NCBI GenBank assembly: GCA_045401115.1
Contig: CP174359.1
Span: forward strand, 213,691-277,690
From: Candidatus Phycocordibacter aenigmaticus
GTDB lineage: Bacteria; Patescibacteriota; Minisyncoccia; Phycocordibacterales; Phycocordibacteraceae
Length of the DNA: 64,000 bases
Reading direction: 5' to 3'
Shown here: positions 1 to 64,000 of the stretch, one piece after another
Layout: every line of letters starts with the position of its first letter
Position numbering within the stretch: position 1 is the first letter of the stretch
The notes under the pieces: generated by a model
Database searches by the model: none
Told to the model about the DNA's origin: nothing
Seen by the model: the letters and a program-made list of their open reading frames with translations, nothing else
Program-made: the position numbers and the translations under genes

Positions 1-843
1 CTTGTGCTTTCACTACAGTGCTCTCAATACGTGCTGGTTGAATACGTTGATCAACAATAAGTTTTTCAAGCGCAAGTCGGGCTACGTGGCGCCGTACAGG
101 GTCAAATGAAGAGAGGGTAATAAGTCCGGGGGTATCGTCAACCAGTACATCGACGCCAGTCGCACGTTCAAACGCGCGAATATTTCGTCCTTCACGACCA
201 ATAATTTTTCCTTTGATTTCATCGTTTGGTAGGGTAACGGAGGTAGTGAGGATGTCATTATTTACTGCGTTACCGAGTCGGTGAATTGCAGTGGTTAATA
301 TTTCTCTCGCTTTCCCTTCAAGGCGTTCTTTACCGGCAATTTCCAGTTTTTGCAAACGCACCAACATATCTTCTTCATGATGTTTTTTAACTGACTCCAA
401 GAGTGCATCACGCGCTTCACTCTCACTCATAAATGAAACGTTTGCTAATTCTTTTTCACGTTTTTTAACGAGCATTTCCGCCTGTTCTTTAATAGTACGG
501 ACTTTCTGTATTTGTTCTTTGATGCGTTCTGCTTCACGGTCAAGATCAGTTTGACGTTGATCAAGATATATTTCTTTTGCCGTGATACGTTTTTCTTTTG
601 CCGTCAGCACTTCTTCTTTTTGCTGCATCGTTTTACGGAGCTCTCCTTCAAGACGTTCCGATTTCTCTTCGGCAAGATTAAGGATGTTTTTTGCCTCTTC
701 GCGTGCGTCGAGTCGCATCTGCTTAATTTCAAGCTCAACCGACCCGCGCTGTCCGAGTGATACGAGCCAACGCAGGAAATATCCCGCTGTCATGCCCATA
801 ATCCCGACAAGAGCCAAGAGGACGAATGCTAATTTTATTGACA
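1..843 (-). CDS. rny: ribonuclease Y, N-terminal part (runs off the window start)
   Basis: Minus-strand ORF with ATG at 841-843 and no stop before position 1. It has an N-terminal TM helix, a long K/E-rich coiled coil and the KH-domain motif [15 protein letters not shown]. Confidence 0.8.
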
Positions 844-1035
844 TATATGTTTCATTTCCATCACGTGTACAGCGGGTGTTTCTAGGTACTGATTTTCAGA
901 AAAAGTAAGGAAATAAGCCGTATGTACTGGAGTGCCTGCTGCTGTATTCGTGATATATGGAATTATCATTATTTAGTGTTAGACGTCTGCACTATACCGC
1001 TGCGGTGCATTTGTATCAAATCCAGTGAATTATAT

Positions 1036-1066
1036 AAAAAATCCCGTTTTAAAACGGGATTTTTTA
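1036..1066. terminator. bidirectional rho-independent terminator (hairpin ATCCCGTTTTAAAACGGGAT flanked by A and T runs)
   Basis: Perfect hairpin between rny and clpP with A-tract on one side and T-tract on the other. Confidence 0.6.
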
Positions 1067-1078
1067 TCAATAGCATAA

Positions 1079-1717
1079 TTATTTTTGCGTTTTGTAGATT
1101 TGGTCTACCACTCCGTATTTCTTTGCTTCATCAGCACTCATGAAGTAGTCGCGCTCCACATCTTTTTCTACTTTTGAGATATCTTGCCCGGTATTTTTAG
1201 CAAGAATTTTATTGAGCCGCTCGCGAGTTTTAAGAATGTGTCGCGCGGTAATTTCAATATCAGTCGCCTGTCCTTGTGCACCACCCCACGGCTGGTGAAT
1301 CATGACTTCAGAGTTAGGCAACGCAAAACGTTTTCCTTTCTCGCCAGCAGAAAGAATAACTGCTGCCGCACTCGCTGCGATACCTACTGAAACCGTGGCA
1401 ATATTAGGTTTAACGTAGTTCATGGTGTCGAGAATTGCCAGTCCTGCGGTTACCGATCCACCTGGTGAATTAATGTAGATAAAAATATCTTTTTTAGGAT
1501 CCTCAGCTGCTAAAAAGAGTAACTGAGCAATGACCAAGTTTGCACTGTAGTCTTCAATAGGACCACTAAGGAAGATAATACGTTCCTTAAGAAGGCGCGA
1601 GTAAATATCATACGCGCGTTCGCCAAGATTAGTTTTTTCAACAACCATCGGAACAACTTGGTTCTTAAAGTTATCCATACCGTCGGTGTGTTGTGCGTTA
1701 TTGTGAGGTATATACAT
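1079..1717 (-). CDS. clpP: ATP-dependent Clp protease proteolytic subunit
   Basis: 212 aa. Motifs include [11 protein letters not shown] and MIHQPWGG, with the catalytic Ser/His context typical of ClpP. It lies downstream of tig as usual. Confidence 0.9.
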
Positions 1718-1819
1718 TGTGCGTTAGGTTATCGATTATCTGTGTTCCGTGTATATGCACGGGACTGTCTTGGCTATCATACCGCAGAGTTGTTTTAAAT
1801 GCCAAATACATAGCTACTA

Positions 1820-1845
1820 AAAAACCGGGCACTGCCCGGTTTAGT
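1820..1845. terminator. rho-independent terminator hairpin (CCGGGCACTGCCCGG)
   Basis: GC hairpin flanked by A and T runs between tig and clpP. Confidence 0.5.
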
Positions 1846-1867
1846 AGTTAATTTTCAAGGGTGATCG

Positions 1868-3037
1868 TTATGCTGATGTTTTTTCGTCATCCGAAGAGGT
1901 ATCGGTATCAGATTTCGGTTCGTCAGTTTTTTCTTCAACCTTCTCTTCAGGCGACGCTTCCTCACCTTCTTGCATAGGGTCAGGTGGTGCAATCAGTGTT
2001 GGTGAGAGAAATTCCCATGCTTTTTCACGGAGAAATTGCTCAGCTGCATATGACTGTGCGCGATTCTCGTCAACGCCTTGGTCAGTCAGTCGTTTTACAA
2101 ATGTTGCCTGGCGTTTCTTGTCCTCTTCGTTCAGTGAGAGTTTTTCTTCACGAACAATGTGTGCAAACACAAGGTCGAGCACGATACGCTTCTCAGCATT
2201 CGGTGCAAGGTCGGTCGTCACTTCTTCTTCGGTTTTATTAACTCGTTTTAGATAGTCTTCCCACTCAAGTCCTTGCTTCTTTACATCCTCTTTAAATGCC
2301 TGGAGGAGTGCCCGCGTCTCTTCTTGGGTGAGCACTTGTGGAATATCATATTGAGCAGCGGCGATAAGTGCTTCGGCTACTGCGCCACGCTTTTCTTGCA
2401 TAGCCCGATCAGCAACACTCTTTTCAGCCTCTCCTTCAATAAAGTGCTCCACTGCTGTGCCATTTTCAAAACCAATCATTTTTGCTTCCTCATCAGTAAT
2501 TGGTTCTTCCGCTTTGTCTTCATTTTCTTTAGCGTCTCCTTCAGCAACTTCTTCAGGTTTTGCCATTTTATTTATCGCACGAATTTGTGTACGAAATGCT
2601 TGTTTTGCATCATTAAGTTGTTTCTCACGCTCCTGTTCGGGGAGTGTAGCTAATGCATCTTGTGCAATCTTCTCATATCCAGTGATTTCCACAGTCGGTG
2701 GCGTTATTGCGGTAATTTCAAACGCCACATCAGAACCATGTTCTGGATCTTTGATTGAGAGTGAAAGTGGAGCAATTGGTTGCACCTCTTCTTGTTTTAG
2801 GATATCGGTGAGTGTTTCTTTAAGTGCACGCTCCGCAGCGTCTTTCCAGAGAAAGTTTTGACCCACTTCTTGAACAACGCGGTCTTCAGGCACATTTCCT
2901 TTACGAAAGCCGGGAAGTTCTACCTCTTTTACCGCTGCCTTAAGTGCTGTGTCATAAAATTTTTCAACGTCTTTTGACGCGAGAGTACCGCTGAGCACTA
3001 CCTCGGCACCTTCTTTTTTTGTTTTGGTTATATTCAT
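1868..3037 (-). CDS. tig: trigger factor
   Basis: 389 aa with the ribosome-binding signature GFRKGNVP near the N-terminus, a PPIase-like middle and an acidic C-terminal tail. It is in the tig-clpP arrangement. Confidence 0.85.
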   Translation of the reverse strand: MNITKTKKEGAEVVLSGTLASKDVEKFYDTALKAAVKEVELPGFRKGNVPEDRVVQEVGQNFLWKDAAERALKETLTDILKQEEVQPIAPLSLSIKDPEHGSDVAFEITAITPPTVEITGYEKIAQDALATLPEQEREKQLNDAKQAFRTQIRAINKMAKPEEVAEGDAKENEDKAEEPITDEEAKMIGFENGTAVEHFIEGEAEKSVADRAMQEKRGAVAEALIAAAQYDIPQVLTQEETRALLQAFKEDVKKQGLEWEDYLKRVNKTEEEVTTDLAPNAEKRIVLDLVFAHIVREEKLSLNEEDKKRQATFVKRLTDQGVDENRAQSYAAEQFLREKAWEFLSPTLIAPPDPMQEGEEASPEEKVEEKTDEPKSDTDTSSDDEKTSA

Positions 3038-3257
3038 CCTATTGTGAAATTTCGGCGTGTGCTGCGCACGGTATGCCGATTAGTTTTTAATTAATTTCCC
3101 TTCTGTTCTCGGTTGTAGCGCCCCGGCACATTTGAAGAATGCGCCTTCATTGCTACAACGGGACGCGTGAGCCTCATCCTACACGAAAGTGAAGTAATTT
3201 CAAAAAAACCGCCTATGAATATCATAGACGGTTTTTTGTGTACTACGGTGAGGTTGG

Positions 3258-3611
3258 TTATTGATTTAATTCTGCTTCAAAATCTGCAGAAGCTTCATCA
3301 AGTCCTGAGAAATCAGTATTATCTAAGTCGGCTTCAATAGCATCAAGGTCGGTTGCACTACCTTGTGTTTGCAGATTAGCTTCTGCATCCCCATTAATCC
3401 CTGTTGATTCTTCGGTTGGCTGATTATTTTGGATCTGTTCAATACCGGTAGTGAAGTAATACATCGCGCCGAGCGCTAGGATGACGATGATAATAATGAT
3501 AGCAATAACAGGACCAAAACCACCGTCTTTATGCGATGGTTTTGGTGTTATCTCAGGTTGTACATGTGGTGGGGTTTCTTGAGAAGTTGTTTCGTTATGT
3601 TCTTTATCCAT
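3258..3611 (-). CDS. hypothetical small bitopic membrane protein with an acidic tail
   Basis: 117 aa with one strong TM segment (GPVIAIIIIIVILALGAMYYF) and a D/E-rich C-terminus. Confidence 0.45.
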   Translation of the reverse strand: MDKEHNETTSQETPPHVQPEITPKPSHKDGGFGPVIAIIIIIVILALGAMYYFTTGIEQIQNNQPTEESTGINGDAEANLQTQGSATDLDAIEADLDNTDFSGLDEASADFEAELNQ

Positions 3612-3668
3612 ATGTCTAGTATAAACTATTGTTTTTGATTAGTAACAGATGTGTGCGTTAAGAAGTGT

Positions 3669-4592
3669 TTAGGCGCCGTCGTTGGTACCATCCTCAGTAG
3701 TTTCAGCTCCTGCTTCGAGGTTTGTTGAAACTTCAGCGGCTGCTTTGAGTTCAATAAATGCTGAGCGAAGCGCTTCATGTGCAGCACGTACACGTGCCTG
3801 TGCACTGCGCATAGCCTCACGAGTTTCACTGAATATTTCTTTAATTCGTTCACGGGTCAGTGATGCTGCATCGACAGACAATGCTACTTTAAGGTCGGCT
3901 TCAATAGCAGCAAGGTCACCTTCTGCTATTACTAATTCACTCACTGCAAGGTCAAGATATTCTTGTGCTACAGCGGTGTCACCGCCGGATTCAGCAATGA
4001 TATCAGTACGTGCTTGGAGACGTTCTGCAAGAGTATACATACGTTCTATAGCAGATCCTAAAACACGTGAGAAACGATCGAGATGGAGCTCTATACGTGC
4101 AGCAGCATCAGTGGCAACACGTTCCATAATTTCAGCACGTCGGTTTTCTTGTTCTTGCTCGCGTGTTGCTTGCTGGTCCTCAAAGGCTTCACGGCGAGTT
4201 TCGATAGTTGCACGTACTTCCGCGCGTCGGTCGGTAACGTCAATGTTTGCATTCGCATCCGCCTGTGTTTCGCGCCGTGCCTGAAGTGTTTCGATGTTTT
4301 TCTGTACTGCTTCGCGCCGTGTTTGTACTTCTTCTTTTAATAGGGTGCGTTGCTCTTCGATTCGTGCACGTGTTGCGTTTACATCAACTCTGAGTGATGC
4401 TTCTGTTTTTGCCCGGACGTTTGTGCCAGCATCATTTGGTCGTACCTGAACATCTGCATTATTGGTGGTCCGTACATCAACCCGCGCTGGTGGCTCCCGG
4501 TGTTCTTCTGCAAATACCACAGTACTGAGGAGAGTAAATGTAAGAATGATAATAAAGGTGAGAATACTGTATCGGTATATAGTGTGTGTCAT
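3669..4592 (-). CDS. hypothetical secreted or membrane-anchored coiled-coil protein
   Basis: 307 aa with an N-terminal signal/anchor (ILTFIIILTFTLLSTVVFA) followed by a long R/E/A/T-rich predicted coiled coil. Confidence 0.5.
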   Translation of the reverse strand: MTHTIYRYSILTFIIILTFTLLSTVVFAEEHREPPARVDVRTTNNADVQVRPNDAGTNVRAKTEASLRVDVNATRARIEEQRTLLKEEVQTRREAVQKNIETLQARRETQADANANIDVTDRRAEVRATIETRREAFEDQQATREQEQENRRAEIMERVATDAAARIELHLDRFSRVLGSAIERMYTLAERLQARTDIIAESGGDTAVAQEYLDLAVSELVIAEGDLAAIEADLKVALSVDAASLTRERIKEIFSETREAMRSAQARVRAAHEALRSAFIELKAAAEVSTNLEAGAETTEDGTNDGA

Positions 4593-4699
4593 AAAGTGTT
4601 AGTGAAAGAATGAGTAATTATTATTGATATAACAGTACCGCTTCACGGTACCAGTCATAGATTCATTATATAGGCTATTCTTTCTTTGTAGAGTATCTT

Positions 4700-4737
4700 C
4701 CACATAAAAACCCTGCAGCTGCAGGGTTTTTATGTGG
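4700..4737. terminator. 38-nt perfect palindrome acting as a bidirectional terminator
   Basis: CCACATAAAAACCCTGCAG|CTGCAGGGTTTTTATGTGG lies between the convergent ends of nusA and the coiled-coil gene. Confidence 0.55.
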
Positions 4738-4769
4738 AGTACTATCTCCCGTTAACTGGATGAACTTCG

Positions 4770-6125
4770 TTACTCTTTTGTTTTAGTTGGGTCGAGGTCT
4801 GATTGCTCGTCCATTTCAGTAGGTGCTTGTTCAGACGCTTCCGCAAGTTCTTCTTCTTTTTCGAGTGTTTCTTCGGACTCAACAGCATCTGGAGTTGGTT
4901 GTGCCTCGGCTGTATTGTCTTCAGTAGGTGATTCAGTAGTAGGAATTTCCTCCGGTACCCCTTCGTTTTCTTCAGTAGGAGCTTCTTCTGGTACAACCGA
5001 TACTTTATCGCCATCGGTTTCTGCAAGTTCTTCACCTTGCGCAGAGTGAATATCAATCGCCCATCCAGTCAGTCGAGCTGCGAGACGTACATTTTGACCA
5101 CCGCGTCCGATTGCGAGTGATTGTTGGTCATCAGTTACCTCAACCACTGCACGCTTTTCATTTTCATGAAGTTCAACAGAAAGTACTTCCGCAGGAGAGA
5201 GTGCGTCTTCAATAAATTCTGCAGGGTCTTCTGACCATTCAATAATATCAATGCGTTCACCACCGAGTTCGCTGGTGACCGTTGAAACACGGACGCCCCG
5301 TTGACCAACCAGTGCTCCCACAGGGTCAATACGCTCATCAACCGCATGCACGGCGACTTTTGATCGACTCCCAGCTTCACGCGCAACTCCTTTTATTTCA
5401 ATAGTGCCGTTTGTGATTTCTGGTACCTCCATTTCAAAAAGTTTTTCAAGAAATTTAGGGTGAGCACGTGAAAGACGTAAAAATACACCACGGCCTCCTT
5501 CTTCAACAGAGAAAAGGTACGCGCGTACACGTTCTCCTGGACGAAATCGCTCCCCGGGGATTTGTTCGTTGTACGGCATAATGCCGGTGGCACGACCAAG
5601 GTCAATATATAAGTTTCCTCGCTCAAATCGTTGCGCGGTACCGCTGATCACATCACCTTCTTTACCACCAAATTCCTCCATAACGCTTGAGCGTTCAGCT
5701 TCACGTACTTTTTGCATAATGACCTGCTTTGCTGTTTGTGCAGCGATACGGCCAAAATCAGTTTTCTTTTCGAGTGGGAAAATAATTTCTGAATCGATTT
5801 CCGCATCGCGTTTGATTCGCTTTGCGTCTTCAAGGAACATATGCTGTTCCTCGTTGTAATGCGGTCGATCATCATCCTCAGGTTGTTCCTCTTCTTCTTC
5901 CATATATACTGCCGTCGGGTCAACAACAGTTTTTACTTGATAGAAGTCCACGTCGCCAGTGTCGGGAGTAAAATGTGCGCGAATGATTTGCCCGCGTTGC
6001 CCGTATTCTTTTTTATACGCAGTGGCAAGCGCGCTCTCTACTGCTTCCAACATTTTTTCACGAGGAATACCACGCTCTTCGGCGAGTTGATCGAGGACAA
6101 GGTTAATTGCTTTTAGGTCAAACAT
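4770..6125 (-). CDS. nusA: transcription termination/antitermination factor NusA
   Basis: 451 aa with an N-terminal NusA domain, S1-like and two KH regions (GQRGVRV, IGRGGQNVRLA) and a long acidic C-terminal tail. Confidence 0.9.
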   Translation of the reverse strand: MFDLKAINLVLDQLAEERGIPREKMLEAVESALATAYKKEYGQRGQIIRAHFTPDTGDVDFYQVKTVVDPTAVYMEEEEEQPEDDDRPHYNEEQHMFLEDAKRIKRDAEIDSEIIFPLEKKTDFGRIAAQTAKQVIMQKVREAERSSVMEEFGGKEGDVISGTAQRFERGNLYIDLGRATGIMPYNEQIPGERFRPGERVRAYLFSVEEGGRGVFLRLSRAHPKFLEKLFEMEVPEITNGTIEIKGVAREAGSRSKVAVHAVDERIDPVGALVGQRGVRVSTVTSELGGERIDIIEWSEDPAEFIEDALSPAEVLSVELHENEKRAVVEVTDDQQSLAIGRGGQNVRLAARLTGWAIDIHSAQGEELAETDGDKVSVVPEEAPTEENEGVPEEIPTTESPTEDNTAEAQPTPDAVESEETLEKEEELAEASEQAPTEMDEQSDLDPTKTKE

Positions 6126-6248
6126 ATTTTTTTGTTAGTGAGCGAAATGGGTTGAGAAAATCATCCAACTTCTCGTTTTATAGTAAAACAGGGAGTGAGG
6201 ATATATAAAAAATCCACCCATCTCACGTATAACCGCTTATAAAGAAAT

Positions 6249-6277
6249 AAAAAACCGACGCCTTTTCAGTGTCGGAA
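6249..6277 (-). terminator. rho-independent terminator for the 6489-6926 gene
   Basis: Minus-strand hairpin CCGACACTGAAAAGGCGTCGG followed by a T6 run. Confidence 0.5.
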
Positions 6278-6488
6278 TCAAAGCTACTATTCGGTTATGG
6301 GTCTATAATACTCCTTCAAATTGGACGTGTCAAACTCACATCACCATGATTTTAGGAGAAAACTATGTTGATGTAATACCTGAATTTGAAGTTTCATTAG
6401 AAATGGGAGTGGGAGCCTCAATCGCACTTTTTATGTTCGGTGCACTTAGTGGTAAACGATTCGGTATATGGCGTATATCATATATGCC

Positions 6489-6926
6489 CTATCTTATTTC
6501 TTTTGTGAAAAGTTCTTTGCACTTATAAAATGGATTTTCTTCATCACGCGCTGCAGGTTTACCAGGCGGTAGGGCAGTTATTAATGTGTAATTTAATGCA
6601 TTATATAAAATTCTAATGTAGTAGATAACCCCTTTTCGTTCTAATGGAATGGTGAGCCGACCTTCTTTTGATTGTGAGTCACACTCTTCCTTTGTGGCGA
6701 TAACTTGAGTTTTACTGCGTATTGAATCGAGTTCGCCGGGGCCAAGAACAAGCCGGCCGTAGCGCTCGTAAAGCTTTTTGCAAAAGTGCCATTCCCTTTT
6801 TGGTATGGTGCTTGTCTCTGGCCACTCAGTATTGAATGTGGTGATGGTGTCTATAGATTGTGCCGCGTCTCTTTTTTGATGAGATTGTTGGTTTTGGACG
6901 GATAATGTTCTCGGGCCACATTCCAT
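6489..6926 (-). CDS. hypothetical protein
   Basis: 145 aa ORF with its own terminator. No confident family assignment; a weak RimP-C-like pattern was not convincing. Confidence 0.4.
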   Translation of the reverse strand: MECGPRTLSVQNQQSHQKRDAAQSIDTITTFNTEWPETSTIPKREWHFCKKLYERYGRLVLGPGELDSIRSKTQVIATKEECDSQSKEGRLTIPLERKGVIYYIRILYNALNYTLITALPPGKPAARDEENPFYKCKELFTKEIR

Positions 6927-6992
6927 ATATTTATAATTAGTATTAAATATATTTATACTAATTTCAACAGATACTATTCATTTTTAGCTACA

Positions 6993-7415
6993 GTGAGCGC
7001 AATCGCACACTTGCCCTGCAAGGCGGTTTTTTATACAGTGCGTTATATGAATGATGCATCAATGAACGCATATGAAGTAGATTTTTTACGAAACGAGGCA
7101 GAAATCCATATTCGTGATACACGAACCAGATGGATGTGTGGTGTCCCCGCATTACTCCTCTTCGGCGCTCTTACTGAATTCTACTTTGATTGGATACCAG
7201 ACATTGATGCATTTAGTGCACCGTCACACATAGCTGCTCTTGCAGCACTCCTTGGCATAGGTGCATATGCGGGAGATAAGATAGGCGCCCGACATGCTCG
7301 TTCAACTGCCGCAAACATATTTAGTCAGTCTGGACCAGACGATATGGAAGTTGTTGTGCATGATGGAAATGTGTTCGGTATTTCATCAGACCATGGTGCT
7401 ATCCGTTGGCATTAA
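6993..7415 (+). CDS. hypothetical protein, possibly membrane associated
   Basis: 140 aa ORF divergent from the 6489-6926 gene across an AT-rich spacer. Confidence 0.35.
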   Translation: MSAIAHLPCKAVFYTVRYMNDASMNAYEVDFLRNEAEIHIRDTRTRWMCGVPALLLFGALTEFYFDWIPDIDAFSAPSHIAALAALLGIGAYAGDKIGARHARSTAANIFSQSGPDDMEVVVHDGNVFGISSDHGAIRWH

Positions 7416-7475
7416 CGTGCACAACTTGAGAATAAAATAAACAGAACACGCGTATTGTAGTGTTACTATTTATCT

Positions 7476-9212
7476 ATGCGCGTTACTGACCAACAACTAA
7501 AACAATTTATTCTCGATTCGGGCTTAGTGTCGCGAAAAGAAATCAAATCCGCTGAGGACCATGCGGATGAAAAGGGGATGTCGCTCAAAGACGCGATCGT
7601 ATCACTCGGAGTGATTTCAGAAGATGATATACGGCGTATGCAGGCGCATATTATCGGTATTCCATTTATTTCGCTGACCGATATAAAAATAGATCCACAG
7701 GTGCTCAGTATTATTCCCGAGCCAATTGCCAGAAAACACAATATTGTTGCATTCAAAAAAACCTCCAAGGAACTTGAGGTCGCGATGCTTGATACTAATG
7801 ACTTAGCGGCTATTAACTTTATTAAAAAGAAAGTCGGTCTTAAAATTCTTCCGCGCCTTACTGACACAGCGTCACTTAAAAGCGCACTTCTGCAATATCA
7901 AAAAACACTTAAAGAAGAATTCGGCGATATTATTAAAAATGCATCTCTCTCTATTGCTGACACAACTACACTTGATGACGAGGCATTGGCGAAACTCGCA
8001 GAAGATGTGCCAGTAGTGAAAGTGGTGGATACACTACTGCGTCACGCGGTGATTCAAGGCGCATCTGATATTCATATTGAGCCAATGGAGAACCGGTTAC
8101 TTATTCGGTACCGTATTGACGGTATTTTGCATGATGCCATGGAGCTTCCGAAACATATTGCCTCAGGTGTAGTGGCGCGTATTAAGGTACTCTCTAATTT
8201 AAAGCTGGATGAAAAACGACTTCCGCAGGATGGGCGCTTTAAAATTGAAGCAGATAGCGAACGCGTCAGTTTTCGTGTGTCAGCGCTTCCGACATATTTT
8301 GGCGAGAAAGTGGTCATGCGTTTATTGAGGGAAGGTGGTGGCGGGTACACACTTGAGTCATTAGGGCTTCATGGCTCCGGACTCGAACATATTTATGATG
8401 CCACTAATCAGAAAACCGGACTTATTTTAGTAACTGGTCCGACTGGTTCAGGAAAAACTACAACGCTCTATACTGTGCTTGATATTTTAAATACACCAGA
8501 AGTTAATATTTCTACAGTAGAAGATCCAATTGAGTATCAAATGCAACGTATTAACCAAACACAGGTGCGTCCTGATATTGGTTTTACCTTTGCGCACGGA
8601 CTTCGCGCGCTTCTGCGCCAAGACCCGGACGTTATTATGGTCGGTGAGATTCGTGACACGGAAACCGCAGCGCTCTCAGTAAACGCGGCATTGACTGGTC
8701 ACGTGGTGCTTTCAACATTACATACCAACTCTGCGGCTGCTGCAATTCCACGACTTATGGATATGGAAGTGGAATCATTTCTGCTCACTTCAACATTGCG
8801 TGTCATTATCGGCCAACGTTTGGTACGAAAACTGTGTGACGAATGCGAAGCGTATACGCTTTCCAAAAAAGAAATAGACGAACTCGAGGAAATAATCGAT
8901 ACATCTCGTGTGCTCGCTGCGCTTGAGGACGAGGGGCATATTAAAAAAGGGGACACATTAGCAGACATTCCATTTTATAAAGCAAAAGAAACAGACAAGT
9001 GTCCGGATGGTTACAGTGGACGTATCGGTATTCATGAAATTCTTTCGGTGTCAGACACTACTCGTGAACTGATGTTGAAAAATGCTTCGTCTGATGAAAT
9101 AGAGGCGCAGGCAAAGAAAGAAGGCATGCTGACTATGCTTGAAGATGGCATATTTAAAGCGGCAACGGGCCTTACGACTATCGAAGAGGTGCTTCGTGTC
9201 GTGAGTGAATAA
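7476..9212 (+). CDS. pilB: type IV pilus / type II secretion assembly ATPase (PilB/GspE family)
   Basis: 578 aa with an N-terminal GSPII_E_N-like domain, Walker A GPTGSGKTTT, Asp box, Walker B, His box and a C-terminal CxxC...C...C zinc motif. Confidence 0.9.
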   Translation: MRVTDQQLKQFILDSGLVSRKEIKSAEDHADEKGMSLKDAIVSLGVISEDDIRRMQAHIIGIPFISLTDIKIDPQVLSIIPEPIARKHNIVAFKKTSKELEVAMLDTNDLAAINFIKKKVGLKILPRLTDTASLKSALLQYQKTLKEEFGDIIKNASLSIADTTTLDDEALAKLAEDVPVVKVVDTLLRHAVIQGASDIHIEPMENRLLIRYRIDGILHDAMELPKHIASGVVARIKVLSNLKLDEKRLPQDGRFKIEADSERVSFRVSALPTYFGEKVVMRLLREGGGGYTLESLGLHGSGLEHIYDATNQKTGLILVTGPTGSGKTTTLYTVLDILNTPEVNISTVEDPIEYQMQRINQTQVRPDIGFTFAHGLRALLRQDPDVIMVGEIRDTETAALSVNAALTGHVVLSTLHTNSAAAAIPRLMDMEVESFLLTSTLRVIIGQRLVRKLCDECEAYTLSKKEIDELEEIIDTSRVLAALEDEGHIKKGDTLADIPFYKAKETDKCPDGYSGRIGIHEILSVSDTTRELMLKNASSDEIEAQAKKEGMLTMLEDGIFKAATGLTTIEEVLRVVSE

Positions 9213-9349
9213 ATGTTGTGCTGGATATGACAGCGTCGCAAAAGAATCTACGTCTTACGTTCTACAAGATTCGCGGATTTATTTTTTTTCATATTTACAA
9301 TACATTGCGTCGATTGTTTGCTATAAAACCGTTTCCAATTACCTCAGTT

Positions 9350-9727
9350 ATGGCACTGATTGCTGACGGTGATACGTATGTATTTATTAACCACTCATAC
9401 AGCAAAGGGTATGGTATTCCCGGCGGTATTGTCGACGTTGGTGAAAACGTAGAAGAAGCGTTGGCGCGTGAAGTGTATGAAGAAACAGGGCTTGTGATTA
9501 CAAAATCATGTTACCTAGGGTCGGTTGCCGCGTCACATAGTGGACTACCAACTCTTTCGGCGGTATTTACAGTAGAAACGTCAGGTTCTTTGCGGGGTTC
9601 AGAAGAGGGAGATCTTGTACTGATGAAACCATGTGATGTGTATGAAAAGTTAACGTATGAATCTGCAAAACGCGCATGCGAACGATTCTTGCTGCAAGAC
9701 AACACGTCTCATGCTGACCGCCGTTAG
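9350..9727 (+). CDS. NUDIX hydrolase (the start may be upstream at 9218)
   Basis: Nudix box GGIVDVGENVEEALAREVYEETGL matches GX5EX7REUXEEXGU. The upstream 44 codons look like non-coding read-through. Confidence 0.75.
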   Translation: MALIADGDTYVFINHSYSKGYGIPGGIVDVGENVEEALAREVYEETGLVITKSCYLGSVAASHSGLPTLSAVFTVETSGSLRGSEEGDLVLMKPCDVYEKLTYESAKRACERFLLQDNTSHADRR

Positions 9728-9821
9728 GTTTTTTTTGATACGTTCTGTGTATATGAATGATGCACAGAGTGCGCATCAAAATACGTTGCGTTAATTTCTA
9801 ACAAGGTACAATAAAGATATT

Positions 9822-11042
9822 GTGAAAAAGTTTCGCGTTACAGCGCTCACCGGTGAAAAAGAAAAGTATACAGAAAGTATTGAAGCAGAAGACCGTTTTG
9901 CAGTGTATACAGTTATTCGTGACCGGGGAGATAAAGTCGTCTCATTACAGGAGGACGTCGGTATCACCGCGTTCCTTTCTTCTGATTTTATTGCTGAAGC
10001 ACTCCATTCAATTTCTGATGATGAGAAAGTAGTGCTCACACGTAACCTCGCTGCCATGCTTGAGGCAGGGCTTACCACCAGCCGCGCGCTTGGCGTGATG
10101 AGTAAGCAGACAAAAAACCCGCGTCTCAAATCTATTCTTGGCGATATTATTCTTGAAGTGCAGCATGGCGGTACACTCTCCAGCGGGTTCTCAAAATTTA
10201 AAACAGTGTTCTCTCCTTTGTTGATTTCTATGGTGCGTGCCGGTGAAGAGTCTGGAAAACTTTCAGAAAGTCTTCGTGTTGTTGCGACGCAAATGGACCA
10301 GTCGAATCGTTTGAAGAAAAAAATTCGCGGCGCACTCATGTATCCATCAATCGTACTTATTGCGATGGTGATTATTGGTATTCTTATGTTGATATACGTG
10401 GTTCCAACGTTGACACAAACGTTTAACGAACTTGGTGGTGAACTGCCAGCGACCACAAAAGCAGTCATTGCTGTAAGTGATTTTCTTGCTGCAAGTCCGC
10501 TTTTGTCACTTCTGATTTTATTAATCACTGGCTCAGGTATCGTTATGGGGCTTCGTACTAAGAAAGGAAAGTATGGCTTTGATTACGTCATGCTGCACTT
10601 ACCGGTGATAAAAGGATTAGTGATGGAAACAAATTCAGCGCGAACCACCCGTACGCTTTCGTCACTCCTTTCTTCTGGTGTTGATGTGGTGCGTTCAATC
10701 GCCATTACGCGCGATGTCATACAAAATAGTTTTTATGCAAAGGTGCTTTCTGAGGCAGAGGCTAAAGTGGTAGAAGGTGGATCGCTTTCAGAAATATTTC
10801 AAAAATATCCGAATTTATATCCACCACTTGTCTCTGAGATGTTTGCGGTAGGTGAAGAAACAGGACGACTTTCAAGTTTACTGCGAGAAACTGCTGAATT
10901 TTATGAGGATTCAGTACAGCAGCAAACGAAAGACCTTTCAACTATCATTGAACCGTTTCTCATGTTGATAATTGGAGCCGCTGTTGGCTTTTTTGCTATC
11001 TCAATGATTGCGCCAATTTATTCACTCTCATCTGCAATTTAA
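9822..11042 (+). CDS. pilC: type IV pilus assembly platform protein PilC/GspF, GTG start
   Basis: 406 aa with two GspF repeats and three TM segments, typical of T2SS_F. Confidence 0.85.
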   Translation: MKKFRVTALTGEKEKYTESIEAEDRFAVYTVIRDRGDKVVSLQEDVGITAFLSSDFIAEALHSISDDEKVVLTRNLAAMLEAGLTTSRALGVMSKQTKNPRLKSILGDIILEVQHGGTLSSGFSKFKTVFSPLLISMVRAGEESGKLSESLRVVATQMDQSNRLKKKIRGALMYPSIVLIAMVIIGILMLIYVVPTLTQTFNELGGELPATTKAVIAVSDFLAASPLLSLLILLITGSGIVMGLRTKKGKYGFDYVMLHLPVIKGLVMETNSARTTRTLSSLLSSGVDVVRSIAITRDVIQNSFYAKVLSEAEAKVVEGGSLSEIFQKYPNLYPPLVSEMFAVGEETGRLSSLLRETAEFYEDSVQQQTKDLSTIIEPFLMLIIGAAVGFFAISMIAPIYSLSSAI

Positions 11043-11044
11043 AA

Positions 11045-12775
11045 ATGCCCCAGTATTATCGTTACACTCGTGGTCTCAGTCTCATCGATGTAGTGGTTGG
11101 TGTTGCAATTATGACGGTGGTATTTCTTGCTATTTTCGGTGCGTTTCGTATTTCAATCGAATTGGTTTTTTCAATGAAAGCAAAAACAGGAGGTGTTGCG
11201 CTTATGACTGAACGGCTTGAACGAGTACGGGCTTTACCATACGGTTCAGTCGGCACTATCGGCGGCATTCCTCCTGGTGTGTTGGAACAAACTGAACAAA
11301 TTTCACTGAACAATATCCGATACACCATTCGCACGGTGGTGCAGTATGTAGATGCACCTGAAGATGGAGTTGGGTCTAATGATGTGAACAGTATCACTGC
11401 CGATTATAAAAAAGTGAAGGTCGAAGTGTTGTGGAACATTAAAGACTCACCGCGGTCAGTTGCCGCGGTCACACGGGTTGCACCGCCAGGTGTGGAAACA
11501 GCAGAGGACGGTGGCACTTTAGAGGTGCACGTGCGTAATGCTGCTATAGATCCATTACAGGGAGCGCAGGTTTCGATTGTGAACAACAACACTGATCCGG
11601 TTATTGATGTTTCCATACAAACAAATGATGCCGGTAGTATTACACTTCCTGGTGCACCGGCTTCAGGTGGATATGAAATTACGGTGACTAAAGACGATCA
11701 TTCAACAGCGCAAACATATAGCGCAAGCGTTGCCAACCCGAACCCGTCACCGGCACACATTGCGGTGGCATTAGAAGAAACCACGAGCATTAGTTTTTTT
11801 ATTGATCTACTTGGTTCACTTACCTTCAGCACATTCGAACCGATTACTACAGGTAGTTTTTCCGATACGTTTATTGATACAACAAAAATACTAGAAAATG
11901 CTTCCACGACTATCGCTGACGGCACGCTCATGCTCAGTGAAGCCACGGCCGGGGTATATGAAACAAGTGGTACCGCACAATCAGTGAGTATCGCGCCGGC
12001 ACTGCTCAATGAGTGGGGTGCTTTGGATTTTACACACCACACACCAACAGACACGGAAGTGGCTGTACAGGTTTATTATCATGATGGCACTGATTACGTT
12101 CCTATCGACAACACTGCTCTCCCTGGAAATGCAGCTGGTTTTTCCAATGGACCGGTTGACCTCACTTCGCTTAATACCGATATATACACTGTGTTGCGTC
12201 TTAATGCAGTATTGAATACAGCTGACACAGCGACTACTTCTGTAATTACTAACTGGTCGGTTACGTATACCCAAGGCCCGACTCCACTCCCAAATATCTC
12301 GTTTGATATTCACGGTTCTAAAACTATTGGTACTGATGGTGCTGATCCGGTATACAAATACAGTGATACGTTCACTACCAACGGACAAGGGGGGTGGGTT
12401 ATCGAGGATGTTGAGTGGGATAGCTACACGGCAGCAGTGACTGGTGCGTATGACATTGTTGAACGATGTCCGCACTCCATTGTTGTGTCACCGGGTGAAA
12501 ATCTTGAACCCTACTTTTACTTAGGTGCAAATACTGACCACTCGTTACGAGTCTACGTGAGTGACGGCGTCACCCCGATTAAAGACGCCACTATTTCAGT
12601 ATCGGCGGGTGTGGGTAGTAAAGAGAGCTCTAGTTGCGGGCAGGCATACTTTGGCGATCTCAACAATACACAGTACACCGTTACTATTGAGCATCCCGAT
12701 TTTGTAACACAAGAAGAAGTGATAACCGTGTTTGATGATGCACTTCTTGAAGTCGGATTGAGTTCACAACCGTAA
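11045..12775 (+). CDS. large prepilin-like (minor pilin/pseudopilin) protein
   Basis: 576 aa. The N-terminus RGLSLIDVVVGVAIMTV resembles the class III signal G|FTLIE with Asp at +5, followed by a TM helix and beta-rich T/S/N-rich domains. Confidence 0.6.
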   Translation: MPQYYRYTRGLSLIDVVVGVAIMTVVFLAIFGAFRISIELVFSMKAKTGGVALMTERLERVRALPYGSVGTIGGIPPGVLEQTEQISLNNIRYTIRTVVQYVDAPEDGVGSNDVNSITADYKKVKVEVLWNIKDSPRSVAAVTRVAPPGVETAEDGGTLEVHVRNAAIDPLQGAQVSIVNNNTDPVIDVSIQTNDAGSITLPGAPASGGYEITVTKDDHSTAQTYSASVANPNPSPAHIAVALEETTSISFFIDLLGSLTFSTFEPITTGSFSDTFIDTTKILENASTTIADGTLMLSEATAGVYETSGTAQSVSIAPALLNEWGALDFTHHTPTDTEVAVQVYYHDGTDYVPIDNTALPGNAAGFSNGPVDLTSLNTDIYTVLRLNAVLNTADTATTSVITNWSVTYTQGPTPLPNISFDIHGSKTIGTDGADPVYKYSDTFTTNGQGGWVIEDVEWDSYTAAVTGAYDIVERCPHSIVVSPGENLEPYFYLGANTDHSLRVYVSDGVTPIKDATISVSAGVGSKESSSCGQAYFGDLNNTQYTVTIEHPDFVTQEEVITVFDDALLEVGLSSQP

Positions 12776-12778
12776 TAT

Positions 12779-13417
12779 ATGAAAAATATACATAACGCCA
12801 CAACACATTATTTCATCACGCAGCAGTATCGTCTGTATCGGCGCGGATTAACATTGATTGAAGCGTTGGTGTGGATGAGTATTTTTTCAATTATCATGAG
12901 TGCCATCATTGGTTCGGTTATTTTCTTTTACCGTGCAAACACATCATCGCTTGAGCAAGGCTATCAAATTGAAAGTGCACGACGCGGTACCATCTCGTTA
13001 GTGCGTGACCTACGACAAGCATCATATGGTGACAACGGTGCATACCCACTTGCGCAGATTGCTTCGACATCATTAATGTTCTATTCCGACACAGATAAGG
13101 ATGATGTTATTGAACGCATCCGTTACACGTTGGATGAGAGTAATCTGTACCGGCATGTGCTTGATTCATCAGGTAATCCGCCGCGTTACACTGAAGCAGG
13201 AGCAACTACAACAGTATCGTCGCATGTACGAAACCTGGAAAGCGGGAAAGCAGTGTTTCAATATTACGATGCCGAAGGAAACGAAGTGACCGATTATACT
13301 GAGGTCGCTGAAGTACGTTCCATTGTTATTTCGTTGGTAGTAAATATCTTACCAATTCGAGCTCCTGAGGAATTCACGCTTCAATCGAGTGCCACACTCC
13401 GTAATTTACGCAAATAA
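12779..13417 (+). CDS. prepilin-type N-terminal cleavage/methylation domain protein (PilW/GspJ-like)
   Basis: N-terminus RRGLTLIEALVWMSIFSII is a canonical type IV prepilin signal with Glu+5. Confidence 0.75.
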   Translation: MKNIHNATTHYFITQQYRLYRRGLTLIEALVWMSIFSIIMSAIIGSVIFFYRANTSSLEQGYQIESARRGTISLVRDLRQASYGDNGAYPLAQIASTSLMFYSDTDKDDVIERIRYTLDESNLYRHVLDSSGNPPRYTEAGATTTVSSHVRNLESGKAVFQYYDAEGNEVTDYTEVAEVRSIVISLVVNILPIRAPEEFTLQSSATLRNLRK

Positions 13418-14885
13418 TATGTATCACACACGTCATCGCATGCATTCCAAAACGCCGTTACACACGCACGTTACTGGTGGGTACTTCGTAGTATTGGTGC
13501 TGGTGTTTTCCGCAGTATTTTTTACATTAATTTCAGCCCTCTCTGGTTATATCTTTGTACAGAAACGCGCACAACTTGCACAAGAGAATAATGAAAAAGC
13601 GTTGCATATTGCTGAAGCGGGATTGGAATATTATCGGTGGTTCTTGGCACATTTCCCGGGTGATCTACAAAACGCTACTGGCAATGAAGGGCCGTATGAA
13701 CATTCAGTGACTGACCCAGAAGGGGGAGTGCTCGGTACGTTCTCTCTCGATATTGAGGGCGAAGTATCCTGCGGCGCTTCATCAGGTATCGTTATTGAAT
13801 CAACTGGGTGGACGAAAGCATCGCCAACACACACGCGTACCGTGCGTGCGCGGTACACACAGCCAGTGGTTGCGGAATTTTCGTATATTGTGGACTCAAA
13901 TGTATGGGCGGGGGATGATCGTATTATCAATGGACCCTATCACGCCAATGGAGGTATTCGTATGGATGCGACACATAATTCACCGGTGACCAGTGGACAA
14001 GAAACATGGACCTGTTATGCCGGTGACTTTGGTTGTGGTTCCACACAAACAAAAGACGGAGTGTTCGGTGATGGTTCAAACCCTGAGTTATGGGATTTTC
14101 CCGTGCCACTTGTTGATTTTGAAGGTATTACTGTTGACATGGATGTTCTCGAAGACTACGCTCGACATGAAGGAGGGGTGTACTACGGACAAGCTGGCGG
14201 ACAATCAAACCGCCGCGGTTACCACGTGACCTTTAATGGTGATGACACTGCCACTATTAGACGCGTCACCAATACAACACCGGTATATAGTTACAATAGC
14301 GCTGATGGGTGGGGCTATGAATACAACATTATAAAAAACGAACAGTTCCTTGAAACGATCACCATTCCCGAATCATGTCCCGTGCTTTTCTTTAAAGACC
14401 GTGTATGGGTCGATGGTGTCGTATCAGGCAAGGTGGTTCTCGTTGCTGCAAACTTACAGTCTCCACAGTATGATGTTGATGTTATTTTAAACGGTAATCT
14501 TACGTATGCCACTGGTAGTATCAATGACGGAATTACTGTCATTGCCGAAGAGAATGTACTCGTTGGGCTGACCACCCCAGATGTGATGAGTATCCGCGGT
14601 GTCTTTATTGCGCAAGAAGGACGTTTTGGTCGTAACCACTACTCGACAAGTTATCTATCAAGTTCACTCGATCCGTATGTAACTCGTTCCACACTTAACA
14701 CTACCGGTACTGTTGTTTCCCGCGACCGTGTCGGTACCAAATGGGTATACTCAGATGGTTCGTTTGCGTCCGGTTATAGTCAACGGAATGATTCATATGA
14801 CTCAGGGCTTGCTGCGAATCCTCCTCCATTCACACCTTCTATCTCAAATAGTTATAAACTTCGCCTCTGGGAAGAAGTTGAGTAG
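13389..14885 (+). CDS. PilX-like minor pilin candidate (the start may be the downstream Met at 13419)
   Basis: 498 aa with an N-terminal hydrophobic helix followed by EKALHIAEAGLEYY, which resembles the PilX N-terminal motif. It is the last gene of the pilus operon. Confidence 0.5.
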   Translation: MPHSVIYANNMYHTRHRMHSKTPLHTHVTGGYFVVLVLVFSAVFFTLISALSGYIFVQKRAQLAQENNEKALHIAEAGLEYYRWFLAHFPGDLQNATGNEGPYEHSVTDPEGGVLGTFSLDIEGEVSCGASSGIVIESTGWTKASPTHTRTVRARYTQPVVAEFSYIVDSNVWAGDDRIINGPYHANGGIRMDATHNSPVTSGQETWTCYAGDFGCGSTQTKDGVFGDGSNPELWDFPVPLVDFEGITVDMDVLEDYARHEGGVYYGQAGGQSNRRGYHVTFNGDDTATIRRVTNTTPVYSYNSADGWGYEYNIIKNEQFLETITIPESCPVLFFKDRVWVDGVVSGKVVLVAANLQSPQYDVDVILNGNLTYATGSINDGITVIAEENVLVGLTTPDVMSIRGVFIAQEGRFGRNHYSTSYLSSSLDPYVTRSTLNTTGTVVSRDRVGTKWVYSDGSFASGYSQRNDSYDSGLAANPPPFTPSISNSYKLRLWEEVE

Positions 14886-15065
14886 TGTTTCCAAAAAGAG
14901 TGAATTTCTTCGTTGTCTTCAGTATTTTTCCGGTTCACCGTATCTAGCAGTACGGCTCACCATAAAAAAACCTCGACGCCTCGAACTTCATCTCTTTTTG
15001 AAACCCTTTGGAGTGCTCTTACTGCTCCTTGCATCGGTGCCTTTTTTATTTGGTACCATGGGTGC

Positions 15066-15820
15066 ATGGCAAAACCACTTATCATTGGCAATTGGAAATC
15101 ATACGTTAACTCTTTTAAAGAAGGTAAAGAACTAATGAAAGGGATTGAGAAGAAGCTCCCCGTACTCTTAAGACATATATTGTACTGTGCCCTTCGTTTC
15201 CCTTACTTGACGCACTGTCGCGTCCATACCGTGGAACACGTATACACTTCGGTGCGCAAGATATGTTTTATGAAGATGGTGCACATACCGGCGAAGTGTC
15301 ACCGCGTATGGTAAAAGATACAAAAGCAAAATATGTCATTGTCGGGCACGCAGAACGACGTGCTCTTGGTGAAACAGACGAAGTGGTTGCACGTAAGGTT
15401 GGCGCCGCACTTGATGTAAAGCTCACGCCTATTGTGGCGGTTGGTGAAACAGAGCGTGATAAAGACGGACGTTATTTTGATGAGCTTCGTACCAGTGTTC
15501 TTGATTCATTAGCACTTGTTGACGAAAAAACACTTAAAAAAATTGTTATTGCATATGAACCGGTGTGGGCTATTGGTGCATCACTTGCTCCGGATGCGCG
15601 AGTTATCCGTGAAACCATTATTTTTATTCGCAAAGTTTTAGCTGAGCGTTTTGACCGGAAAGAGGCACTGAAGGCTCGTATTATTTATGGCGGTGCGGTG
15701 ACACCTGAAACGGCACCTGAACTTATTACCGATAGTGGAGCAAATGGTTTTTTACTTGGTCGCGCGGCTGTTGATGCGGAGCAGTTTATAGCAGTAGTGA
15801 ACGCGTATCACGCGAAATAA
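15066..15820 (+). pseudogene. tpiA: triosephosphate isomerase with an apparent -1 frameshift near the C4 run at 15158-15161
   Basis: The N-terminal TIM signature MAKPLIIGNWK reads in one frame (15066 to the stop at 15312). The rest (VLCPSFPLLDALS...HFGAQDM...VGHAERR...AYEPVWAIGAS...YGGAV) reads in the -1 frame from about 15149 to 15820. Confidence 0.75.
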
Positions 15821-15825
15821 TATCT

Positions 15826-16965
15826 ATGCGCGTCTTTGACTTTAATCGTGACCTTACTGATACTCGAGTGGTGCTGCGCGCGTCACTTAACGTACCTGTT
15901 TCTGCAGGCGAGGTAGGAGACACATTTCGTATACATGAGACATTAAAAACAATTGAAATGCTTGCCGAACGTGGCGCACGTACGGTAATGCTGGCACACA
16001 TTGGTCGTGACCCAGAGACATCATTGCGTTCGGTGTGGGAGGAGCTGAAAAAACATACGAAGCGTACGATTCATTTTATACCGCAGGTTGTAGGGGAGGA
16101 GGTGGATGAAGCGATACAGACACTCGCTGCTGGTGAAGTGTTGTTACTTGAAAATGTACGAAGTATCCCTGGTGAAAAGGAGAATGATCCGGCAGTGGCT
16201 AAACAGCTTGCCACCTACGGTGAGGTGTTTATTAATGATGCGTTTGCCGACTCACATCGCGCGCACGCATCTATTGTTGGTATCCCACAATATGTACCGA
16301 GCTTTATTGGCCCGCAATTTATTCGTGAATACGAACATATAATGCCGGCGCGTACACCACTAAGTCCTTCGTTAGCGATTGTTGGTGGAGCAAAATTTGA
16401 AACAAAAGTACCGCTTGTACGGTATCTTCTCGATGCATATGACCATGTCTATATCGCCGGGGCGCTCGCTAATGATTTTTTTGCCGCACAAGGATACGCT
16501 GTCGGTGACTCATTAGTGTCCGGGGCACAGTATGCTCAAGAATTTCTCGGCCATAAAAAAATACTACTCCCGAGTGATGTAGTGGTTACAAACGGGAAAG
16601 AGTCACGAGTATGCGCACTTACTGATGTACACACTGATGAGCGTATTATTGATGTCGGTCCGACAAGTAGTGCTGATCTCGCGCCCTATATAGATTCTGC
16701 TGCGTTCATAGTATGGAATGGTCCCCTTGGTAATGTTGAAGCAGGTTTTGGTGATGCAACAAAAGCAGTCGCGCAGTACATTGCAAAAGCGTCTGGCACT
16801 TCAGTTGTCGGCGGCGGCGACACCGCAGCAGCAATTCGTGATCTCGAACTTTTTGACCAGTTTTCTTTTGTTTCAACCGCAGGCGGTGCCATGCTTGAAT
16901 TAGTGGCTCGCGGTACTCTTGTTGGTCTTGAAGCAGTTAATCAGTCTGGCCCAATGCCTCTTTAA
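15826..16965 (+). CDS. pgk: phosphoglycerate kinase
   Basis: 379 aa with PGK motifs RASLNVP, LLENVR, NDAFADSHRAHAS and GGGD. Confidence 0.9.
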   Translation: MRVFDFNRDLTDTRVVLRASLNVPVSAGEVGDTFRIHETLKTIEMLAERGARTVMLAHIGRDPETSLRSVWEELKKHTKRTIHFIPQVVGEEVDEAIQTLAAGEVLLLENVRSIPGEKENDPAVAKQLATYGEVFINDAFADSHRAHASIVGIPQYVPSFIGPQFIREYEHIMPARTPLSPSLAIVGGAKFETKVPLVRYLLDAYDHVYIAGALANDFFAAQGYAVGDSLVSGAQYAQEFLGHKKILLPSDVVVTNGKESRVCALTDVHTDERIIDVGPTSSADLAPYIDSAAFIVWNGPLGNVEAGFGDATKAVAQYIAKASGTSVVGGGDTAAAIRDLELFDQFSFVSTAGGAMLELVARGTLVGLEAVNQSGPMPL

Positions 16966-17317
16966 TGAGCGCTTGGTTTTCCTCAAACGCATTTTTATCT
17001 CCGGTCGCCTCGTTTGGATTAGGGAAGAGCCATACATGTGCATGTGCTACCTCTTCACCCATAATTTTAAGAAATACATTGTCGGTACCAAAAGTTCCAC
17101 GTAGTGCCTGAGCGAGTTGCTGGGCTCTCTTCATATATTCTGTATATTCATCAGTTGGCATGTCCCATACGAAACGGTAGTGTTTTTTTGGGATAATCTG
17201 AATATGGCCAGGCGATTCTGGATTAATATCCATAAATGCTTTGTAATCATTATCCTCATATACTGAGGAGCTTGGTACTGTACCTGCCGCGATATTACAA
17301 AAAATACAATCAGTCAT
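16937..17317 (-). CDS. HIT family hydrolase
   Basis: Starts MTDCIFCNI and carries the histidine triad AHAHVWLFP. The track ORF extends upstream to 17491, but the HIT-typical start is at 17317. Confidence 0.75.
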   Translation of the reverse strand: MTDCIFCNIAAGTVPSSSVYEDNDYKAFMDINPESPGHIQIIPKKHYRFVWDMPTDEYTEYMKRAQQLAQALRGTFGTDNVFLKIMGEEVAHAHVWLFPNPNEATGDKNAFEENQALIKEALGQTD

Positions 17318-17345
17318 ATAGGTATATGCTACCATCCTTCTATAC

Positions 17346-19025
17346 ATGTCCGACCAGCACCCGCTTATCTCACTTCTTCTCGGTAGGCGTAATATCCCCG
17401 AGAACGAACATGAACAATTTTTATCTCCAGCGTATACGGATCGTCCTGATCCGTTTTTAATGAAAGATATGTCTGTAGCGGTTGCGCGCATCGCTGAGGT
17501 AATTGAAAAAGGAGAAGCTATTGCCGCGTGGACCGACTACGATTGTGATGGTATTCCTGCTGGGGCACTTCTGGCTGATGTGTTTGCTGCACTCGAATAT
17601 CCTCTGCGTTCATATATCCCTGACAGAAGTGAGGGATACGGACTTAATACCGAAGGTATTCAAAAATTAAAAGACGAAGGTATCTCACTTATCATTACTG
17701 CAGATGTGGGTATTACTAATGTCGCGGAGGTTGCATATGCCCAAACGCAGGGCATTGATGTCATTGTTACTGACCATCACTTACCGCAAGAAAAACTCCC
17801 ACCCGCTGTTGCTGTTTTGAATCCTCACCGCACTGACTGCGCGTATCCATATAAAGAATTATGCGGCACCGGAGTTGCTTTTAAATTAACCGAAGCACTT
17901 TTCACACATCTTCGTGAGAAGAGAGATGTGCCGAACGCGTGCGGCATAGGACAAGAGAAGTGGCTCCTCGATTTAGTAGCACTTGCAACAGTTGCTGACA
18001 TGGTGCCATTAACAGGAGAAAACAGAACATTAGTGCAGTATGGATTACTGGTGTTAAAGAAGGGGAGGCGAAAAGGACTTCGTGCATTATTGGAACGCAT
18101 GCGTATTCCGCTCACGCACGTAACGGAAGATGACTTCTCATTTTCTATCGCACCAAAAATAAATGCGGCAAGTCGCATGGCGTCACCTTTATTAGGACTT
18201 GAACTACTGACCACGAATGACGAAGTGCGCGCCACAGAACTTGCGAAAGCGTTAATCAAATTAAACGACGGAAGAAAACTAGAAGGCGCGCGTGTTGCCA
18301 AAGAAGTCAAACGTCGAGTTGAAGGCGCTCCACTTGAATCAGTAGTGGTCTTAGGACACTCAAGTTGGAAGCCGGCATTGCTTGGTATTGCAGCAACCAA
18401 TATTGTTGAAACATATGGACGCACGACTTGTTTATGGGGGAAAGAGGGCGATTTAATAAAAGGTTCATGTCGATCAGATGGGTCAGTAAACATCGTGTCG
18501 TTGCTTGGACACTGCAACGATGTATTCGAAGACTTCGGCGGGCATGAAGCGTCGGGTGGTTTTTCTTTAACACAGGAGGCAATTCATGCATTACCTGAGA
18601 TACTGCAAAAAGCGTACACGGCTGTGGCGTCACAAGAAGAAAAAAAAGAATCTACAGTAGTTGCCGACACAACGCTTTCACTGTCTGAAGTGTCTGTACG
18701 TACGTACCGCGCGCTTCGCGCGCTCGCACCGTTTGGTGTTGGTAATGTAAAACCAGTATTTGAAATTACTAATGTACGAGTTGAAAAGATGCAGTGGTTT
18801 GGAAAAAGCAAAGAACATGTACGCCTCACGCTGAGCGATATGCAGGGGACGACGCGTGATGCAATTGGTTTCTTTGCAAACCGTGCATCATTTCGCCACA
18901 CGCTTGAGTTACTTTCAGATGGTGACATTGTGACGGTGTACGCTGCAGTAGAACAATCATTCTTTGCTGGTAGAAACGAACTCCGTCTCCGTCTTGAATC
19001 TATTACTCTCAAAACCGAACGATAA
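17346..19025 (+). CDS. recJ: single-stranded-DNA-specific exonuclease RecJ
   Basis: 559 aa with DHH motifs DYDCDG, ITADVGI, TDHH and a DHHA1 region (GGHEASGG). Confidence 0.85.
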   Translation: MSDQHPLISLLLGRRNIPENEHEQFLSPAYTDRPDPFLMKDMSVAVARIAEVIEKGEAIAAWTDYDCDGIPAGALLADVFAALEYPLRSYIPDRSEGYGLNTEGIQKLKDEGISLIITADVGITNVAEVAYAQTQGIDVIVTDHHLPQEKLPPAVAVLNPHRTDCAYPYKELCGTGVAFKLTEALFTHLREKRDVPNACGIGQEKWLLDLVALATVADMVPLTGENRTLVQYGLLVLKKGRRKGLRALLERMRIPLTHVTEDDFSFSIAPKINAASRMASPLLGLELLTTNDEVRATELAKALIKLNDGRKLEGARVAKEVKRRVEGAPLESVVVLGHSSWKPALLGIAATNIVETYGRTTCLWGKEGDLIKGSCRSDGSVNIVSLLGHCNDVFEDFGGHEASGGFSLTQEAIHALPEILQKAYTAVASQEEKKESTVVADTTLSLSEVSVRTYRALRALAPFGVGNVKPVFEITNVRVEKMQWFGKSKEHVRLTLSDMQGTTRDAIGFFANRASFRHTLELLSDGDIVTVYAAVEQSFFAGRNELRLRLESITLKTER

Positions 19026-19062
19026 ATCACGCGGTTTTTCAGGGGATGATAGAATTGGACGC

Positions 19063-19473
19063 ATGACTATTACTATTTATACTGACGGCGGCGCACGTGG
19101 TAATCCTGGCCCTGCCGGTGCGGGTGCGGTTATTTATCAAGAAGAAAAAGAAGTGGCTACGGTTTCAGAATTTTTAGGGGTTCAAACAAATAACTGGGCT
19201 GAATACGAAGCATTAATTCGCGCACTTGAGGTCGCACGAGAAACGCTCGGTGATCCTCTGCCGCATGTGCGTGTTTATTTAGATTCAGAGTTGATCGTTA
19301 AACAACTTTCAGGTGAATATCGCGTTAAAGATGCTGCACTTAAAAAACAGTATGCACGTGTTATTGGTCTCGTGGAGGAGTCATTTCCTACGGTAAGTTT
19401 TACACATGTGCGCCGTGAAAAAAATACTCGCGCTGACGAACTTGCCAACCAAGCAATGGATGCACATACGTAA
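19063..19473 (+). CDS. rnhA: ribonuclease HI
   Basis: Starts MTITIYTDGGARGNPGPAG with the DEDD catalytic residues in RNase H-like spacing. The internal ATG at 19063 is preferred over the track start at 18964. Confidence 0.8.
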   Translation: MTITIYTDGGARGNPGPAGAGAVIYQEEKEVATVSEFLGVQTNNWAEYEALIRALEVARETLGDPLPHVRVYLDSELIVKQLSGEYRVKDAALKKQYARVIGLVEESFPTVSFTHVRREKNTRADELANQAMDAHT

Positions 19474-19509
19474 GGTTTCACGTTATTAAAAAATCGCTAC
19501 ACTGAAAAA

Positions 19510-20859
19510 GTGCAGCGTGTGTATACAAAAATAATTTTCTTTATATCGTTCTGTGTCATTGTCGGCGCGGCGGTGTATTCACTTACCACCCCTATCAAGG
19601 ACGAAGTCTTGGGTGTTTTTGAAAACAAAAACGTTTCATTACATGGTGTGGTGATACGTGATCCCGATATACGTGAAAACGCTATTCGGCTTACCGTTGC
19701 ACCAAAAACCGTAAACGGTCTATCAGTATCGAACGCAAAAAATGTGCTGGTGGTCACGAATCGATTCACTGAGGTGAGTTATGGCGATTATATTCTAGTC
19801 GAAGGGAAGTTACGCAAACCTGAACCATTCGAAACTGATTCCGGTCGCACATTCGACTACCCGCGGTATCTTTTTGCACACTCCATTTTTTATTCTATTC
19901 CATTTGCGGATGTGTCAGTGCAAAGTGTCGGACACGGTAATCAAATTTTCAGTGTTCTTTTCACAATGAAACATGCATTGATTCGCGGCATTGAACGTGC
20001 GCTTCCTGAACCGCATGCGGCACTTGCTGCAGGGCTTTTGCTGGGCGAAAAACAATCGCTCGGCAATCAGCTTTATGAAACGTTTATTGCATCAGGGTTG
20101 GTGCATATTATTGTTCTCTCAGGGTACAACGTTGCACTTGTTATTAACTCGGTGTTGTTTTTGACACTTCGTGTTTTGCCGCGCACCACAGGGTATGTCG
20201 TTGCGGTGGTGTTTGTATTAGGTTTCGCTATACTGACGGGCGCTTCTGAAACAACTGTTCGCGCCACTATCATGGCACTTTTTATGATGATTGCGCGCGT
20301 GCTACACCGTCCGGCAGTGGCGCTGCGTGGGCTACTTCTGGCCGCGGTCATAATGGCACTGTGGAATCCTTTTTTAGTACTGTACGACCTTTCGTTTCAG
20401 CTTTCAGTGCTCGCTACATTTGGACTTATTGTACTAAGTGATCCAATAAGTAAAAGGCTTGTATATATACCAAAACGTTTTGGATTACGTGAAATTACCG
20501 CAACGACACTCGCAACTCAAGTTGCAGTATTGCCACTTCTTGTACTCTCTATCGGCGCGGTGTCGCTTACATTTCTTCCGGCAAATGTACTCGTGTTGCC
20601 GTTGGTGCCACTCGCCATGTTGTTTTCTTTTATTGCAGCGCTTATCGCACTCACACTTCCGACAGTAGTGTTTCCGTTCGCGACTTTTGCGTACGGAGTG
20701 TTGGCGTACATAATGAATGTCTCTATATTTTTTGGAACACTACCGTTTGCGCTCATTACCATTCCATCGCATGTAACGTGGATGGTACTTTCAATTATTG
20801 TAGTGACGTACAGTGTGTATGGAGTTCACGCACTTAGGCGTTATAACGTTCAGAAATAA
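19510..20859 (+). CDS. comEC: ComEC/Rec2 competence channel, membrane part (DUF4131 plus competence domain, no MBL domain)
   Basis: 449 aa polytopic protein with the ComEC core motif GLVHIIVLSGYNVALV. Confidence 0.75.
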   Translation: MQRVYTKIIFFISFCVIVGAAVYSLTTPIKDEVLGVFENKNVSLHGVVIRDPDIRENAIRLTVAPKTVNGLSVSNAKNVLVVTNRFTEVSYGDYILVEGKLRKPEPFETDSGRTFDYPRYLFAHSIFYSIPFADVSVQSVGHGNQIFSVLFTMKHALIRGIERALPEPHAALAAGLLLGEKQSLGNQLYETFIASGLVHIIVLSGYNVALVINSVLFLTLRVLPRTTGYVVAVVFVLGFAILTGASETTVRATIMALFMMIARVLHRPAVALRGLLLAAVIMALWNPFLVLYDLSFQLSVLATFGLIVLSDPISKRLVYIPKRFGLREITATTLATQVAVLPLLVLSIGAVSLTFLPANVLVLPLVPLAMLFSFIAALIALTLPTVVFPFATFAYGVLAYIMNVSIFFGTLPFALITIPSHVTWMVLSIIVVTYSVYGVHALRRYNVQK

Positions 20860-21382
20860 TAGCGCCGTTGAGGTTATTAAACCACGCATCAATGTACTGC
20901 GCTTTTTCTGCTGGTGTGTAGTCCACCATAAATGCATGTTCCCACATATCGAGTGCGAGAAGAGTGGTGGTGTCATTGAGCTGGCCGAGTTCATGATCAG
21001 AAACCCAATGGACAAATAGGTTTTCATTTGTATTATCTTTTGAAACGAGTGTCCATCCAATGCCACGCATTGAAGCGGTACGTTTTATATCATCTTTGAG
21101 TGCGGCTATCGGATCTGGTAGAGGAGTAGGTTCACCTTCCCACTGGCTAAAGTAGTGTTCATGCATGCGCATACCGTTCCACTCAAAACCGAGTCGACGT
21201 GTCACTTCTGCTAAAGCATACGCGTTTTTTTCAGGATCTTGCTTTAGGTCTTCTTGCACTTCAGTGAGTAGGTTTACGTGTTTTACGTAGCCTTCATATA
21301 ATTTAATATGTACATCGAGTTGTTTTTGAGAAATACCATCTAGGTTGCCAAAAGAAAATTGTTGCGCGGAATAGTGTTTCAT
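20834..21382 (-). CDS. sodA: Fe/Mn superoxide dismutase
   Basis: 182 aa with metal-ligand contexts HHxxHH-like, DMWEHAF and YxxxW, typical of the SOD Fe/Mn family. Confidence 0.8.
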   Translation of the reverse strand: MKHYSAQQFSFGNLDGISQKQLDVHIKLYEGYVKHVNLLTEVQEDLKQDPEKNAYALAEVTRRLGFEWNGMRMHEHYFSQWEGEPTPLPDPIAALKDDIKRTASMRGIGWTLVSKDNTNENLFVHWVSDHELGQLNDTTTLLALDMWEHAFMVDYTPAEKAQYIDAWFNNLNGAIISERYNA

Positions 21383-21492
21383 AATATTGGATATTTATTT
21401 TTTAATAACGAGCATTCCGAAGTTTTTCAGAATTCTTATATTTCCAAGTGTAGCATGATGCTGTTTATTTTATCTGTGCGTACAATGAAGAG

Positions 21493-22323
21493 ATGATGCG
21501 CATCGCAGTACTCGGTCTATTGGTCGTAATAAATATTATTATTTTTACGTTTCCTACCCCAAATGGACTGTCGGTTTCGTTTTTTGATGTGGGTCAGGGT
21601 GATGCAATATTTATTGAAGGTCCACGTGGTGCGCAGGTACTTATCGACGGCGGGAGTACACGAGCAGTATTGCGTCGTTTGAATGAACGAATGCCGTTTT
21701 TTGATCGTGCACTCGAAGCAGTGGTTGCTACGCATCCCGATCAGGATCATATTGGAGGTTTAGTTGATGTTGTGCAGCGGTATTCTGTTGGAGTGTGGTT
21801 TGACTCTGGTGCGAAGAATGACACAGCAGTGTATCGAGCGCTTTGGAGAGCGCAACAAGGTCAACAACAAAACATACACCGTGTGGTCACTCCTGTGCGT
21901 ATCATGCTTGGAGGCACTGCGTATGCGGATGTATTGTTTCCAAATCAACCACTTAACAATATTTCAAGCAACGCATCGTCAATTATCATTCGGGTTGTGT
22001 ATGGTGACACCTCATTTCTTTTCACAGGAGATGCGCCGGCTTCTGTTGAGCGGGTATTGGTAGCGATGTATGGCAGTACGCTCAATAGCACAGTATTAAA
22101 GGTAGGACACCATGGCTCAAAAACATCATCAGACCCGCAGTTTATAGATACGGTACAACCTGAAGCGGTGGTGTACTCCAGAGGGTGTGACAATAGATAC
22201 GGTCATCCGCATCCGGATGTTGTTGAGCGTTTCAATGCACGCGGTATACAAACGTATGACACGTGTGAAGACGGCACCGTTACTTTTCATTCAAACGGAA
22301 GCGCAGTATCTGTAAAGAAATAG
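21493..22323 (+). CDS. ComEC-type metallo-beta-lactamase domain protein (the separated C-terminal part of ComEC)
   Basis: Motifs FFDVGQGDA, THPDQDHIGG, KVGHHGS and YGHPH match the ComEC MBL domain. An N-terminal TM helix is present. Confidence 0.75.
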   Translation: MMRIAVLGLLVVINIIIFTFPTPNGLSVSFFDVGQGDAIFIEGPRGAQVLIDGGSTRAVLRRLNERMPFFDRALEAVVATHPDQDHIGGLVDVVQRYSVGVWFDSGAKNDTAVYRALWRAQQGQQQNIHRVVTPVRIMLGGTAYADVLFPNQPLNNISSNASSIIIRVVYGDTSFLFTGDAPASVERVLVAMYGSTLNSTVLKVGHHGSKTSSDPQFIDTVQPEAVVYSRGCDNRYGHPHPDVVERFNARGIQTYDTCEDGTVTFHSNGSAVSVKK

Positions 22324-22361
22324 GGCTCCATATCGGTATGCTTTTTATATGTTCGGACTTG

Positions 22362-22394
22362 GAAAAGAAAAACCCGGCAGTTCCGGGTTTTTCT
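22362..22394. terminator. bidirectional terminator hairpin (ACCCGGCAGTTCCGGGT)
   Basis: GC hairpin with flanking A and T runs between the comEC-MBL gene and rpmB. Confidence 0.55.
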
Positions 22395-22395
22395 T

Positions 22396-22641
22396 TTATT
22401 TTACAATTCCTGCTTTCTTGAGTGTTGCGTAGGCGCCACGCTTTGCAATAGTTTTGAGTGCCTTTGCAGAAAGAGTGAGAGAGAATGTTTTGTCGAGCTC
22501 AGGAACATATACCTTTCGCTTTTGAAGGTTTGCATGACGGCGCACTTTCCCACAAGGATTGTACTGCGTCGCACGAGTTCTGTTGGAATAGCGCCCTCCT
22601 ACGAGAGACCTCTTTCCAGTTACTGCACATTCTTTTGACAT
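22396..22641 (-). CDS. rpmB: 50S ribosomal protein L28
   Basis: 81 aa basic protein with C-terminal LSAKALKTIAKRG, like bL28. Confidence 0.7.
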   Translation of the reverse strand: MSKECAVTGKRSLVGGRYSNRTRATQYNPCGKVRRHANLQKRKVYVPELDKTFSLTLSAKALKTIAKRGAYATLKKAGIVK

Positions 22642-22704
22642 AGTGATTGGTACTGTACCACAGCGTTTTTTTGCTGTCTATATTATAAAAATACGTATTC
22701 TGTG

Positions 22705-23412
22705 TCAGGTTTTTGGTACACGCTCTAGATACACACTCGCTGTTCGACGTTTCCATGCTTTCCCACGCTTATTAATATGTTTATGAGAACGTTCCAGTTT
22801 ATGTATCGTAAAGTACGGTTCATAAAAATCATAGATATCAGACTCCCACGAAACATATTCAGGTATTTTAATCTCCGGATGTATATATGTTCCTTCTTCG
22901 GTGCCCGGAAACTCCTTAAGGAGTGCTTCGGCATTTCTATCGCCATCACGCAGAAAAGTTTTAAAGAAAAGCCATCCGCCGGGCTTGAGAACGCGAAAGA
23001 TTTCAGCGCGAAGCGCTTCACGCTCTGCACGATTCAGCACATGTGAGGCCATCATGTCGAGTGCAATAGTTACTGATTCATCAGGAAGCGGGATTGGTTC
23101 AGAAAGAGAGCGTTTTTCAAATTCAAGCGGTAACCCTTCAGCCGCTGTTCGCGCTGCTTTTATGGCCTCATCAGAAAGGTCATACCCAAAACCGTGCATA
23201 CCAAACTCGCGTGCAAGGAATATAGCGTTCCTGCCGTTACCGCACCCAACATCAACCAGTTTTGTGGTGACATTTAATAATTGTTTTCCGCTCTTTCTTT
23301 GTAGGAAACGAGTGAATTTTTCCAAGTCCTCAGAATGAGTGTCAGACATCGCTAAATGTGAAGCCTGTGCGTATTCTTTTTCCCAGAAATTTTTCTGTTT
23401 TTTCCGTGGCAT
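22705..23412 (-). CDS. class I SAM-dependent methyltransferase
   Basis: Motif I VDVGCGNGRNA and a post-I acidic residue. The start is taken at MPRKKQKN (23412) rather than the track start at 23649. Confidence 0.65.
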   Translation of the reverse strand: MPRKKQKNFWEKEYAQASHLAMSDTHSEDLEKFTRFLQRKSGKQLLNVTTKLVDVGCGNGRNAIFLAREFGMHGFGYDLSDEAIKAARTAAEGLPLEFEKRSLSEPIPLPDESVTIALDMMASHVLNRAEREALRAEIFRVLKPGGWLFFKTFLRDGDRNAEALLKEFPGTEEGTYIHPEIKIPEYVSWESDIYDFYEPYFTIHKLERSHKHINKRGKAWKRRTASVYLERVPKT

Positions 23413-23434
23413 GGCAATGAATAGATAGTGGTTT

Positions 23435-24172
23435 TTATTGCTTAGAGCGCCATTCGTAAAAGGCAATAGCTGCCGAAGTGCCGGCGTTAAGTGATTCAGC
23501 GTTCTCACTAATAGGAATGCGCAGTACCGCATCACAGTGCTCACTGGTTTTTGCACGAATGCCTTGCGCTTCATTTCCAACAATAAATACTGAGTTACCG
23601 GTAAAATCTTCATCGCGGATAGTACGCGCGCCGTCCCCTGCAAGGCCATATACCCAGAAGCGTTTGTCTTTGAGCTCTCGCACTGTTTGATTTACATTGC
23701 CGATGGCAATAAGAGGAATACGAAAAGCGGTCCCTACTGAGGCCTTTATCACCGAACTAGTTATTTGTGCTTGTCGGTCTTTAGGAATAAGCACACCATG
23801 CATACCGAAGGCAGCAGCTGAGCGAATAATAGAGCCAACGTTTTGTGGATCTTGTACTTCACCAAGGAGTACAAGTCCAACGCCTTTTTCTTGAGCAAGT
23901 GTTTCCTCAAGAGAGGGGAGGTCGGTCATAAGTTCGTCGAGATTCACGAGTGCTGCCACGTGTTGATGTACTGCTTCGTCGCCAATACGTTTTGAGATTT
24001 TCTGCTCATCAAACCGCTCTCTAAAAATACCCTTATTTTTAGCGCGCGAATCAAGTTCCGGATATTGTAGGGGGTCAAGGAATACTTTTTCCACTACGTC
24101 AGGCCGATACGAGAGTGCTTCTGCGACTGGGTGTTTCCCATAGATGTATATTTTATTCATTGTTCTTGACAT
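23435..24172 (-). CDS. rlmB: SpoU/TrmH-family RNA 2'-O-methyltransferase (RlmB-like)
   Basis: 245 aa with an N-terminal SpoU_sub_bind-like region and SPOUT motifs LLGEVQDPQNVGSIIRSA, VFIVGNEAQG and LNAGTSAAIAFYE. Confidence 0.8.
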   Translation of the reverse strand: MSRTMNKIYIYGKHPVAEALSYRPDVVEKVFLDPLQYPELDSRAKNKGIFRERFDEQKISKRIGDEAVHQHVAALVNLDELMTDLPSLEETLAQEKGVGLVLLGEVQDPQNVGSIIRSAAAFGMHGVLIPKDRQAQITSSVIKASVGTAFRIPLIAIGNVNQTVRELKDKRFWVYGLAGDGARTIRDEDFTGNSVFIVGNEAQGIRAKTSEHCDAVLRIPISENAESLNAGTSAAIAFYEWRSKQ

Positions 24173-24229
24173 TACACCAAAACTCAGTATTTTAAAAGCT
24201 TTCTACCTACCATATACCCCCAACATCAT

Positions 24230-24251
24230 GGTCAACACCTGGGTGTTGACC
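24230..24251. repeat. REP-like palindrome GGTCAACACCTGGGTGTTGACC (third copy of the core flanking the RAYT gene)
   Basis: Same core as the palindromes at 33847-33886 and 34656-34689. Confidence 0.7.
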
Positions 24252-24257
24252 AGACAT

Positions 24258-24284
24258 AAACGGCTCATCCCAATGAGCCGTTTA
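24258..24284. terminator. hairpin AAACGGCTCATCCCAATGAGCCGTTTA (member of a repeated hairpin family)
   Basis: Near-identical hairpins with a GGCTCA/TGAGCC stem also occur at about 51933 and 57064. Confidence 0.5.
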
Positions 24285-24351
24285 TGTTCCATCTTTTGTT
24301 ATGTGTGCCAAACCGGTCATTGAACTGAGGAAGTGGGGATAGGGGTTATAT

Positions 24352-25008
24352 GTGCGTTATACTAGGTGCATGTCTCCGGAAATTGCACTTATTGCCATTG
24401 TTATTGTCATTCTCTCCATTATTTTCCATGAAGTGGCACATGGTTATATTGCCAACATGCTTGGTGATCCGACGGCACGTCTGCAGGGACGGCTTACCCT
24501 AAACCCTATTCCACACATTGACCCGGTTGGCTCTGTGCTGATTCCCGGTATTCTTCTACTTTCCGGCACCCCGTTCCTTATCGGGTGGGCAAAACCGGTG
24601 CCATATAACCCCTATAACCTCCGCTATGGTAAGTGGGGTGAAACGCTCGTATCCGCAGCGGGCCCTGCAGTGAATATCCTTATCGCTGCATTGTTTGCGC
24701 TTCTTATTCGTCTTGATCTCATCACTTCACCTGTCTTCTTTCAAGTAGCGGTATTGGCTATTTTTGCTAATATTGCGCTTGCTATCATTAACCTTATTCC
24801 TATCCCACCGCTTGATGGTTCAAAAATTCTCCGCGCGGTGTTGCCGAGTCAAGCTGCGCTTTCATACGCACGTCTAGAGCAAATGACCTACGCGTTGGGT
24901 CCATTTGGTCTGATCGGTATTCTCCTTCTTCTTGTTTTTGTGTTCAGCGACGCGGTGTTTGCGTTAGTACGCGGTATATTCACCCTATTAACAGGGGTGT
25001 CACTTTAG
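24352..25008 (+). CDS. site-2 protease family (peptidase M50) membrane metalloprotease
   Basis: HEVAHGY zinc motif within a TM helix, with a polytopic S2P-like layout. Confidence 0.75.
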   Translation: MRYTRCMSPEIALIAIVIVILSIIFHEVAHGYIANMLGDPTARLQGRLTLNPIPHIDPVGSVLIPGILLLSGTPFLIGWAKPVPYNPYNLRYGKWGETLVSAAGPAVNILIAALFALLIRLDLITSPVFFQVAVLAIFANIALAIINLIPIPPLDGSKILRAVLPSQAALSYARLEQMTYALGPFGLIGILLLLVFVFSDAVFALVRGIFTLLTGVSL

Positions 25009-25106
25009 AACACACGCCTATTTTGATTTAGGTGTTGCGTTTTTATGTATCGGATAGTATAGTTCCCTCAATCCATTTTCGGTGGATTTTTTTGTTCAAT
25101 GTCGCT

Positions 25107-25514
25107 ATGGCTACTATCAATCAACTAACAAAAAAAGGACGTAATCGCAAAACACGGAAAGCAAAAACCGTGGCGCTTCAGCGTGGTTTTAATACTATTA
25201 AGAACAAGCGAACCTACTACGATTCACCATTCAAGCGTGGTGTATGTACTAAGGTAACGACCACCACTCCCCGAAAACCTAACTCAGCTATTCGAAAGAT
25301 TGCGCGTGTGCGTCTTTCAAACAACATGGAAGTAACCGCATATATTCCTGGTGTCGGCCATAACCTACAGGAGCACTCTGTGGTGTTGCTTCGTGGCGGT
25401 CGCGTGAAAGACGTGTCTCTTCGCTACACCGTTGTACGCGGTAAGTTAGATGCTTCAGGCGTTGAAGGTCGTAATCGCAGTCGCTCTAAATATGGCGCAA
25501 AGCGAGATAAATAA
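25107..25514 (+). CDS. rpsL: 30S ribosomal protein S12
   Basis: Starts MATINQL and continues with [16 protein letters not shown] and [13 protein letters not shown]. Confidence 0.9.
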
Positions 25515-25537
25515 TACGTAAACGATTAAGTACTACT

Positions 25538-26008
25538 ATGCGACGACCAGTAAAGAAAACTCATACCGTTTCTGCCGACGAGCGATATAACTCAGAATTG
25601 CTTGCGCGTTTTATTAATGCGCTCATGCTTGATGGGAAGAAATCAGTTGCGCGCAGCATCGTATACGATGCGCTTGATGAAATTAAAAATCGCGACAATA
25701 GCGCTGACCCTCTCGCAGTATTTGATATGGCGATTCAAAACGTATCACCATCAGTTGAGACGCGCTCACGTCGTGTTGGTGGTGCAAACTACCAGGTTCC
25801 GGTTGAAGTGCGTCCTGATAGACGTCGTGCATTGGCGTTTCGTTGGATTCTAAAGGCAGCGCGTGGCACGAAAGGTCGTGCTATGCATAAAAAACTTGCC
25901 GATGAGTTCATTGCTGCATCAAAAAGCGAGGGCGCTGCTATTAAGAAGCGCGAAGATGTGCATAAGATGGCGGAGGCGAACCGAGCCTTTGCTCATCTAT
26001 CATGGTAA
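25538..26008 (+). CDS. rpsG: 30S ribosomal protein S7
   Basis: 156 aa with S7 motifs LMLDGKKS and YQVPVEVRPDRRRALA. Confidence 0.9.
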   Translation: MRRPVKKTHTVSADERYNSELLARFINALMLDGKKSVARSIVYDALDEIKNRDNSADPLAVFDMAIQNVSPSVETRSRRVGGANYQVPVEVRPDRRRALAFRWILKAARGTKGRAMHKKLADEFIAASKSEGAAIKKREDVHKMAEANRAFAHLSW

Positions 26009-26206
26009 TCATGTTATGATTTTGACGCAGCACTTCGTTGCCGGCGTCAGAAATGTATTCACTGTAGAAGAAACTACACCTCACACATTTCTTCCTTTGC
26101 GCCTTGTTCTGCATTCAAAATCATACACATGACCCTTTTATAAGCCTGTTGTTTTGTCAGGCATACTATAATTACTTATTACAACATTACTTAAATTAAA
26201 AAACGT

Positions 26207-28354
26207 ATGGCACGAGAATATCCATTAGAAAAACTTCGTAACTTCGGCATTATCGCCCACATTGATGCGGGTAAAACTACCACATCTGAGCGTGTGTTGT
26301 TCTACACCGGTATGAGTCATAAGATCGGTGAAGTGCATGATGGTGCAACAGTTACCGACTGGATGGAACAGGAACGTGAGCGTGGTATTACCATTACCGC
26401 GGCAGCTATCTCGTGTTCATGGGTGAAGACCTACGACAATCAGTTGGATGCTGATAAGCGCTACGGATTTAATATTATTGATACCCCAGGTCACATTGAC
26501 TTCACCGCTGAAGTGCAGCGTTCTATGCGCGTACTCGATGGCGCAATTGTTGTATTTGACGGTGTTGCCGGTGTTGAGCCACAAACAGAAACCAACTGGC
26601 GCTATGCAGACGACGGAAACGTGCCACGCCTCTGTTTCATTAATAAACTCGACCGTACTGGTGCTTCGTTTGAGCGTTCATACCAATCAATTCTTAATCG
26701 GTTGACCAAGGACGCGGTACGTATGCAACTACCAATCGGCGAAGAAGAGAACCATGAAGGAATTGTAGATCTTCTTACTCGTCAATCAGTATATTTCAAG
26801 GGTGAGCTCGGACGAGACGTAGAATACTCAGATGAGATCCCAGCAAACATGAAGGACGATGTTGAGAAATATCGTGCTGAACTCATTGAAAAGATTGTTG
26901 AACATGACGAAGAAATGATGAGTGCATATCTTGACGGTACTGAGCCATCAGTTGATGATCTTAAGAAAGTGCTCCGCAAAGCGGTGATTGCTAACACTAT
27001 TGTGCCAGTGTTCACTGGTTCAGCACTTAAGAACAAAGGTGTACAGCTCGTACTCGATGCTGTTGTAGATTACCTTCCATCTCCTATTGATGTACCACCA
27101 GTAACTGGTATTGATCCAAAAACTGAAGAAGAGATTGAACGAAAACCATCAAACGAAGAGCCTTTTGCGGCACTTGCCTTTAAGGTACAGACAGACCCAT
27201 TCGTTGGTACGCTAACTTTCTTCCGGGTATACTCAGGTAAAGTTGAGGCAGGGTCGTACGTATACAACGCAACAACTGGTTCAAAAGAGCGTCTCTCACG
27301 TCTTGTACGCCTCCAGGCAGATAAACGTGAAGAAATATCAGAAGTACATGCAGGTGAAATCGCCGCAGCGGTTGGGTTGAAGGAAACCAAAACCTCTCAT
27401 ACATTGTGTGATGAAAAGAATCCAATCGTTCTTGAGGAGATTACCTTCCCAGAACCAGTGGTGTCGGTGCGTGTAGAACCTAAAACAAAAGCAGACCAAG
27501 AAAAACTTGGTGTCGCGCTTAAGAAACTTTCTGATGAAGATCCTACGTTCCGTGTATCAGGAGATGAGGAAACAGGAGAAACTATCATTGCCGGTATGGG
27601 TGAGCTTCATCTCAGTATTCTTATTGACCGCATGAAGCGCGAATTCAACGTGGAAGCCAACACAGGACAGCCACAGGTAACATATCGCGAAACTATCCAA
27701 CGATCAGCTGATGCGAATCATAAGTATGTAAAACAGACTGGTGGTAAAGGTCAGTACGGACATGTAGTGCTTACTATAAAACCGCTTGAGCCGCTTGCCG
27801 AAGACGCAAAAATAGCGAAGAATGTGACTCGCGAAGATCACTTTGAGTTTGTAAACAGTATTAAGGGTGGAGTTATCCCACAGGAATACATCCCTGCTGT
27901 TGAAAAAGGTATTCGTGAAGCTATGGAGCGCGGTATTGTCGCTGGGTATAAGATGGTAGATATTTCTGTTGAACTCACCGATGGTTCATACCATGATGTC
28001 GACTCTTCTGAAATTGCCTTTAAGATCGCTGGTATTAATGCCTTTAAAGAAGCTGCTGTTCAAGCAAAGCCAGTGCTTCTTGAGCCAATTATGAAGGTTG
28101 AAGTGGTAGTACCAGAGAAGTTTATGGGTGATGTAAATGGTTCAATCACTTCAAAGCGCGGTACTATTGAGTCAATGGAAGACCGCGGTATGGATAAAAC
28201 CATCAATGCGATGGTCCCACTCTCTGAAATGTTTGGGTATACTACACAGCTTCGTTCTATGACCGAAGGTCGTGGTGGTATGACTATGCAATTTGACCAC
28301 TACGCAGTGGTGCCACCAAACGTTGCTGAAGAGATTAAAACTTCTCGTAGCTAA
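26207..28354 (+). CDS. fusA: elongation factor G
   Basis: 715 aa with G domain AHIDAGKTTTSERVLFYTG, DTPGHIDF and NKLD, and EF-G domains II to V. Confidence 0.95.
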   Translation: MAREYPLEKLRNFGIIAHIDAGKTTTSERVLFYTGMSHKIGEVHDGATVTDWMEQERERGITITAAAISCSWVKTYDNQLDADKRYGFNIIDTPGHIDFTAEVQRSMRVLDGAIVVFDGVAGVEPQTETNWRYADDGNVPRLCFINKLDRTGASFERSYQSILNRLTKDAVRMQLPIGEEENHEGIVDLLTRQSVYFKGELGRDVEYSDEIPANMKDDVEKYRAELIEKIVEHDEEMMSAYLDGTEPSVDDLKKVLRKAVIANTIVPVFTGSALKNKGVQLVLDAVVDYLPSPIDVPPVTGIDPKTEEEIERKPSNEEPFAALAFKVQTDPFVGTLTFFRVYSGKVEAGSYVYNATTGSKERLSRLVRLQADKREEISEVHAGEIAAAVGLKETKTSHTLCDEKNPIVLEEITFPEPVVSVRVEPKTKADQEKLGVALKKLSDEDPTFRVSGDEETGETIIAGMGELHLSILIDRMKREFNVEANTGQPQVTYRETIQRSADANHKYVKQTGGKGQYGHVVLTIKPLEPLAEDAKIAKNVTREDHFEFVNSIKGGVIPQEYIPAVEKGIREAMERGIVAGYKMVDISVELTDGSYHDVDSSEIAFKIAGINAFKEAAVQAKPVLLEPIMKVEVVVPEKFMGDVNGSITSKRGTIESMEDRGMDKTINAMVPLSEMFGYTTQLRSMTEGRGGMTMQFDHYAVVPPNVAEEIKTSRS

Positions 28355-28365
28355 TTTAATCCGAT

Positions 28366-28400
28366 TTTCCAAAAAACACCCTCACCAGAGGGTGTTTTTT
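28366..28400 (+). terminator. rho-independent terminator after fusA (CACCCTCACCAGAGGGTG followed by T-run)
   Basis: Hairpin plus T7 run directly after the fusA stop. Confidence 0.6.
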
Positions 28401-28550
28401 GTTTTATGAGCGTATATTCGACTCGTTATATGAGGTACACACTTCTCGCATGCCTTTTTCTCAATTACGCGTAGCGGTGTGTTGTAGGGAAATTCTTTTC
28501 GCAAAAGAGGTGTATGTGAATGAATAGCGCACGGTAGCGTATTATTTTTC

Positions 28551-28579
28551 TTGCATTCCGTTGGGCTTTACCGTAGTAT
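28551..28579 (+). promoter_or_regulatory. sigma70-like promoter candidate for tuf (TTGCAT, 17 bp spacer, TAGTAT)
   Basis: Consensus-like hexamers with a 17 bp spacer lie about 100 nt upstream of tuf. Confidence 0.4.
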
Positions 28580-28682
28580 AGGTCGTAACGCTTCACGCGT
28601 GTTTTCGCTTTGCTCAACTATTGCCTCGGCGTTGGTGAGCTTTGCGCAGTTTATTCGTTATTAGTAACAATTACGTAAATAT

Positions 28683-29879
28683 ATGGCAGAATTTGATCGT
28701 TCCAAGGCACACGTAAACGTAGGTACTATTGGTCACGTTGACCACGGTAAAACTACGTTGACCGCCGCTATCCTCAATGTCTTACACAAAGCAGGGGATG
28801 GTTTTGATGCGAACGTAAAGGATGTTGGTGCAATTGACAACGCACCTGAAGAGAAAGACCGTGGTATTACCATTTCGCTTTCTCACTCAGAGTACGAAAC
28901 ACCAACAAAACACTACGCGCACATCGACGCCCCAGGACACGCAGACTACATTAAGAACATGATTACCGGTGCGGCTCAAATGGACGGCGCAGTCCTTGTT
29001 GTTGCTGCTACTGACGGTGTGATGCCACAGACTCGTGAGCACATCTTGCTTGCTCGTCAGGTAGGCGTCCCTCGCGTTATCGTATTCCTCAACAAAGTAG
29101 ACATGGTTGACGACAATGACCTTGTTGACCTCGTTGAAGAAGAGGTACGTGAACTCCTTACCAAGTACGAATTCGATGGAGAAAATGCTCCAGTGGTTCG
29201 TGGTTCAGCGCTTAAAGCGCTTGAGAATTCTGAGCCAGGTAATGAATGGTCAGATAAAATTATTGAACTTGCTAAGGCGCTTGATGATTACATTCCGGTT
29301 CCTGAGCGTGACACTGACAAACCATTCCTTATGCCGATTGAGGACATTTTCTCAATTGAAGGACGCGGTACCGTGGTAACTGGTAAAGTAACTCGCGGTA
29401 AAGTAACTGTTGGTGAAGAAGTAGAGATCGTTGGTATCAAAGACACTTCAAAAACTACTGTGACTGGGGTTGAAATGTTCAACAAACAGCTCCAAGAAGC
29501 AATGGCTGGTGACAACGCAGGTATTCTCCTTCGTGGCTTGAAGAAAGAAGACGTACACCGTGGTCAGGTGCTTGCTGCAACTGGCTCAGTGACTCCACAT
29601 ACCGAGTTTGAAGCAGAGGTATACATCCTCTCTAAGGAAGAAGGTGGTCGTCACACCCCATTCTTCACTGGTTACAAACCTCAGTTCTACGTAGGTACGA
29701 CCGACGTAACTGGCGAAGTAACGCTTGCAGAAGGTACTGAGATGGTAATGCCAGGCGACACCGCAACCTTTAAGGTAAAGCTTGTTGCTCCTATTGCGCT
29801 TGAAGAGAATCAGCGATTCTCAGTGCGCGAAGGTGGTAAAACCGTTGGTGCGGGAGTGGTAACTAAGATTGTTGCCTAA
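28683..29879 (+). CDS. tuf: elongation factor Tu
   Basis: 398 aa with [21 protein letters not shown] and NKVD. Confidence 0.95.
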
Positions 29880-29904
29880 GGAAGGTACTCACGAGAAGAT
29901 ATCT

Positions 29905-30276
29905 ATGGCAACAACAGAAAAAAAGACAAAGGCAGCATCTTCTCGTAAGAAGAATGAGGCGAGCGGCGAATTGAAACTTCGCATTAAGGTGCGCGGCTAT
30001 GATCACACTCTAGTGGATCAGTCAGTAAAACAAATTATTGACACAGCGCTCCGACTCGAAGCAGAGGTAGTAGGTCCTATTCCACTTCCTACTGACATTA
30101 AGAAGTTTACGGTAAACCGCTCAACTTTCGTCCACAAGGACGCGCGTGAACAGTTCGAGATGCGTACCCATAAACGTATTCTTGATATCCTCAACCCAAA
30201 CCCGAAAGTAGTAGATGCGCTTACTAACTTGTCACTTCCTTCCGGTGTGTCAATCGATGTGAAGACGATAAGCTAA
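29905..30276 (+). CDS. rpsJ: 30S ribosomal protein S10, with a Lys-rich N-terminal extension
   Basis: LRIKVRGYDHTLVDQSVKQI...RLEAEVVGPIPLPT... is the S10 core. Its start overlaps the tuf stop. Confidence 0.85.
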   Translation: MATTEKKTKAASSRKKNEASGELKLRIKVRGYDHTLVDQSVKQIIDTALRLEAEVVGPIPLPTDIKKFTVNRSTFVHKDAREQFEMRTHKRILDILNPNPKVVDALTNLSLPSGVSIDVKTIS

Positions 30277-30295
30277 AACACGCACAACTCTCTAA

Positions 30296-30338
30296 AAAGC
30301 AAAAACACCCCTTTCGGGGTGTTTTTGCTTTTTAGAAC
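30296..30338 (+). terminator. rho-independent terminator after rpsJ (CACCCCTTTCGGGGTG followed by T-run)
   Basis: Hairpin with a T-run. It separates rpsJ from rplC, which are normally contiguous. Confidence 0.6.
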
Positions 30339-30569
30339 CTCACGAGGTATAGTAGCGCCGTACGACACATGAAGGTCCAAAACACAGTAATCCTATAAAA
30401 GAAATTTTTTGGCTACTCATTGCTGGAGTAAAAGAGCTTCCCAAAGGTAGTACTGATAGAGTTGAAAGAGCACGTCTTATTAAAGAAGTACGTAGACGAC
30501 TGCATCATATGAATTCTGAAGATTAAACAGCGTCGGTACTGGAAAATATTTCATCAGTAAGTACGTTCC

Positions 30570-30686
30570 TTGCATTCGTCAGCAACCTCGTGTATAGTCT
30601 CTTCATATCGCTACGTTCCCTCGGGAACCAATGGCCCATATACTGCTCAGTCAGTGTTTGGCGCCATAAGGCGCTATTTTTATTGC
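30570..30686 (+). promoter_or_regulatory. promoter candidate (TTGCAT, 17 bp spacer, TATAGT) plus a leader hairpin GGCGCCATAAGGCGC followed by a T-tract immediately before rplC
   Basis: Good -35/-10 hexamers at 30570-30598. A GC hairpin plus U-run at 30660-30683 ends 4 nt before the rplC ATG, in attenuator-like geometry. Confidence 0.4.
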
Positions 30687-31289
30687 ATGAACAAATTCAT
30701 CGTAGGAATAAAGAAAGGCATGTCTCAGGTGTTCGACGCCGAGGGTAACGTGCATCCGGTAACGGTTATTGCCGCTGCGCCTATTACGGTGACGCAGGTA
30801 AAAAACACTGAAACTGACGGATACAATGCCGTTCAAGTTGGTATTGGTGAACGTAAAGAAAAAAACGTTGCTCAAGCACAACGTCCAAAAGGGCTTTTTG
30901 CTACCTTTAAAGAGTTCCGTTTTGATAAGGCGCCTGAATTTACCACCGGTAATACTATCGATGTATCTGTTTTTGAAGTTGGTGATACAGTAACAGTGTC
31001 AGCAACGTCAAAAGGTAAAGGATTCCAAGGTGTGGTAAAGCGCCATGGTTTCCATGGTGGTCCTCGTACTCACGGTCAAAAGCATACTGAGCGCGCGCCT
31101 GGTTCTATCGGTGCTGCTGGTGTTGCTCGTGTATTGAAGGGCACGCGCATGGCAGGTCGTATGGGCGGTGACCGCATTACCGTGCAAAATCTACCGGTCG
31201 TACAGGTAGATGCTGAAAAAGGCGAGATCCTCGTAGGTGGCGCGGTTCCAGGTCGTCGTGGCGCATACGTTGAGATTGTTTCAAAATAG
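30687..31289 (+). CDS. rplC: 50S ribosomal protein L3
   Basis: Starts MNKFIVGIKKGMSQVF and contains FQGVVKRHGFHGGPRTHGQ. Confidence 0.9.
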   Translation: MNKFIVGIKKGMSQVFDAEGNVHPVTVIAAAPITVTQVKNTETDGYNAVQVGIGERKEKNVAQAQRPKGLFATFKEFRFDKAPEFTTGNTIDVSVFEVGDTVTVSATSKGKGFQGVVKRHGFHGGPRTHGQKHTERAPGSIGAAGVARVLKGTRMAGRMGGDRITVQNLPVVQVDAEKGEILVGGAVPGRRGAYVEIVSK

Positions 31290-31293
31290 ATAT

Positions 31294-32001
31294 ATGGCAA
31301 CAGAAAAAACAACAACCAAAAAGGATCAAACGATGAATCTCACCGCACCGGTATATGATGCGTCTGGAAAAGAGGTGCGCACTATCGACCTTCCAGAAAA
31401 TATTTTTAATGCAACACCAAACGATGCATTGGTGTATCAGGTAGTACTTGCTATGGAGGCAAATGCACGCACGTCAATTGCCCACGCTAAGGGGCGTAGT
31501 GAAGTACGCGGTGGCGGTAAAAAGCCATGGAAACAAAAGGGAACTGGTCGCGCTCGTCATGGTTCACGTCGTTCACCAATTTGGCGCGGAGGAGGAGTGA
31601 CTCATGGTCCAGTGTCTGAGCGTGATTACTCACAACGCATTAACAAAAAAATGCGTGCTCGTGCACTTGCTACCGTGCTTTCAGCAAAACTGCGTGACGG
31701 AGAAATTCTCCTTGTTGATGCGCCAACTCTACCGGATCCAAAAACAGCCGAGGCAAAATCATTCCTTGGTAAATTGGCAAAGGTGAGCGGTTTCACTGCA
31801 CTTGCTGAGCGTCGCAAAAATGCAGCATTGATAGCGCTTGGCGATAAGAATGACACGCTTAAGAAGAGTTTTCAGAATATGGGGAATGTTTTTGTTGAAG
31901 AGTCACGCAACCTAAACCCAGTGGATGTGCTGAATTATCGTTATCTCATTATTACTAATCCTGAAGCGACCCTTGAGACGCTTGCTAATCGCATGAAGTA
32001 A
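31294..32001 (+). CDS. rplD: 50S ribosomal protein L4
   Basis: Contains KGTGRARHGSRRSPIWRGGG. It has a Lys-rich N-terminal extension; an alternative start lies at 31333. Confidence 0.85.
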   Translation: MATEKTTTKKDQTMNLTAPVYDASGKEVRTIDLPENIFNATPNDALVYQVVLAMEANARTSIAHAKGRSEVRGGGKKPWKQKGTGRARHGSRRSPIWRGGGVTHGPVSERDYSQRINKKMRARALATVLSAKLRDGEILLVDAPTLPDPKTAEAKSFLGKLAKVSGFTALAERRKNAALIALGDKNDTLKKSFQNMGNVFVEESRNLNPVDVLNYRYLIITNPEATLETLANRMK

Positions 32002-32008
32002 TAATTAT

Positions 32009-32386
32009 ATGGCACTTTTTGGAACAAAAAAAACACCGAAGGGAACCAAGCGTAAAGCGCAGAGTTCAAAAGGAGCGCTACGCACGGCGCCAAAAGTAAC
32101 GAACGAGTTGCAAAGTGTATTGGTGCGTCCTCATATCACTGAGAAAGCAGCGCAAGCAACCGCACAAAATGTCTACACGTTTGAGGTACGTAAGAATGCA
32201 ACTAAAGCAGATATTGCATCAGCCGTGAAAGCCGTGTATAACGTAACCCCAGTGAAGGTTGGTATCGTGAAGATTCCAGCGTCACGTGTACGACTCCGCA
32301 CTCGTCCAGGATACGGAAAGCGTAGTGGTATGAAAAAAGCGTATATATACCTTAAGGAAGGCGACCGCATCGACTTTTCATCATAG
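32009..32386 (+). CDS. rplW: 50S ribosomal protein L23
   Basis: The PHITEKA motif and the L23 core follow a K-rich N-terminal extension. Confidence 0.85.
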   Translation: MALFGTKKTPKGTKRKAQSSKGALRTAPKVTNELQSVLVRPHITEKAAQATAQNVYTFEVRKNATKADIASAVKAVYNVTPVKVGIVKIPASRVRLRTRPGYGKRSGMKKAYIYLKEGDRIDFSS

Positions 32387-32396
32387 ATAAAATAGT

Positions 32397-33260
32397 ATGG
32401 CAACAAAAAGTAAAACAAAAAACAGTAAACCAACGTCACCGGGCGTACGCGGTACCCGTACCGTGCGTTATAAAAATACGTTGACTGCGTCAAAGCCACT
32501 TAAGTCGCTGGTAAAAGGTGCGCGGAAAAATGCGGGCCGCAACAGTGCTGGGAGAATCACTGTACGTCACAAAGGTGGTGGTCATAAACGTAAACTTCGT
32601 GCAATCGATTTTCTTTTCATAGATAAAATTGGTATTCCTGGACGTGTTGAAACAGTCGAGTATGATCCACATCGTAGTGGTTTTATCGCCCGCATTGTTT
32701 ATAAAGACGGTGAACGTCGCTACATTCTTGCGCCGCAATCTATTGAAGTAGGAGCTACTGTTATTACCGCTGAAGATGCTCCTGTGAAGCCGGGTAACCG
32801 CCTCCCTCTCTCAAGTATCCCCGTGGGTACCTATGTATACAATATTGAACTTAAAGAGCGTGGTGGCGCAAAACTCGCGCGTTCAGCAGGTATGTATGCA
32901 GAACTTGTTGCGCTCGATGGTGGATATGCACAGCTGAAGATGCCGTCTTCTGAAATTCGTCGTGTGCCAGCGAAGGCATGGGCTTCAGTTGGCGAAGTAT
33001 CAAACCCTGAGCACCGATTACGTAACCTTGGTAAAGCTGGTCGTTCACGTCACCTCGGCATCCGCCCTACTGTGCGTGGTAGCGCTATGAACGCCGTTGA
33101 TCACCCACACGGTGGTGGTGAAGGAAAACAAGGTCGTGGTCACAGACGACAGCGCACCAAATGGGGTAAACCGTCAGGCAAAGGTCAAAAGACACGTACA
33201 CCAAAGAAATACTCAAACATCCACATTGTGTCTCGTCGCAAAGTCGGCAAACGCCGCTAA
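32397..33260 (+). CDS. rplB: 50S ribosomal protein L2
   Basis: 287 aa with KPTSPGVRG and the C-terminal block [33 protein letters not shown]. Confidence 0.95.
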   Translation: [287 protein letters not shown]

Positions 33261-33267
33261 CATCTTC

Positions 33268-33295
33268 AAAACACCCCTTCAACAGGGGTGTTTTT
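33268..33295 (+). terminator. rho-independent terminator after rplB
   Basis: Hairpin CACCCCTTCAACAGGGGTG followed by a T5 run. Confidence 0.6.
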
Positions 33296-33296
33296 C

Positions 33297-33555
33297 TTGA
33301 CATCCTCGATTTAGAGGCGTAGTTTGATTAAATACCTTAGTACACTTGGCTTCCTCGAACATTGGGGGACCTGAATGTGCTCCAGGTATTTAGAAAGCTA
33401 AAAACCAAATTTATGGGCATGGAATCTGAGCCTTTGGTAGGACCTTTCAGTGGTCCTAAGGCAACTAATATGACGCTCTGCGCTTCACATTTACGACCAA
33501 TACCATGTGAGTATTGTGAATAAATATTAAAAACCCGCTCTCAAGCGGGTTTTTA
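33297..33555 (+). other. mini transcription unit 1: TTGACA promoter-like hexamer, conserved ~55-nt leader, 36-codon ORF (33413-33523), terminator CCCGCTCTCAAGCGGG followed by T-run
   Basis: Tandem paralogue of unit 2. The small ORF encodes MGMESEPLVGPFSGPKATNMTLCASHLRPIPCEYCE. Confidence 0.4.
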
Positions 33556-33571
33556 ACTGCCTATGTATTAG

Positions 33572-33837
33572 TTGACATGTTTAATAAAATAATGTATTTT
33601 CCTTCAATACCTTTGATACACTTGGTTTTCTCGAACTGCTTGGGAGATCTGAATGTGTTTAAGGTGACTTACAAAAATAGATACGCATACGATTATGTCT
33701 GAACGACTTTCAAAAGGAGTGAATGATTCTCCTTCTTTCCTGCCTTTCTGGTGTGAACAATGTAGCGAATGGCACAGTGGCGGCCCTTGTAACTAATCAA
33801 GACACTTTTTTAAAACCCGCTCTCAAGCGGGTTTTTT
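33572..33837 (+). other. mini transcription unit 2: TTGACA promoter-like hexamer, conserved ~55-nt leader, 33-codon ORF (33695-33796), identical terminator
   Basis: The leader is about 80% identical to that of unit 1 over 55 nt. The small ORF encodes MSERLSKGVNDSPSFLPFWCEQCSEWHSGGPCN. Confidence 0.4.
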
Positions 33838-33846
33838 CTTACCCCC

Positions 33847-33886
33847 ATCCCTCTTGGTCAACACCCGGGTGTTGACCAAGAGGGAT
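33847..33886. repeat. REP palindrome ATCCCTCTTGGTCAACACCCGGGTGTTGACCAAGAGGGAT (40 nt, perfect)
   Basis: Flanks the 3' side of the RAYT gene. The core is shared with the copies at 34656 and 24230. Confidence 0.75.
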
Positions 33887-33950
33887 AATCTACCTTTTTC
33901 CTAGTGGACTGACATGGCTGATACGTAACCAACTGATCAAAAATCTCTTT

Positions 33951-34631
33951 TTATAACTTCGGTAGTTCATCAAGCTCTTCTTCCAGTATCTTCGCGGTTG
34001 AGGTTTCCACAAAGTCTCGGTAGTTTGAATCCGGCTCTTGTTCGAACTGCGCGGCGATGATATCGGCCTCAAGCAGGCCGCCCCAGCGGTTTGCCTCGGT
34101 AATATCCTGCAAGGAAGACCACGGGTAGTCAAAAATCTTATCTTTCCAGGTCTTCAATTCCCGTGGATTCCGATGAATATAGGCGGAAAGGTAGAGTAAG
34201 TAGTTATTGTCCGCAATATGTTTTGCTTGGAACGCGTTTTGAAATATTCTCCCCGAAGCCTCGTATTTAGTATTAAAGTACTTTGTGTAGCCGTTTCCTA
34301 CGCGTTGCATATAGCGCGCGATACCGCCCTCAACCACTTCTTTTACTATCAAATGGTAGTGGTTTGGCATAATACAGAAACTCGTCAGCTCAACCGAGCG
34401 GTTCACAATGACATCATTAGTCTCTTCAGGAGACACAGTGAACCCGTCTGAAGTGGAAAATGACTCAGTGAGCCTAGTGATATGGCTAAAGGGGATAGGT
34501 GACTGCGCATACAGCATATAGAAAAGAAACCGTGCGTAGTCTTTGTGCTCTTTAAAAAGTGTCTGCTTAAAAGCCCCGCGATTGTAAATGTGGTAGTACT
34601 CTCCTGGCGCTATGGTGCGTTGAGCCGTCAT
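33951..34631 (-). mobile_element. IS200/IS605-family Y1 (HUH) transposase of the REP-associated (RAYT) type
   Basis: Motifs GEYYHIYNRG, HUH motif MPNHYHLIV, and C-terminal NYLLYLSAYIHRNP carrying the catalytic-Tyr region. The track start at 34685 is a TTG inside the palindrome, so the ATG at 34631 is preferred. Confidence 0.75.
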
Positions 34632-34655
34632 CCACTCCAATCTATTGTATTCTGT

Positions 34656-34689
34656 CCCTTTGGTCAACACCCGGGTGTTGACCAAAGGG
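34656..34689. repeat. REP palindrome CCCTTTGGTCAACACCCGGGTGTTGACCAAAGGG (34 nt, perfect)
   Basis: Flanks the 5' side of the RAYT gene, in inverted arrangement relative to the copy at 33847. Confidence 0.75.
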
Positions 34690-34810
34690 GGTTGACGGTA
34701 GGGAGGGCGTTTGCTATTCTTGCTGCAAGCTCGAAAGGGTTCGTGATTTAACGTATTTCTTTATAAGGATTGCGTTCACGAGCCCTTTTTATTCGGGTGG
34801 TCACCTATCT

Positions 34811-35134
34811 ATGGCACGATCAATTAAAAAAGGACCCTACATCTTTTATAAACTTCTCAAGAAAATTGAGGGTAAAACTCCTGAAGAAGCAGGAACTATT
34901 AAGACGTGGGCTCGTGCCTCACAAATCAGTCCGGAAATGGTGGGATACACATTTGGGGTACACACTGGCCGGGACTTTACTGACGTATTCGTTACCGAAG
35001 AAATGGTAGGTCACCGACTCGGGGAGTTCGCTCCCACAAAGAAATTCCTCCGTCATGGTGGTCAAATGCAGAAGGCCCTCGACCAGAAGAAGAAAGAAGC
35101 AGAAATTACTGCTGCTAAAGCTGCTAAAGCCTAA
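34811..35134 (+). CDS. rpsS: 30S ribosomal protein S19
   Basis: Starts MARSIKKGPY, contains GHRLGEFAPT, and has a K/A-rich C-terminal extension. Confidence 0.9.
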   Translation: MARSIKKGPYIFYKLLKKIEGKTPEEAGTIKTWARASQISPEMVGYTFGVHTGRDFTDVFVTEEMVGHRLGEFAPTKKFLRHGGQMQKALDQKKKEAEITAAKAAKA

Positions 35135-35149
35135 ATATTTTAAAATACT

Positions 35150-35482
35150 ATGAAGGCAACACTTAAAAATTATCGTCAGAGTCCTCGTAAGGTGCGTTTG
35201 GTAACGGACCTAGTGAAAGGTAAGTCACTCAATGAGGCGCTTACGACGTTGCAATTTAAAGTAAAACGAGCTGCTGATCCAATACATAAATTGGTACGTT
35301 CAGCTGCGGCGAATGCCGAGCAGCAAGGGGAAAAACTGGAAGCGTTAGTGGTAAAAAATATCACCGTTGACGAAGCAACAACACTAAAGCGTTGGATGCC
35401 ACGTGCATTTGGTCGCGCTACTCCTAAGCGTAAGCGTGCCAGCCATATTACAGTAACGCTTGGTAAGAAAATTGAAAATTAG
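35150..35482 (+). CDS. rplV: 50S ribosomal protein L22
   Basis: 110 aa with the L22 core RQSPRKVRLV...AANAE. Confidence 0.85.
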   Translation: MKATLKNYRQSPRKVRLVTDLVKGKSLNEALTTLQFKVKRAADPIHKLVRSAAANAEQQGEKLEALVVKNITVDEATTLKRWMPRAFGRATPKRKRASHITVTLGKKIEN

Positions 35483-35485
35483 TAT

Positions 35486-36166
35486 ATGACACATGTAGTA
35501 CACCCATACGCCCACCGACTTGGAATCCTCCGCGACTGGAAAAGCCGTTGGTTTACCACCGACCCTAAAAAGTATCGTGAATACGTAAAGGCTGATGCGG
35601 CTATCCGCGCACTTTTAAAAAAGCGTCTCCGTGGAAACTATGTCAGTCATGTAGAAATTGAACGTTCACAGAAAGATATTCGTATTTCAATTCACACCGC
35701 ACGTCCTGGTATGGTTATCGGTCGCGCTGGCGAGAATGCAACAAAACTTAAATCTGAAGTTCAGAACTTATTGAAGCGTCTTTCACCAAGTGAAAATCTT
35801 CAGATGCACCTCGATATTATTGAAATCCGTTCACCTGAATCAAATGCAGGTGTAGTGGCCGCTATGATTGTAGAAGGTCTTGAGAAGCGTATGCCATTCA
35901 GACGCGTACTGAAGCAAACAATCGACAAAGTTATGGCGAATCGTGATGTAAAAGGAGTTCGTTTGTCAGTGTCGGGTATGCTTGGTGCCGCATCAATGAG
36001 TCGTACCGAAGAAATGAAGAAGGGTCGTATTCCACTTCAAACATTCCGTGCAGATATTGATTATGCACATGAAGAGGCACGGCTCCCATTGGGTACTATT
36101 GGCGTAAAAGTGTGGGTATATCGTGGTGAAGTGTTTGATGATCGCACTAATAATGCCAACGCATAA
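35486..36166 (+). CDS. rpsC: 30S ribosomal protein S3
   Basis: 226 aa with a KH domain (GMVIGRAGENATKL) and the S3 C-terminal domain. Confidence 0.9.
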   Translation: MTHVVHPYAHRLGILRDWKSRWFTTDPKKYREYVKADAAIRALLKKRLRGNYVSHVEIERSQKDIRISIHTARPGMVIGRAGENATKLKSEVQNLLKRLSPSENLQMHLDIIEIRSPESNAGVVAAMIVEGLEKRMPFRRVLKQTIDKVMANRDVKGVRLSVSGMLGAASMSRTEEMKKGRIPLQTFRADIDYAHEEARLPLGTIGVKVWVYRGEVFDDRTNNANA

Positions 36167-36175
36167 TAAAAATAT

Positions 36176-36598
36176 ATGTTGTTTCCTAAAAAGGTAAAAT
36201 TTCGTAAATGGCAGAGTGCCCGTAAAAATCCAAAGAAGTTGGAAAATGCGGTAGCAACACGAGGAACTACCATTACTTTTGGTTCACATGCGCTTAAGGC
36301 AATGACTGGCGCGCGTATGAGTGCTAATGAAATTGAGGCTGCTCGTCGTGTGATTAGTCGCTCAATTGGAAAAACTGGTCGCACGTGGATTCGTATATTC
36401 CCTGATCGTCCGGAAACTAAAAAAGGTGCCGAGGTTCCCATGGGTAAAGGTAAAGGTGACCCATTCCGTTTTGTAGCCGAGGTAAAACCAGGACGGATCG
36501 TATTTGAGATTGATGGTGTCTCTGAAGAGGTGGCGCAAGAAGCATTCCGTAAAGCATCAGCAAAATTGTCAGTTAAAACTAAGGTGATAAGCCGTTAA
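36176..36598 (+). CDS. rplP: 50S ribosomal protein L16
   Basis: Starts MLFPKKVKFRKWQ and contains GKGKGDPFRFVAEVKPGRIVFEI. Confidence 0.9.
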   Translation: MLFPKKVKFRKWQSARKNPKKLENAVATRGTTITFGSHALKAMTGARMSANEIEAARRVISRSIGKTGRTWIRIFPDRPETKKGAEVPMGKGKGDPFRFVAEVKPGRIVFEIDGVSEEVAQEAFRKASAKLSVKTKVISR

Positions 36599-36602
36599 TT
36601 AA

Positions 36603-36794
36603 TTGCATATGAAACCTACTGATGTTAGAAAAAAGAGTCCGGACGAATTGAAAAAGCTTCTCAATGAATTGTCTGAAGAGCTTCGTGAATTTCGGTTTGC
36701 AATGAGTAGCGGACAAAGAAACAATGTACGTCGTGCTCGAACGCTTCGCACCGACATTGCCCGCATTAAGACCGTGTTGAATGAACAAAAGTAA
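36603..36794 (+). CDS. rpmC: 50S ribosomal protein L29
   Basis: 63 aa with the helical L29 pattern [18 protein letters not shown]. Confidence 0.8.
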
Positions 36795-36795
36795 T

Positions 36796-37068
36796 ATGGA
36801 TAAAAAAACAAACACAACAAACGAGACAGGAACCAGTATGCGTAAAACATTACGCGGTGTGGTGGTTTCTACAAAAATGCAGGACACTGTGGGGGTTTTG
36901 GTAAACCGTTACGTGAAGCATCCGAAGTATAAAAAGTACCGTACATTAAGTAAGAAGTACCTTGCACACGACCCAGAAAATACTGCTCAAGAAGGTGACA
37001 AGGTGGTTATCCGTGAGTGTGCACCAATCTCAAAACGGAAACGCTTTGAAGTAATAGAACGTATATGA
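36796..37068 (+). CDS. rpsQ: 30S ribosomal protein S17
   Basis: Contains [30 protein letters not shown] and [18 protein letters not shown]. The start is taken at MDKK, downstream of the track start. Confidence 0.85.
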
Positions 37069-37445
37069 TACAACCACAATCAATAGTAAAAATCGTTGAC
37101 AACTCTGGCGGTAAAATCGGTCGCGTGTTTAAAGTGCTTGGCGGTTCAAAGCGACGTTACGCAGAGCTCGGTGACCGTGTTGTACTTTCTGTGCAAACCG
37201 CTGAGCCACGTAAACAAGTTAAAAAGAAAGATGTATTACACGCTGTGGTAGTACGTCAGAAGAAACCGTTTCGTCGTCGCGATGGTTCGTACATCCGCTT
37301 TGATGATAACGCGGTAGTGATTCTTTCTAAGAACCAAAAGGATCCATTTGAGCCAAAGGCAAACCGCGTATTCGGCCCTATCCCACGTGAGATAGTGGAG
37401 AGAGGTTATCAGCGTGTTGGTTCACTTGCCCCTGAGGTTGTATAG
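37065..37445 (+). CDS. rplN: 50S ribosomal protein L14
   Basis: Starts [17 protein letters not shown], typical of L14. Confidence 0.9.
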
Positions 37446-37450
37446 CGCAT

Positions 37451-37756
37451 ATGAAAATCAAAAAAGGAGACAAAGTGATGGTAATAGCAGGAAAAGATCG
37501 CGGTAAAACCGGGACTGTTTCTGAAGCATTTCCTCAAACAGAACGTGTGACTGTAGAAGGAGTTAATGTACAGAAAAAACATGTTCGCTCACGTGAAAAA
37601 GGCAAAGCCGGTCAAGTGGTTGATAGAACATTGTCGATCCATGTTTCAAACGTTATGATTATCGACCCTAAGACCAATAAACCAACACGTATTGGTCTTG
37701 AGCGTAAAGATGGTAAGCGGGTGCGTATTGCTAAGAAAAGTGGTCAAGAGCTATAA
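37451..37756 (+). CDS. rplX: 50S ribosomal protein L24
   Basis: KIKKGDKVMVIAGKDRGKTGTV is a KOW motif. Confidence 0.9.
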   Translation: MKIKKGDKVMVIAGKDRGKTGTVSEAFPQTERVTVEGVNVQKKHVRSREKGKAGQVVDRTLSIHVSNVMIIDPKTNKPTRIGLERKDGKRVRIAKKSGQEL

Positions 37757-37764
37757 AAAGATAT

Positions 37765-38316
37765 ATGAATACAGTACAGACACAAGTAAAAAATACATTC
37801 GAAGCGCTTAAGGGCGACTTTGGTTATACGAACGCTCTCCAGGCACCACATATTGAAAAGGTGGTTATTTCAACCGGCACAGGTAAAATTGCTGATAAAA
37901 ACAAAATCCAAGTAGTGCAAGACAGACTTGCGCGTATTACTGGTCAAAAAACAGCACCACGTGGTGCAAAGAAATCTATTGCGGCGTTTAAAGTACGTGA
38001 AGGAGATACGGTAGGCTACCAAGTAACACTACGCGGTCAACGTATGTACGACTTCCTAGAGAAATTGGTGCACGTAGCATTACCTCGAACACGTGACTTC
38101 CGTGGCCTCAAACCAACTGCTATCGACGAGATGGGGAACATCACCATCGGAGTAAAAGAACATACTATTTTCCCTGAAACATCAGATGAAGACTTAAAAG
38201 ATGTGTTTGGTCTCGCTATTACTGTGGTATCAACAGCAAAAGACAAAAAAGAAGCAGATGCTTTCTACCGACATATTGGTTTCCCACTTCGCACTGAGGA
38301 AGGAAAAGCCTCATAA
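37765..38316 (+). CDS. rplE: 50S ribosomal protein L5
   Basis: 183 aa with the L5 core (GTGKIADKNK, RGLKPTAIDEMGNITIG). Confidence 0.9.
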   Translation: MNTVQTQVKNTFEALKGDFGYTNALQAPHIEKVVISTGTGKIADKNKIQVVQDRLARITGQKTAPRGAKKSIAAFKVREGDTVGYQVTLRGQRMYDFLEKLVHVALPRTRDFRGLKPTAIDEMGNITIGVKEHTIFPETSDEDLKDVFGLAITVVSTAKDKKEADAFYRHIGFPLRTEEGKAS

Positions 38317-38324
38317 GATATCCG

Positions 38325-38366
38325 GTATTATTTTTACACCACCCCTCGCGGTGGTGTTTTTTTATA
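38325..38366 (+). terminator. rho-independent terminator after rplE (CACCACCCCTCGCGGTGGTG followed by a T8 run)
   Basis: Strong hairpin plus T-run inside the spc region. Confidence 0.6.
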
Positions 38367-38430
38367 TGGTTGGGTTCGTACTATCTCAGCTGTGTGTAGT
38401 TGTCCAGGATGCGCACGCGATTAGGGTTTA

Positions 38431-38459
38431 TTGACTTTCCAGGCGCTCCTTGTTACTAT
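38431..38459 (+). promoter_or_regulatory. promoter candidate for rpsN-rplO-secY (TTGACT, 17 bp spacer, TACTAT)
   Basis: Near-consensus hexamers with 17 bp spacing, followed by a ~130-nt leader before rpsN. Confidence 0.4.
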
Positions 38460-38589
38460 CCTCAGAGCTTTTAGTAGCCTTTTTCTTTGCTCTTTTAGGG
38501 CGGAAAGATGGTTCAAAAGCGAATACCCTCTCGATTCGTCGAGAAAGGTTCCTTTTCTCTCTTTTGAGAATTCAGAAATTATATTATCT

Positions 38590-38859
38590 ATGGCTAAAAA
38601 GTCACAAATTGCACGTGATACGAAGCGACGTCGTCTTGCAGAACGATACGCTGAAAAGCGTGCACAACTAAAACGTGAAGGGCAGTACGAAGAACTTCAA
38701 AAACTTCCTCGTAACTCATCACCAGTACGTATTAATAACCGTTGTGCCGTTTCAGGGCGTTCACGCGGTTTTATGCGTTTCTTTGGTCTTTCTCGTATCC
38801 AATTCCGAGAACTTGCTCGTAAGGGCGAAATTCCCGGTGTAAAGAAATCATCATGGTAA
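38590..38859 (+). CDS. rpsN: 30S ribosomal protein S14 (long form, no Cys zinc motif)
   Basis: Starts [20 protein letters not shown] and contains [39 protein letters not shown]. Confidence 0.85.
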
Positions 38860-39248
38860 ACGACCCAGTAGCAGACTTGATTACGCGTATTAAAAACGCC
38901 AGCATGGTTGGTCATGCAAATGTAGTACTTCCGTACTCCCAGTTTAAGGAGGCTATTGCCTTAACCCTTAAAAAGGCAGGTTTTGTAGGTGACGTAAGCA
39001 AAGAAGGTGATGGTCCTCAAAAGACACTTACCGTAGAGTTGTTGTACCAAAAAGACGGTTCTCCACGTATCACCGATGTAAAACGAGTGTCAAAACCTGG
39101 TCGTCGCGTATATTCCGGTGTACGTGAGTTGCATCCGGTGAAGTACGGTAAAGGTATCACTGTTCTTTCAACACCACGTGGTGTATTAATTGACAGTGAG
39201 GCACGGAAAGTGCGCGCAGGAGGGGAAACCCTCTTTATGATGTGGTAA
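38853..39248 (+). CDS. rpsH: 30S ribosomal protein S8
   Basis: Starts [16 protein letters not shown]. Confidence 0.9.
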
Positions 39249-39254
39249 TGCTAT

Positions 39255-39788
39255 ATGAGTAGAATAGGTAAAAACGCAATCGCTATCCCAGAAAAGACAT
39301 CCGTATCACTTACGGGGAATGTTTTAACAGTGAAAGGTCCATTAGGAGAACTTTCACGTCCTGTTCATGATGCAGTAGAGGTTACTATTGGTGATAATGA
39401 TGTGGCGGTGGCACCAAAAAACAATTCAAAACTCGCTCGTTCACTTTGGGGAACTTTCGCATCACATATCATTAATATGATTACTGGTGTGAATGAAAAA
39501 TACAGCAAACAGCTTGAAGTGCGTGGCGTAGGATATAAGGTTGAATTGAATGGTAAGGTGTTGAAACTTGTTGTTGGTTTCTCACACCCAGTAGAAATGC
39601 CGATTCCTGATGGGCTCGAGGTTGCTGTAGAAAAGAGTACTATTACAGTCTCTGGTATTGATAAAGAACAAGTTGGTCAATTTGCGGCAAATGTACGTGC
39701 AACTAAAAAACCAGAGCCATATAAAGGAAAAGGTATTCGTTATGTTGGTGAGTATGTACGTCAAAAACAAGGTAAGCGAGCTGCATAG
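39255..39788 (+). CDS. rplF: 50S ribosomal protein L6
   Basis: Starts [13 protein letters not shown] and has the two-domain L6 layout. Confidence 0.9.
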
Positions 39789-39799
39789 TAAATATATAT

Positions 39800-40156
39800 A
39801 TGGGTAAATTAATTCCAAAAACAAAAAAAGAGTCTCGTGAACGCCGTCACGCTCGTGTCCGTGCTAAAGTATCGGGTACTCCTGAACGTCCGCGTCTTGC
39901 AGTGTTCCGATCAAATACTGCCCTCTATGCGCAACTTATTGACGATAAAGCAGGTGTAACATTGGTTAGCGCAAGTTCACAAAGCGTAAAAGATAAAACG
40001 ATGCTCGAACAAGCTGAATGGGTAGGAGCTACTATTGCTGAAAAAGCGGCAGAGAAAAGTATTACGAATGCTGTGTTTGATCGTGGTGGCTTTACATACG
40101 CCGGTCGTATTAAAGCCCTTGCGGAGAGTGCACGCGCTAAAGGTTTGAATTTTTAA
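39800..40156 (+). CDS. rplR: 50S ribosomal protein L18
   Basis: Contains [10 protein letters not shown]...[10 protein letters not shown]. Confidence 0.85.
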
Positions 40157-40161
40157 GTATT

Positions 40162-40797
40162 ATGACTGAAGAAAAAAAGACACAGCAAAATAACGAGGAA
40201 GTAAAAACTGCTTCATCAAAACAAACATCGCAAACAGACGACAAAAATGCTCCTGCCGGAAAAGGTAAAGGTGACACACGTCCTGCCCGTGGTGGCGCTC
40301 GCGGCGGTGGAGATCGTCGCGGTGGCGGTCGTCGCGGTGGTCGCGGTCGTGGTGATGACCGTGCACGCAGTGAATTTGACCAGAAGGTAATTAGTTTGCG
40401 ACGCGTTTCTCGTGTGGTTGCTGGTGGCCGTCGATTTAGTTTCTCAGCAGCTGTTGTTGCTGGTGACCGAAAAGGTCGCGTTGGCGTCGGTGTTGGTAAG
40501 GGTGTCGATACTGCACTTGCTATGGATAAAGCGTTCCGTGATGCAAAACGTAACATGGTTCGTGTGCCGTTAACTGACACAAAAAGCATTCCACATGACG
40601 TAAAAACAAAATATTCAGCATCAATGCTTGAACTTCGCCCATCACCAGCTCGTGGTATTGTTGCTGGTTCATCAGTACGTACTGTACTTGAACTCGCCGG
40701 AGTCACTGACGTTATTGCAAAATTATACTCTCGATCAAAGAATAAAATTAACAATGCTCGCGCGACAGTACAGGCGCTCATGGAGCTTTCTAAATAA
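40162..40797 (+). CDS. rpsE: 30S ribosomal protein S5 with a long RGG-repeat N-terminal extension
   Basis: S5 core VISLRRVSRVVAGGRRFSFSAAVVAGD...GVGKG follows about 70 aa rich in R/G repeats. Confidence 0.9.
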   Translation: MTEEKKTQQNNEEVKTASSKQTSQTDDKNAPAGKGKGDTRPARGGARGGGDRRGGGRRGGRGRGDDRARSEFDQKVISLRRVSRVVAGGRRFSFSAAVVAGDRKGRVGVGVGKGVDTALAMDKAFRDAKRNMVRVPLTDTKSIPHDVKTKYSASMLELRPSPARGIVAGSSVRTVLELAGVTDVIAKLYSRSKNKINNARATVQALMELSK

Positions 40798-40802
40798 TAA
40801 AG

Positions 40803-41258
40803 ATGAGTATGCAGAAACATTCACTTACACGACCAGTAAATCTTGATTCCAAAAAACGTATTGGACGTGGTGGAAAGCGTGGTAAAACATCAGGTAAGGG
40901 TCATAAAGGTCAAAAAGCACGCGCTGGTAACAGTACTCGTCCTGAAATGCGGGATATCATTAAAAAAATTCCGAAACTACGCGGTCATGGTAAAAATCGT
41001 GCCAAAACAGTAGTACCACGTGTTGCGTATCAAGTAGTAAACCTTGATCAGCTCGAAACACATTTTGACACTGGTGCAAAAGTAACGCCAAGCGCTCTTC
41101 TTGAGGCTGGGTTGGTACGTCGCCAAGGAGGAAAGTTGCCGAAAGTAAAAGTGCTTGCACGTGGCACACTCAGTAAAAAACTCTCATTTGAAAAAGTGAA
41201 TGCGTCAAAAGAGGCACGTACACACATTGAGAAGGCAGGCGGTACTATCGCTGCATAA
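40803..41258 (+). CDS. rplO: 50S ribosomal protein L15
   Basis: Contains GRGGKRGKTSGKGHKGQKAR. It follows rpsE directly, with no rpmD between them. Confidence 0.9.
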   Translation: MSMQKHSLTRPVNLDSKKRIGRGGKRGKTSGKGHKGQKARAGNSTRPEMRDIIKKIPKLRGHGKNRAKTVVPRVAYQVVNLDQLETHFDTGAKVTPSALLEAGLVRRQGGKLPKVKVLARGTLSKKLSFEKVNASKEARTHIEKAGGTIAA

Positions 41259-41261
41259 CCT

Positions 41262-42536
41262 ATGAATCTTTTTCTTAGAAAAGCTAAACTCGTACTCACT
41301 GACAGCGCTCTTCTTAAACGTCTCGGTTTTGTTTTGGTGGTTCTCGCGATCTTTCGCGTTTTAGCGGCAGTTCCAGTTCCGGGTATTAATCCAATTCAAT
41401 TGGAGCAATTTTTCCAAAACAATCAATTCCTTGGTTTTCTTAACATATTCTCTGGCGGCGGTCTGTCGTCGTTATCATTGGTTATGCTTGGTGTTGGTCC
41501 GTTTATTACGGCATCAATTATCATGCAACTCCTTACGATCGTATTCCCTTCAGTGAAATCAATGTATCAAGAAGAGGGAGAGATTGGTCGTAAACGTTTT
41601 ATTCAATACTCACGTCTACTCACTGTGCCACTTGCAGCGGTGCAGGGCTTCAGTTTTCTTTTCTTACTCCAAAATCAGGGCGTTATTACCGCATTAGCAC
41701 CGATTGAATACACACTCAACCTTGTCGTTATTATTGCCGGAAGCCTCCTCCTTATGTGGCTTGGTGAATTAATAACTGAGTTTGGTATTGGTAATGGTGT
41801 TTCAATTATTATTTTCGCCGGTATCGTAGCAACATTGCCACAGACTATTTCACAACTTCTTTTCTCTTTCGATCCTTCACAGATTCCGCTCTACCTTACC
41901 TTCGGTATCGCGGCAGTGCTCGTCACATACGGCGTGGTGGTTATGACCGAAGCAGAGCGACCAGTTCCTATTACCTACGCACGGCAGGGCCGTTCAGGTG
42001 GCGGTGCACAACCAGCCGTATCAACATATCTCCCACTTCGCCTTAACCAGGCTGGCGTGATCCCTATTATTTTTGCGTTGTCTATTCTTATATTCCCACA
42101 GCTCATTCTTAACTTCCTTTCACAGGCAGACATCGGCGGTGTTTCAGGTCTTGCGTCCAGTCTTCTCTCAATTCCGTTTGGTGCAATTATTTACGCAGCA
42201 TTCTACTTTATCTTAGTGTTCGTGTTTACCTTCTTCTACACTGCGGTAACCTTCGATCCAAATCGTATTGCTGACAACCTACAGAAAAGTGGCGCGTTCG
42301 TACCGGGCGTACGTCCAGGAGGACAAACTAGTGAATATGTTGGTCGTATTGTGACCCGCCTCACTCTTGTGGGTGCTATCTTCCTTGGGTTTGTAGCGGT
42401 GCTTCCATTGGCGATGCAGTCAATCACCGGCTTCTCAGCACTCGCTATTGGCGGTACTGCACTTTTGATTGTGGTAACAGTGGTACTCGACTTAGTGCGT
42501 AAAATCGACGCACAAGTCTCTCTTCGAGAATACTAA
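41262..42536 (+). CDS. secY: preprotein translocase subunit SecY
   Basis: 424 aa with 10 TM segments and SecY signatures (GINPIQ, GTALLIVV). Confidence 0.9.
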   Translation: MNLFLRKAKLVLTDSALLKRLGFVLVVLAIFRVLAAVPVPGINPIQLEQFFQNNQFLGFLNIFSGGGLSSLSLVMLGVGPFITASIIMQLLTIVFPSVKSMYQEEGEIGRKRFIQYSRLLTVPLAAVQGFSFLFLLQNQGVITALAPIEYTLNLVVIIAGSLLLMWLGELITEFGIGNGVSIIIFAGIVATLPQTISQLLFSFDPSQIPLYLTFGIAAVLVTYGVVVMTEAERPVPITYARQGRSGGGAQPAVSTYLPLRLNQAGVIPIIFALSILIFPQLILNFLSQADIGGVSGLASSLLSIPFGAIIYAAFYFILVFVFTFFYTAVTFDPNRIADNLQKSGAFVPGVRPGGQTSEYVGRIVTRLTLVGAIFLGFVAVLPLAMQSITGFSALAIGGTALLIVVTVVLDLVRKIDAQVSLREY

Positions 42537-42680
42537 ACGAGAGAGAAGGTATTCAATCTCAATTACGTAGTATCTCGCTTCGTATTTTTGTATAGACCGA
42601 CATCCACACAGCGCAACTTATATTAAAACTAACACTCGCGGTAAGTTGACGTGCTCGTAAGTTTACGTAACTATATTCTA

Positions 42681-43259
42681 ATGAAACAAAGGTCAGGAAA
42701 ATTTATTATGGTAGCGGGTCCTTCTGGGAGTGGAAAGGGGACGCTTATTGAATATGCACGCACGGTATTTCCTCATTTAGCACGACCAGTCACTTCAACC
42801 ACTCGTGCACCTCGTCCTGGCGAAGAAGAGGGTGTGCACCGGTTCTTTCTTTCACCAGAGGAATTTCAGCAACGTATCGCTGAAAATTTTTTCCTCGAAT
42901 GGGCGGAATACGGGGGACATCTGTATGGAACCTCATATGATTCAGTCGTTCCGCTTGTGCAGAGGGGTGAATTTGTTTTAAAAGAGCTTGAGGTACAAGG
43001 TGTGCGTCAGGTTATCGCCACAATGCCCGCTGCGGAGGTGGTAACTATCTTTATTGATGCAGGTTCTTGGGACTCTATGGAAGCTCGTATTCGGGCCCGG
43101 GCACCAATCAGCGAAGAAGAGCTTAAAAAAAGAAAAGAGCGGTATGAAGATGAAATGAGTTTTAAGGCGCATGCAGATATAATTATTTCTAATAAAAACG
43201 GTGAACTTGAGCAGGCAAAAAAGGATTTTGAAGATGCCGTTCGGTCGATAATTTCATGA
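42681..43259 (+). CDS. gmk: guanylate kinase
   Basis: Motifs VAGPSGSGKGTL, TTRAPRPGEEEGVHRFF and the YGTSY context. Confidence 0.8.
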   Translation: MKQRSGKFIMVAGPSGSGKGTLIEYARTVFPHLARPVTSTTRAPRPGEEEGVHRFFLSPEEFQQRIAENFFLEWAEYGGHLYGTSYDSVVPLVQRGEFVLKELEVQGVRQVIATMPAAEVVTIFIDAGSWDSMEARIRARAPISEEELKKRKERYEDEMSFKAHADIIISNKNGELEQAKKDFEDAVRSIIS

Positions 43260-43281
43260 TTATCTGTTATGCTGCCTCTGT

Positions 43282-43857
43282 ATGAATAACCCAAAACACC
43301 TCTTTTTGTTTGTTGGACGTATTGCTTCAGGCAAGGAAACTCAAGGGCAATTACTTGCTGACAAACTTGACGCACCAATGTTTATGACTGGCGGTAAAAT
43401 TCGCGAGATCATGGCGTCTGATTCACAATTAGGTAAGCGTCTAAAAGACGACTACAACAAAGGTCTCCTTATGCCGGCGTGGTTTGCCACCTACCTATTC
43501 CAGGACTTCCTTTTAAATTTACCGGATGATACACATGCAGTTTTTGAAGGCACCGGTCGTGCGGTTGCCGAAGCAGAAGATTTTCATAAAACAGCGGCAT
43601 GGTTAGGGCGTCCGTATACAGTGTTTAATTTAGTAGTGACCCCAGAGACGGTAATGGAGCGTTCACTGTCACGTGGACGTGATGTAGCAGATACTGAAGA
43701 GGCTGTGAAAACACGGCTTGCCGAATATGAAAAAACAACCGCACCAGCCATTGAGTATTTCAAAGAGCAAGGTGTTGCTGTTGATATCGATGGCGAAAAA
43801 CCAGTCGAAGCTATTCATGAAGAGGTAATGCAGTACGTAACTAACGTTGTTTCATGA
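43282..43857 (+). CDS. adk: adenylate kinase-like nucleoside monophosphate kinase with a divergent P-loop
   Basis: NMP-kinase fold with P-loop GRIASGKETQG in place of GxPGxGKGTQ. It has no long LID and sits in the expected secY-adk-map position. Confidence 0.65.
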   Translation: MNNPKHLFLFVGRIASGKETQGQLLADKLDAPMFMTGGKIREIMASDSQLGKRLKDDYNKGLLMPAWFATYLFQDFLLNLPDDTHAVFEGTGRAVAEAEDFHKTAAWLGRPYTVFNLVVTPETVMERSLSRGRDVADTEEAVKTRLAEYEKTTAPAIEYFKEQGVAVDIDGEKPVEAIHEEVMQYVTNVVS

Positions 43858-44627
43858 GTGTTATAACAAATCCTGAAGACCTGGCCTACATGCGCGAATC
43901 AGGGCGACGCCTCGGTCGTGTGGTTGATGCAGTGGCACGTATGATTGCACCCGGTGTTTCGGTTGCCGATTTAAATAAAAAAGCTGATGAACTGATTCGT
44001 GCTACCGGTGACACTCCGGCGTTTCTTAATTACAAACCTTGGGGTGCCGACCGTCCATTCCCTGCGTCTATATGTATTTCGGTAAACGAAGAGGTTGTCC
44101 ACGGCATTCCAAACGAGAACCCACACGTTATCGAAGAGGGGGATATTGTCTCTCTTGATTGCGGATTAACTCATCATGGACTTATCTCTGACCATGCCGT
44201 TTCAGTAGTAGCGGGCACTGCAGATGCTGAAACACAACGTCTGCTTGATGCGACACGCGAAGGAATGATGGCAGGAATCAACGCCGCACGTGCGGGCAAT
44301 CGCGTAGGAGATATCAGCGCAGCAATTGAAGCAATTGGTGTGAAGTATGGTTACGGTATCGTGCAGTCACTTGGTGGACATGGTGTTGGGTATCGTGTAC
44401 ATGAAGAACCGTATATTCCTAATGTAGGTGATGCAGGCACAGGACCGGAACTTATTGCGGGTATGGTGCTCGCCATTGAACCAATGTTTACAGAAGGGAC
44501 TGATGAAGTAGACCTGCTTGATGACGGATATACGTATGTGACAACAGATGGTTCACGTAATGCGCATTTTGAACATACTATTTTAGTTACCGATGGTGAA
44601 CCAGAAATTTTAACGCGCCTGCAATAG
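43854..44627 (+). CDS. map: type I methionine aminopeptidase
   Basis: 257 aa with metal ligands in DxxxD, H, E and E contexts (VHGIP, SLDCG, GHGVG, LAIEPMF). Confidence 0.9.
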   Translation: MSVITNPEDLAYMRESGRRLGRVVDAVARMIAPGVSVADLNKKADELIRATGDTPAFLNYKPWGADRPFPASICISVNEEVVHGIPNENPHVIEEGDIVSLDCGLTHHGLISDHAVSVVAGTADAETQRLLDATREGMMAGINAARAGNRVGDISAAIEAIGVKYGYGIVQSLGGHGVGYRVHEEPYIPNVGDAGTGPELIAGMVLAIEPMFTEGTDEVDLLDDGYTYVTTDGSRNAHFEHTILVTDGEPEILTRLQ

Positions 44628-44724
44628 TTTTATATACATATCATTCATAAAGACCACATCAGTGGTCTTTATTGGTGGTAATATCGTTGTAAATATTACA
44701 TACAACACTGTTATACTGTGAAAT

Positions 44725-47586
44725 ATGAAGCAACCTGGCGGTGAAGGTAATATCTCTCCCGAGCATCAATTGAATAAACTTCGTGAAAGCGAACGCTCCG
44801 GCGGTGACTCTGGCAGGGGTAGGCGTACCCGCTCAGGCGCAACTGATGTTGCAATAACTCCAGAAACCGAACAACTCACCACGCCACAATATGATACTCC
44901 AACACAGCATGAGGCAAGTGAAATACGTTTAAATCTCGCGCCGGACACGAATGATAAAGATATGGAACACCTCCTCAGTATCCTACAAGATTCAGGGTGG
45001 AAAGCGGTGCGTAAAGAGTTAGATCGTATCAATAACCCGCATATTGAAGACGACTTTCACCGCTTATTGGTGCAGTATAAAAAAGACGGACATGAAATAC
45101 CGGGGCTGAATAAAAATGACCCACTCAACGAAGCACTTAATTTCATGCTTTTTGAAATTGCTATTCCTGTCAGTGGTAGCGGCGCAGGAGAGAAAACACT
45201 GAAAGATATTTTTGTACAAATGGAGCAATTGTATTTAGCTATCGTTCCTTACTTCAGTGTCCCAGACCCAGTGTTTTTTAAAGGACCGCGTAAACGGACC
45301 GCGCTATTCCCTGAACATTTTACTCTTGAGCTCGCGGTCAGACAGGGGAGTGAAGATGCAACATTTTATATAGCGATTGATCGCTCAAAGCGAGAGTTTT
45401 TTGAAAAACAAGTATTTTCCATCTTTCCTAAAGCAATTATTAATGAGGTGCAGGATGATTATAATATTTTTAATCAATTCGGCGAGACTGTTGCCTCAAA
45501 AGGGCGCTACGCGCGTGGCCAAGCCACTCCGATTAATACCGGGGCAAAGTTTGATTACGATCCGATGAACGTTACACTTGCTGCGTTTTCCAAAATAGCA
45601 AAAGAAGGAGAGGGAGCCGCTATTCAATTTTCTGTTTCACCGGCGGGTGATTATCTGAAAGACCAGGTGCGTGAGTGTTACTTTGAAGCACAAAAAGGTG
45701 CGGGTCTTATCAAGGCACAGCAAAAATGGTTTTTGTTCGGTAAACATCCATGGAGTCGACGTATCTGGCCGTTGTTGTGGAAGTGGTTTTCCGGTTTTTT
45801 CAAAAGCGGAGAAGAAGAAAAGAAAGATAAAGCACCTGATTCAATCGTGACGACTGCGATGGCAGAAAAAATGAAAAGTCCGGTCATGGGAGCAAACTTG
45901 CGACTCGTTGCTTCAGCGCGTACGAAATCTCGCGCCGAGTCAATTCTTTCAGAGCTCGAGCTCTCATTTGGTCAATTTGAAAATTCAGAAGGTAACCGAT
46001 TCCGATTTACTCGTGTTGATAACAAAAAAGAGCTGCGGACGTTTTTGCGCCAATTTATTTTCAGACAATTCGAACCAGGGTTTAAGGAGGATCCAATGAT
46101 TCTTTGGTTGCTTCCGTGGTTTGGAAGAGACTATATGCTCTTTGATAAGCATACATTGTATTTGAACCTTGCCGAACTTGCGGCGGCGTACCACATCAGT
46201 ATTGGTGGCGGGTCATCGTCGCGTGAATTGAAATCATCAGGATCGGCAAAAGCCCCTGCACCGATGAACCTGTCTGACGAAGGTATTGTGTTGGGTGAAA
46301 ACACATTTGGTGGACGTACACAACAGATTCACTTTGACCCTGATGACCGCTTGCGCCATTTTTATGCCATCGGACAAACCGGTACTGGTAAAACAACATT
46401 ACTCAAGCAGATGATTACACAAGATATTGAAAACGGGGAAGGGGTTTGTTTTATTGACCCCCACGGAGTCGATGTTCAGGATATTTTAAGTCGTATACCG
46501 AAAGAACGATATGACGATGTTATTTATTTTGACCCAGCACATACAGAACGCCCTATGGGTATGAACATGTTGGAGTTTGATCCACGCTTTCCTGAACAGA
46601 AGACTTTTGTGGTGGATGAAATGTTTAAAATCTTCCAAAAACTGTACGGTAAGTCGAATCCAGAAGCATTTGGTCCGGTATTCGAAACCTATTTCCGTAA
46701 TGCGACTCTTCTGGTGCTTGAAGATCCGGAGACTGGTTCAACGCTTATGGATATTTCGCGCGTGCTTTCAGATGATGACTTCCGTCATTACAAGCTGTCA
46801 CGCTCGAACAACCCGGTAGTGAATCACTTCTGGGAGGAGGTGGCTGAACAGGTGCGTGGTGAAGGTGACTTACGCAACGTCGTGCCATACATTACCTCGA
46901 AGTTCGATATCTTCATTGCCAATGAGATTATGCGCCCGATTATCGGGCAACAACGTAGTGCCTTTACCATGAGTGACATTATGGAAAATAAAAAAATCCT
47001 TTTGGTCAATCTCTCAAAAGGACGTCTTGGTGATGTAAACGCAGACCTCATCGGGCTGGTTATTGTCGGTAAAATCTTGATGGCAGCACTGGCGCGTTCT
47101 GAAACATTGAATACAAAATATCACGCACCGTTCTATCTCTATATGGATGAGTTCCAAAATATTACTACCAACTCAATCGCTACCATTCTTTCTGAGGCGC
47201 GTAAGTATGGTCTCTCACTTACGATTGCCCATCAATATATTAAACAGCTGAGCCCTACCATTTCAGAGGCGGTATTTGGTAACGTGGGTTCAATGGCTGC
47301 GTTCCGTATTGGCTCCGAAGACGCACAATTTTTGGAAAGGCAGTACGCTCCGGAGTTCACTGCAAAAGACATGGTAAATATTGATAACTATAATGCATAT
47401 GTGCGCATGCTTGCAAAAGGAAAGCCGGTCGATCCATTTTCTTTAGAAACACTTCCATTTATTAGTGGCGAGGCAACACAAGTTGAGGCGCTCAAGCATA
47501 TGTCATATCAACGGTATGGGCGTCAACGCGCTGCTGTTGAAGAGGAAATTCGAGAGAAATACCAAGGTATGCGCGGTATAAAATAA
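44725..47586 (+). CDS. large P-loop ATPase of the FtsK-HerA superfamily (HerA/TraD/TraG-like C-terminal half, about 500 aa N-terminal region of unknown function)
   Basis: 953 aa with Walker A YAIGQTGTGKTTLL, Walker B FYLYMDEFQNI, and the downstream RK-G...Q...QL block (ARKYGLSLTIAHQYIKQL) typical of HerA/TraD/TraG coupling-type ATPases. No N-terminal TM helices. Confidence 0.6.
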   Translation: MKQPGGEGNISPEHQLNKLRESERSGGDSGRGRRTRSGATDVAITPETEQLTTPQYDTPTQHEASEIRLNLAPDTNDKDMEHLLSILQDSGWKAVRKELDRINNPHIEDDFHRLLVQYKKDGHEIPGLNKNDPLNEALNFMLFEIAIPVSGSGAGEKTLKDIFVQMEQLYLAIVPYFSVPDPVFFKGPRKRTALFPEHFTLELAVRQGSEDATFYIAIDRSKREFFEKQVFSIFPKAIINEVQDDYNIFNQFGETVASKGRYARGQATPINTGAKFDYDPMNVTLAAFSKIAKEGEGAAIQFSVSPAGDYLKDQVRECYFEAQKGAGLIKAQQKWFLFGKHPWSRRIWPLLWKWFSGFFKSGEEEKKDKAPDSIVTTAMAEKMKSPVMGANLRLVASARTKSRAESILSELELSFGQFENSEGNRFRFTRVDNKKELRTFLRQFIFRQFEPGFKEDPMILWLLPWFGRDYMLFDKHTLYLNLAELAAAYHISIGGGSSSRELKSSGSAKAPAPMNLSDEGIVLGENTFGGRTQQIHFDPDDRLRHFYAIGQTGTGKTTLLKQMITQDIENGEGVCFIDPHGVDVQDILSRIPKERYDDVIYFDPAHTERPMGMNMLEFDPRFPEQKTFVVDEMFKIFQKLYGKSNPEAFGPVFETYFRNATLLVLEDPETGSTLMDISRVLSDDDFRHYKLSRSNNPVVNHFWEEVAEQVRGEGDLRNVVPYITSKFDIFIANEIMRPIIGQQRSAFTMSDIMENKKILLVNLSKGRLGDVNADLIGLVIVGKILMAALARSETLNTKYHAPFYLYMDEFQNITTNSIATILSEARKYGLSLTIAHQYIKQLSPTISEAVFGNVGSMAAFRIGSEDAQFLERQYAPEFTAKDMVNIDNYNAYVRMLAKGKPVDPFSLETLPFISGEATQVEALKHMSYQRYGRQRAAVEEEIREKYQGMRGIK

Positions 47587-47701
47587 TATTGATACGATAC
47601 CTGAGTATTTTCGCTTTTTCGTCGGCTCCGTGGTACACTCGTGTCGTACAGTGCCACTGAGGTGGTATATTCTATACTTATACATTTAATCTTTTAACGG
47701 G

Positions 47702-48301
47702 ATGAAATTTGAAAAACAACAAACGCTTTTAATTATAAAACCGGACGGCGTACAACGTTCACTTATTGGCGAAATAATTTCGCGTATTGAGCGAGTAGGA
47801 CTTAAAATCGTCGGTCTTAAGTTGGTAGTACCTACACGCGACCAACTCATTACTCACTACAACAAAGATGATGCATGGTTCTTAAAGAAAGGGGAAAATA
47901 TTGTTCAAAATAGAAAAGAAAATAATCTCCCAATAGAAAAAGAACCGATCGAATATGGACGTGAAATTATCGAACAACTGGTAACATTCATGACCACTGG
48001 TCCGGTTGTGGCTATGGTGGTACGTGGTAACGAAGCGGTACATATTGTTAAAAAACTTGTCGGCGAGACACAACCGTCTACATCAGATGTTGGTACAATC
48101 CGTGGCGATTATACGCTTGATTCATATGAACATGCTGGCATGCAAGAACGCGCAGTTCGCAATCTCGTGCATTGTTCTGACGAGTTTGAAGAGGCAAAAC
48201 GAGAAATCGACATTTGGTTTGCTGAGAATGAAATTGTAAACTATCGTCTTGTACCGGAAAGCATACTCTACGACGTAAACCTTGACGGTATTTTAGAATA
48301 G
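47702..48301 (+). CDS. ndk: nucleoside diphosphate kinase (with an internal insertion)
   Basis: Motifs TLLIIKPDGVQR and NLVHCSD (the active-site His region), with about 199 aa overall. Confidence 0.8.
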   Translation: MKFEKQQTLLIIKPDGVQRSLIGEIISRIERVGLKIVGLKLVVPTRDQLITHYNKDDAWFLKKGENIVQNRKENNLPIEKEPIEYGREIIEQLVTFMTTGPVVAMVVRGNEAVHIVKKLVGETQPSTSDVGTIRGDYTLDSYEHAGMQERAVRNLVHCSDEFEEAKREIDIWFAENEIVNYRLVPESILYDVNLDGILE

Positions 48302-48330
48302 TCGTTTAGTCGAGAATATGCACACCATAT

Positions 48331-48358
48331 AAAAAACTCCCCGAGGGGGGAGTTTTTT
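48331..48358 (+). terminator. rho-independent terminator after ndk (CTCCCCGAGGGGGGAG followed by T-run)
   Basis: GC hairpin plus T6 run. Confidence 0.6.
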
Positions 48359-48535
48359 GTGTAGTGGTACACTATAAATAGGGTTGTTGGTTAGATTCAT
48401 TAACCACTGAAGAAAACCCTCGGGAGCCTTACATCAGCTGGCTCGGGATGCGCCTTTAGAGGCACCGATGAGTCTGTCTTGCGGGCACCCACCTAAGTAA
48501 TTAGGTTAATGAGGATTCCAATAGCCCTTGCATAA
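48359..48535 (+). ncRNA. candidate structured small RNA (long imperfect hairpin, 6S-like architecture) bounded by two terminators
   Basis: About 175 nt with no ORF. The 5' arm GGGTTGTTGG...TCATTAACC (48381-48405) pairs with the 3' arm GGTTAATGA...CCAATAGCCC (48505-48528), and it ends at the terminator at 48534-48565. Confidence 0.3.
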
Positions 48536-48591
48536 AAACCCGTCCTTTTCATTGGACGGGTTTTTATATAGGGATACGGTATACTATTTCT

Positions 48592-48975
48592 ATGAATAAT
48601 GCGCGCCAGCAATTGGTCCTCGCTGTCGTTCTTTTAGGACTCTCTATTGCGTTTCTCCAACACCTGGCGAGCATGTACTACCTGTATTGGATATTTTGGT
48701 GGTATGACATCATTATGCATCTCCTCGGTGGTGCGTTTGTGGCACTCTTATTTTTTTGGGCGCACCGCGCTTTCCCTGTGCTACCAATGAGCCGACAGCT
48801 ACTGTTCCCGGTCACACTACTGGTAGTGCTTATTATTGGGATATTGTGGGAAGTTTTTGAGTATGTCACTGGTTCATACGGAGCGGTTAATTACACACTT
48901 GATACCACGCTTGACCTTGCTATGGATATCGCTGGTATGATGAGTGCATATATCCTTTTCAAACGTTATGTCTGA
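48592..48975 (+). CDS. small polytopic membrane protein (VanZ-like pattern)
   Basis: 127 aa with 4 TM segments and D..H...G and EVFEY motifs. Confidence 0.45.
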   Translation: MNNARQQLVLAVVLLGLSIAFLQHLASMYYLYWIFWWYDIIMHLLGGAFVALLFFWAHRAFPVLPMSRQLLFPVTLLVVLIIGILWEVFEYVTGSYGAVNYTLDTTLDLAMDIAGMMSAYILFKRYV

Positions 48976-50338
48976 TCCATCTCTTTCGGTTACCTTTGTT
49001 GGCGGCGCACGGTCTGTGACCGGCGCACATTTTCTCGTTGAATCAAAAGAAAAAGGAAACACTACACGTATAGCAGTTGATTGTGGGTTGACGCAAGGGG
49101 AGCGTTTCTGTGAATCAACCAATGGCGAACCGTTTCCGTATGATGTCGCTACGCTTGATGCGGTATTTTTTACGCATGCCCATGCCGACCACATTGGCCG
49201 GTTTCCAAAATTGGTGAAAGATGGATTTCGTGGCGATGCGTACGCAACCCCACCAACTCGTGACCTCATGCCTATTATGCTTAAAGATAGTGTGTCTATT
49301 ATGGCGCGTGAAGCGAAAAGCTGTGGTGATACGCCACCATATACACAGGAGGATATGGAACAGGCAATCGGCTTATTAAAATCTCTCGAGTATACCGAAT
49401 CAGTTTCAGTTGGAAACCTTACTATCACCTTTTATAACGCCGGACATATCCTTGGATCAGCACTTATATTAGTGGAGACCAGTGAAAAACGTATCCTCTT
49501 TACCGGCGATCTTGGGCGTGAGTCGTCACTCATCGTAGCAAACCGAGAAATACCATCGGGACCTATTGATATGTTAGTGATTGATAGTGTGTATGGGAAC
49601 CGTGTTCATAACGACAGTGAGGAAAGTGAAGCAACACTGCTTGCCACTATACGTCGCGTACAGGAGAAAAAAGGTACCTTATTAATTCCATCTTTTTCTC
49701 TTGAACGAACACAAATCATCCTCGCGTTAATTGACCGGTTTGTAGAAAGCGGTAATCTTGAACCGCTACCAGTATTTCTTGATTCGCCATTGGCAATTCA
49801 AGTCACTGAACTTTATCGGAAATATACCAAATATTTGAATCCTGAAATGCAACAACGTATCGCTGCTGGTGATGACCCGTTTTCCTTCCCTTCATTTAAA
49901 ATGCTCTATAGCGCAGAAGATTCAAAAGAGGTGGACGATACGACACCCCCTAAGGTGGTCATTGCGGGCGCAGGCATGAGTCATGGTGGGCGTATCCGTA
50001 GTCACGAGACACACTACCTCCCAGGGGCGCAAAATGAGCTCCTATTGGTCGGATATCAGGTTCCTGGTAGTTTGGGCCGTCGCCTACAGGATGGGGCGCG
50101 TACAGTCACTATTAACAAAAAGAGTGTAAAAGTACGCGCCAAGGTGTCAAAGGTTGGTGGGTTCTCAGCACATGCCGACCGTGAGGGGCTCCTTTCCTTT
50201 GTAGAGGCGGTTAATCCAAAAGCGGTATCAGTAGTACTCGGTGAAATGGAATCAGCAAGTTTTTTTGCGCAAAGGGTAAATGGATTCTTGGGTATTGAGA
50301 CAAGTATTCCTCAGGTAGGAGAGTGTTTCGAAGTCTAA
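48971..50338 (+). CDS. MBL-fold beta-CASP family hydrolase (RNase J / CPSF-like nuclease)
   Basis: Metallo-beta-lactamase motif HAHADHIG plus downstream beta-CASP motifs. About 455 aa. Confidence 0.7.
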   Translation, partial: SDPSLSVTFVGGARSVTGAHFLVESKEKGNTTRIAVDCGLTQGERFCESTNGEPFPYDVATLDAVFFTHAHADHIGRFPKLVKDGFRGDAYATPPTRDLMPIMLKDSVSIMAREAKSCGDTPPYTQEDMEQAIGLLKSLEYTESVSVGNLTITFYNAGHILGSALILVETSEKRILFTGDLGRESSLIVANREIPSGPIDMLVIDSVYGNRVHNDSEESEATLLATIRRVQEKKGTLLIPSFSLERTQIILALIDRFVESGNLEPLPVFLDSPLAIQVTELYRKYTKYLNPEMQQRIAAGDDPFSFPSFKMLYSAEDSKEVDDTTPPKVVIAGAGMSHGGRIRSHETHYLPGAQNELLLVGYQVPGSLGRRLQDGARTVTINKKSVKVRAKVSKVGGFSAHADREGLLSFVEAVNPKAVSVVLGEMESASFFAQRVNGFLGIETSIPQVGECFEV

Positions 50339-50379
50339 CGTTGCTTTTTCATAGCATTTTGTTTACAGTGCCTTCTTAT

Positions 50380-50529
50380 ATGAACAGGCACGAAAAAAAG
50401 CATTACATCCCAAAAGACCGAGAGGGTCCAATGTCTGAAACATGGAATTGTGGGCATTGTGATACATGGGGGATTCCTATCACTGAATCTCGTTGCCCAG
50501 AGTGTGGTTGGTCACGAGTATCTAAATAG
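50380..50529 (+). CDS. small zinc-ribbon protein
   Basis: About 49 aa ending in CGHCDTWG...CPECGW (C-x2-C...C-x2-C). Followed by a terminator at 50535-50566. Confidence 0.4.
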   Translation: MNRHEKKHYIPKDREGPMSETWNCGHCDTWGIPITESRCPECGWSRVSK

Positions 50530-50578
50530 AAAAAATAAAACCGCCTAGATGGCGGTTTTATTTTTCAAGTCAAACTAT

Positions 50579-50929
50579 TTATTTTACGAGTGATTTCATC
50601 GTGCGTTCAAACACCTCAGGGTAGTGCTCAGCAAGGCGCGCAAGCACTGGGCGATTCAAATCAACACCTTTTTCCTTGAGTGATTTGATGAACGTTGAGT
50701 AGTTAGCAAAACCATTTTCGCGTACTCCGGCATTGACCTTCACAATAGCGGTACGGCGCATCACGCGTTTTTTATTCTTACGATCACGGAACATGTATGT
50801 CCGTGCTTTCAACAATGCTTCTTTAGCTGCTTTGGTTTTTTTGCTACGTGCAAAGCGAAAACCCTTTGCCGCTTTCAAGACATTACGTTTTGTTTTTTTC
50901 TTTATGATTCCTCGTTTTACTCGTGCCAT
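50579..50929 (-). CDS. rplT: 50S ribosomal protein L20
   Basis: Starts MARVKRG and is basic throughout, with the L20 pattern. Confidence 0.9.
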   Translation of the reverse strand: MARVKRGIIKKKTKRNVLKAAKGFRFARSKKTKAAKEALLKARTYMFRDRKNKKRVMRRTAIVKVNAGVRENGFANYSTFIKSLKEKGVDLNRPVLARLAEHYPEVFERTMKSLVK

Positions 50930-50959
50930 AGGTCGTTTTCGTTAGTTTCAGTATATAAA

Positions 50960-51145
50960 TTATGCACCCGGCAAGAAACGGGACTTTGCCTTATTGCTCA
51001 TAGTAATTGACGCATTCTTACGCTTTGCCGACTTTGCTTGTGAATTCTCTTTGGCATTGAAGTGGTTTTGTCCACTCTTACGCGCAATAAGCTTACCGGT
51101 TTTGGTAACGCGAATACGTTTCGTGAATGACTTGTTTGTTTTCAT
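50960..51145 (-). CDS. rpmI: 50S ribosomal protein L35
   Basis: 61 aa basic protein with KRIRVTKTGKLIARK. Confidence 0.8.
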   Translation of the reverse strand: MKTNKSFTKRIRVTKTGKLIARKSGQNHFNAKENSQAKSAKRKNASITMSNKAKSRFLPGA

Positions 51146-51152
51146 AGTAGTG

Positions 51153-51815
51153 CTATTTCTGTGATTCGCTTGAGCCGTCAGATTCTGAAGAAGTAGATTC
51201 TTTTACCAGATCTTCTGCTCCCTCTTTTTTCTGCGCAGGTTCTTTTTTATCCTTATCAGCAGCTTTCTTACTAGCGCGTTCAAGGATGATATAGAAACCT
51301 TTAGGTCCTTTTTTAACGTCCTCGGCAATTTTATATTCCTCAGGAACGGAAAGCACAAATCGGTTCAAGCGCTCTTTAAGGAACGCTGATTCCATGTATT
51401 TGTACCGACCTTTTAGAAAGAGCTCAATTTTTACCCGGTGCCCCTCTCGGAGCCAGCTGGCGGTTTGGCGAGCCTTGCGAATCAAGTCATGCTCTCCAGT
51501 AACCACCTCAACCTGTATAGACTTGGTCTCAGTCGTATGCGCCTTCTGTTTTGCAGCACTCGCCTTTTTCTGCAGGTCGTACTGAAATTTACCATAATCA
51601 GCGATTTTCGCAATCGGTGGCTTTGCTTTAGGTGAAACTTCAATAAGATCAAGCCCTGCTTCCTGAGCTTTTACAATCGCTTCTTCAGTCTGCATAACGC
51701 CCAAATTGTCTCCGTCTTCGGTAACCACACGTACCTCAGGTACGCGAATTTGCCCGTTTATGCGAATCCGCTCTTCACGTTTAACAAGCTTTCTATTCTT
51801 TTTTTTAGTTCGGAT
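51153..51815 (-). CDS. infC: translation initiation factor IF-3 (5' end uncertain, no in-frame ATG, probable AUA/AUC-class start)
   Basis: IF-3 homology extends upstream of the track ATG (RINGQIRVPEVRVVTEDGDNLGVM). The open frame continues to a TAA near 51870 without an ATG. Confidence 0.8.
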   Translation of the reverse strand: MRTKKKNRKLVKREERIRINGQIRVPEVRVVTEDGDNLGVMQTEEAIVKAQEAGLDLIEVSPKAKPPIAKIADYGKFQYDLQKKASAAKQKAHTTETKSIQVEVVTGEHDLIRKARQTASWLREGHRVKIELFLKGRYKYMESAFLKERLNRFVLSVPEEYKIAEDVKKGPKGFYIILERASKKAADKDKKEPAQKKEGAEDLVKESTSSESDGSSESQK

Positions 51816-51930
51816 AGCTATATGAGAGTAGTGTACGTATTTTTTAGCCTTTTTGCAAGGGGCACCGGCGAGAAAAAGGTTATTTTACGCTTTAAATATG
51901 CTGTCGCCTTTATACCACCTCCATAAAAAT

Positions 51931-51962
51931 AAACGGCTCACCCCGGTGAGCCGTTTAGCAAA
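51931..51962 (-). terminator. hairpin AAACGGCTCACCCCGGTGAGCCGTTTAG (repeated hairpin family) downstream of the DUF4389 gene
   Basis: Same GGCTCA/TGAGCC stem as the hairpins at 24258 and 57064. Confidence 0.5.
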
Positions 51963-51999
51963 TAGCGAGGTCGGTCCTCGCTATTGAGGTACCTTTCCT

Positions 52000-52365
52000 T
52001 TATTTAAGCGAAAACGGTGGGTAGGTGTCGGTAAGCCCCAGGAGGTACAGGTTCGCACGTGTCTGCCACTGAAAGAACCCTTTTACTAGTTCAAACAAGC
52101 CTGTTGGGTATCGTCCCGTAAAAAGGACAGCAACTTGGGCGATGAGTGCCACAACCATGGCGATAATACCCAGGAAGTACAGAATGATGAAGTGGGGGAT
52201 AAGGATAATCAGCTTCGGGATCATAAAGAGAAGTGTAGCCACTGCCAATGCCCGCGACGACTTCTTAGGGTGAGGCACTAGTAAATGAACGGGATGTTCT
52301 GGCAGTTCTGCCTCTCGCTCCTGCTCTTGTTCAACTATATGTTGTGTTTCGTTTTGTTCTGTCAT
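52000..52365 (-). CDS. DUF4389-like membrane protein
   Basis: 121 aa with 2 TM segments and the C-terminal motif GRYPTGLFELVKGFFQW...TDTYPPFSL. Confidence 0.6.
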   Translation of the reverse strand: MTEQNETQHIVEQEQEREAELPEHPVHLLVPHPKKSSRALAVATLLFMIPKLIILIPHFIILYFLGIIAMVVALIAQVAVLFTGRYPTGLFELVKGFFQWQTRANLYLLGLTDTYPPFSLK

Positions 52366-53033
52366 ATAGGGGCATTATAGCAGGGGAGGGAGAGCTCAAA
52401 GTAAAAATCTCAAGGACCGACCTTGAGATTTTTATTCGTTTTTCAACCACATCCGCCACCTCAAATGTTTTTTGGGTAATTTTTATTGTTAGGCTGAGTT
52501 TTTTGAAACTTGGTTCCATTCTCGCTCTTGTCGTCGTCGGTCGCGTTTTGGTGCACTCCATGGCGCTCTTTCGATTTTAGCTGCCTGGAGAATTGCACGC
52601 ACAATTGCGTGTAAGCCTTTAAAACTTACTCTGAAAGGTGTAAGAATCGCTTCACTATGAGAAGACGGGTGTGATAAGTGGTGTTTTTCTTTAATAGACA
52701 TAATTCAGTTTAAATATATTAAGTTACTCTTTAATGAGGATAATGTAACAATCTTATATTTTTGTCAAATATGGGGCGTGTATATATTTTATACACCTTC
52801 GGCGTAAAAAAGTATGGGCACCGCTGGACGCGGCTCGGCTTTTCATTTTCACCAGCAACTCAGCGAAAATGAAATATGCCTGCGACATTGTTTTGTTATG
52901 ATCGAAGGGAATTAGAAAACAAGAAGTGCCCTTGTGGTGCGCCGGTTCGTTACCCACGAAAGCAAAGCAGTTTGCTTTCTCTCACCTCCTCAATAAGAAA
53001 AACCGCCTGCCAGGCGGTTTCATTGGTGGAGGT

Positions 53034-53417
53034 GGGGGGTAACGAACCCCCGTCCAAAAAATTTCTTGCATTATGACTCTACAAAACATAGTTCGCTTTC
53101 AAAGGTTTAAATATCGTGTGTATAAAGCGAACCAAATCGCACGGTATCGAGTTCTTAATTTTCGAGAAAGAGGCGAACAATTTCTTTCCGTATCCTGATG
53201 AATATAACACCACCGTTCCCGTATCAGGAGTCAAAGAAGGTGATGTCACTTAGGCCGTAGCGTAAGCGAACTGGAAGTCCTTAGCAGTAAAGTAAGGGCT
53301 TACAGCATTTTTTACAGCGTTTGCACGTTGTAGTTACTCGAGGTTTTAGGTGTTCTCCAGTATTCACCGTTTTGCACATAATGTTTCCATTTCTTGTCGA
53401 AACGTAAGTCACCCCCC
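53034..53417 (-). ncRNA. ssrA: tmRNA (transfer-messenger RNA)
   Basis: The minus-strand 5' end GGGGGUGACUUACGUUUCGACAAG pairs with the 3' end GGACGGGGGUUCGUUACCCCCCACCUCCACCA to form a tRNA-like acceptor and T-arm. An internal tag frame ends FAYATA-UAA. It sits beside smpB and is followed by the terminator hairpin at 53008-53031. Confidence 0.8.
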
Positions 53418-53523
53418 GAACCCCATCGTGCGATTGCGCAGAGCACGAGAACTAACCTCAGTGCGCTGTGCAAAAATGCGGTACCCAAAAGGTGCCATGC
53501 ACGATGAGGTTCGGCGAGTGACT

Positions 53524-53967
53524 TTATTGATTTTTCAAGGTGCGCTCAATGTCGCGTTTCGTATCTCGCTCTTTGAGTGTCTGTCGCTTATCATACTTCT
53601 TTTTTCGTCGCGCGACCACCACTTCAAGCTTGATTTTTCCGGATTTATTATACCACTTTTTAGGGATTACTGTCAAACCCTTCTTACGCTCTATTTCAGC
53701 GATTTCAGCAATTTCTTTTCGGTTCAACAATAAACGGCGTGGGCGCTCAGGGTCGTACCCTTTTGGCACGTTCGCAGCTTGGTACGGGGGAATAGTGGTG
53801 CCCGTAAGAAATGCCTCAGCGCCACGTACCAGCACTCGTGCACCCTCAAGGTTCCCTAAACCATTTCGGAGGGCCTTTACTTCAAAGCCGTGCAACTCAG
53901 CACCTGCTTCGAAGGTTTCGAGTATTTCATACTCGAGTGCTATTTTTTTGTTTGCAATTAATGCCAT
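53524..53967 (-). CDS. smpB: SsrA-binding protein SmpB
   Basis: 147 aa containing GFEVKALRNG and a basic C-terminal tail. Confidence 0.85.
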   Translation of the reverse strand: MALIANKKIALEYEILETFEAGAELHGFEVKALRNGLGNLEGARVLVRGAEAFLTGTTIPPYQAANVPKGYDPERPRRLLLNRKEIAEIAEIERKKGLTVIPKKWYNKSGKIKLEVVVARRKKKYDKRQTLKERDTKRDIERTLKNQ

Positions 53968-54031
53968 ACATGTCTAAAGCTATCCCGTTTTACATTTATT
54001 GTATAGGTACTTCTCATGTATAATACCTCGC

Positions 54032-56023
54032 ATGGGAGACACTCCAAAAAAGAAAAAAGACACACCGCGCGGTTCAAAGGGCGGAAAGCAGGGGAATAAA
54101 AAAATGCCCTACCTGCCAAAGCAGTTACAAGGACTTGCTTCAAGCGCGGGTAAAACGAAAAAGAAAGCCGGTTTTCTTGGTGGTTGGCCAAGTACCGTGC
54201 TTATCGTTATTTTATTGATACTCAGCATTAACATTCTCTTTAACGATACGTCTGAAACAGAAGACATTTCACTTTCGGTACTCGCTGGTGATATTCGCCA
54301 AGAGAAAGTGGATGAAATTATTATTGCCGGTAACCGCCTTACCGCAACCTATAAAGACGGCACAGAAAAAGAGGGGCGCAAAGAAGTTGACGCCGCACTT
54401 TCAGAAACATTGGTTAACTATGGCGTCACCGCCGAAGAGCTCGCGTCAGTTGCTATTGAGGTCCAGAACGAAAGTGGGTTCCGGTACTGGTTCTTCTCAT
54501 TGGCGCCTATCATGCTACCGCTCTTGTTGATTGTGGTATTTATTTGGTATTTAACACGCCAAGTGCGTGGTTCAGGCATGCAGGCCTTTAGTTTTGGACA
54601 ATCCAAAGCACGTCTTATTGATCCGAAAGATAAATCAACCCGTATTACGTTCTCTGACGTTGCTGGTGCAAAAGAAGCAAAAGAAGAATTAACTGAAATT
54701 GTCGACTTCCTTAAGAATCCGAAGAAGTTCCTTGATATCGGTGCACGTATTCCGAAAGGCGTGATGCTGATGGGCGCGCCTGGTACGGGTAAAACATTGC
54801 TTGCCCGTGCGGTAGCCGGTGAAGCAGGGGTACCGTTTTTCTCTATCTCAGGTTCTGAGTTTGTAGAAATGTTTGTCGGTGTCGGTGCCAGCCGTGTGCG
54901 CGATCTCTTTAAAATGGCAAAAATGTCAGCACCCGCTATTATTTTTGTAGATGAAATTGATGCTGTCGGTCGCGTCCGTGGCACCGGTGTTGGTGGGGGA
55001 AATGATGAACGTGAACAAACACTGAACCAAATCCTCGTTGAAATGGACGGTTTTGAACCGTCAGAGAAAGTCATTATCATGGCAGCAACCAACCGCCCTG
55101 ATGTGCTTGATCCGGCGCTGTTGCGTCCGGGACGGTTTGATCGTCGCGTTATGATTGACCTACCTGACCGTGATGGTCGTGAAGAAATTTTGAAAATTCA
55201 TGCGCGCAAAAAGCCGCTCGCTGAAGATGTAAAAATGCGTACCATTGCTGAGCGTACACCAGGCTTCTCAGGTGCTGACCTGCAGAACTTAATGAACGAA
55301 GCGGCGATTCTCGCTGCACGCGAAGACCGCAAGAAAGTTGCACAGTTTGACTTGGTACGCTCTATTGAAAAAGTGATGCTTGGTCCGGAGCGTAAAACGC
55401 ACGTACTCGGCAAAAAAGAAAAAGAAATTACCGCATACCACGAAGCAGGACATGCCCTCGTTGCCAGCGTGCTTCCATACGCCGACCCCGTACATAAAAT
55501 TTCAGTTATCTCACGTGGACACGCGGCAGGGTACACACTCAAACTTCCGTTTGAAGATAAACGCATGCAATCAAAGAAAGAGTTCCTTGATGACATCGCG
55601 GTATCACTCGGCGGTTATGTAGCTGAGCAAATGATTTTTGATGACTTAACTACTGGCCCATCAAACGACCTTCAGGTGCTCACCGCACTTGCACGCAATA
55701 TGGTGACTAAGTACGGTATGAGTGAATCACTCGGCCCGGTAGCGCTTGAAGGCGAAGGCGGCAAAGCACTCTTTGGTCGCGGTCCATCAGAGAAAGAATA
55801 CTCTCAGGAAGTGTCAGCGCGTATTGATAGTGAAGTAACGCGTATCATTAATGAGGCACACGATAAGGCTGTACACGTTCTTAAGGAACACCGCGGGCTT
55901 CTTGATGCAATCGCGAAGCGGTTGGTTGAAGACGAAACACTTGAACGTGACGAGTTTGAAAAACTACTCGTGCTTCATGGCGTTGAACCAAAGAAAAAAC
56001 AGGACATTGAACACCAAGTGTAG
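54032..56023 (+). CDS. ftsH: ATP-dependent zinc metalloprotease FtsH
   Basis: Two TM segments, AAA module ([23 protein letters not shown], the second region of homology), HEAGHAL zinc motif and a basic N-terminal extension. Confidence 0.9.
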
Positions 56024-56119
56024 GGAATATAGTTTTGCACAGTGCGCCGCACAGTCTTCTTTATACGTTTTACTATAAGAATAGGTCGATTAGTAGTAGT
56101 GTAAAAACATTTTACGACT

Positions 56120-56569
56120 ATGATTCAAAAACTTGCGTGGGTGTTTGGTGCCGTATTTCTCGCGGTCGGCGTACTCGGTTTTGTGCCGGGTATCACCACT
56201 GACGGACATCTCCTCGGTATTTTTGAGGTTGATGCGGTGCACAATATCATCCATCTCCTCACTGGTCTTATCTTTGTATGGGGCGCGCTTGCCTCAGCAA
56301 GCACATCACAAATGGTGTTCAAGGTAGTCGGTGTTGTGTACGCGCTCGTTGCTATTATTGGCTTCGTACAAGGCGACACAGTGCTCGGACTTATTGCAAC
56401 AAATATGGCAGACCATGTGCTCCATGTTGTGCTTGCAGTGGCGATTCTATACATTGGCTTTGGTATGAAGAGCTCAGGCTCAGCAATGCCAGAAATGGAA
56501 ACGCCAAGCGAACCAATGGAGGCTGACATGGGTGAAAATACGCCTGGAGATCAACCACCACGCGTTTAA
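56120..56569 (+). CDS. DUF4383-like small membrane protein
   Basis: 149 aa with 4 TM segments and GFVPG...HNIIHLLTG motifs. Terminator at 56592-56626. Confidence 0.5.
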   Translation: MIQKLAWVFGAVFLAVGVLGFVPGITTDGHLLGIFEVDAVHNIIHLLTGLIFVWGALASASTSQMVFKVVGVVYALVAIIGFVQGDTVLGLIATNMADHVLHVVLAVAILYIGFGMKSSGSAMPEMETPSEPMEADMGENTPGDQPPRV

Positions 56570-56814
56570 ACACGCGACAACTCTCATTTACAAAACCCCA
56601 TCCAAAGATGGGGTTTTGTTTTTTGGTAAAGAGGGTTATATAGTAAGGGGGTTCACATGAAGGAAATGTGGGCAGTTCCACCCGTAAGCATAGCTTGCGG
56701 GTGGGGCGTGGTAAGGCAATACACTACCTTTTTTACTGCGCGTCGAAGTAATTAGTGAGCGAGCTCCCTATTACTTCTTGCTTGTAAAAACCGTGTATTG
56801 CGCTGAAGCATTAT

Positions 56815-56888
56815 CCACCCGTAGCTCAGTTGGTAGTAGCACCGAGCTTATATCTCGGCGGTCCCTGGTTCGAGTCCAGGCGGGTGGA
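56815..56888 (+). tRNA. tRNA-Ile, anticodon UAU (AUA-decoding), no encoded CCA
   Basis: Cloverleaf with acceptor CCACCCG/CGGGTGG, U8 and A9, anticodon stem CCGAG/CTCGG, loop CTTATAT, T-arm CCTGG-TTCGAGT-CCAGG and discriminator A. Confidence 0.65.
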
Positions 56889-56928
56889 CATGTAAATAAA
56901 AGCAGTGCGTTTGCACTGCTTTTTTGAA

Positions 56929-57062
56929 TGCCACCCGCCTGGACTCGAACCCGTAGGGGGTCGGGGCGGCGGAACGCCCCCGTGGAGGAGGTTACACGGA
57001 ACCGTGGGTTCCGTGAGCGCAGGCGAGAATACTAGCCAGCAGTGAGATTACAGGCGGGTGAA
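56929..57062. repeat. inverted copy of the last 22 nt of tRNA-Ile (56931-56955) plus a GC-rich 110-nt segment closed by an 11-bp inverted repeat (CACCCGCCTG/CAGGCGGGTG)
   Basis: GGGTTCGAGTCCAGGCGGGTGG on the minus strand matches the tRNA T-arm and acceptor 3' half. It does not fold as a complete tRNA. Confidence 0.5.
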
Positions 57063-57156
57063 ATAAACGGCTCAATCCATTGAGCCGTTTATTTCATCCT
57101 AAAACACTATGGTATAACGTAGTGTTTTAGGAATATAAAGGACAGTCCTTTATATT

Positions 57157-59301
57157 TTATTCAAAATGAAGCATCCGCACTGTTTCTTCAGCGCGCGTTT
57201 TGAGGTGCGGGTGTGAAGAAAGTTCAGGGTCTTCTTTCACCAATGCAAGCGCTGCTTCACGCGCTGCTTCAACCAGTTTTAAATTCTTAAGCGCTTCCAT
57301 GCCGATGTCGGAGAGCCCTGATTGTCCGCGACCATACAACTCGCCCGCGCCACGAATCTCCAAGTCTTTCTCCGCTAATTCAAATCCATTCTTTGCCGTT
57401 TTAATAGCGTTAAGTCTGGCAGAGATTGCTTTTGCATTATTGTCTACCATTAAATACGCGTACGGTTGGTGACTTGAACGCATCACCCGCCCGCGTAGCT
57501 GGTGTAGCTGCGCCAAACCAAACCGCTCCGCGCCTTCTATCATAATGACCGTGGCGTTTGGTACGTTCACGCCCACCTCAACCACACTGGTAGCAACCAG
57601 GATATCAATATCGCCCGCAGCAAATTCATTCATCACCGCTTCTTTTTCCGCCGGGTTCATTTTGCTATGCAGCTGCCCGATGCGATATTCGGGGAACACT
57701 GTTTCTTTGAGTGTTTTAAATTCACTTGCAACCGACCGCGCCTGAAGCGCCATGTGTTTCTCCGGATCCGGCTCATCAATGCGTGGGCAAATAACGTACA
57801 CCTGCCGCCCCTCTTTCAGACGCTCACGCACCGCCTCATACGTCTTGGTGCGCTGTGCCGGAGTCACAATCTCAGTGTTAATTGGCTTGCGTCCACTTGG
57901 CAACTCATCAATCACCGTAAGATCTAAGTCGCCGTAGAGGGTGAGTGCCAGTGTGCGGGGAATAGGCGTAGCGGTCATAGATAACAGGTGTGGCGCCACA
58001 TCGCTCTTGAGCGTAATTTCACGCCGCTGCAAGGTGCCAAAGCGATGTTGCTCGTCAATAATGACGTACGCCAAGTGTTTAAACTCACAGCTTTTCTGAA
58101 TCAACGAGTGCGTACCAATAACAATGGGTACTTCACCGTTTGCCACCCACTTCAGTAACTGCGCACGGGAAATTTTAGTTGCTTTACGTGGGTCAACTTT
58201 TGAGGGGAATTTGTAGCAACCGCTTGAAGTGATGAGGCCAATTTGTATTGGGTGATCAATAAAAAAGTCAGTAAACGTTTGGAAATGTTGTTTAGCGAGA
58301 ATTTCGGTAGGTACCATGTAGGCAACTTGCAAACGGCCAAAGTCCTGCGTTTCACCTTTCTCATTTTTCGGACGGCTGGTTATCACCGCGTACGCGGTGG
58401 CTGCCGCCACCGCGGTTTTCCCACTTCCCACATCACCTTCAAGCAGGCGGTGCATGGGGTACGGGTGAGAAAAGTCAGTGAGAATGTCGCGAATCGCTTT
58501 GTTCTGACTCTCCGTCGGGGTAAACGGAAAGGTGTGTATGAACTCTTTCACGCGTTCATCGTTTACCTGCACCTCCCACGCCCTTCGTTGGGTATGAGAC
58601 TCACGCTCTTGCGCACGCCCTACTTGAATGAGGAACACCTCTTCAAACGCGAAGCGTTTCCGCGCGGTGTCGGCATCTTTTTGTTTTTTCGGTTCATGCG
58701 CAAATATAAACGCCGATTTCAATTCAGGAAGATTGTACTGACGTCGTACTTGCTCGGGAATAGGGTCGGGTATGGTGTCCCAGTCGAGGTTGCGCAAAAT
58801 TCGTTGCGCAGTATGAAACAGCCACAGTGACGAAACGCCGGCTGTTTCAGGATATATAGGAAATACATCGTGCGTGTTTTCAATAACCGGCATTCCTGCT
58901 GCCACTTCCACTGTAGGGTTTGCCATGTACTTTCGCCCGCTTCCTGCAGACACCTTTCCGCGGATACGCACCAAGGTGTTCGCTGGCACCATCTTGGCAA
59001 GGTACGGCTGGTGAAACCAAGTCACTTTCAGTGTGCCGGTCCCGTCTGAAAAACTTCCTTCAGCAATAGGTGTTTTAGTGCGGAATGATTTTTTCATTTC
59101 CAGTTTAGTAAACTCACCGTAAATAATGGCGGTTTCTCCTGGAACCACTCCCGCGACCTGCTTCATCTCTGCCGCAGATTCATAGCGATGGGGGAGGTGA
59201 TACAATAAATCACCCACTGTTTGTATAGCGAGTTTTACTAGTCCGGCACGCTGACTTTTAGTAACGCGCACGTGTGTCTCAAGTGGATCATTAAAACGCA
59301 T
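57157..59301 (-). CDS. recG: ATP-dependent DNA helicase RecG
   Basis: N-terminal wedge/OB domain, helicase motifs GDVGSGKT, DEQHRFG, SATPIPRT and QLHQLRGRVMR. The start is taken at MRFNDP (59301). Confidence 0.85.
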   Translation of the reverse strand: MRFNDPLETHVRVTKSQRAGLVKLAIQTVGDLLYHLPHRYESAAEMKQVAGVVPGETAIIYGEFTKLEMKKSFRTKTPIAEGSFSDGTGTLKVTWFHQPYLAKMVPANTLVRIRGKVSAGSGRKYMANPTVEVAAGMPVIENTHDVFPIYPETAGVSSLWLFHTAQRILRNLDWDTIPDPIPEQVRRQYNLPELKSAFIFAHEPKKQKDADTARKRFAFEEVFLIQVGRAQERESHTQRRAWEVQVNDERVKEFIHTFPFTPTESQNKAIRDILTDFSHPYPMHRLLEGDVGSGKTAVAAATAYAVITSRPKNEKGETQDFGRLQVAYMVPTEILAKQHFQTFTDFFIDHPIQIGLITSSGCYKFPSKVDPRKATKISRAQLLKWVANGEVPIVIGTHSLIQKSCEFKHLAYVIIDEQHRFGTLQRREITLKSDVAPHLLSMTATPIPRTLALTLYGDLDLTVIDELPSGRKPINTEIVTPAQRTKTYEAVRERLKEGRQVYVICPRIDEPDPEKHMALQARSVASEFKTLKETVFPEYRIGQLHSKMNPAEKEAVMNEFAAGDIDILVATSVVEVGVNVPNATVIMIEGAERFGLAQLHQLRGRVMRSSHQPYAYLMVDNNAKAISARLNAIKTAKNGFELAEKDLEIRGAGELYGRGQSGLSDIGMEALKNLKLVEAAREAALALVKEDPELSSHPHLKTRAEETVRMLHFE

Positions 59302-59325
59302 AGTAACTATCTCTCCCCAGTATAT

Positions 59326-60471
59326 ATGGCAACGCGCAAGAAAAATACCGGTCAAGAATCACTCGCTCAGCATAAAAAATACGGCGGTAAACTTTCCGTG
59401 GAAAGTAAAGTGCCGCTTAAGACTAAAAACGACTGGAGCACCTACTACACACCAGGCATTGCTGCTGTTGCGTCACACCTTGCACAGCATCCCGAAGCGG
59501 CGCGTACGCATTCAATAAAGAAAAACACTGTCGCAGTCATTTCAGACGGCTCTGCCGTGCTGGGTCTCGGCAATATCGGTCCCTACGGTGCGCTCCCAGT
59601 TATGGAAGGGAAGGCAGCTATTTTTAAAACTATGGCGGATATCGACGCGTTTCCTATTGTGCTTGATACGCAGGACACTGATGCGATTATTGAAACGATA
59701 GTAAATCTTGCACCGGGGTTCGGCGGTATTAATCTCGAAGACATCAGCGCGCCGAAATGTTTTGAGGTGGAGGAGCGCCTTAAAAAACGCCTTGCCATCC
59801 CCGTCATGCATGACGACCAGCACGGCACGGCGATAGTGGTACTCGCCGCACTCACCAACGCGCTCAAAGTAGTGAAGAAGAAAAAAGACACAGCGTCAGT
59901 TGCTATCTTAGGAGCGGGGGCAGCGGGCAATGCTATCGCGCAGCTCCTTGCGTATGATGGTTATGGCGATATCGCGGTGGTTGATAGCCGCGGTGTGATT
60001 ACTAAAGCGCGTAAAGACCTGGCGCCACATAAAAAGAAGCTGGCGCGTTTGCCGCAAAAACGCAAAGGACTCGTGACGGCGCTCGACGCTGTTTCAGAAG
60101 CCGACGTGCTCATTGGTGTCTCAGGTCCGAATACGGTGTCAAAAGAAATGGTTGCCGCTATGGCTGAAGACGCAATCGTCTTTGCGCTTGCTAACCCAAT
60201 ACCGGAAATTCTACCAACCGCAGCGCACGCTGCCGGTGCGCGCGTGGTGGCAACGGGCCGCTCTGATTTTCCCAACCAGGTAAACAACGCGCTGGTCTTT
60301 CCGGGCATATTCCGTGGTGCGCTTGATAAACAGGTCTCCGCTATTACGGACGAGATGAAAGTAAAAGCAGCGCATGCCTTAGCGCGTTTAGTGGCAAAGC
60401 CAACTGCCGCAAAAATTGTGCCGGCGGTATCAGACCCACGCGTGGTGAAAGCAGTAGCCAAAGCGGTCTAG
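59326..60471 (+). CDS. NAD(P)-dependent malic enzyme (short, MaeB N-terminal-domain type)
   Basis: Malic enzyme motifs GPYGALPVMEGKAAIFK, FGGINLEDI and the Rossmann loop ILGAGAAGNAIA. Confidence 0.8.
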   Translation: MATRKKNTGQESLAQHKKYGGKLSVESKVPLKTKNDWSTYYTPGIAAVASHLAQHPEAARTHSIKKNTVAVISDGSAVLGLGNIGPYGALPVMEGKAAIFKTMADIDAFPIVLDTQDTDAIIETIVNLAPGFGGINLEDISAPKCFEVEERLKKRLAIPVMHDDQHGTAIVVLAALTNALKVVKKKKDTASVAILGAGAAGNAIAQLLAYDGYGDIAVVDSRGVITKARKDLAPHKKKLARLPQKRKGLVTALDAVSEADVLIGVSGPNTVSKEMVAAMAEDAIVFALANPIPEILPTAAHAAGARVVATGRSDFPNQVNNALVFPGIFRGALDKQVSAITDEMKVKAAHALARLVAKPTAAKIVPAVSDPRVVKAVAKAV

Positions 60472-60473
60472 CT

Positions 60474-60743
60474 TTGACTTCGCCCTACGCCCGTAGTATT
60501 AATAAGTTTATGGAAAAACAAAAATATCCTTTTCCGTGGGGTTCTTTTTTCGTTTACAGCGGTATGGTGATTGCAACACCATTCCTTACAGAAGCAGCAC
60601 TCGATTATTTTGAGATTGACCCAAACATCAACGAAATGGGATGGGCAACCGATGCGGTGCTTCCATTAGCACTTATGATGGCGGTGGGGTGGCCTGATAG
60701 TCTGGCGTGGAAAGCTGCGGAAAGAACAAGGTCTCCTTTTTAG
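60474..60743 (+). CDS. hypothetical small protein
   Basis: 89 aa ORF (alternative start MEKQKY at 60510). No recognisable motif. Confidence 0.3.
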   Translation: MTSPYARSINKFMEKQKYPFPWGSFFVYSGMVIATPFLTEAALDYFEIDPNINEMGWATDAVLPLALMMAVGWPDSLAWKAAERTRSPF

Positions 60744-60813
60744 GAATTTATATTTATCATGTATTTGATAACCAGCGCCTCATATTAAAAAACGATAGTG
60801 TGTGCGATGTCAG

Positions 60814-61641
60814 TTATTTTAATACAGCATGCAATGCGTTCACTATCTCTTCTGAGAAAGGGCTCATCCCTGGCGCGTTGTTAAATTCATTAAACATTAA
60901 GTCACCGTCTTTTGCGAAAAGAAAATCGACACCTACGATATCAAAACAACTCATTTCCCCAATTTTTTTAACGGTCGCCAATTGTTTTGCAGTCAGTGTA
61001 TAGAGGTTACAACTTGCACCATACGCAGCATTCGCTCTGAAATCCTTTTGAGAGGTTCTTTGTACTGCTAATACTGGTTTTGCTTTGATAAATGTCACCC
61101 GAAGGTCGGTTCCCATGCTGGTGGGGATAGCTTCCTGAACAAGTACCGATTTTTTCTTTAGAAGTTTTTTAAAGTAAAGGTAGTACGTGTGAAAAATATT
61201 TTTGCATAAATGTACATCTTTTCCTTGTCCGCTTGGGTATGCCTTTAAAACAAATGGAAAGCTGAGCGTGTGCGCATATCGCCACACGTCACCAATGGAC
61301 TGCACTCTGAAGGTGCGCGGCACTTGAACGTTGTGATTACGAACGAGTTCATATGACGCTGCTTTATCAGCGGGGCGCACATCGCCATAAGTACGGTAAT
61401 CATTGATAATATGCGTCGTTTGATAGTGTGCGCTATTTTCGATATGTGCTAATACATCTTCTTTTTTGGATGGTATGTCTCTAAAATAAGGCCAGAGAAT
61501 ATCAGCTTCTGGTTTCTTTTTTAAAAATTGCTTAGCGGTGAGTGTGGTGACTAAAAACCCCTTTTTTGTAAAAGCGTCTAAATCATTTTGCTTTAGGTGC
61601 GGTGACCTGTTGTTTGCATATATAATGACCAGTGTTTTCAT
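60814..61641 (-). CDS. ATP-grasp family ligase (RimK/GshB-like)
   Basis: About 275 aa with an ATP-grasp pattern (VLKAYPSGQGKDVHL, VLVQEAIP, DLRVTFI, DFLFAKDGDLMFNEFNNAPG). The start is taken at MKTLVIIY (61641). Confidence 0.6.
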   Translation of the reverse strand: MKTLVIIYANNRSPHLKQNDLDAFTKKGFLVTTLTAKQFLKKKPEADILWPYFRDIPSKKEDVLAHIENSAHYQTTHIINDYRTYGDVRPADKAASYELVRNHNVQVPRTFRVQSIGDVWRYAHTLSFPFVLKAYPSGQGKDVHLCKNIFHTYYLYFKKLLKKKSVLVQEAIPTSMGTDLRVTFIKAKPVLAVQRTSQKDFRANAAYGASCNLYTLTAKQLATVKKIGEMSCFDIVGVDFLFAKDGDLMFNEFNNAPGMSPFSEEIVNALHAVLK

Positions 61642-61647
61642 ATACCT

Positions 61648-62436
61648 ATGGATAATACTACGCTTGCGAATGAAATGTCTTGGCATGTCTACTATAGCGA
61701 TAATGGACCTGCCGGCGATGGGGATTCTGAAAAAACGAGAGTGCGTGAATGCACTGCTCAAATAGTGCAGGATCACTTGTTAAATCATGTCTCAAGTGCC
61801 GCCGGCCGCACTCTTCAGGGGCAGCCAGAAAAAGGAAAGATTATTCTAGAGAATTTTTTATATGACGTATCCCAAGCAAGTGCATTAAACATTACGCTCA
61901 CTCCGGATTTATTTGATTCATATCTCCCCAGTCGGCCAGAAATACGTGATGGGTTGAGACAAGAATTGCTCGATAGATATCCTGAAGTACACACACTAAA
62001 CGATATTGATTTTTGGAAAGAAGTTGAACACGTATTACATCTTAAAAATGTTTCTTATATGAAACTGCGCGCGTACGTGTTGGGGCACGACTTTAACCTC
62101 TCTCATATTGATGGCCCTGTTGCGATGCCGCTTTCAAAATATAATTATCCTCAAAGTCGCGCTTCAAAGGAAGATTCGTATGCACTCAGGGGGCTTAACT
62201 ACCATTTAGCAGCAGTACCGTTTTTATATACCCATAAGAATATACAGCAATTTTTTACTACTGACGGAGCACAACGCACACTTACCTGTGATGATCTAAA
62301 ACGAGAACGTGACGAAACACTCAAACGCCGGGAGCGCTTTTGGAAAAAACTGGTAGGTACTGCAACCCCATCACCGGAGGTACTCAAAGAAGCAATAACT
62401 GGTACCGATGAGTTTAGTAAATATATAGAAGTTTGA
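61648..62436 (+). CDS. hypothetical protein
   Basis: 262 aa soluble ORF divergent from the ATP-grasp gene with only 6 bp between their start codons. Confidence 0.4.
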   Translation: MDNTTLANEMSWHVYYSDNGPAGDGDSEKTRVRECTAQIVQDHLLNHVSSAAGRTLQGQPEKGKIILENFLYDVSQASALNITLTPDLFDSYLPSRPEIRDGLRQELLDRYPEVHTLNDIDFWKEVEHVLHLKNVSYMKLRAYVLGHDFNLSHIDGPVAMPLSKYNYPQSRASKEDSYALRGLNYHLAAVPFLYTHKNIQQFFTTDGAQRTLTCDDLKRERDETLKRRERFWKKLVGTATPSPEVLKEAITGTDEFSKYIEV

Positions 62437-62470
62437 TAATACGCCTCTAATCCTTTATAGTTCTCATATT

Positions 62471-62560
62471 GGAGAGTTGGCTGAGTGGTCGAAAGCGCAT
62501 CCCTGCTAAGGATGTAGGGGGGAAACCCCCTCGAGGGTTCGAATCCCTCACTCTCCGCCA
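62471..62560 (+). tRNA. tRNA-Ser, anticodon GCU, long variable arm, CCA encoded
   Basis: Acceptor GGAGAGT/ACTCTCC, anticodon stem CATCC/GGATG with loop CTGCTAA, variable-arm hairpin TAGGGGGGAAACCCCCTC and T-arm GAGGG-TTCGAAT-CCCTC. Confidence 0.8.
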
Positions 62561-62939
62561 GGAATACTTATTATCGGAAGACCCTGAGGCCTTGATAAAT
62601 AAGTACCAATTTAGAATCGTTCAAATCCCGCAAGGCATGACCTCTGCGGGATTCGAACTTTTATGCATAATTCACTTGTCGTTTATTCGTGATTACTATT
62701 GTTTTATATACTTTTCACCAAAACAGAGTTGAAAATTTCTTGTGCCTCAACACCACCTTTTGTATGGCTAGTAACTCTCACAACAGGTGTTCCATCTTCT
62801 TGTTCTGCCACAGACTGTCCTCCTTCAAGTCTTGTAGACACAAAAGAAGATAGTGGTAACGCGCACGCTTGTATTCGTGTGATTCCCAATCTATTTTCTT
62901 TTTACGTGAAAAACGCATAGTGTAATAAAAATTATGAAA

Positions 62940-63326
62940 TTATAAATAATATGCCAAGAAGGACACTATAGCCCCAATGGAAATAGTAAATAATATGATT
63001 TGCCATGCTTTCTTTCTATCTTTAGTGCGAAATTCAGCCTGACTCACAGAATCAGTCTTACCAACATCTCCAAAGTTAAAAAGGTTGGCAAAACCAAAGT
63101 AAACGCAAAAGTGTGTATACGCTTGGAGAAAGCCGGTTGCTGACATCATTGCGGGAAAGAAGAGCGTGAGTCGCCAGATAGGAGGAGTTTCAAGCCATAT
63201 AAACAATGCCCAAAGCGCAATAGTTGCAATGAGTCCGATCCACCCAGCTTGTTTTCGCTTCTTTATTTCTTCGGGGCCGATATTGCACACTCCTGGTATG
63301 TAAGTATTTTTTTGCACAGTGGGCAT
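62940..63326 (-). CDS. hypothetical membrane protein
   Basis: 128 aa with 3-4 TM segments. Confidence 0.4.
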   Translation of the reverse strand: MPTVQKNTYIPGVCNIGPEEIKKRKQAGWIGLIATIALWALFIWLETPPIWRLTLFFPAMMSATGFLQAYTHFCVYFGFANLFNFGDVGKTDSVSQAEFRTKDRKKAWQIILFTISIGAIVSFLAYYL

Positions 63327-63327
63327 A

Positions 63328-63873
63328 TTAAACTTTCAAAAACTCTTCAATTTGCTCTAAAGGAAGATGGTCTGAAATGTCTTTTCCATAATATGCTGTA
63401 TGTACGACACCTTTTTCATCAATGAGAAAATCGGCAGGTACAAGCTTTTTGTCACCTTCTTTTTTACCACCCTTAAAACCTAGCTTATTGGCTTCCTTGA
63501 ATTTATTCATTTTGAATACTGCCTTGAGAGCTTTTCCGAGTGAAGATTCTACACCATACAGTGAATAAATTTTTCTTTCTGGGTCTGGAACTATTGGAAA
63601 AGGTGGTTTTTGTTTGCCAACATATTCCAAGATACTTTCTTTTTGGGATTGAAAAAATGCAACCATATGCAACCCGTTCTTTTTAAGGTCACTGTGATTG
63701 GTAATAAGATCATGTATTCTTAAATTGCATAAGGGACACGCCGCGTAGCGATAGAATGATACAAGAAGTTTCTTTCCTTTGTATTCCTTAAGGGAAATTG
63801 TTTTCCCTTTAACATCTTCCACCTCAAAACTTGGTGCCACATCTCCATTTTGTAGTTGCGAGTTCTTTAACAT
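63328..63873 (-). CDS. thioredoxin-fold peroxiredoxin-like redoxin (AhpC/TSA family)
   Basis: 181 aa with FYRYAACPLC (peroxidatic Cys context) inside a thioredoxin fold. Confidence 0.65.
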   Translation of the reverse strand: MLKNSQLQNGDVAPSFEVEDVKGKTISLKEYKGKKLLVSFYRYAACPLCNLRIHDLITNHSDLKKNGLHMVAFFQSQKESILEYVGKQKPPFPIVPDPERKIYSLYGVESSLGKALKAVFKMNKFKEANKLGFKGGKKEGDKKLVPADFLIDEKGVVHTAYYGKDISDHLPLEQIEEFLKV

Positions 63874-63875
63874 GA

Positions 63876-64000
63876 TTAACTTCTTAAATTAAGAGGTTTT
63901 GTCGTAGTAAGAATCGCCTTTGGGTCTTTTTTCCAGTCGTCACCCATATCAGCATAGAGTTCCAATTCATTTCCGTCTGGATCGAGAATATAAATACTGT
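63876..64000 (-). CDS. VOC (glyoxalase/bleomycin-resistance) family protein, C-terminal part (runs off the window end)
   Basis: Minus-strand frame ending ...FILDPDGNELELYADMGDDWKKDPKAILTTTKPLNLRS-stop. Its stop lies 2 nt upstream of the redoxin start codon. Confidence 0.55.
   Translation of the reverse strand, partial: SIYILDPDGNELELYADMGDDWKKDPKAILTTTKPLNLRS

What the first reader, a model, noticed from the sequence alone, without database searches (positions are those of the whole stretch)
19510..22323. ComEC split into a membrane-channel gene and a separate MBL-domain gene, with a convergent superoxide dismutase gene between them
The gene at 19510-20859 has the DUF4131 and competence-domain core of ComEC but stops before the metallo-beta-lactamase domain. 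A separate ORF at 21493-22323 has its own N-terminal TM helix plus all ComEC-type MBL motifs (FFDVGQGDA, THPDQDHIGG, KVGHHGS, YGHPH). A minus-strand Fe/Mn SOD gene (20834-21382) lies between them and overlaps the end of the first piece. Either comEC has been fissioned by insertion or rearrangement and functions as two polypeptides, or the nuclease part is independently membrane anchored.
Basis: partly seen in the sequence, partly recalled or inferred. Interest (0 to 1): 0.5.

Follow-up and report, generated by a model that had tools for sequence, protein, structure and literature searches.

The report
ComEC naturally split into two genes
In this tiny-genome (Patescibacteria) bacterium and many relatives, the DNA-uptake protein ComEC is encoded as two separate genes, a membrane channel and a membrane-anchored DNA-cutting enzyme, so these bacteria have kept a nuclease part they were thought to lack.

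Summary
ORF 19510-20859(+) encodes the OB fold and channel of ComEC. ORF 21493-22323(+) encodes one TM helix plus a ComEC-type metallo-beta-lactamase (MBL) nuclease with every catalytic residue. ORF 20834-21382(-) is an intact-looking Fe/Mn SOD, overlapping the channel gene's 3' end by 26 nt. Joined end to end, the two ComEC pieces align in one unbroken stretch to fused ~790-aa ComECs. The break lies in the short cytoplasmic loop between the last two TM helices (TM10/TM11), so the nuclease keeps TM11 as its anchor. It is neither an assembly error nor recent: all 120 nearest homologues of each piece are likewise separate proteins. ComEC-N / SOD(-) / MBL recurs in over 20 species-level Patescibacteria genomes. 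Other lineages have the two genes adjacent with 4-31 nt overlaps, or separated by different genes. So the fission probably predates the SOD intercalation. The MBL gene appears to be its own transcription unit: a -10-like hexamer 6 nt before the ATG (conserved in 16/24 loci) and a downstream hairpin terminator. That the two polypeptides reassemble is inferred, not shown. The literature records only that CPR ComEC lacks the MBL fusion. Verdict: real, ancient variant of a known system; moderate interest.

The parts
19510..20859 (+). comEC-N: the channel subunit. One N-terminal TM helix (about residues 2-26), an OB fold (DUF4131, about 41-139), and the Competence channel domain ending after the helix equivalent to TM10 (420-448) with a basic tail HALRRYNVQK. 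An alternative GTG start lies at 19519.
   Evidence: Pfam PF13567 + PF03772; TIGR00361 positions 80-402; aligns to residues 88-450 of solved full-length ComEC 30bt_A, E 5e-21; AF2 model pLDDT 90.3; hydropathy.
20834..21382 (-). Fe/Mn superoxide dismutase gene, convergent with comEC-N (26-nt 3' overlap) and divergent from the MBL gene. It is a passenger between the two comEC halves, not a ComEC part.
   Evidence: Sod_Fe_C E 6e-15; aligns to Fe-SOD 1coj over residues 12-181 with His, His, Asp, His ligand positions conserved; the same position in relatives.
21383..21492 (.). Divergent SOD/MBL spacer (110 bp). It contains the -10-like hexamer TACAAT at 21481-21486, 6 nt upstream of the MBL ATG. 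This is the putative promoter of a leaderless or near-leaderless MBL mRNA.
   Evidence: Sequence; TAnnnT at 6-7 nt from the start codon in 16 of 24 loci with a non-adjacent MBL gene, against a background of about 2.5 (max 6) per equivalent window, and 1 of 7 in operonic adjacent MBL genes. The generic sigma-70 scan found nothing in the spacer itself.
21493..22323 (+). comEC-C: the nuclease subunit. An N-terminal signal-anchor helix (residues 2-22, homologous to ComEC TM11) followed by the ComEC-type MBL nuclease domain, with H81-x-D83-x-D85-H86, D180, H206/H207, S209 and H238.
   Evidence: TIGR00361 positions 421-663, E 8e-39; 30bt_A residues 511-789, E 3e-35; AF2 pLDDT 92 and best fold match 9ic4 (ComEC nuclease domain), E 5e-26, TM 0.82; catalytic residues invariant in 25 homologues, mapped to the mutagenised residues of PMC12455585.
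22364..22396 (.). A 14-bp hairpin flanked by an A-tract and a U-tract. It is a putative bidirectional intrinsic terminator shared by the MBL gene (+) and the convergent L28 gene (-).
   Evidence: RNA fold dG -25.3 kcal/mol, z -3.1 against shuffles; only sub-threshold Rfam hits pile up there.

Best explanation
This is an ancient, lineage-wide gene fission of comEC in Patescibacteria (CPR), not a local accident. The ancestral three-domain ComEC was cut in the short cytoplasmic loop between its last two transmembrane helices (TM10 and TM11). [quoted passage not shown] Gene 2 (21493-22323) keeps TM11 as an N-in/C-out signal anchor plus the Mn-dependent MBL nuclease, so the nuclease is still displayed on the outer face of the membrane as in intact ComEC. 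The inferred mechanism has three steps. The two polypeptides meet in the membrane. The OB fold and nuclease frame the channel entrance. One DNA strand is degraded while the other is threaded into the cell, for transformation and/or nucleotide supply. After the fission the two genes were at first adjacent and translationally coupled, as they still are in several lineages. In the lineage of this window an Fe/Mn SOD gene came to lie between them on the opposite strand. The nuclease gene then became a monocistronic unit with its own -10 element 6 nt before the start codon (leaderless mRNA) and its own terminator. Shown: homology, colinearity, break position, intact catalytic residues, and conservation of the split and of the synteny. 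Inferred: membrane orientation, promoter use, physical reassembly and DNA-uptake function.
For: (1) Complementary coverage of the ComEC model: 80-402 and 421-663 of TIGR00361, and 88-450 and 511-789 of solved ComEC 30bt_A. (2) The concatenated N+C aligns in one continuous stretch across the junction to fused 740-845-aa ComECs, e.g. query 8-719 to P0241 53-783 at 37% identity. The junction alignment puts the break in the basic TM10-TM11 loop in every split lineage, with nothing lost. (3) The topology is consistent with the cryo-EM description: 11 TMs, a periplasmic MBL on a flexible linker after TM11, TM11 mobile or absent in one protomer, and a small OB-MBL interface (PMC13539106). (4) All nuclease residues tested by mutagenesis are present and invariant. 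The best fold match is the ComEC nuclease domain. (5) The 120 nearest homologues of each half are all separate proteins. Synteny RecJ-RNaseH-ComEC_N-SOD(-)-MBL-L28(-) is found in relatives down to 37% MBL identity. In a rough NJ tree the split MBLs form one clade with no fused member, next to fused Chloroflexota ComECs. (6) Adjacent split genes have 4-, 8-, 26- and 31-nt overlaps in different frames, or a single in-frame stop. (7) A positionally conserved -10-like hexamer and a terminator hairpin. (8) The OB betaIV-betaV loop, which contacts the MBL domain in intact ComEC, aligns to window residues 104-117. It is among the most conserved segments of the split channel proteins: P104, F107, T109, F115 and Y117 invariant; D110, G112 and R113 at 90% or more.
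Against: No direct evidence that the two proteins associate. A mirror-tree test gave no excess co-variation of N and C beyond species divergence: partial r 0.03, no better than control gene pairs, with 16 genomes and low power. In some genomes no ComEC-N lies within 10 kb of the MBL gene (L027, L040, L041, L045; about 8.4 kb available upstream in L032), so linkage is not obligatory. In vitro, ComEC nuclease activity is higher when the OB fold is on the same chain (PMC12455585), so a split might cost efficiency. The NJ tree is rough: two adjacent-type loci (L016, L031) nest among SOD-type loci, so the order and number of rearrangements is not settled. Promoter and terminator are sequence predictions only. 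Taxon labels of many loci are as deposited and unverified.
Confidence: 0.72

Rival explanations
1. Autonomous surface nuclease. After the fission the MBL protein became an independent, membrane-anchored extracellular DNase that does not dock on the channel subunit. It would be analogous in role to pneumococcal EndA. It would degrade environmental DNA for nucleotide scavenging, while ComEC-N acts alone like naturally MBL-less ComECs.
For: Its own promoter-like element and terminator. It is unlinked from ComEC-N in some genomes. There is no mirror-tree signal. The OB-MBL interface is small and weak and TM11 is mobile even in intact ComEC. ComECs lacking an MBL domain exist in transformable species (PMC6299819). 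ComEC-like stand-alone MBLs exist in Firmicutes and archaea with no ComEC-N within 10 kb.
Against: Adjacency and translational coupling persist in several lineages. Synteny with ComEC-N is kept across deep divergence even with a gene in between. TM11 itself is retained rather than replaced by an arbitrary anchor, with the same Pro-rich exit as in intact ComEC. The OB loop that contacts the nuclease is strongly conserved.
Confidence: 0.2
2. The SOD gene caused the split. An intact comEC in the ancestor of this lineage was broken by insertion or rearrangement of the SOD gene.
For: SOD lies exactly between the halves in more than 20 genomes. Two adjacent-type loci (L016, L031) nest among SOD-type loci in the rough NJ tree, so secondary loss of SOD cannot be excluded.
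Against: The same break point occurs without SOD, as overlapping adjacent genes, in Moranbacteria-, Giovannonibacteria- and Parcubacteria-labelled genomes that branch outside the SOD group. Other lineages have different genes in the gap: VTT/DedA and RNase III. No fused form appears among the nearest 120 homologues of either half. Méheust et al. found the fusion in only six CPR genomes (PMC6744442). Re-creating a 4-nt ATGA overlap by deleting SOD is unlikely.
Confidence: 0.06
3. Artefact or decay. The split is an assembly or frameshift error, or the two ORFs are remnants of a pseudogenised comEC.
For: The window does contain one probable frameshift elsewhere, in TIM at a C-run near 15158, so its sequence is not flawless.
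Against: A whole, intact 549-nt gene on the other strand separates the halves. The same arrangement occurs in many independent assemblies from different samples. Both ORFs are full length, with invariant functional residues and confident folds. The family shows strong sequence conservation.
Confidence: 0.01
4. The second ORF is an unrelated MBL-fold hydrolase (for example of glyoxalase II, phosphorylcholine esterase or defence-system MBL type) that only happens to lie near comEC.
For: Weaker matches exist to Avs1a (63 bits), an AHM-type beta-lactamase (60 bits) and Pce by fold (E 4e-17).
Against: ComEC is the best match by every measure: 133 bits to TIGR00361 including the pre-domain TM helix; E 3e-35 to ComEC 30bt_A against 5e-5 to glyoxalase II; Foldseek E 5e-26 to the ComEC nuclease domain. 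It is also colinear with fused ComECs across the junction.
Confidence: 0.01

Closest known systems
Canonical three-domain ComEC/Rec2 (e.g. Bacillus subtilis ComEC; Neomoorella carbonis ComEC cryo-EM structure, PDB 30bt; Pfam PF13567 + PF03772 + PF00753)
   Same: The same three modules in the same order (OB fold, channel, TM11, MBL nuclease). It is colinear residue for residue across the junction. The catalytic H-x-D-x-D-H, Asp and HHGS residues are the same. The aromatic residues of the OB alpha-I helix are the same (window Y117 and Y120, aligned to the YxxY of 30bt).
   Different: It is encoded by two genes and hence two polypeptides, cut in the TM10-TM11 cytoplasmic loop. In this window the genes are separated by an opposite-strand SOD gene and probably transcribed separately. 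There is only one TM helix before the OB fold, rather than the three described for most ComECs. Neither piece alone reaches the TIGR00361 cut-off: 70.7 and 133.3 bits against 190.
CPR/Patescibacteria ComEC family without an MBL fusion (fam000603 of Méheust et al. 2019, PMC6744442) and the 'DC' (DUF4131 + Competence) profile of Pimentel & Zhang 2018 (PMC6299819)
   Same: Piece 1 is exactly this kind of protein. Those papers report that the ComEC-MBL fusion is essentially absent from CPR (six genomes only), and that DC-type ComECs are common.
   Different: Those surveys scored only the domains on the Competence-bearing polypeptide. They treated the MBL domain as absent or lost, and 'separate', 'split' and 'adjacent' do not occur in Pimentel & Zhang. 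Here the missing half is shown to be retained as a neighbouring or nearby gene that still carries ComEC's TM11.
Competence systems that use a separate membrane nuclease (Streptococcus pneumoniae EndA; from my own knowledge and reference 55 of PMC12455585)
   Same: A membrane-bound nuclease that is a different polypeptide from the channel degrades DNA at the cell surface during uptake.
   Different: EndA belongs to a different nuclease family and is not derived from ComEC. Here the separate nuclease is the ComEC MBL domain itself.
Stand-alone ComEC-like MBL proteins of Firmicutes, Chloroflexota and archaea (e.g. loci L053 Bacillus cereus, L059 Halobacterium, L070 Hadesarchaea)
   Same: They are MBL domains of the ComEC type encoded without a Competence domain.
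   Different: They are 300-500 aa, have no ComEC-N within 10 kb, fall in other branches of the MBL tree, and occur in taxa, Bacillus for example, whose characterised members have an intact ComEC (my own knowledge; not checked in these genomes). They are probably paralogues with other roles, not the missing half of a split ComEC.

Membership tests
ComEC/Rec2 DNA-internalisation protein | Competence transmembrane channel domain (PF03772) | tested here: met
   Piece 1 residues 176-434, E 1e-46, 160 bits against a cut-off of 23. Aligns to solved ComEC 30bt_A residues 88-450.
ComEC/Rec2 DNA-internalisation protein | N-terminal OB fold (DUF4131, PF13567) preceding the channel | tested here: met
   Piece 1 residues 8-130, E 2e-14, 53.9 bits against a cut-off of 31.6. 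AF2 model shows beta strands at 41-139. Weak fold matches are to OB-containing proteins and the ComEC OB NMR structure.
ComEC/Rec2 DNA-internalisation protein | C-terminal MBL nuclease domain with H-x-[HD]-x-D-H, bridging Asp and HHGS residues | tested here: met
   Piece 2 has H81, D83, D85, H86, D180, H206/H207 and S209. All are invariant in 25 homologues and correspond to the mutagenised residues of M. glycerini ComEC. Fold match to 9ic4: E 5e-26, TM 0.82.
ComEC/Rec2 DNA-internalisation protein | All three domains on one polypeptide (the TIGR00361 equivalog architecture; cut-off 190 bits) | tested here: not met
   There are two ORFs with an opposite-strand gene between them. The pieces score 70.7 and 133.3 bits, each below the cut-off. 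It is therefore filed as a split variant, not as a canonical member.
ComEC/Rec2 DNA-internalisation protein | Nuclease domain on the extracytoplasmic face, tethered by the last TM helix (TM11) | tested here: inconclusive
   Piece 2 residues 4-22 align to the TM segment 511-530 of 30bt_A, directly before the MBL domain. Piece 1 ends with a basic tail and piece 2 begins M-M-R, which fits a cytoplasmic loop by the positive-inside rule. Orientation was not measured.
ComEC/Rec2 DNA-internalisation protein | Required for DNA uptake or transformation; degrades the non-translocated strand | not testable with these tools
   The organism is uncultivated. The only experimental CPR data are for Saccharibacteria comEC (PMC10633639).
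Two-subunit (split) ComEC: the proposed variant | The two polypeptides physically associate | tested here: inconclusive
The mirror-tree test was null. Indirect support comes from conserved linkage or coupling and a conserved OB loop.
Fe/Mn superoxide dismutase (the intervening gene) | Sod_Fe_N + Sod_Fe_C domains with His, His, Asp, His metal ligands | tested here: met
   Sod_Fe_C 55.7 bits against a cut-off of 20.9. Sod_Fe_N scores only 17.5 against 27. Alignment to 1coj over residues 12-181 keeps the ligand positions: H in DVHIKL, H in RMHEHYF, and D and H in DMWEHAF.

The most novel reading that the evidence does not exclude
In these ultra-small bacteria the ComEC nuclease has been freed from the channel. 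It would be an autonomous, separately regulated surface DNase, transcribed as a leaderless mRNA from a very compact bidirectional promoter shared with the superoxide dismutase gene. DNA degradation for nucleotide foraging would then be regulated apart from DNA translocation, and perhaps together with the oxidative-stress response. That would be a functional re-wiring of the competence machinery specific to CPR bacteria.
Probability: 0.15. Interest if true: 0.65.

Novelty: new variant of a known kind. Interest (0 to 1): 0.45.

Why it matters
Three reasons.

(1) It corrects a reading in the literature. CPR/Patescibacteria ComEC has been described as lacking the nuclease (MBL) domain, and 'DC'-type ComECs have been scored as domain losses. 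At least in this large group, the nuclease is retained in trans, with ComEC's own last TM helix as its anchor. Inferences about how these nucleotide-auxotrophic bacteria take up and process DNA should include it.

(2) It is a natural experiment for ComEC mechanism. Evolution has cut the protein exactly at the TM10-TM11 loop. This fits the cryo-EM observation that TM11 and the nuclease are only loosely attached, and predicts that covalent linkage is dispensable. That can be tested by splitting ComEC at the same loop in a tractable species. It also offers a naturally separate, membrane-anchored nuclease subunit for biochemistry.

(3) For annotation, the ~275-aa 'MBL fold metallo-hydrolase' genes of Patescibacteria should be recognised as the ComEC C-terminal subunit, and domain-architecture surveys should look for separately encoded partners.

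Tried and rejected
(a) Structure prediction of the reconstituted protein, using 26 paired N+C concatenations from the same loci (alignment A2).

(b) An unpaired block alignment of the concatenation with single-piece homologues (A3). MAFFT placed the MBL homologues over the wrong region, so I discarded it. A model guided by fused homologues would resemble ComEC almost by construction, so I did not pursue this.

(c) Foldseek of the channel-piece model against the PDB. It returned only weak OB-fold hits, because that library copy (releases to April 2026) lacks the full-length ComEC entries that the sequence-level PDB search does find.

(d) Generic sigma-70 promoter scan. It found no site in the 110-bp SOD-MBL spacer, only + strand sites inside the SOD gene at 21009-21036 and 21273-21302. 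The positional analysis of -10-like hexamers was more informative.

(e) Mirror-tree co-evolution test of N against C. Null.

(f) Rfam scan of 19000-23000 and an inverted-repeat search in the spacer. Nothing above threshold.

(g) Taxonomy lookup for 'Patescibacteria group bacterium UBA2163', and a contig lookup for P0121. Neither is on record.

(h) Cluster-member lookup of the nearest fused ComECs. It gave no organism names. Contig size and neighbouring genes indicate non-CPR hosts.

(i) Literature searches for any description of a split ComEC in CPR. None was found in the searchable library. This is absence of evidence only, because subscription papers are not covered.

(j) The identical 26-nt length of the comEC-N/SOD overlap here and of the N/C overlap in L016 and L038. 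I judge this a coincidence, because overlaps and gaps vary widely among loci.
Full report
**1. What is in the sequence.**

- ORF 19510-20859 (+, 449 aa) matches the Pfam Competence domain (E 1e-46) and DUF4131, the ComEC OB fold (E 2e-14).
- ORF 21493-22323 (+, 276 aa) matches the metallo-beta-lactamase (MBL) superfamily. It contains the quoted motifs FFDVGQGDA, THPDQDHIGG, KVGHHGS and YGHPH.
- ORF 20834-21382 (-, 182 aa) matches the C-terminal domain of Fe/Mn superoxide dismutases (E 6e-15). Its N-terminal domain is below Pfam's cut-off, but an alignment to the Aquifex Fe-SOD 1coj keeps all four metal-ligand positions.
- The SOD gene is convergent with the first gene and overlaps its last 26 nt. 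It is divergent from the MBL gene across a 110-bp spacer.

The window is 100% identical at protein level to a ComEC-family protein of 'Patescibacteria group bacterium UBA2163', on a 721-kb contig.

**2. The two plus-strand genes are two halves of one ComEC.**

- Against NCBI's 663-position ComEC/Rec2 model (TIGR00361), piece 1 covers positions 80-402 and piece 2 covers 421-663. ComEC is the best NCBIfam match of piece 2: 133 bits, against 63 for the next family.
- Against the sequences of solved structures, piece 1 residues 42-399 align to residues 88-450 of full-length ComEC 30bt_A (E 5e-21). Piece 2 residues 4-270 align to residues 511-789 of the same chain (E 3e-35). The best non-ComEC hit is glyoxalase II at 5e-5.
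- An AlphaFold2 model of piece 2 (pLDDT 92) has a single N-terminal helix followed by an MBL fold. Its best PDB match is the crystal structure of the ComEC nuclease domain, 9ic4 (Foldseek E 5e-26, TM 0.82). The next match, the phosphorylcholine esterase Pce, is well behind at 4e-17.
- I concatenated the two window proteins and searched 1.84 billion representative proteins with HMMER. The query aligned in one continuous stretch across the junction to many fused ComECs of 740-845 aa. For example, query 8-719 aligned to residues 53-783 of P0241 at 37% identity.

That criterion is not met.

**3. Where the cut is.**

Hydropathy and the AF2 model show that piece 1 ends with a long helix (420-448) and a basic tail, HALRRYNVQK. 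Piece 2 begins M-M-R followed by one TM helix at residues 2-22.

The cryo-EM paper on full-length ComEC (PMC13539106) describes:
- 11 TM helices;
- a small two-strand sheet flanking two non-spanning helices between TM9 and TM10;
- a short cytoplasmic helix between TM10 and TM11;
- the MBL domain in the periplasm, on a flexible linker after TM11.

The model of piece 1 shows the same small sheet (strands 350-352 and 415-417) followed by one last helix. So piece 1 stops after TM10, and the helix of piece 2 is TM11. That helix aligns to 30bt_A 511-530, immediately before the nuclease domain.

A multiple alignment of split pairs and fused proteins puts the break inside this short, basic loop in every split lineage. 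Fused proteins have about 15-20 residues there, and nothing is missing. The cut therefore preserves topology: a cytoplasmic C-terminus for the channel subunit and an N-in/C-out signal anchor for the nuclease. No signal-peptidase (AXA-type) or lipobox motif follows the helix. Instead there is the same Pro-rich exit as in intact ComEC: FPTP here and YPP in 30bt.

The orientation itself is inferred, not measured.

**4. It is conserved, so it is neither an error nor recent.**

- The 120 best homologues of piece 2 in a 5.8-billion-protein database are all 261-346 aa with only MBL domains. Sources call them 'MBL fold metallo-hydrolase' or 'competence protein ComEC', and the named ones are from Patescibacteria.
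- The 120 best homologues of piece 1 are all 349-529 aa with DUF4131 + Competence (one with Competence only) and no MBL domain.
- Three relatives on long contigs, at 51-59% MBL identity, have the order RecJ - RNase H - ComEC_N - SOD(-) - MBL - L28(-) - methyltransferase(-) - M50 - S12 - S7 - EF-G, as in the window. One or more extra genes sit in places.

A scan of one genome per species returned 80 loci, which I classified by tblastn:

| Class | Arrangement | Loci |
|---|---|---|
| i | Split, with SOD on the opposite strand between the halves | More than 20 loci, down to 37% MBL identity, labelled Kaiser-, Nomura-, Campbell-, Taylorbacteria, Minisyncoccia or Paceibacterota (many labelled 'Saccharibacteria'; labels as deposited, unverified) |
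| ii | Split, with the halves directly adjacent | L016, L031, L035, L037, L038, L042, L050 |
| iii | Split, with a different gene in between | A VTT/DedA-type membrane protein in the Yonathbacteria-type group (checked in L021); RNase III in L044 |
| iv | Split and unlinked | No ComEC-N in the upstream DNA held (10 kb in L027, L040, L041, L045; about 8.4 kb in L032) |
| v | Fused ComEC, 700-970 aa | Chloroflexota, Longimicrobium and others |
| vi | Stand-alone ComEC-like MBLs | Firmicutes and archaea, with no channel gene nearby |

In the adjacent class the genes overlap by 4 nt (ATGA; L031, L050), 8 nt (L042), 26 nt (L016, L038) or 31 nt (L035). In L037 they are separated by a single in-frame stop plus 3 nt. 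These junctions are lineage-specific and typical of translational coupling.

In a rough neighbour-joining tree of the MBL domains, all Patescibacteria stand-alone MBLs form one clade that contains no fused member and lies next to the fused Chloroflexota clade. The nearest fused proteins found by the exhaustive search sit on a 4.4-Mb contig and next to a SpoVS gene, so they are not from CPR genomes.

The simplest history has three steps:
1. A fission early in this part of Patescibacteria.
2. Adjacent coupled genes.
3. Lineage-specific intercalation of other genes. SOD is the one fixed in the window's lineage.

The 3' overlap of comEC-N with SOD is 26 nt in the window and its two closest relatives. 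Elsewhere it ranges from a 73-nt overlap to gaps of several kb.

**5. Is the nuclease still a nuclease, and is it expressed on its own?**

Mutagenesis of the M. glycerini ComEC nuclease domain showed that H598, D602, H603, D700 and H725 are needed for activity, with D600 and S728 contributing (PMC12455585). In the alignment these correspond to window H81, D83, D85, H86, D180, H206/H207 and S209. All are invariant in 25 diverse homologues.

Because an opposite-strand gene separates the halves, the MBL gene cannot be an ordinary operon partner of comEC-N. Three observations bear on its transcription.

- The generic promoter scan found nothing in the spacer.
- I aligned 24 loci in which the MBL gene is not adjacent to comEC-N at their start codons. 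In 16 of them a TAnnnT hexamer lies 6-7 nt upstream of the start codon, and 12 are at exactly 6 nt. The background is about 2.5 loci (maximum 6) per equivalent 4-offset window. Only 1 of 7 adjacent, coupled MBL genes has it. In the window it is TACAAT at 21481-21486, with the ATG at 21493. That spacing suggests transcription starting at or next to the start codon, giving a leaderless mRNA.
- In several relatives the whole divergent SOD-MBL spacer is only 20-30 nt, which implies a very compact bidirectional promoter region.

Downstream, a 14-bp hairpin at 22364-22396 is flanked by A- and U-tracts (dG -25.3 kcal/mol, z -3.1). It has the form of a bidirectional intrinsic terminator shared with the convergent L28 gene.

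All of this is sequence inference.

**6. How it most likely works, and the main rival.**

The best-supported reading is a two-subunit ComEC. The channel/OB subunit and the TM11-anchored nuclease subunit would reassemble in the membrane, so that the OB fold and nuclease frame the channel entrance as in the intact protein. Several points support it:

- The cut is at the one place where the intact protein is already loosely connected. TM11 is absent from one protomer in the cryo-EM map, the MBL domain moves as a rigid body on a flexible linker, and it is held only by a small interface with the OB betaIV-betaV loop.
- That OB loop aligns to window residues 104-117, PEPFETDSGRTFDY. It is among the most conserved parts of the split channel proteins: P104, F107, T109, F115 and Y117 are invariant, and D110, G112 and R113 are at 90% or more in 66 sequences.
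- TM11 itself has been kept, rather than replaced by an arbitrary anchor.
- Linkage or coupling persists in many lineages.

Against it:
- There is no direct evidence of association.
- My mirror-tree test gave no N-C co-variation beyond species divergence (partial r 0.03).
- Some genomes have the genes unlinked.
- In vitro the nuclease works better with the OB fold on the same chain.

The main rival, at about 0.2, is that the nuclease has become an autonomous surface DNase. Artefact, pseudogene and unrelated-MBL readings are effectively excluded.

**7. Comparison with what is known, and novelty.**

- Méheust et al. [quoted passage not shown]
- Pimentel & Zhang 2018 catalogued DUF4131+Competence ('DC') ComECs and modelled gains and losses of the MBL domain. 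They scored only the Competence-bearing polypeptide.
- The two 2025-2026 structural papers mention orthologues that lack the MBL domain, without noting separately encoded ones.

That CPR ComEC is unfused is therefore known. Some pipelines already label the ~275-aa proteins 'competence protein ComEC'. In the searchable literature I found no description of the following:
- the separate gene as the retained C-terminal half of ComEC, with TM11 as its anchor;
- the position of the cut;
- the conserved synteny.

I file this as a new variant of a known kind. It is not a canonical ComEC, because the single-polypeptide criterion is tested and not met, but by homology it should work like one.

**8. Limits.**

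- The tree is neighbour-joining on about 250 columns and is not robust in detail.
- The genome scan kept only the best 80 of at least 590 confirmed matches, so I did not establish how far the split extends across Patescibacteria classes.
- Organism labels are as deposited.
- Start codons in relatives were chosen by alignment to the window proteins. Some of the 8 loci without the -10-like hexamer may simply have mis-assigned starts; L006 and L048 have one at 9 nt.
- The function of both proteins in DNA uptake is inferred from homology. The only experimental CPR evidence is that comEC is needed for natural transformation in a Saccharibacterium (PMC10633639).

Noticed in passing
window 15060-15820: The triosephosphate isomerase gene appears frameshifted. 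The N-terminus (MAKPLIIGNWK...KKLP) is in one frame (within ORF 14913-15314). The rest (...IVLCPSFPLL...GAQD...GAHTGEVS, Pfam TIM positions 65-244) is in another (ORF 15263-15820). The switch is near a C-run at about 15158. It could be a sequencing or assembly error, a pseudogene or a programmed frameshift.
   Followed up: partly
window 7476-14885: A type IV pilus gene cluster lies 5-12 kb upstream of comEC-N on the same strand. It has a PilB-type ATPase (7476-9212), a PilC-type platform protein (9822-11042), a 576-aa protein with a CarboxypepD_reg domain (11045-12775), a protein with the N-terminal methylation (pilin) motif (12779-13417) and a 498-aa ORF with no Pfam match (13389-14885). Pilus, RecJ, RNase H and both ComEC halves are thus all within about 15 kb.
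   Followed up: partly
window 19510-19600 (piece 1 residues 1-30): The channel subunit has only one TM helix before the OB fold (hydropathy 8-26; AF2 helix 2-26). The cryo-EM paper says most ComECs have three, with H. pylori as an exception. The alignment to 30bt_A starts at its residue 88. This is a further minimisation of ComEC in the lineage.
   Followed up: partly
window 56815-56889: ARAGORN calls a tRNA-Ile with anticodon TAT (UAU). To my knowledge most bacteria read AUA with a lysidine-modified CAU tRNA, so a UAU tRNA-Ile may say something about AUA decoding in this organism.
   Followed up: no
L001 5976-6000, L002 5977-6000, L008 9943-9967, L061 9982-10003 (and window 21383-21492): In several relatives the divergent SOD-MBL spacer is only 20-30 nt. 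It carries a shared motif GGAGTGTACCAT. Its reverse complement reads TGGTACACT, which is extended -10-like for the SOD gene. This suggests a very compact bidirectional promoter giving two leaderless or near-leaderless mRNAs.
   Followed up: partly
L021 9185-9775 (-), also L014, L015, L024; L044 7128-7844 (+): Other lineages have different genes between the two comEC halves. In the Yonathbacteria-type group it is a VTT/DedA-family membrane protein on the opposite strand (Pfam-checked in L021 only). In L044 it is an RNase III gene on the same strand. The gap between the halves seems to be a recurrent site of gene intercalation.
   Followed up: partly
window 16937-17491 (-), 18964-19473 (+), 22705-23649 (-): Several mechanically listed ORFs are longer than the called genes in relatives: HIT protein 184 against 134-139 aa, RNase H 169 against 137-138 aa, methyltransferase 314 against 229-234 aa. 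Their apparent overlaps with neighbours (for example HIT with RecJ) therefore probably reflect over-extended starts rather than real overlaps.
   Followed up: no
window 19495-19517: A 9-bp hairpin (CGCTACACT...AGTGCAGCG) lies in the 36-nt gap between RNase H and comEC-N and overlaps the GTG start at 19510. The scan called it terminator-like on the minus strand only. Its role, if any, in comEC-N expression is unknown.
   Followed up: no

Follow-up and report, generated by a model that had tools for sequence, protein, structure and literature searches.

Promoter-bearing segments that recur upstream of unrelated genes have been described as putative mobile promoters (PMPs); they are recognized as upstream regions that align over >50 nt at ≥80% identity next to non-homologous flanking coding sequences, and most of their families have two members (Matus-Garcia, Nijveen & van Passel 2012, PMC3488235). 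At the level of the transcript, base pairing at the 5' end hinders the entry of RppH, RNase E and RNase J, and 5' stem-loop stabilizers are known from E. coli (ompA and papA) and from B. subtilis (aprE and ermC-type) (reviewed in PMC3997798); these require structure, not sequence. Further points of comparison are the RNase III-processed leaders (rnc, pnp and the phage T7 R1.1 type), for which the substrate rules are those of E. coli and might not hold in Patescibacteria, the small zinc-finger micro-proteins (haloarchaeal CPxCG, Brz, PMC2253796; retroviral CCHC knuckles), and the systems formed by REP hairpins and REP-associated tyrosine transposases, or RAYTs (Nunvar 2010, PMC2817692; Bertels 2017, PMC5581495). 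In Patescibacteria (CPR), regulatory RNAs and small proteins are almost unexplored.

The DNA considered here, which we call the window, is a 64 kb stretch from a marine member of the Patescibacteria, in which two stand-alone micro-genes lie between rplB and rpsS (Table 1); the Logan contig L001 is identical to it, and contigs of the organism are present in the marine metagenome run ERR599124. We consider it somewhat probable that these are independently transcribed micro-protein genes sharing a sequence-constrained 5'-terminal RNA leader, and that their place is a hypervariable slot for cargo next to a resident RAYT. Each unit would comprise a strong sigma-70-type promoter, a transcript opening with an imperfect stem-loop of ~58 nt, an A/U-rich unstructured stretch of 23-28 nt, the first ATG, an ORF of 33 or 36 codons and an intrinsic terminator. 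The conserved and selected entity would be the promoter together with the 5'-terminal stem-loop, found also in at least two other Paceibacteria lineages, while the ORFs would be lineage-specific, exchangeable cargo lodged between the rplB terminator and the long-resident RAYT, at the point where the S10 operon of this clade splits.

Table 1. Features of the two units and their surroundings (window coordinates)
Feature	Position	Strand	Details or basis
rplB intrinsic terminator, ACACCCC-loop-GGGGTGT and T-run	33271..33297	+	stem 33275-33288 plus T-run; terminator scan
Unit 1 promoter, TTGACA, 17 nt, TAGTTT	33297..33325	+	consensus scan
Unit 1 leader hairpin	33330..33391	+	about 23-26 pairs, conserved mismatches; starts at predicted transcript start
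ORF P1, 36 aa, MGMESEPLVGPFSGPKATNMTLCASHLRPIPCEYCE	33413..33523	+	acidic; C-terminal C-x2-H-x5-C-x2-C
Unit 1 intrinsic terminator, AAAAACCCGC TCTCAA GCGGGTTTTT	33529..33555	+	bidirectional in form
Unit 2 promoter, TTGACA, 17 nt, TATTTT	33572..33600	+	promoter scan, 10/12 matches
Unit 2 leader hairpin	33608..33666	+	divergent paralogue; 72-77% identity with the remaining copies
ORF P2, 33 aa, MSERLSKGVNDSPSFLPFWCEQCSEWHSGGPCN	33695..33796	+	acidic; C-x2-C-x3-H-x4-C
Unit 2 intrinsic terminator, core same as in unit 1	33812..33837	+	
REP hairpin flanking 3' end of RAYT gene	33849..33884	.	sequence
RAYT-like Y1 (HUH) transposase gene	33951..34631	-	probable ATG at 34631, giving 226 aa; HYH and YIHRNP motifs
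Second REP hairpin, 5' end of RAYT gene	34656..34689	.	sequence
rpsS promoter (TTGACG, 17 nt, TATTCT) and rpsS leader hairpin	34692..34800	+	promoter scans
Beta-Casp/RMMBL ribonuclease gene (RNase J/CPSF type)	48944-50338		Pfam scan

An earlier, sequence-only reading of this DNA had proposed two autonomous promoter-to-terminator units, and inspection of the sequence confirmed them in tandem at 33297-33555 and 33572-33837, each opening with a TTGACA hexamer and closing with a duplicate of the same terminator. Sites of the form TTGAC(A/G/T)-16..18-TAnnnT are sparse, with only about ten on both strands of the 64 kb. The 24-nt terminator core, AAAACCCGCTCTCAAGCGGGTTTT, occurs exactly twice (33530-33553 and 33812-33835), where chance predicts 0 occurrences. 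The two window terminators are 100% identical, loop included, which exceeds what terminator function requires. That of unit 2 is orthologous to the RAYT-proximal terminator of L058, a sister strain with 98% identity in L2 (L058 from position 4550 onward aligns with the window from 33812 onward), and the stem CCCGC/GCGGG is common to the window units and L058. On the minus strand, consensus scans revealed no antisense promoter within 33297-33842. Transcript starts are predicted, from promoter geometry only, near 33331 and 33606; the leader hairpins begin 5-8 nt downstream of the ends of the -10 hexamers, where starts are expected.

The leader hairpin is an RNA-level structure of the plus strand. 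Folded as RNA, it reaches -24 kcal/mol (z -4.1) in unit 1 and -21.2 kcal/mol (z -4.7) in unit 2, as against -15.2 (z -1.6) and -8.5 kcal/mol (z -1.8) for the respective minus strands, whereas DNA parameters yield -3 to -7 kcal/mol on either strand, no better than shuffled sequence. The two leaders have 82-84% column identity (77% when trimmed to the helix), and a 19-nt core, ACACTTGGYTTYCTCGAAC, occurs only within them. Across the four copies now known, 23 of 23 pairs hold and 92 of 92 pair cells are paired, compared with 21-59% in slid controls; the helix includes three compensatory pairs, three one-sided changes and six invariant G-U pairs, the last of which, like the DNA-parameter folds, weaken a reading of the element as a DNA palindrome or cruciform. 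A shuffle control, of a kind known to be lenient, attained the observed score in 5 of its 500 runs; with four copies from only three lineages, the evidence from covariation is modest. The internal mismatches are conserved; since the apical loop varies, a binding partner would have to recognize the stem. Fold, pairing and covariation thus bear out the conserved, structured 5' RNA part that had been proposed from the sequence, but the compensatory change cited for it (ACCT/AGGT versus ACCTT/AAGGT) does no more than lengthen the outer helix by one pair; the real double changes that separate the two units (G-C to A-U and C-G to U-A) lie inside the helix. The leader belongs to no Rfam family: at gathering thresholds, Rfam 15 detected only tmRNA and two tRNAs in the whole window, and a permissive scan of 33200-34900 returned only sub-threshold, terminator-driven matches (the best with 29 bits against a threshold of 54). 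The in-frame peptide GDLNV in both leaders was rejected as a sign of protein conservation and reflects conservation of nucleotides, since a loop indel makes the upstream frames differ.

Nor is the leader confined to the window. The covariance model, which scores 89.9 bits for unit 1 and 78.2 bits for unit 2, identified a third copy in L058 (66-89 bits) and a fourth in L075 (62-87 bits), a lineage with 80% L2 identity. Both sit directly downstream of rplB. The promoter hexamers are kept in all four copies and the promoter spacer is not conserved. Any two of the hairpins of unit 1, L058 and L075 show 89.7% identity across 58 nt; rplB DNA, by comparison, is 72.4% identical between the window and L075. 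In L058 and L075, promoter and hairpin precede unrelated ORFs of 59 and 41 aa, respectively, neither of which contains Cys, the 59-aa ORF being basic. As the leader precedes Cys-free ORFs in two other lineages, the conserved unit is promoter plus leader (with the terminator stem in the closest strain) and not the peptide. Hairpin-bearing relatives were found only via L2 homologues and exact-protein look-ups; a gapped exact leader pattern had 0 matches in GTDB species genomes, JGI metagenomes and IMG/VR, and two further exact patterns had 0 in IMG/VR. Several close relatives have no such hairpin at all. Covariance-model matches in L070 (about 16-20 bits) were dismissed as weak and isolated, the one at 7623-7714 lying inside a coding gene.

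These relationships invite comparison with PMPs, to which the locus is similar in having a promoter-containing upstream segment of >50 nt, about 80-90% identical, before non-homologous coding sequences, and in belonging to a small family. The identity among unit 1, L058 and L075 lies above the PMP limit, and that between units 1 and 2 (77-84%) is borderline. The downstream ORFs are unrelated. P1 precedes unit 2, whereas unit 1 and the copies in L058 and L075 all follow rplB and are accordingly syntenic and not demonstrably mobile. Unlike PMPs, the leader copies share one syntenic site downstream of rplB across genomes, so that the module looks resident and the ORF exchanged, rather than the promoter moving. 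A further difference is that conservation falls chiefly on a hairpin in the transcript, which shows covariation, and does not extend to the promoter spacer. It had been allowed at the outset that the similarity of the two units might reduce to a duplicated promoter; the promoter hexamers, the leader hairpin and the terminator are indeed all that is similar, but the conserved leader is a true RNA structure and more than a copied promoter. Since these elements are conserved while the spacer and the middles of the units are at random level, selection on functional elements, and not recent duplication, is indicated.

The short ORFs and their peptides read as the sequence-only reading had given them. 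P1 stops 5 nt before its terminator. In all four units the first ATG follows the hairpin after 23-28 nt, across a spacer of 71-92% A+T, and the first-ATG ORFs (36, 33, 59 and 41 codons) end 5-24 nt before the terminator; shuffling gives probabilities of 0.044, 0.035, 0.0037 and 0.014 for this layout, with a product of ~8e-8. The absence of Shine-Dalgarno (SD) sequences before P1 and P2 is normal, because real genes of this organism lack them too. Codon-usage scores are +2.8 for P1 and -4.5 for P2, as against 17.4 +/- 8.5 for typical genes, and a collection of 15 billion proteins contains neither ORF as a predicted gene. The middles and the peptides have no mutual similarity above shuffles. We regard the parts downstream of the leader as divergent and very probably translated. 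A 50-aa ORF that follows an AAGGAG motif (33723-33875) was rejected; it crosses the terminator into the REP, and the organism does not use SD sequences. For P1 and P2, neither Pfam nor NCBIfam gave a match at E<=10, zinc fingers included, PADLOC and PHROGs gave none for the units, and word-index protein searches with extended P1 and P2 produced no candidates. A phmmer search of 1.84 billion representatives with P2 returned three repeat proteins, two with WQDxGGxWHxGGP propeller-type repeats and one other tandem-repeat protein matching around CEQC, and the lectin CV39L came up in the PDB; all were rejected as chance, since their scores sum many weak repeat matches with no single significant stretch. 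Foldseek found nothing in the PDB at E<5 for either peptide. The non-significant matches of P2 were mostly zinc fingers.

The slot itself is variable. The sequence-only reading had expected no gene between rplB and rpsS, an expectation that fails in this clade, where comparison of the relatives' loci showed a spacer of 45 to about 2,900 bp with varied cargo, often toxin-antitoxin-like pairs (DUF4258 with DUF2283, or a HepT-like with a Polbeta-like domain); no convincing Cys-rich small ORF was seen in the relatives' spacers. Next to the units, the RAYT gene, the longest ORF of which extends to 34685, encodes a protein that matches Pfam Y1_Tnp (31.5 bits; cutoff 23) and scores only 39.8 bits with the NCBIfam equivalog REP_Tyr_transpos (cutoff 80), and for the latter reason we consider it a divergent RAYT. 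It has the characteristics of such transposases, namely a Y1/HUH domain, flanking REP hairpins and a REP copy elsewhere (the copies in the window are at 33856, 34662 and 24230). As in described REP/RAYT systems, it is a single-copy gene flanked by its own REP hairpins, and like a domesticated RAYT it has stayed at a single locus in different lineages, with counterparts at the equivalent site in L002, L058, L065, L067 and L075. All three hairpin-bearing lineages have it, as do relatives without the leader hairpin or without cargo. The hairpins of the mini-units differ from those systems in being unrelated to REP, stable only as RNA and situated inside promoter-to-terminator units.

With regard to function, we infer that the leader works through 5'-end protection, processing or factor binding. 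Acting in cis, the stem-loop, with hardly any nucleotides left unpaired at the 5' end, would protect these short mRNAs, which lack SD sequences, from decay that depends on the 5' end. As in the known 5' stabilizers, the hairpin lies at the predicted 5' end or ~0-3 nt from it, ahead of an unstructured region for ribosome loading, and the genome has a gene for a beta-CASP RNase (RNase J/CPSF type). Those stabilizers depend on structure, whereas the window leader is ~90% conserved and keeps specific mismatches; a generic 5' stabilizer would not need such sequence conservation, so part of the mechanism would be missing from this account, and conservation to ~90% where rplB DNA is 72% identical implies an additional, specific partner. 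The strong conservation, mismatches and G-U pairs included, suggests that a trans-acting factor (a dsRNA-binding protein or an RNase III-type enzyme) also reads the stem-loop, which would place different micro-genes under common post-transcriptional control. In keeping with RNase III-processed leaders, the imperfect duplex of about 23-26 pairs is at least two helical turns long, has internal mismatches placed symmetrically and a variable apical loop, and sits at the predicted mRNA 5' end.

Other explanations turn largely on what is made of the peptides. If the ORFs were incidental, the units would be noncoding small RNAs, with the hairpin as functional domain (for instance, as a sponge for a protein or as a stable RNA released by processing) and the body as unconstrained tail. 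This fits the conservation of the hairpin alone, more strongly than rplB, the unrelated bodies, the atypical codon usage and the lack of homologues found for P1 and P2, but an unconstrained tail would not keep the hairpin-to-ATG distance and its A/U-rich character, nor would it be expected that four of four first ATGs open body-filling ORFs that stop just before the terminator, and we consider it unlikely. The opposite emphasis, on a paralogous family of diversifying Cys/His micropeptides (zinc-binding or toxin-like) served by the 5' structure, was that of the sequence-only reading. P1 and P2 each have exactly three Cys and one His in the final 13-14 residues, with C-E-x-C in both, against a proteome Cys frequency of 0.41%; shuffled ORFs place three Cys and one His in the last 14 residues with probabilities of 2e-4 and 5e-5, a statistic chosen post hoc. 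Single-sequence AF2 models, only moderately confident, are best over the Cys/His parts (pLDDT 77-80 across the C-terminal part of P1 and about 85 over residues 21-30 of P2), and P2 has a predicted, knuckle-like beta-hairpin (18-20/25-27) alongside the zinc fingers among its Foldseek matches. Against a family, however, the peptides lack similarity, their ligand order differs, the leader precedes Cys-free ORFs elsewhere, Pfam yields no zinc finger, and both peptides are hydrophilic (GRAVY -0.10 and -0.66, pI about 5, no transmembrane segment), unlike membrane toxins; such a family is improbable. The Cys3His clusters would then be a property of these two cargos. Zinc binding by P1 and P2 individually is plausible: like the known zinc micro-proteins they are short (<40 aa) with four potential ligands, but they differ in having no Pfam match, one cluster in place of the two CPxCG pairs and an acidic instead of basic character, and the other two leader-bearing ORFs lack the feature; P2 is one residue short of the C-x2-C-x4-H-x4-C (zf-CCHC) knuckle. 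Type I toxin-antitoxin modules or RiPP/bacteriocin precursor genes might be suspected from small tandem ORFs with structured 5' UTRs and Cys-rich C-termini in an accessory slot that often holds toxin-antitoxin-like pairs in relatives. We regard this as very improbable indeed, the hydrophilic peptides and the absence of an antisense promoter in the consensus scans across the units telling against toxins, and PADLOC and PHROGs being silent; for RiPPs, there is no conserved leader peptide (the N-terminal parts of P1 and P2 differ), the immediate neighbours are r-protein genes and the RAYT, and the Pfam scan of larger non-r-protein ORFs in the window found no maturase, exporter, radical SAM, Lan or peptidase-ABC protein. 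That no modification enzyme is adjacent had been observed before and stands, the only ATP-grasp gene among the larger ORFs scanned being 27 kb away.

The hairpin might instead be an operator for a ribosomal protein or another translation-related factor, mimicking rRNA and tying expression of the slot to the r-protein operons. Its location within the S10 cluster downstream of rplB and its conservation above that of rplB, with the internal mismatches and G-U pairs expected of a protein-binding helix, would suit such a role, but what it would regulate are orphan micro-ORFs unrelated to one another instead of r-protein genes, it matches no r-protein leader in Rfam, and several close relatives manage without the hairpin, which makes it distinctly improbable. 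Slightly more improbable again is a DNA-level element, in which leader and terminator hairpins would be recombination sites for the RAYT or for homologous recombination between dispersed copies, in the manner of integron-like cassette exchange. The orthologous leader does precede non-homologous ORFs in strains with 98% identical L2, the terminators are identical between unrelated bodies and share their stem with L058, and a RAYT accompanies every hairpin-bearing lineage; yet the leader is no more stable than shuffled as single-stranded DNA of either strand, differs from the REP hairpins flanking the RAYT, lies exactly between conserved promoter and ORF, and is missing from relatives that have a RAYT.

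Returning to micro-protein genes with a shared RNA leader, the case would add to Patescibacteria a compact leader in no Rfam family, with structural covariation and steadier than a core ribosomal gene, behind which even strains whose L2 is 98% identical carry different micro-ORFs. If it stabilizes or gates SD-less mini-mRNAs, the leader would offer a handle on post-transcriptional control in unculturable organisms and possibly a portable expression element. The locus lends itself to the study of how micro-protein genes arise or are replaced at a position that is fixed and presumably strongly expressed. Should it represent no more than a duplicated promoter and leader with orphan ORFs, it would be one further, modest example of promoter reuse. 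A bolder proposal, which we hold to be quite unlikely, is that the fixed promoter and hairpin platform beside a domesticated RAYT forms an undescribed Patescibacteria micro-gene cassette slot, in which unrelated or newly born micro-ORFs are swapped between the conserved 5' RNA/DNA and terminator hairpins, possibly by RAYT-mediated or hairpin-guided recombination, with one dedicated factor reading the helix.

The rplB terminator closes the upstream r-protein transcription unit, and fusA and rpsJ end with terminators of similar style. Beyond the cargo, the r-protein operon restarts through the rpsS promoter and its leader hairpin, and relatives have an analogous promoter and short hairpin before rpsS.

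Downstream of the rplB stop codon (33260) lies a terminator (33271-33297), followed by two plus-strand units in tandem, the anatomy of which is as the sequence-only reading had described it: each has a promoter, a leader hairpin, a short ORF (P1 or P2) and a terminator. The feature is real and non-random. Both the 24-nt core of the terminator and the 19-nt core of the leader occur only in units 1 and 2 across 64 kb, with approximately zero occurrences expected by chance for either, and sites of the form TTGACN-16..18-TAnnnT are scarce (about 10 in the window, both strands counted). When the units are aligned, both promoter hexamers are kept, the leaders are 82-84% identical and the terminators 100% identical; the similarity of the promoter spacers is at the random level, and the ~140-nt middles show no likeness beyond that of shuffled sequences (z = 0.2 global, -0.4 local).

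Coordinates of the two mini-units and of other features of the window
Feature	Position	Strand	Basis or remark
Unit 1 promoter	TTGACA 33297, 17 nt, TAGTTT 33320-33325	+	sequence
Unit 1 hairpin	33330-33391	+	
Unit 1 ORF P1, 36 aa	33413-33523	+	
Unit 1 terminator	33529-33555	+	
Unit 2 promoter	TTGACA 33572, 17 nt, TATTTT 33595-33600	+	sequence
Unit 2 hairpin	33608-33666	+	
Unit 2 ORF P2, 33 aa	33695-33796	+	
Unit 2 terminator	33812-33837	+	
Beta-CASP/RMMBL ribonuclease (RNase J/CPSF-like)	48944-50338		
tmRNA	53024-53416	-	Rfam RF00023, 105.6 bits
RimK-like ATP-grasp ligase	60814-61776		27 kb from mini-units

Exact leader-pattern scans of three public collections returned no matches; closer relatives were reached via homologues of L2, the rplB product, and exact-protein look-ups. 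The window encodes an L2 with 100% identity to that of "Patescibacteria group bacterium UBA2163", and marine metagenomes contain contigs of this organism. In a sister strain (L058/L059; L2 98% identical, r-protein DNA 89.6-90.5% identical), L058 carries the same promoter and hairpin at the same position (66-89 bits with covariance models), and in a more distant lineage (L075; L2 80% and rplB DNA 72.4% identical) they lie immediately 3' of rplB (62-87 bits). A search of the window with filters off, and of 62 other loci (392 kb), gave no other copy. The hairpins of unit 1, L058 and L075 are 89.7% identical in each pairing, with differences mostly in the apical loop, and that of unit 2 is a divergent copy (72-77%); for L075, therefore, the helix is better conserved than rplB DNA.

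What follows the hairpin is not conserved. In L058 it precedes X1, a basic, G/K/R-rich, Cys-free ORF of 59 aa that is unrelated to those of the window, and a terminator with the CCCGC/GCGGG stem of the window and a different loop. A second unit, which lacks the hairpin, encodes the basic 70-aa X2 and is followed by the conserved terminator, a REP and a RAYT (REP-associated tyrosine transposase) gene. From the rplB stop to the last terminator, the hairpin is the sole part of L058 that aligns with the window. In L075, the hairpin precedes Y1, an unrelated 41-aa ORF without Cys, and the terminator differs. On these comparisons, the conserved entity is a promoter with a 5' RNA hairpin, ahead of unrelated micro-ORFs. 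Some neighbouring sites were also noted: the hairpin-free L058 unit (4319-4531) has a promoter-like site ~10 nt before the ATG (near-leaderless), and X2 looks disordered; a similar leaderless-type promoter precedes a 151-aa membrane ORF in L067 (5949-5986); and in L075 (6908-6998) the promoter of the hairpin unit is directly preceded by a consensus promoter (TTGACA-16-TATAAT) and the ~70 nt that follow it, possibly a small RNA.

By its folding, the leader is an RNA hairpin of the plus strand. Both leaders form the same long imperfect hairpin as RNA (-24.0 and -21.2 kcal/mol; z = -4.1 and -4.7). Six of the pairs are G-U, and for that reason their reverse complements reach just -15.2 and -8.5 kcal/mol (z = -1.6 and -1.8). 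Folded with DNA parameters, the leaders do no better than shuffles on either strand, which speaks against a DNA cruciform or a site in single-stranded DNA. The structured 5' part claimed by the sequence-only reading is supported across four copies: in the four-sequence alignment, 23 of 23 pairs are standard (92 of 92 cells), three have compensatory changes on both sides, three have changed on one side with pairing retained, and six are G-U in every copy, whereas controls with slid partners give 21-59% pairing and 0-1 compensations. With n = 4 sequences, this covariation is supportive of an RNA helix rather than conclusive. Conservation of the stem extends to a constant C/A mismatch, a pyrimidine-pyrimidine mismatch and the invariant G-U pairs; the apical loop is variable. 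The helix starts 5-8 nt past the -10 hexamer, the expected transcription start position, and from this geometry we infer that the transcript would have practically no unpaired 5' end. The leader module belongs to no Rfam family, the first check that had been proposed for it.

The bodies of the hairpin-led units are very probably translated, judging by their layout. In all four, the first ATG lies 23-28 nt past the helix, after a spacer of 71-92% A+T, and opens an ORF (36, 33, 59 or 41 codons) whose stop lies 5-24 nt short of the terminator. Dinucleotide shuffles of the bodies give the same layout with p = 0.044, 0.035, 0.0037 and 0.014 (product ~8 × 10-8); the thresholds were set after seeing the data, and the margin is large. 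P1 (+2.8) and P2 (-4.5) score lower in codon usage than typical genes do (17.4 ± 8.5), which fits young or foreign cargo and is also a caveat on coding status. The missing Shine-Dalgarno sequence is uninformative, since genuine genes of the window lack one too (e.g. starts 28683, 32397, 34811 and 35150); the bases right before their ATG are mostly t-a-t in A/T-rich surroundings, and the organism apparently starts translation without such pairing.

The peptides had been read as a paralogous Cys-rich family, a reading that is not supported. There is no pairwise similarity among P1, P2, X1, Y1 and X2 (z ≤ 2.2), BLASTP of P1 against P2 finds nothing, and none of the five matches Pfam, NCBIfam, PHROGs or PADLOC; among the zinc-finger, toxin and RiPP families tested, there is none to which the peptides belong. 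Among 15 billion proteins, X1 and Y1 are singletons, and P1 and P2 were not called by any pipeline. In favour of metal binding, the final 13-14 residues of P1 (C-x2-H-x5-C-x2-C) and of P2 (C-x2-C-x3-H-x4-C) contain exactly four potential ligands apiece, in a proteome with 0.41% Cys; shuffled ORFs contain such a cluster at frequencies of 2 × 10-4 and 5 × 10-5, respectively. Run without an alignment, AF2 gives its highest confidence over the Cys/His parts (pLDDT 77-85) and models a β-hairpin around the CxxC of P2. Against this, the ligand order is unlike in the two, Foldseek finds nothing significant with either model, and no profile matches. X1 and Y1 lack Cys, so that zinc binding is no family property; that P1 and P2 individually bind zinc is plausible, if the less probable outcome. 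Matches of P2 to repeat proteins in phmmer, including the propeller lectin CV39L, were rejected as chance. Residues 6-32 of P2 (33695-33793) resemble one blade repeat (G-x-N-D-...-W-Q-D-x-G-G-x-W-H-x-G-G-P) of PLL/CV39L-type lectins (P0001, P0003 and PDB 6gxs), with significance arising from summed repeats alone. Past the right end of the window, genes for DsbD, thioredoxin/DsbA-like, glutaredoxin-like, cupredoxin-like, ferric-reductase and CsoR-like metal-repressor proteins are clustered (L071, 1-7000), with no evident tie to the Cys-rich peptides.

No gene had been expected between rplB and rpsS. Among relatives from GTDB, JGI, ENA and Logan, this spacer measures 4-15 bp in distant taxa versus 45 to ~2,900 bp in this clade, where it is a variable cargo slot: it holds a DUF4258 and DUF2283 pair, pyruvate kinase, membrane proteins, a HepT-like ORF adjoining a protein with a Polbeta-like domain, or nothing. 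Within this spacer, a RAYT-like Y1 transposase is present in the window, L002, L058, L065, L067 and L075. The mini-units therefore sit in a known-variable slot that has rplB on one side and a resident RAYT gene on the other, in marine Paceibacteria. REP hairpins lie on both sides of the window RAYT; the core, GGTCAACACC(C/T)GGGTGTTGACC, has three copies, two flanking the gene (33856-33877 and 34662-34683) and a third at 24230-24251. The third adjoins a TTGACA-16-TATTTT promoter (24166); it lies closely downstream of a divergent SpoU-type methylase gene and precedes the rpsL-containing cluster. In the same spacer, L009 has a near-perfect ~130-nt palindrome (~3990-4150), the right arm of which bears the rpsS promoter and which looks like a MITE-type insertion, and L003 and L008 have sRNA-like units of a promoter and a long hairpin.

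The promoter hexamers, the plus-strand helix at the predicted 5' end and the helix-to-ATG geometry are all conserved; the units have body-filling ORFs and terminators, and the ORF is exchanged where the leader is orthologous. We infer that the helix would act on its own mRNA, in cis. RppH and 5'-end-dependent RNases are blocked when the 5' end is base-paired (PMC3997798), and the β-CASP/RMMBL ribonuclease of the window is relevant to decay from that end. The high conservation of the stem sequence argues for an additional specific reader, candidates being a dsRNA-binding protein, an RNase III-type enzyme or a ribosomal protein. ORF exchange and the identical window terminators could reflect recombination between dispersed copies or RAYT activity. 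Operationally, the module falls within the definition of putative mobile promoters (PMC3488235); it differs in that copies in different genomes are syntenic, and therefore it is the ORF that moves and the promoter that stays. Functionally, the leader resembles 5'-terminal stabilizer hairpins and RNase III-processed leaders by analogy. Reused promoter-leader modules and 5' stem-loop leaders are known kinds, the conservation pattern here is unusual, and there is a small chance that the module marks a new cassette-type system.

The str/S10 cluster as a whole is split into separate units (28384-28402, 30300-30332, 33271-33297 and 34692-34800), with intrinsic terminators of the same style (AAACACCCC-loop-GGGGTGTTT) after fusA, rpsJ and rplB. 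rpsS is served by its own promoter (TTGACG-17-TATTCT) and has a short leader hairpin; in relatives, too, it is preceded by a short GCTC...GAGC hairpin. The unusually long spacers (~300 nt) between rpsJ and rplC (30277-30569) and between fusA and tuf (28355-28682) may be further micro-gene or sRNA slots; in relatives, genes of 40-57 aa are called there (L058 846-1001, L062 2590-2721 and L067 884-1006). Elsewhere in the window, a TTGACA-18-TATAAT promoter lies at 53676, ~260 nt upstream of the tmRNA gene.

What the first reader, a model, noticed from the sequence alone, without database searches (positions are those of the whole stretch)
33847..34689. REP-flanked IS200-like Y1 transposase (REPtron-like unit) inserted between rplB and rpsS, splitting the S10/spc ribosomal operon
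The minus-strand ORF carries Y1/HUH transposase hallmarks: YHIYNRG, MPNHYHLIV and the C-terminal YIHRNP region. It is bracketed by two perfect palindromes with the core TTGGTCAACACCCGGGTGTTGACCAA, at 33847-33886 and 34656-34689. A third copy of the core lies at 24230-24251, in the rlmB/M50-protease spacer. This REP-plus-RAYT arrangement is best known from proteobacteria. Here it sits inside what is usually an uninterrupted operon, since rplB and rpsS are normally adjacent. rplB now ends with its own terminator, so rpsS to secY must be expressed from elsewhere or by read-through. The track start codon (TTG, giving MVNTRVLTKG) is simply the palindrome translated, so the ATG at 34631 is the likelier start.
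Basis: partly seen in the sequence, partly recalled or inferred. Interest (0 to 1): 0.7.

Follow-up and report, generated by a model that had tools for sequence, protein, structure and literature searches.

The report
Old transposase-like gene splitting ribosomal operon
A transposase-like gene bracketed by two perfect DNA palindromes sits between ribosomal genes rplB and rpsS, but it is a long-standing, fast-changing resident of that spot in many ultra-small Parcubacteria rather than a recent jump.

Summary
A 226-aa Y1/HUH gene (33951-34631, minus strand) lies between two perfect palindromes with the core TGGTCAACACCCGGGTGTTGACCA, and a diverged third copy lies at 24229-24252.

The protein belongs to the REP-associated (RAYT/TnpA_REP) class. 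It has the HUH motif and the Y---NP motif, and its best fold match is E. coli TnpA_REP bound to a REP hairpin.

The "insertion" reading needs correcting. In about 35 distinct relatives (53-77% protein identity) the same gene occupies the same rplB|rpsS gap, in either orientation. Each has its own perfectly complementary palindrome. The 24-nt core ends 5-7 nt from the -35 box of a dedicated rpsS promoter, which is followed by a conserved leader.

Some close relatives lack the gene but keep the split operon, the promoter and the leader. In the closest relative the gene is a mosaic: the N-terminal 140 codons and the palindrome differ strongly, while the C-terminus is nearly identical. Variable cargo sits on the rplB side.

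Palindrome copies are few, so this is not a classical REP population.

Verdict: a new variant of a known kind, namely a locus-bound RAYT-like cassette in Parcubacteria. Any regulatory role is only inferred.

The parts
32397..33260 (+). rplB (ribosomal protein L2), the last gene of the upstream half of the split operon
   Evidence: Pfam Ribosomal_L2_N and Ribosomal_L2_C, E 1e-29 and 1e-49
33268..33294 (+). Terminator-like hairpin with a T-run after rplB
   Evidence: Hairpin with 11-nt arms, AAAACACCCC...GGGGTGTTTT followed by TCTT. The terminator scan also finds it.
33297..33556 (+). Variable cargo, tandem unit 1: promoter-like TTGACA, a conserved 55-nt 5' hairpin, a small ORF (33413-33523, ending PCEYCE) and a terminator (33527-33556)
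   Evidence: Alignment of the two units, 76% identity. Consensus fold with 2 compensatory changes in the 5' hairpin. The unit-1 leader is 90% identical in the closest relative, L094.
33572..33838 (+). Variable cargo, tandem unit 2: TTGACA-17-TATTTT promoter-like site, the same 5' hairpin, a small ORF (33695-33796, CEQC...PCN) and the same terminator (33809-33836)
   Evidence: Promoter scan, alignment, repeat family D2
33847..33886 (.). Distal palindrome on the 3' side of the Y1 gene: ATCCCTCTTGGTCAACACCCGGGTGTTGACCAAGAGGGAT, 20-nt arms, no loop
33951..34631 (-). Y1/HUH gene of the RAYT (TnpA_REP) class, 226 aa; HUH = H91/H93, catalytic Tyr = Y151 in YIHRNP
   Evidence: Pfam Y1_Tnp 31.7 bits. 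NCBIfam REP_Tyr_transpos 40 bits, below its cut-off of 80. AF2 model pLDDT 85. Best PDB fold match 4ER8, TnpA_REP with a REP hairpin, E 4e-6. Catalytic residues are invariant in 28 homologues.
34639..34667 (-). Promoter-like site for the Y1 gene: TTGACC (inside the palindrome arm), 17 nt, TAGATT. The -10 box ends 7 nt before the ATG.
   Evidence: Consensus scan only. In relatives a -10-like box, often TGn-extended, lies 7-10 nt beyond the palindrome core.
34656..34689 (.). Proximal palindrome between the divergent Y1 and rpsS promoters: CCCTTTGGTCAACACCCGGGTGTTGACCAAAGGG, 17-nt arms, no loop
   Evidence: The equivalent palindrome is present in 27 of 32 distinct relatives when anchored on the promoter alone.
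34692..34720 (+). Dedicated promoter of the rpsS-side operon: TTGACG, 17 nt, TATTCT with TG before it. It starts 7 nt after the 24-nt palindrome core.
   Evidence: Promoter scan. TTGAC(G/A)-N16-18-TAnnnT is conserved upstream of rpsS in 32 of 34 distinct loci. The core-to-(-35) spacing is 7 nt in 19 loci, 6 nt in 5, 5 nt in 1 and 17 nt in 1.
34721..34810 (+). rpsS leader with a terminator-like hairpin (AAAGGGUUCGUGA...UCACGAGCCCUUU) followed by UUUUUAUUCGGGUG
   Evidence: MFE -33.3 kcal/mol, z = -5.3. The motif AAGCKCG...CGMGCYC-TTTTT is conserved in relatives, including those without the Y1 gene.
34811..35134 (+). rpsS (ribosomal protein S19), first gene of the downstream half
   Evidence: Pfam Ribosomal_S19, E 7e-30
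24229..24252 (.). Solitary, slightly diverged copy of the palindrome core (TGGTCAACACCTGGGTGTTGACCA) in the spacer between divergent ORFs 23435-24172 (-) and 24352-25008 (+). Similarity extends into the C-rich 5' flank.
   Evidence: (3 mismatches, 0 expected), repeat family D4 (83% over 36 nt), ORF context

Best explanation
This is a RAYT-class (TnpA_REP-like) single-strand-DNA HUH/Tyr endonuclease gene together with its cognate hairpin-forming palindromes. The cassette is a long-standing, locus-bound resident of the rplB|rpsS gap in a large group of Parcubacteria/Paceibacteria (Kaiserbacteria-related and others). It is not a recent IS200-type insertion.

In this lineage the S10/spc cluster is split into two transcription units. 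rplB ends at a terminator. The rpsS-side genes are driven by their own sigma-70-type promoter (34692-34720) and a conserved leader.

By analogy with E. coli TnpA_REP, the enzyme most likely binds the palindrome when it is extruded as a single-stranded hairpin or cruciform, then cuts and rejoins DNA next to it (inferred). That activity would account for four things:
- the occasional extra copies: one in this window, tandem copies in the closest relative, and in-frame copies inside the gene in the sister clade;
- the occurrence of the cassette in both orientations;
- the replacement of the N-terminal (hairpin-recognition) half of the gene together with the palindrome in the closest relative;
- the variable cargo on the rplB side.

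The palindrome overlaps the cassette's own promoter region and ends at a fixed 5-7 nt from the -35 of the rpsS promoter. It is therefore probably also a cis-acting element for one or both promoters, as an operator, an insulator or a supercoil-driven cruciform (inferred, lower confidence).
For: Identity of the protein:
- Pfam Y1_Tnp is above its gathering score.
- HUH (H91, H93) and Y151 in YIHRNP are invariant in 28 homologues.
- Y---NP is the signature of class 2 (TnpA_REP) proteins according to PMC6006769.
- The best fold match is 4ER8, TnpA_REP bound to a REP hairpin (E 4e-6, TM 0.70 on the target), ahead of the IS608/ISDra2 transposases.

Association with the palindromes:
- In both the ribosomal-operon clade and the sister clade the gene is flanked by a hairpin with an invariant TG...CA foot and a 10-bp stem that differs between genomes.
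- In 23 loopless palindromes from the ribosomal-operon clade, 230 of 230 cells are Watson-Crick pairs, 8 of 10 pairs covary on both sides, and there are no G-T wobbles.
- Anchored only on the rpsS promoter, 27 of 32 loci have arms of at least 10 nt, while shuffles never reach 10.

Locus-bound residency:
- Every homologue with about 55% identity or more and enough flanking DNA lies beside L2 and/or S19.
- These homologues form one clade, separate from those found elsewhere in genomes.
- Y1 and S19+L22 distances correlate (Mantel r = 0.54, 0 of 2000 permutations).
- At least 19 of 44 L2-ascertained relatives with contigs of 10 kb or more share a contig length with a Y1 hit.

Promoter and leader.

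Dynamics:
- Both orientations occur (26 antisense, 8 sense). At least 4-6 orientation changes are needed on a concatenated tree.
- The closest relative is a mosaic: codons 141-226 have 84 of 86 identical residues, while codons 1-140 have dN 0.39 and saturated dS. Its palindrome differs at two compensated stem positions.
- The cargo varies from 0 to 3.3 kb.
Against: - No biochemical or expression data exist. Cleavage, hairpin binding and promoter use are all inferred.
- Dispersed copies are very few: one diverged copy in 64 kb and none in the flanks of relatives. The defining REP population is therefore not shown, and the source genome was not in the genome collection, so a genome-wide count was impossible.
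- The protein scores below the NCBIfam REP_Tyr_transpos cut-off (40 against 80 bits).
- The palindromes are perfect and loopless, and no conserved GTAG-like 5' tetranucleotide was seen. This differs from classical REPs and would equally suit a double-stranded operator for a dimeric protein.
- Relatives L091, L097 and L093 lack the gene and the palindrome yet keep the split operon, promoter and leader. The cassette is therefore dispensable for rpsS expression.
- Co-divergence with host genes is only moderate. The nearest Y1 neighbour is among the 3 nearest by S19+L22 in 11 of 28 loci. Horizontal exchange or re-insertion at the same site contributes, and 'one ancient insertion plus inversions' is not proven.
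Confidence: 0.72

Rival explanations
1. A recent, autonomous IS200/IS605-type or REPtron insertion specific to this genome has just broken an otherwise continuous S10/spc operon.
For: The Y1_Tnp domain and the flanking inverted structures resemble an insertion sequence. rplB and rpsS are adjacent in most bacteria (general knowledge).
Against: - The same gene lies in the same gap in about 35 distinct relatives, down to 53% identity.
- A conserved rpsS promoter and leader exist, even in relatives that lack the gene.
- The window holds one copy only.
- The protein is 226 aa with the class-2 Y---NP motif and a conserved C-terminal extension. Its fold is closer to TnpA_REP than to the IS200/IS608 transposases.
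Confidence: 0.03
2. The cassette is a mobile element with strong target-site specificity. It has entered the hairpin-plus-promoter junction upstream of rpsS repeatedly and independently, in either orientation, and moves between Parcubacteria by horizontal transfer. It was not inherited from one ancient insertion.
For: - Both orientations are interspersed on the tree.
- Co-divergence with S19+L22 is only moderate (r = 0.54; nearest-neighbour agreement 11 of 28).
- Close relatives lack it.
- The N-terminal 140 codons and the palindrome of the closest relative are far more diverged (saturated dS) than the neighbouring genes (dS 0.3-0.5).
- Relatives without it carry a terminator hairpin at exactly the position the palindrome occupies.
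Against: - The ribosomal-operon homologues form one clade.
- The Mantel correlation is significant.
- The C-terminal third of the gene in the closest relative is co-linear and near-identical, which fits allelic recombination within a resident gene rather than a fresh insertion.
- No second copies or empty-site/filled-site pairs with target duplications were seen.
Confidence: 0.17
3. The palindromes are host cis-elements unrelated to the enzyme's chemistry. They would be bidirectional terminators or insulators, or the double-stranded operator of a dimeric regulator that controls the rpsS promoter, and the Y1 gene is merely a neighbour.
For: - The spacing between the palindrome core and the -35 is fixed at 5-7 nt.
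- Pairing is strictly Watson-Crick with no wobble, as expected for a double-stranded symmetric site.
- Relatives without the gene have a terminator hairpin at the same place.
Against: - Hairpins of the same family (TG...CA foot, 10-bp stem) flank homologues in the sister clade, which sit in unrelated neighbourhoods with no ribosomal genes.
- There they even occur inside the gene.
- The palindromes lack the A- and T-runs of the window's real terminators.
- Palindrome and gene are lost together.
- Palindrome sequence and the N-terminal half of the protein change together in the closest relative.
Confidence: 0.06
4. The segment between the two palindromes is a programmed invertible switch (phase variation). 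Flipping within populations would change antisense or read-through transcription across the operon junction.
For: The two palindromes are inverted repeats of each other (31 nt, 94%). Both orientations exist among lineages, with the outer flanks preserved.
Against: No pair of near-identical loci with opposite orientation was found among about 45 ribosomal-operon loci. Many antisense loci have lost the distal palindrome, which would block further inversion. No dedicated invertase is present.
Confidence: 0.02

Closest known systems
RAYT / TnpA_REP (REP-associated tyrosine transposases; class 2 of the TnpA_Y1 superfamily, Quentin et al. 2018, PMC6006769; structure 4ER8)
   Same: - HUH motif plus a single catalytic Tyr in a Y---NP motif.
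- Best fold match.
- One copy per genome stretch examined.
- The gene is bracketed by hairpin-forming palindromes (REPtron layout). In the sister clade these are in inverted orientation to each other.
- Hairpin sequences are lineage-specific and co-vary with the protein.
- Persistence within lineages.
   Different: - Found in Parcubacteria (CPR); the papers found did not cover this group.
- Fixed position inside the ribosomal-protein gene cluster.
- The palindromes are perfect and loopless with a CCGG/CCCGGG centre and a TG...CA foot. No conserved GTAG-like 5' guide tetranucleotide was seen.
- Almost no dispersed copies instead of tens to hundreds.
- A conserved roughly 60-aa C-terminal extension.
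- Below the NCBIfam equivalog cut-off.
IS200/IS605 family transposase TnpA (IS608, ISDra2, IS200)
   Same: Same HUH/Y1 fold and Pfam family. These enzymes also recognise DNA hairpins near the element ends and act on single-stranded DNA.
   Different: - IS200-type proteins are about 130-150 aa and lack the NP of the Y---NP motif.
- They occur as multiple near-identical copies.
- Their left-end and right-end hairpins are different and imperfect.
- They are not syntenic across distant relatives.
- Here there is a single copy, 226 aa, syntenic, and the fold match is weaker (E about 1e-3 against 4e-6).
[quoted passage not shown] 2018)
   Same: A class-2 Y1 protein with an extra C-terminal region and with inverted repeats at both ends of the gene.
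   Different: TIRYT repeats have the consensus GGGG[AT][CG]A[CG] and are not hairpins, and the proteins carry DnaA_C/HTH domains (PMC6006769). Here each end is itself a hairpin palindrome, and no HTH domain was detected by Pfam.

Membership tests
RAYT / TnpA_REP (class 2 TnpA_Y1) | HUH motif and catalytic Tyr in a Y---NP motif | tested here: met
   NHYHL (H91, H93) and YIHRNP (Y151, N155, P156) are invariant or nearly so in 28 homologues. The signature is taken from PMC6006769.
RAYT / TnpA_REP (class 2 TnpA_Y1) | Fold closest to TnpA_REP | tested here: met
   AF2 model pLDDT 85. The top Foldseek PDB hit is 4ER8, E 4e-6, with 178 aligned columns.
RAYT / TnpA_REP (class 2 TnpA_Y1) | Gene flanked by its cognate REP hairpins (REPtron arrangement) | tested here: met
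   Palindromes at 33847-33886 and 34656-34689. The same arrangement occurs in relatives of both clades.
RAYT / TnpA_REP (class 2 TnpA_Y1) | REP sequences dispersed through the genome in many copies (REP/REPIN population) | tested here: inconclusive
   One solitary diverged copy in the 64-kb window and none in the 8-10 kb flanks of relatives. The source genome is absent from the genome collection, so no genome-wide count was possible.
RAYT / TnpA_REP (class 2 TnpA_Y1) | REP = conserved 5' guide tetranucleotide (GTAG-like) plus an imperfect short hairpin | tested here: not met
   The hairpins are perfect palindromes, loopless or with a 3-nt loop. The only invariant bases are the TG...CA foot, and the aligned flanks show no conserved 5' tetranucleotide.
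RAYT / TnpA_REP (class 2 TnpA_Y1) | Single copy, mainly vertical inheritance | tested here: inconclusive
   One copy in the window. The gene is syntenic in about 35 relatives and the Mantel r is 0.54. Mosaicism and losses, however, show exchange.
RAYT / TnpA_REP (class 2 TnpA_Y1) | Score above the NCBIfam NF047646 (REP_Tyr_transpos equivalog) cut-off | tested here: not met
   40 bits against a cut-off of 80
RAYT / TnpA_REP (class 2 TnpA_Y1) | Sequence-specific binding and cleavage of single-stranded REP DNA | not testable with these tools
   Needs purified protein and oligonucleotide assays
IS200/IS605 insertion sequence | Multiple near-identical copies and patchy, non-syntenic distribution | tested here: not met
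   Single copy in the window; same locus across distant relatives
IS200/IS605 insertion sequence | Short TnpA (about 130-150 aa) with distinct imperfect left-end and right-end hairpins | tested here: not met
   The protein is 226 aa with a conserved C-terminal extension. Both ends carry the same perfect palindrome. Fold hits to IS608/ISDra2 are weaker than to TnpA_REP.
TIRYT (subclass 2.1) | Flanking terminal inverted repeats with the GGGG[AT][CG]A[CG] consensus and a C-terminal HTH/DnaA_C domain | tested here: not met
   The flanks are hairpin palindromes with TG...CA feet. Pfam finds only Y1_Tnp.

The most novel reading that the evidence does not exclude
The palindrome and its HUH protein have been co-opted as a control device for ribosomal-protein synthesis. 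The perfect palindrome is held 5-7 nt from the -35 of the rpsS-spc promoter and overlaps the enzyme's own divergent promoter. It would extrude as a cruciform under transcription- or replication-driven supercoiling and be bound, or nicked and resealed, by the Y1 protein. That would couple DNA topology or replication state to expression of about 20 ribosomal genes in these ultra-small cells. It would give a RAYT-type protein a concrete host function.
Probability: 0.12. Interest if true: 0.8.

Novelty: new variant of a known kind. Interest (0 to 1): 0.58.

Why it matters
What RAYT-type domesticated transposases do for their hosts is unresolved (my own knowledge of the field; the papers opened here do not settle it). 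Published surveys centre on proteobacteria with large REP populations. This family persists in genomes of about 0.7 Mb with almost no dispersed repeats, always at one address inside the most conserved gene cluster of the cell, and abutting a promoter at fixed spacing. That separates the persistence of the enzyme-plus-hairpin pair from the proliferation of repeats. It also offers a compact natural system, with one gene and one or two hairpins, for asking what the pair does.

There are practical consequences too. The rplB-rpsS junction in these Parcubacteria is a variable islet: the cassette lies in either orientation, alongside toxin-antitoxin-like genes, large surface proteins or small peptide genes. 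This matters for operon-based marker concatenation, for binning and assembly checks, and for annotation, where the gene is currently labelled simply 'transposase'.

Tried and rejected
- **Genome-wide palindrome count.** I scanned the genome collection for GGTCAACACCYGGGTGTTGACC. It returned only a chance hit in Pseudomonas psychrophila.
- **Rfam.** At gathering thresholds the window holds only a tmRNA and two tRNAs. A permissive scan of 33200-34900 gave only sub-threshold terminator-like hits. No known RNA family explains the palindromes, the tandem units or the rpsS leader.
- **PDB by sequence.** The single sequence found nothing relevant. The profile gave only weak hits to ISDra2 (E 0.0097) and 4ER8 (E 0.061). 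A fold search was needed to place the protein.
- **PADLOC.** No defence-system match for the Y1 protein.
- **Literature.** Four searches found no paper on RAYTs in CPR/Patescibacteria or on a transposase between rplB and rpsS. This covers only the held library.
- **Ordinary terminators.** Considered and rejected. The palindromes lack flanking A/T runs, unlike the window's real terminators, and they travel with the gene in unrelated contexts.
- **Counting inversions.** I first read the 4-6 orientation changes on the tree as in-situ inversions. The mosaic gene in the closest relative and the moderate co-divergence show that allele exchange could spread an orientation. That number is therefore an upper bound on true inversion events.
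- **A standard -35/-10 promoter for the Y1 gene in all relatives.** Only some loci fit. Many instead show a TGn-extended -10 box, so this is left as inference.
Full report
**1. The observation**

The sequence is as described. Perfect, loopless palindromes lie at 33847-33886 (20-nt arms) and 34656-34689 (17-nt arms). The 26-nt core TTGGTCAACACCCGGGTGTTGACCAA occurs exactly twice, and once more with three mismatches at 24228-24253. No match was found in 100 shuffles of the window.

Between the two palindromes, on the minus strand, is an ORF with YHIYNRG, MPNHYHLIV and YIHRNP. Its neighbours are rplB (32397-33260) and rpsS (34811-35134).

The real start is the ATG at 34631. Homologues begin at the same M-T-x-x-R. 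The NCBI protein from this genome, 'Patescibacteria group bacterium UBA2163' on a 721-kb contig, is 226 aa and identical to the query.

**2. What the protein is**

- It passes the Pfam Y1_Tnp gathering score (31.7 bits against 23).
- It hits NCBIfam REP_Tyr_transpos at 40 bits, below the equivalog cut-off of 80.
- In an alignment of 28 homologues the HUH histidines (H91, H93) and Y151 of YIHRNP are invariant. A roughly 60-aa C-terminal extension (NRWGGL...SNYxDFVKTSTAK) is also highly conserved.
- Y---NP is the signature of class 2 (TnpA_REP/RAYT) proteins in the survey of Quentin et al. 2018 (PMC6006769).
- An AlphaFold model (pLDDT 85) matches best the E. coli REP-associated tyrosine transposase bound to a REP hairpin (4ER8, E 4e-6, TM 0.70 on the target). 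The IS608, ISDra2 and IS200 transposases come next, at about 1e-3.
- There is no hit to defence-system models.
- The window holds only one copy.

**3. It is not a recent insertion**

Look-ups of homologues at 77%, 73% and 65% identity all showed the gene between rplB and rpsS, antisense to the operon. Homologues at 54-57% identity are also there, but in the sense orientation, with 1-3 kb of extra genes on the rplB side.

A metagenome scan returned 80 loci, which I compared with the window's L2, S19 and L22 proteins:
- Every locus whose Y1 protein is about 55% or more identical, and which has flanking DNA, carries L2 and/or S19 next to it. That is about 35 distinct loci.
- The 44 loci at 50-55% identity have no ribosomal genes nearby and sit in various housekeeping neighbourhoods.

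On a neighbour-joining tree the two sets form separate clades. Names attached to members include Parcubacteria, Paceibacterota and Kaiserbacteria.

**4. Every cassette has its own perfect palindrome**

In nearly all relatives of both clades the gene is flanked by a hairpin with an invariant TG...CA foot. The 10-bp stem differs from genome to genome but stays perfectly complementary.
- In the ribosomal-operon clade it is loopless around a CCGG, CCCGGG or CTAG centre.
- In the sister clade it has a 3-nt CGA/TCG loop, and the two flanking copies are often in inverted orientation.

On 23 loopless palindromes from the ribosomal-operon clade, all 230 cells are Watson-Crick pairs. Eight of ten pairs change on both sides, and there is not one G-T wobble. 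Those sequences were picked as palindromes, so I repeated the test anchored only on the rpsS promoter pattern. There, 27 of 32 distinct loci have perfect arms of at least 10 nt just upstream, while shuffles never reach 10.

The absence of wobble pairs argues for a constraint at the DNA level: hairpins on both strands, a cruciform, or a symmetric duplex site. An RNA structure would tolerate wobbles.

**5. How rpsS is expressed**

Directly after the proximal palindrome lies TTGACG, 17 nt, then TATTCT (34692-34720). The same TTGAC(G/A)-N16-18-TAnnnT pattern is found upstream of rpsS in 32 of 34 distinct loci.

The 24-nt palindrome core ends 7 nt before the -35 in 19 loci, 6 nt in 5, 5 nt in 1 and 17 nt in 1. 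The leader behind the promoter, by contrast, varies from 9 to 115 nt.

The leader carries a conserved terminator-like hairpin plus a T-run. In the window the MFE is -33.3 kcal/mol with z = -5.3.

On the other strand the scan finds TTGACC-17-TAGATT for the Y1 gene, with the -35 inside the palindrome arm and the -10 ending 7 nt before the ATG. Relatives often have a TGn-extended -10 box 7-10 nt beyond the core. In the sister clade the hairpin fills the -35-plus-spacer position of a TATAAT promoter.

These are consensus matches, not shown function.

**6. The cassette is dynamic**

*Orientation.* Of 34 distinct loci, 26 are antisense and 8 sense. On a concatenated Y1+S19+L22 tree at least 5 changes are needed, with a bootstrap range of 4-6. 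The rpsS-side palindrome and promoter junction is the same in both arrangements. In antisense loci the distal palindrome is often lost.

*Loss.* Relatives ascertained through L2 rather than Y1 include some without the gene.
- L091 and L097 carry a FAD-monooxygenase/Pol-beta nucleotidyltransferase gene and a HepT-like gene instead.
- L093 carries a 93-aa ORF.
- All three keep the split operon, the promoter and the leader, with an ordinary terminator hairpin where the palindrome would be.

As a lower bound on prevalence, at least 19 of 44 L2 relatives with contigs of 10 kb or more share a contig length with a listed Y1 hit.

*Mosaicism.* In the closest relative (L094), L2 is 98% identical (dS 0.47). 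Codons 141-226 of Y1 are 84 of 86 identical (dN 0.015). Codons 1-140 have dN 0.39 with saturated dS. The upstream palindrome is TGGTCAAAGCCCGGGCTTTGACCA, two compensated stem changes away from the window's. Two REP-like hairpins lie in tandem beyond the 3' end. The simplest reading is replacement of the hairpin-recognition half of the gene together with its palindrome.

*Co-divergence with host genes.* It is significant but moderate. The Mantel r is 0.54 (0 of 2000 permutations), and nearest neighbours agree in 11 of 28 loci.

*Cargo.* Content between rplB and the cassette ranges from nothing to 3.3 kb. It includes 1000-aa proteins with only a faint PKD_4 Pfam hit, a weakly ATP-grasp-like protein and small membrane proteins. 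In this window it is two tandem roughly 270-bp units, each with a promoter-like site, a conserved 5' hairpin, a small Cys-ending ORF and a shared terminator.

**7. Are there dispersed copies?**

Hardly any.
- The window has one solitary, slightly diverged copy at 24229-24252. It lies in the spacer between two divergent ORFs, and its similarity extends into a C-rich flank.
- No extra copies occur in the 8-10 kb flanks of any relative.
- In the sister clade, however, a copy lies inside the gene itself, in frame (…FVQSRAL…).
- The genome-wide count could not be made, because the source genome is not in the searchable genome collection.

**8. Most likely mechanism**

*Shown:*
- a RAYT-class HUH/Tyr protein with intact catalytic residues;
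- hairpin palindromes that co-vary with it;
- a fixed address in the rplB|rpsS gap across many lineages;
- a dedicated, conserved rpsS promoter and leader;
- both orientations, loss, mosaic exchange and adjacent variable cargo.

*Inferred:*
- The enzyme binds the palindrome in single-stranded or cruciform form and cuts and rejoins next to it, as E. coli TnpA_REP does with REPs.
- That chemistry, or recombination between the palindromes, underlies the rare extra copies, the orientation changes and the cargo turnover.
- The palindrome also acts in cis on the two promoters it touches. The cassette is dispensable for rpsS expression, so any such role is modulatory.

The main rival is recurrent site-specific re-insertion with horizontal transfer, rather than one ancient insertion. 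The present data do not exclude it, and both processes may operate.

**9. Comparison with what is known, and verdict**

It works like, and folds like, a RAYT/TnpA_REP in a REPtron layout. It fails or leaves open several family criteria:
- no demonstrated REP population;
- no GTAG-type guide;
- perfect rather than imperfect hairpins;
- a score below the NCBIfam equivalog cut-off.

It is not an IS200/IS605 element: it is a single copy, longer, syntenic, and a weaker fold match. It is not a TIRYT either, since it has hairpins rather than GGGG-type terminal repeats and no HTH domain.

I found no paper describing RAYTs in CPR bacteria or a Y1 gene at this operon junction, within the limits of the held library.

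I rate it a new variant of a known kind and of moderate-to-good interest. The family assignment is essentially right. The 'insertion that splits the operon' is an old, lineage-wide and still-changing arrangement, not an event in this genome.

Noticed in passing
window 33297-33556 and 33572-33838: Two tandem units of about 270 bp (76% identical). Each has a TTGACA-17-TAnTTT promoter-like site, a conserved roughly 55-nt 5' hairpin (two compensatory changes between the copies), a small ORF ending in Cys motifs (33413-33523 ...PCEYCE; 33695-33796 ...CEQC..PCN) and the same terminator. The 5' hairpin recurs in the closest relative (L094 3973-4033, 90%). A relative's small ORF at this site also ends in CPTCE (L002 5747-5932). 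They could be small RNAs or small-peptide genes.
   Followed up: partly
window 24257-24284, 51930-51957, 57064-57091: A second palindrome family, TAAACGGCTCA-N6-TGAGCCGTTTA, with three exact-arm copies (0 expected by chance) and no T-run after the stem. The first copy directly abuts the solitary copy of the Y1-associated palindrome.
   Followed up: partly
window 34721-34810; relatives L005, L006, L011-L013, L017, L021, L091, L093: The conserved rpsS leader begins AAGC(T/G)CG and forms a terminator-like hairpin followed by TTTTT(ATTCGGGTG) just before the start codon. It is present even where the Y1 cassette is absent. It looks like an attenuator or ribosomal-protein leader and matches no Rfam family.
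   Followed up: partly
L060, L064, L068, L070, L071, L076, L079, L082, L087, L089 (about 170 nt into the Y1 ORF): In the sister clade, which is not linked to the ribosomal operon, a copy of the gene's own flanking hairpin lies inside the coding sequence and is translated in frame (e.g. FVQSRAL). The upstream hairpin occupies the -35-plus-spacer position of a TATAAT promoter.
   Followed up: partly
L094 4550-5428 compared with window 33812-34684: In the closest relative the Y1 gene is a mosaic. The C-terminal 86 codons are nearly identical, while the N-terminal 140 codons are highly diverged with saturated synonymous change. The 5' palindrome differs by two compensated stem positions. Two REP-like hairpins lie in tandem 3' of the gene.
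   Followed up: yes
L091 4500-6873; L097 2359-4519: Close relatives (L2 81-84% identical) carry a FAD-binding monooxygenase fused to a Pol-beta-type nucleotidyltransferase, plus a HepT-like RNase (a toxin-antitoxin-like pair), in the rplB|rpsS gap instead of the Y1 cassette.
   Followed up: partly
L007 1783-4926; L020 894-3914; L009 2301-4922; L006 3981-4934: Other cargo at the same gap: 870-1050-aa repeat-rich proteins that appear to be secreted, with only a faint PKD_4 Pfam hit, and a 317-aa protein with weak ATP-grasp (MvdD-like) similarity.
   Followed up: partly
window 53024-53416 (-), 56815-56888 (+), 62471-62557 (+): A tmRNA gene and two tRNA genes, found by Rfam at gathering thresholds.
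   Followed up: no
window 1034-1067 and 4699-4738: Two other long, loopless perfect palindromes (17-nt and 20-nt arms). They are flanked by A- and T-runs, look like bidirectional terminators, and are unrelated in sequence to the Y1-associated family.
   Followed up: no
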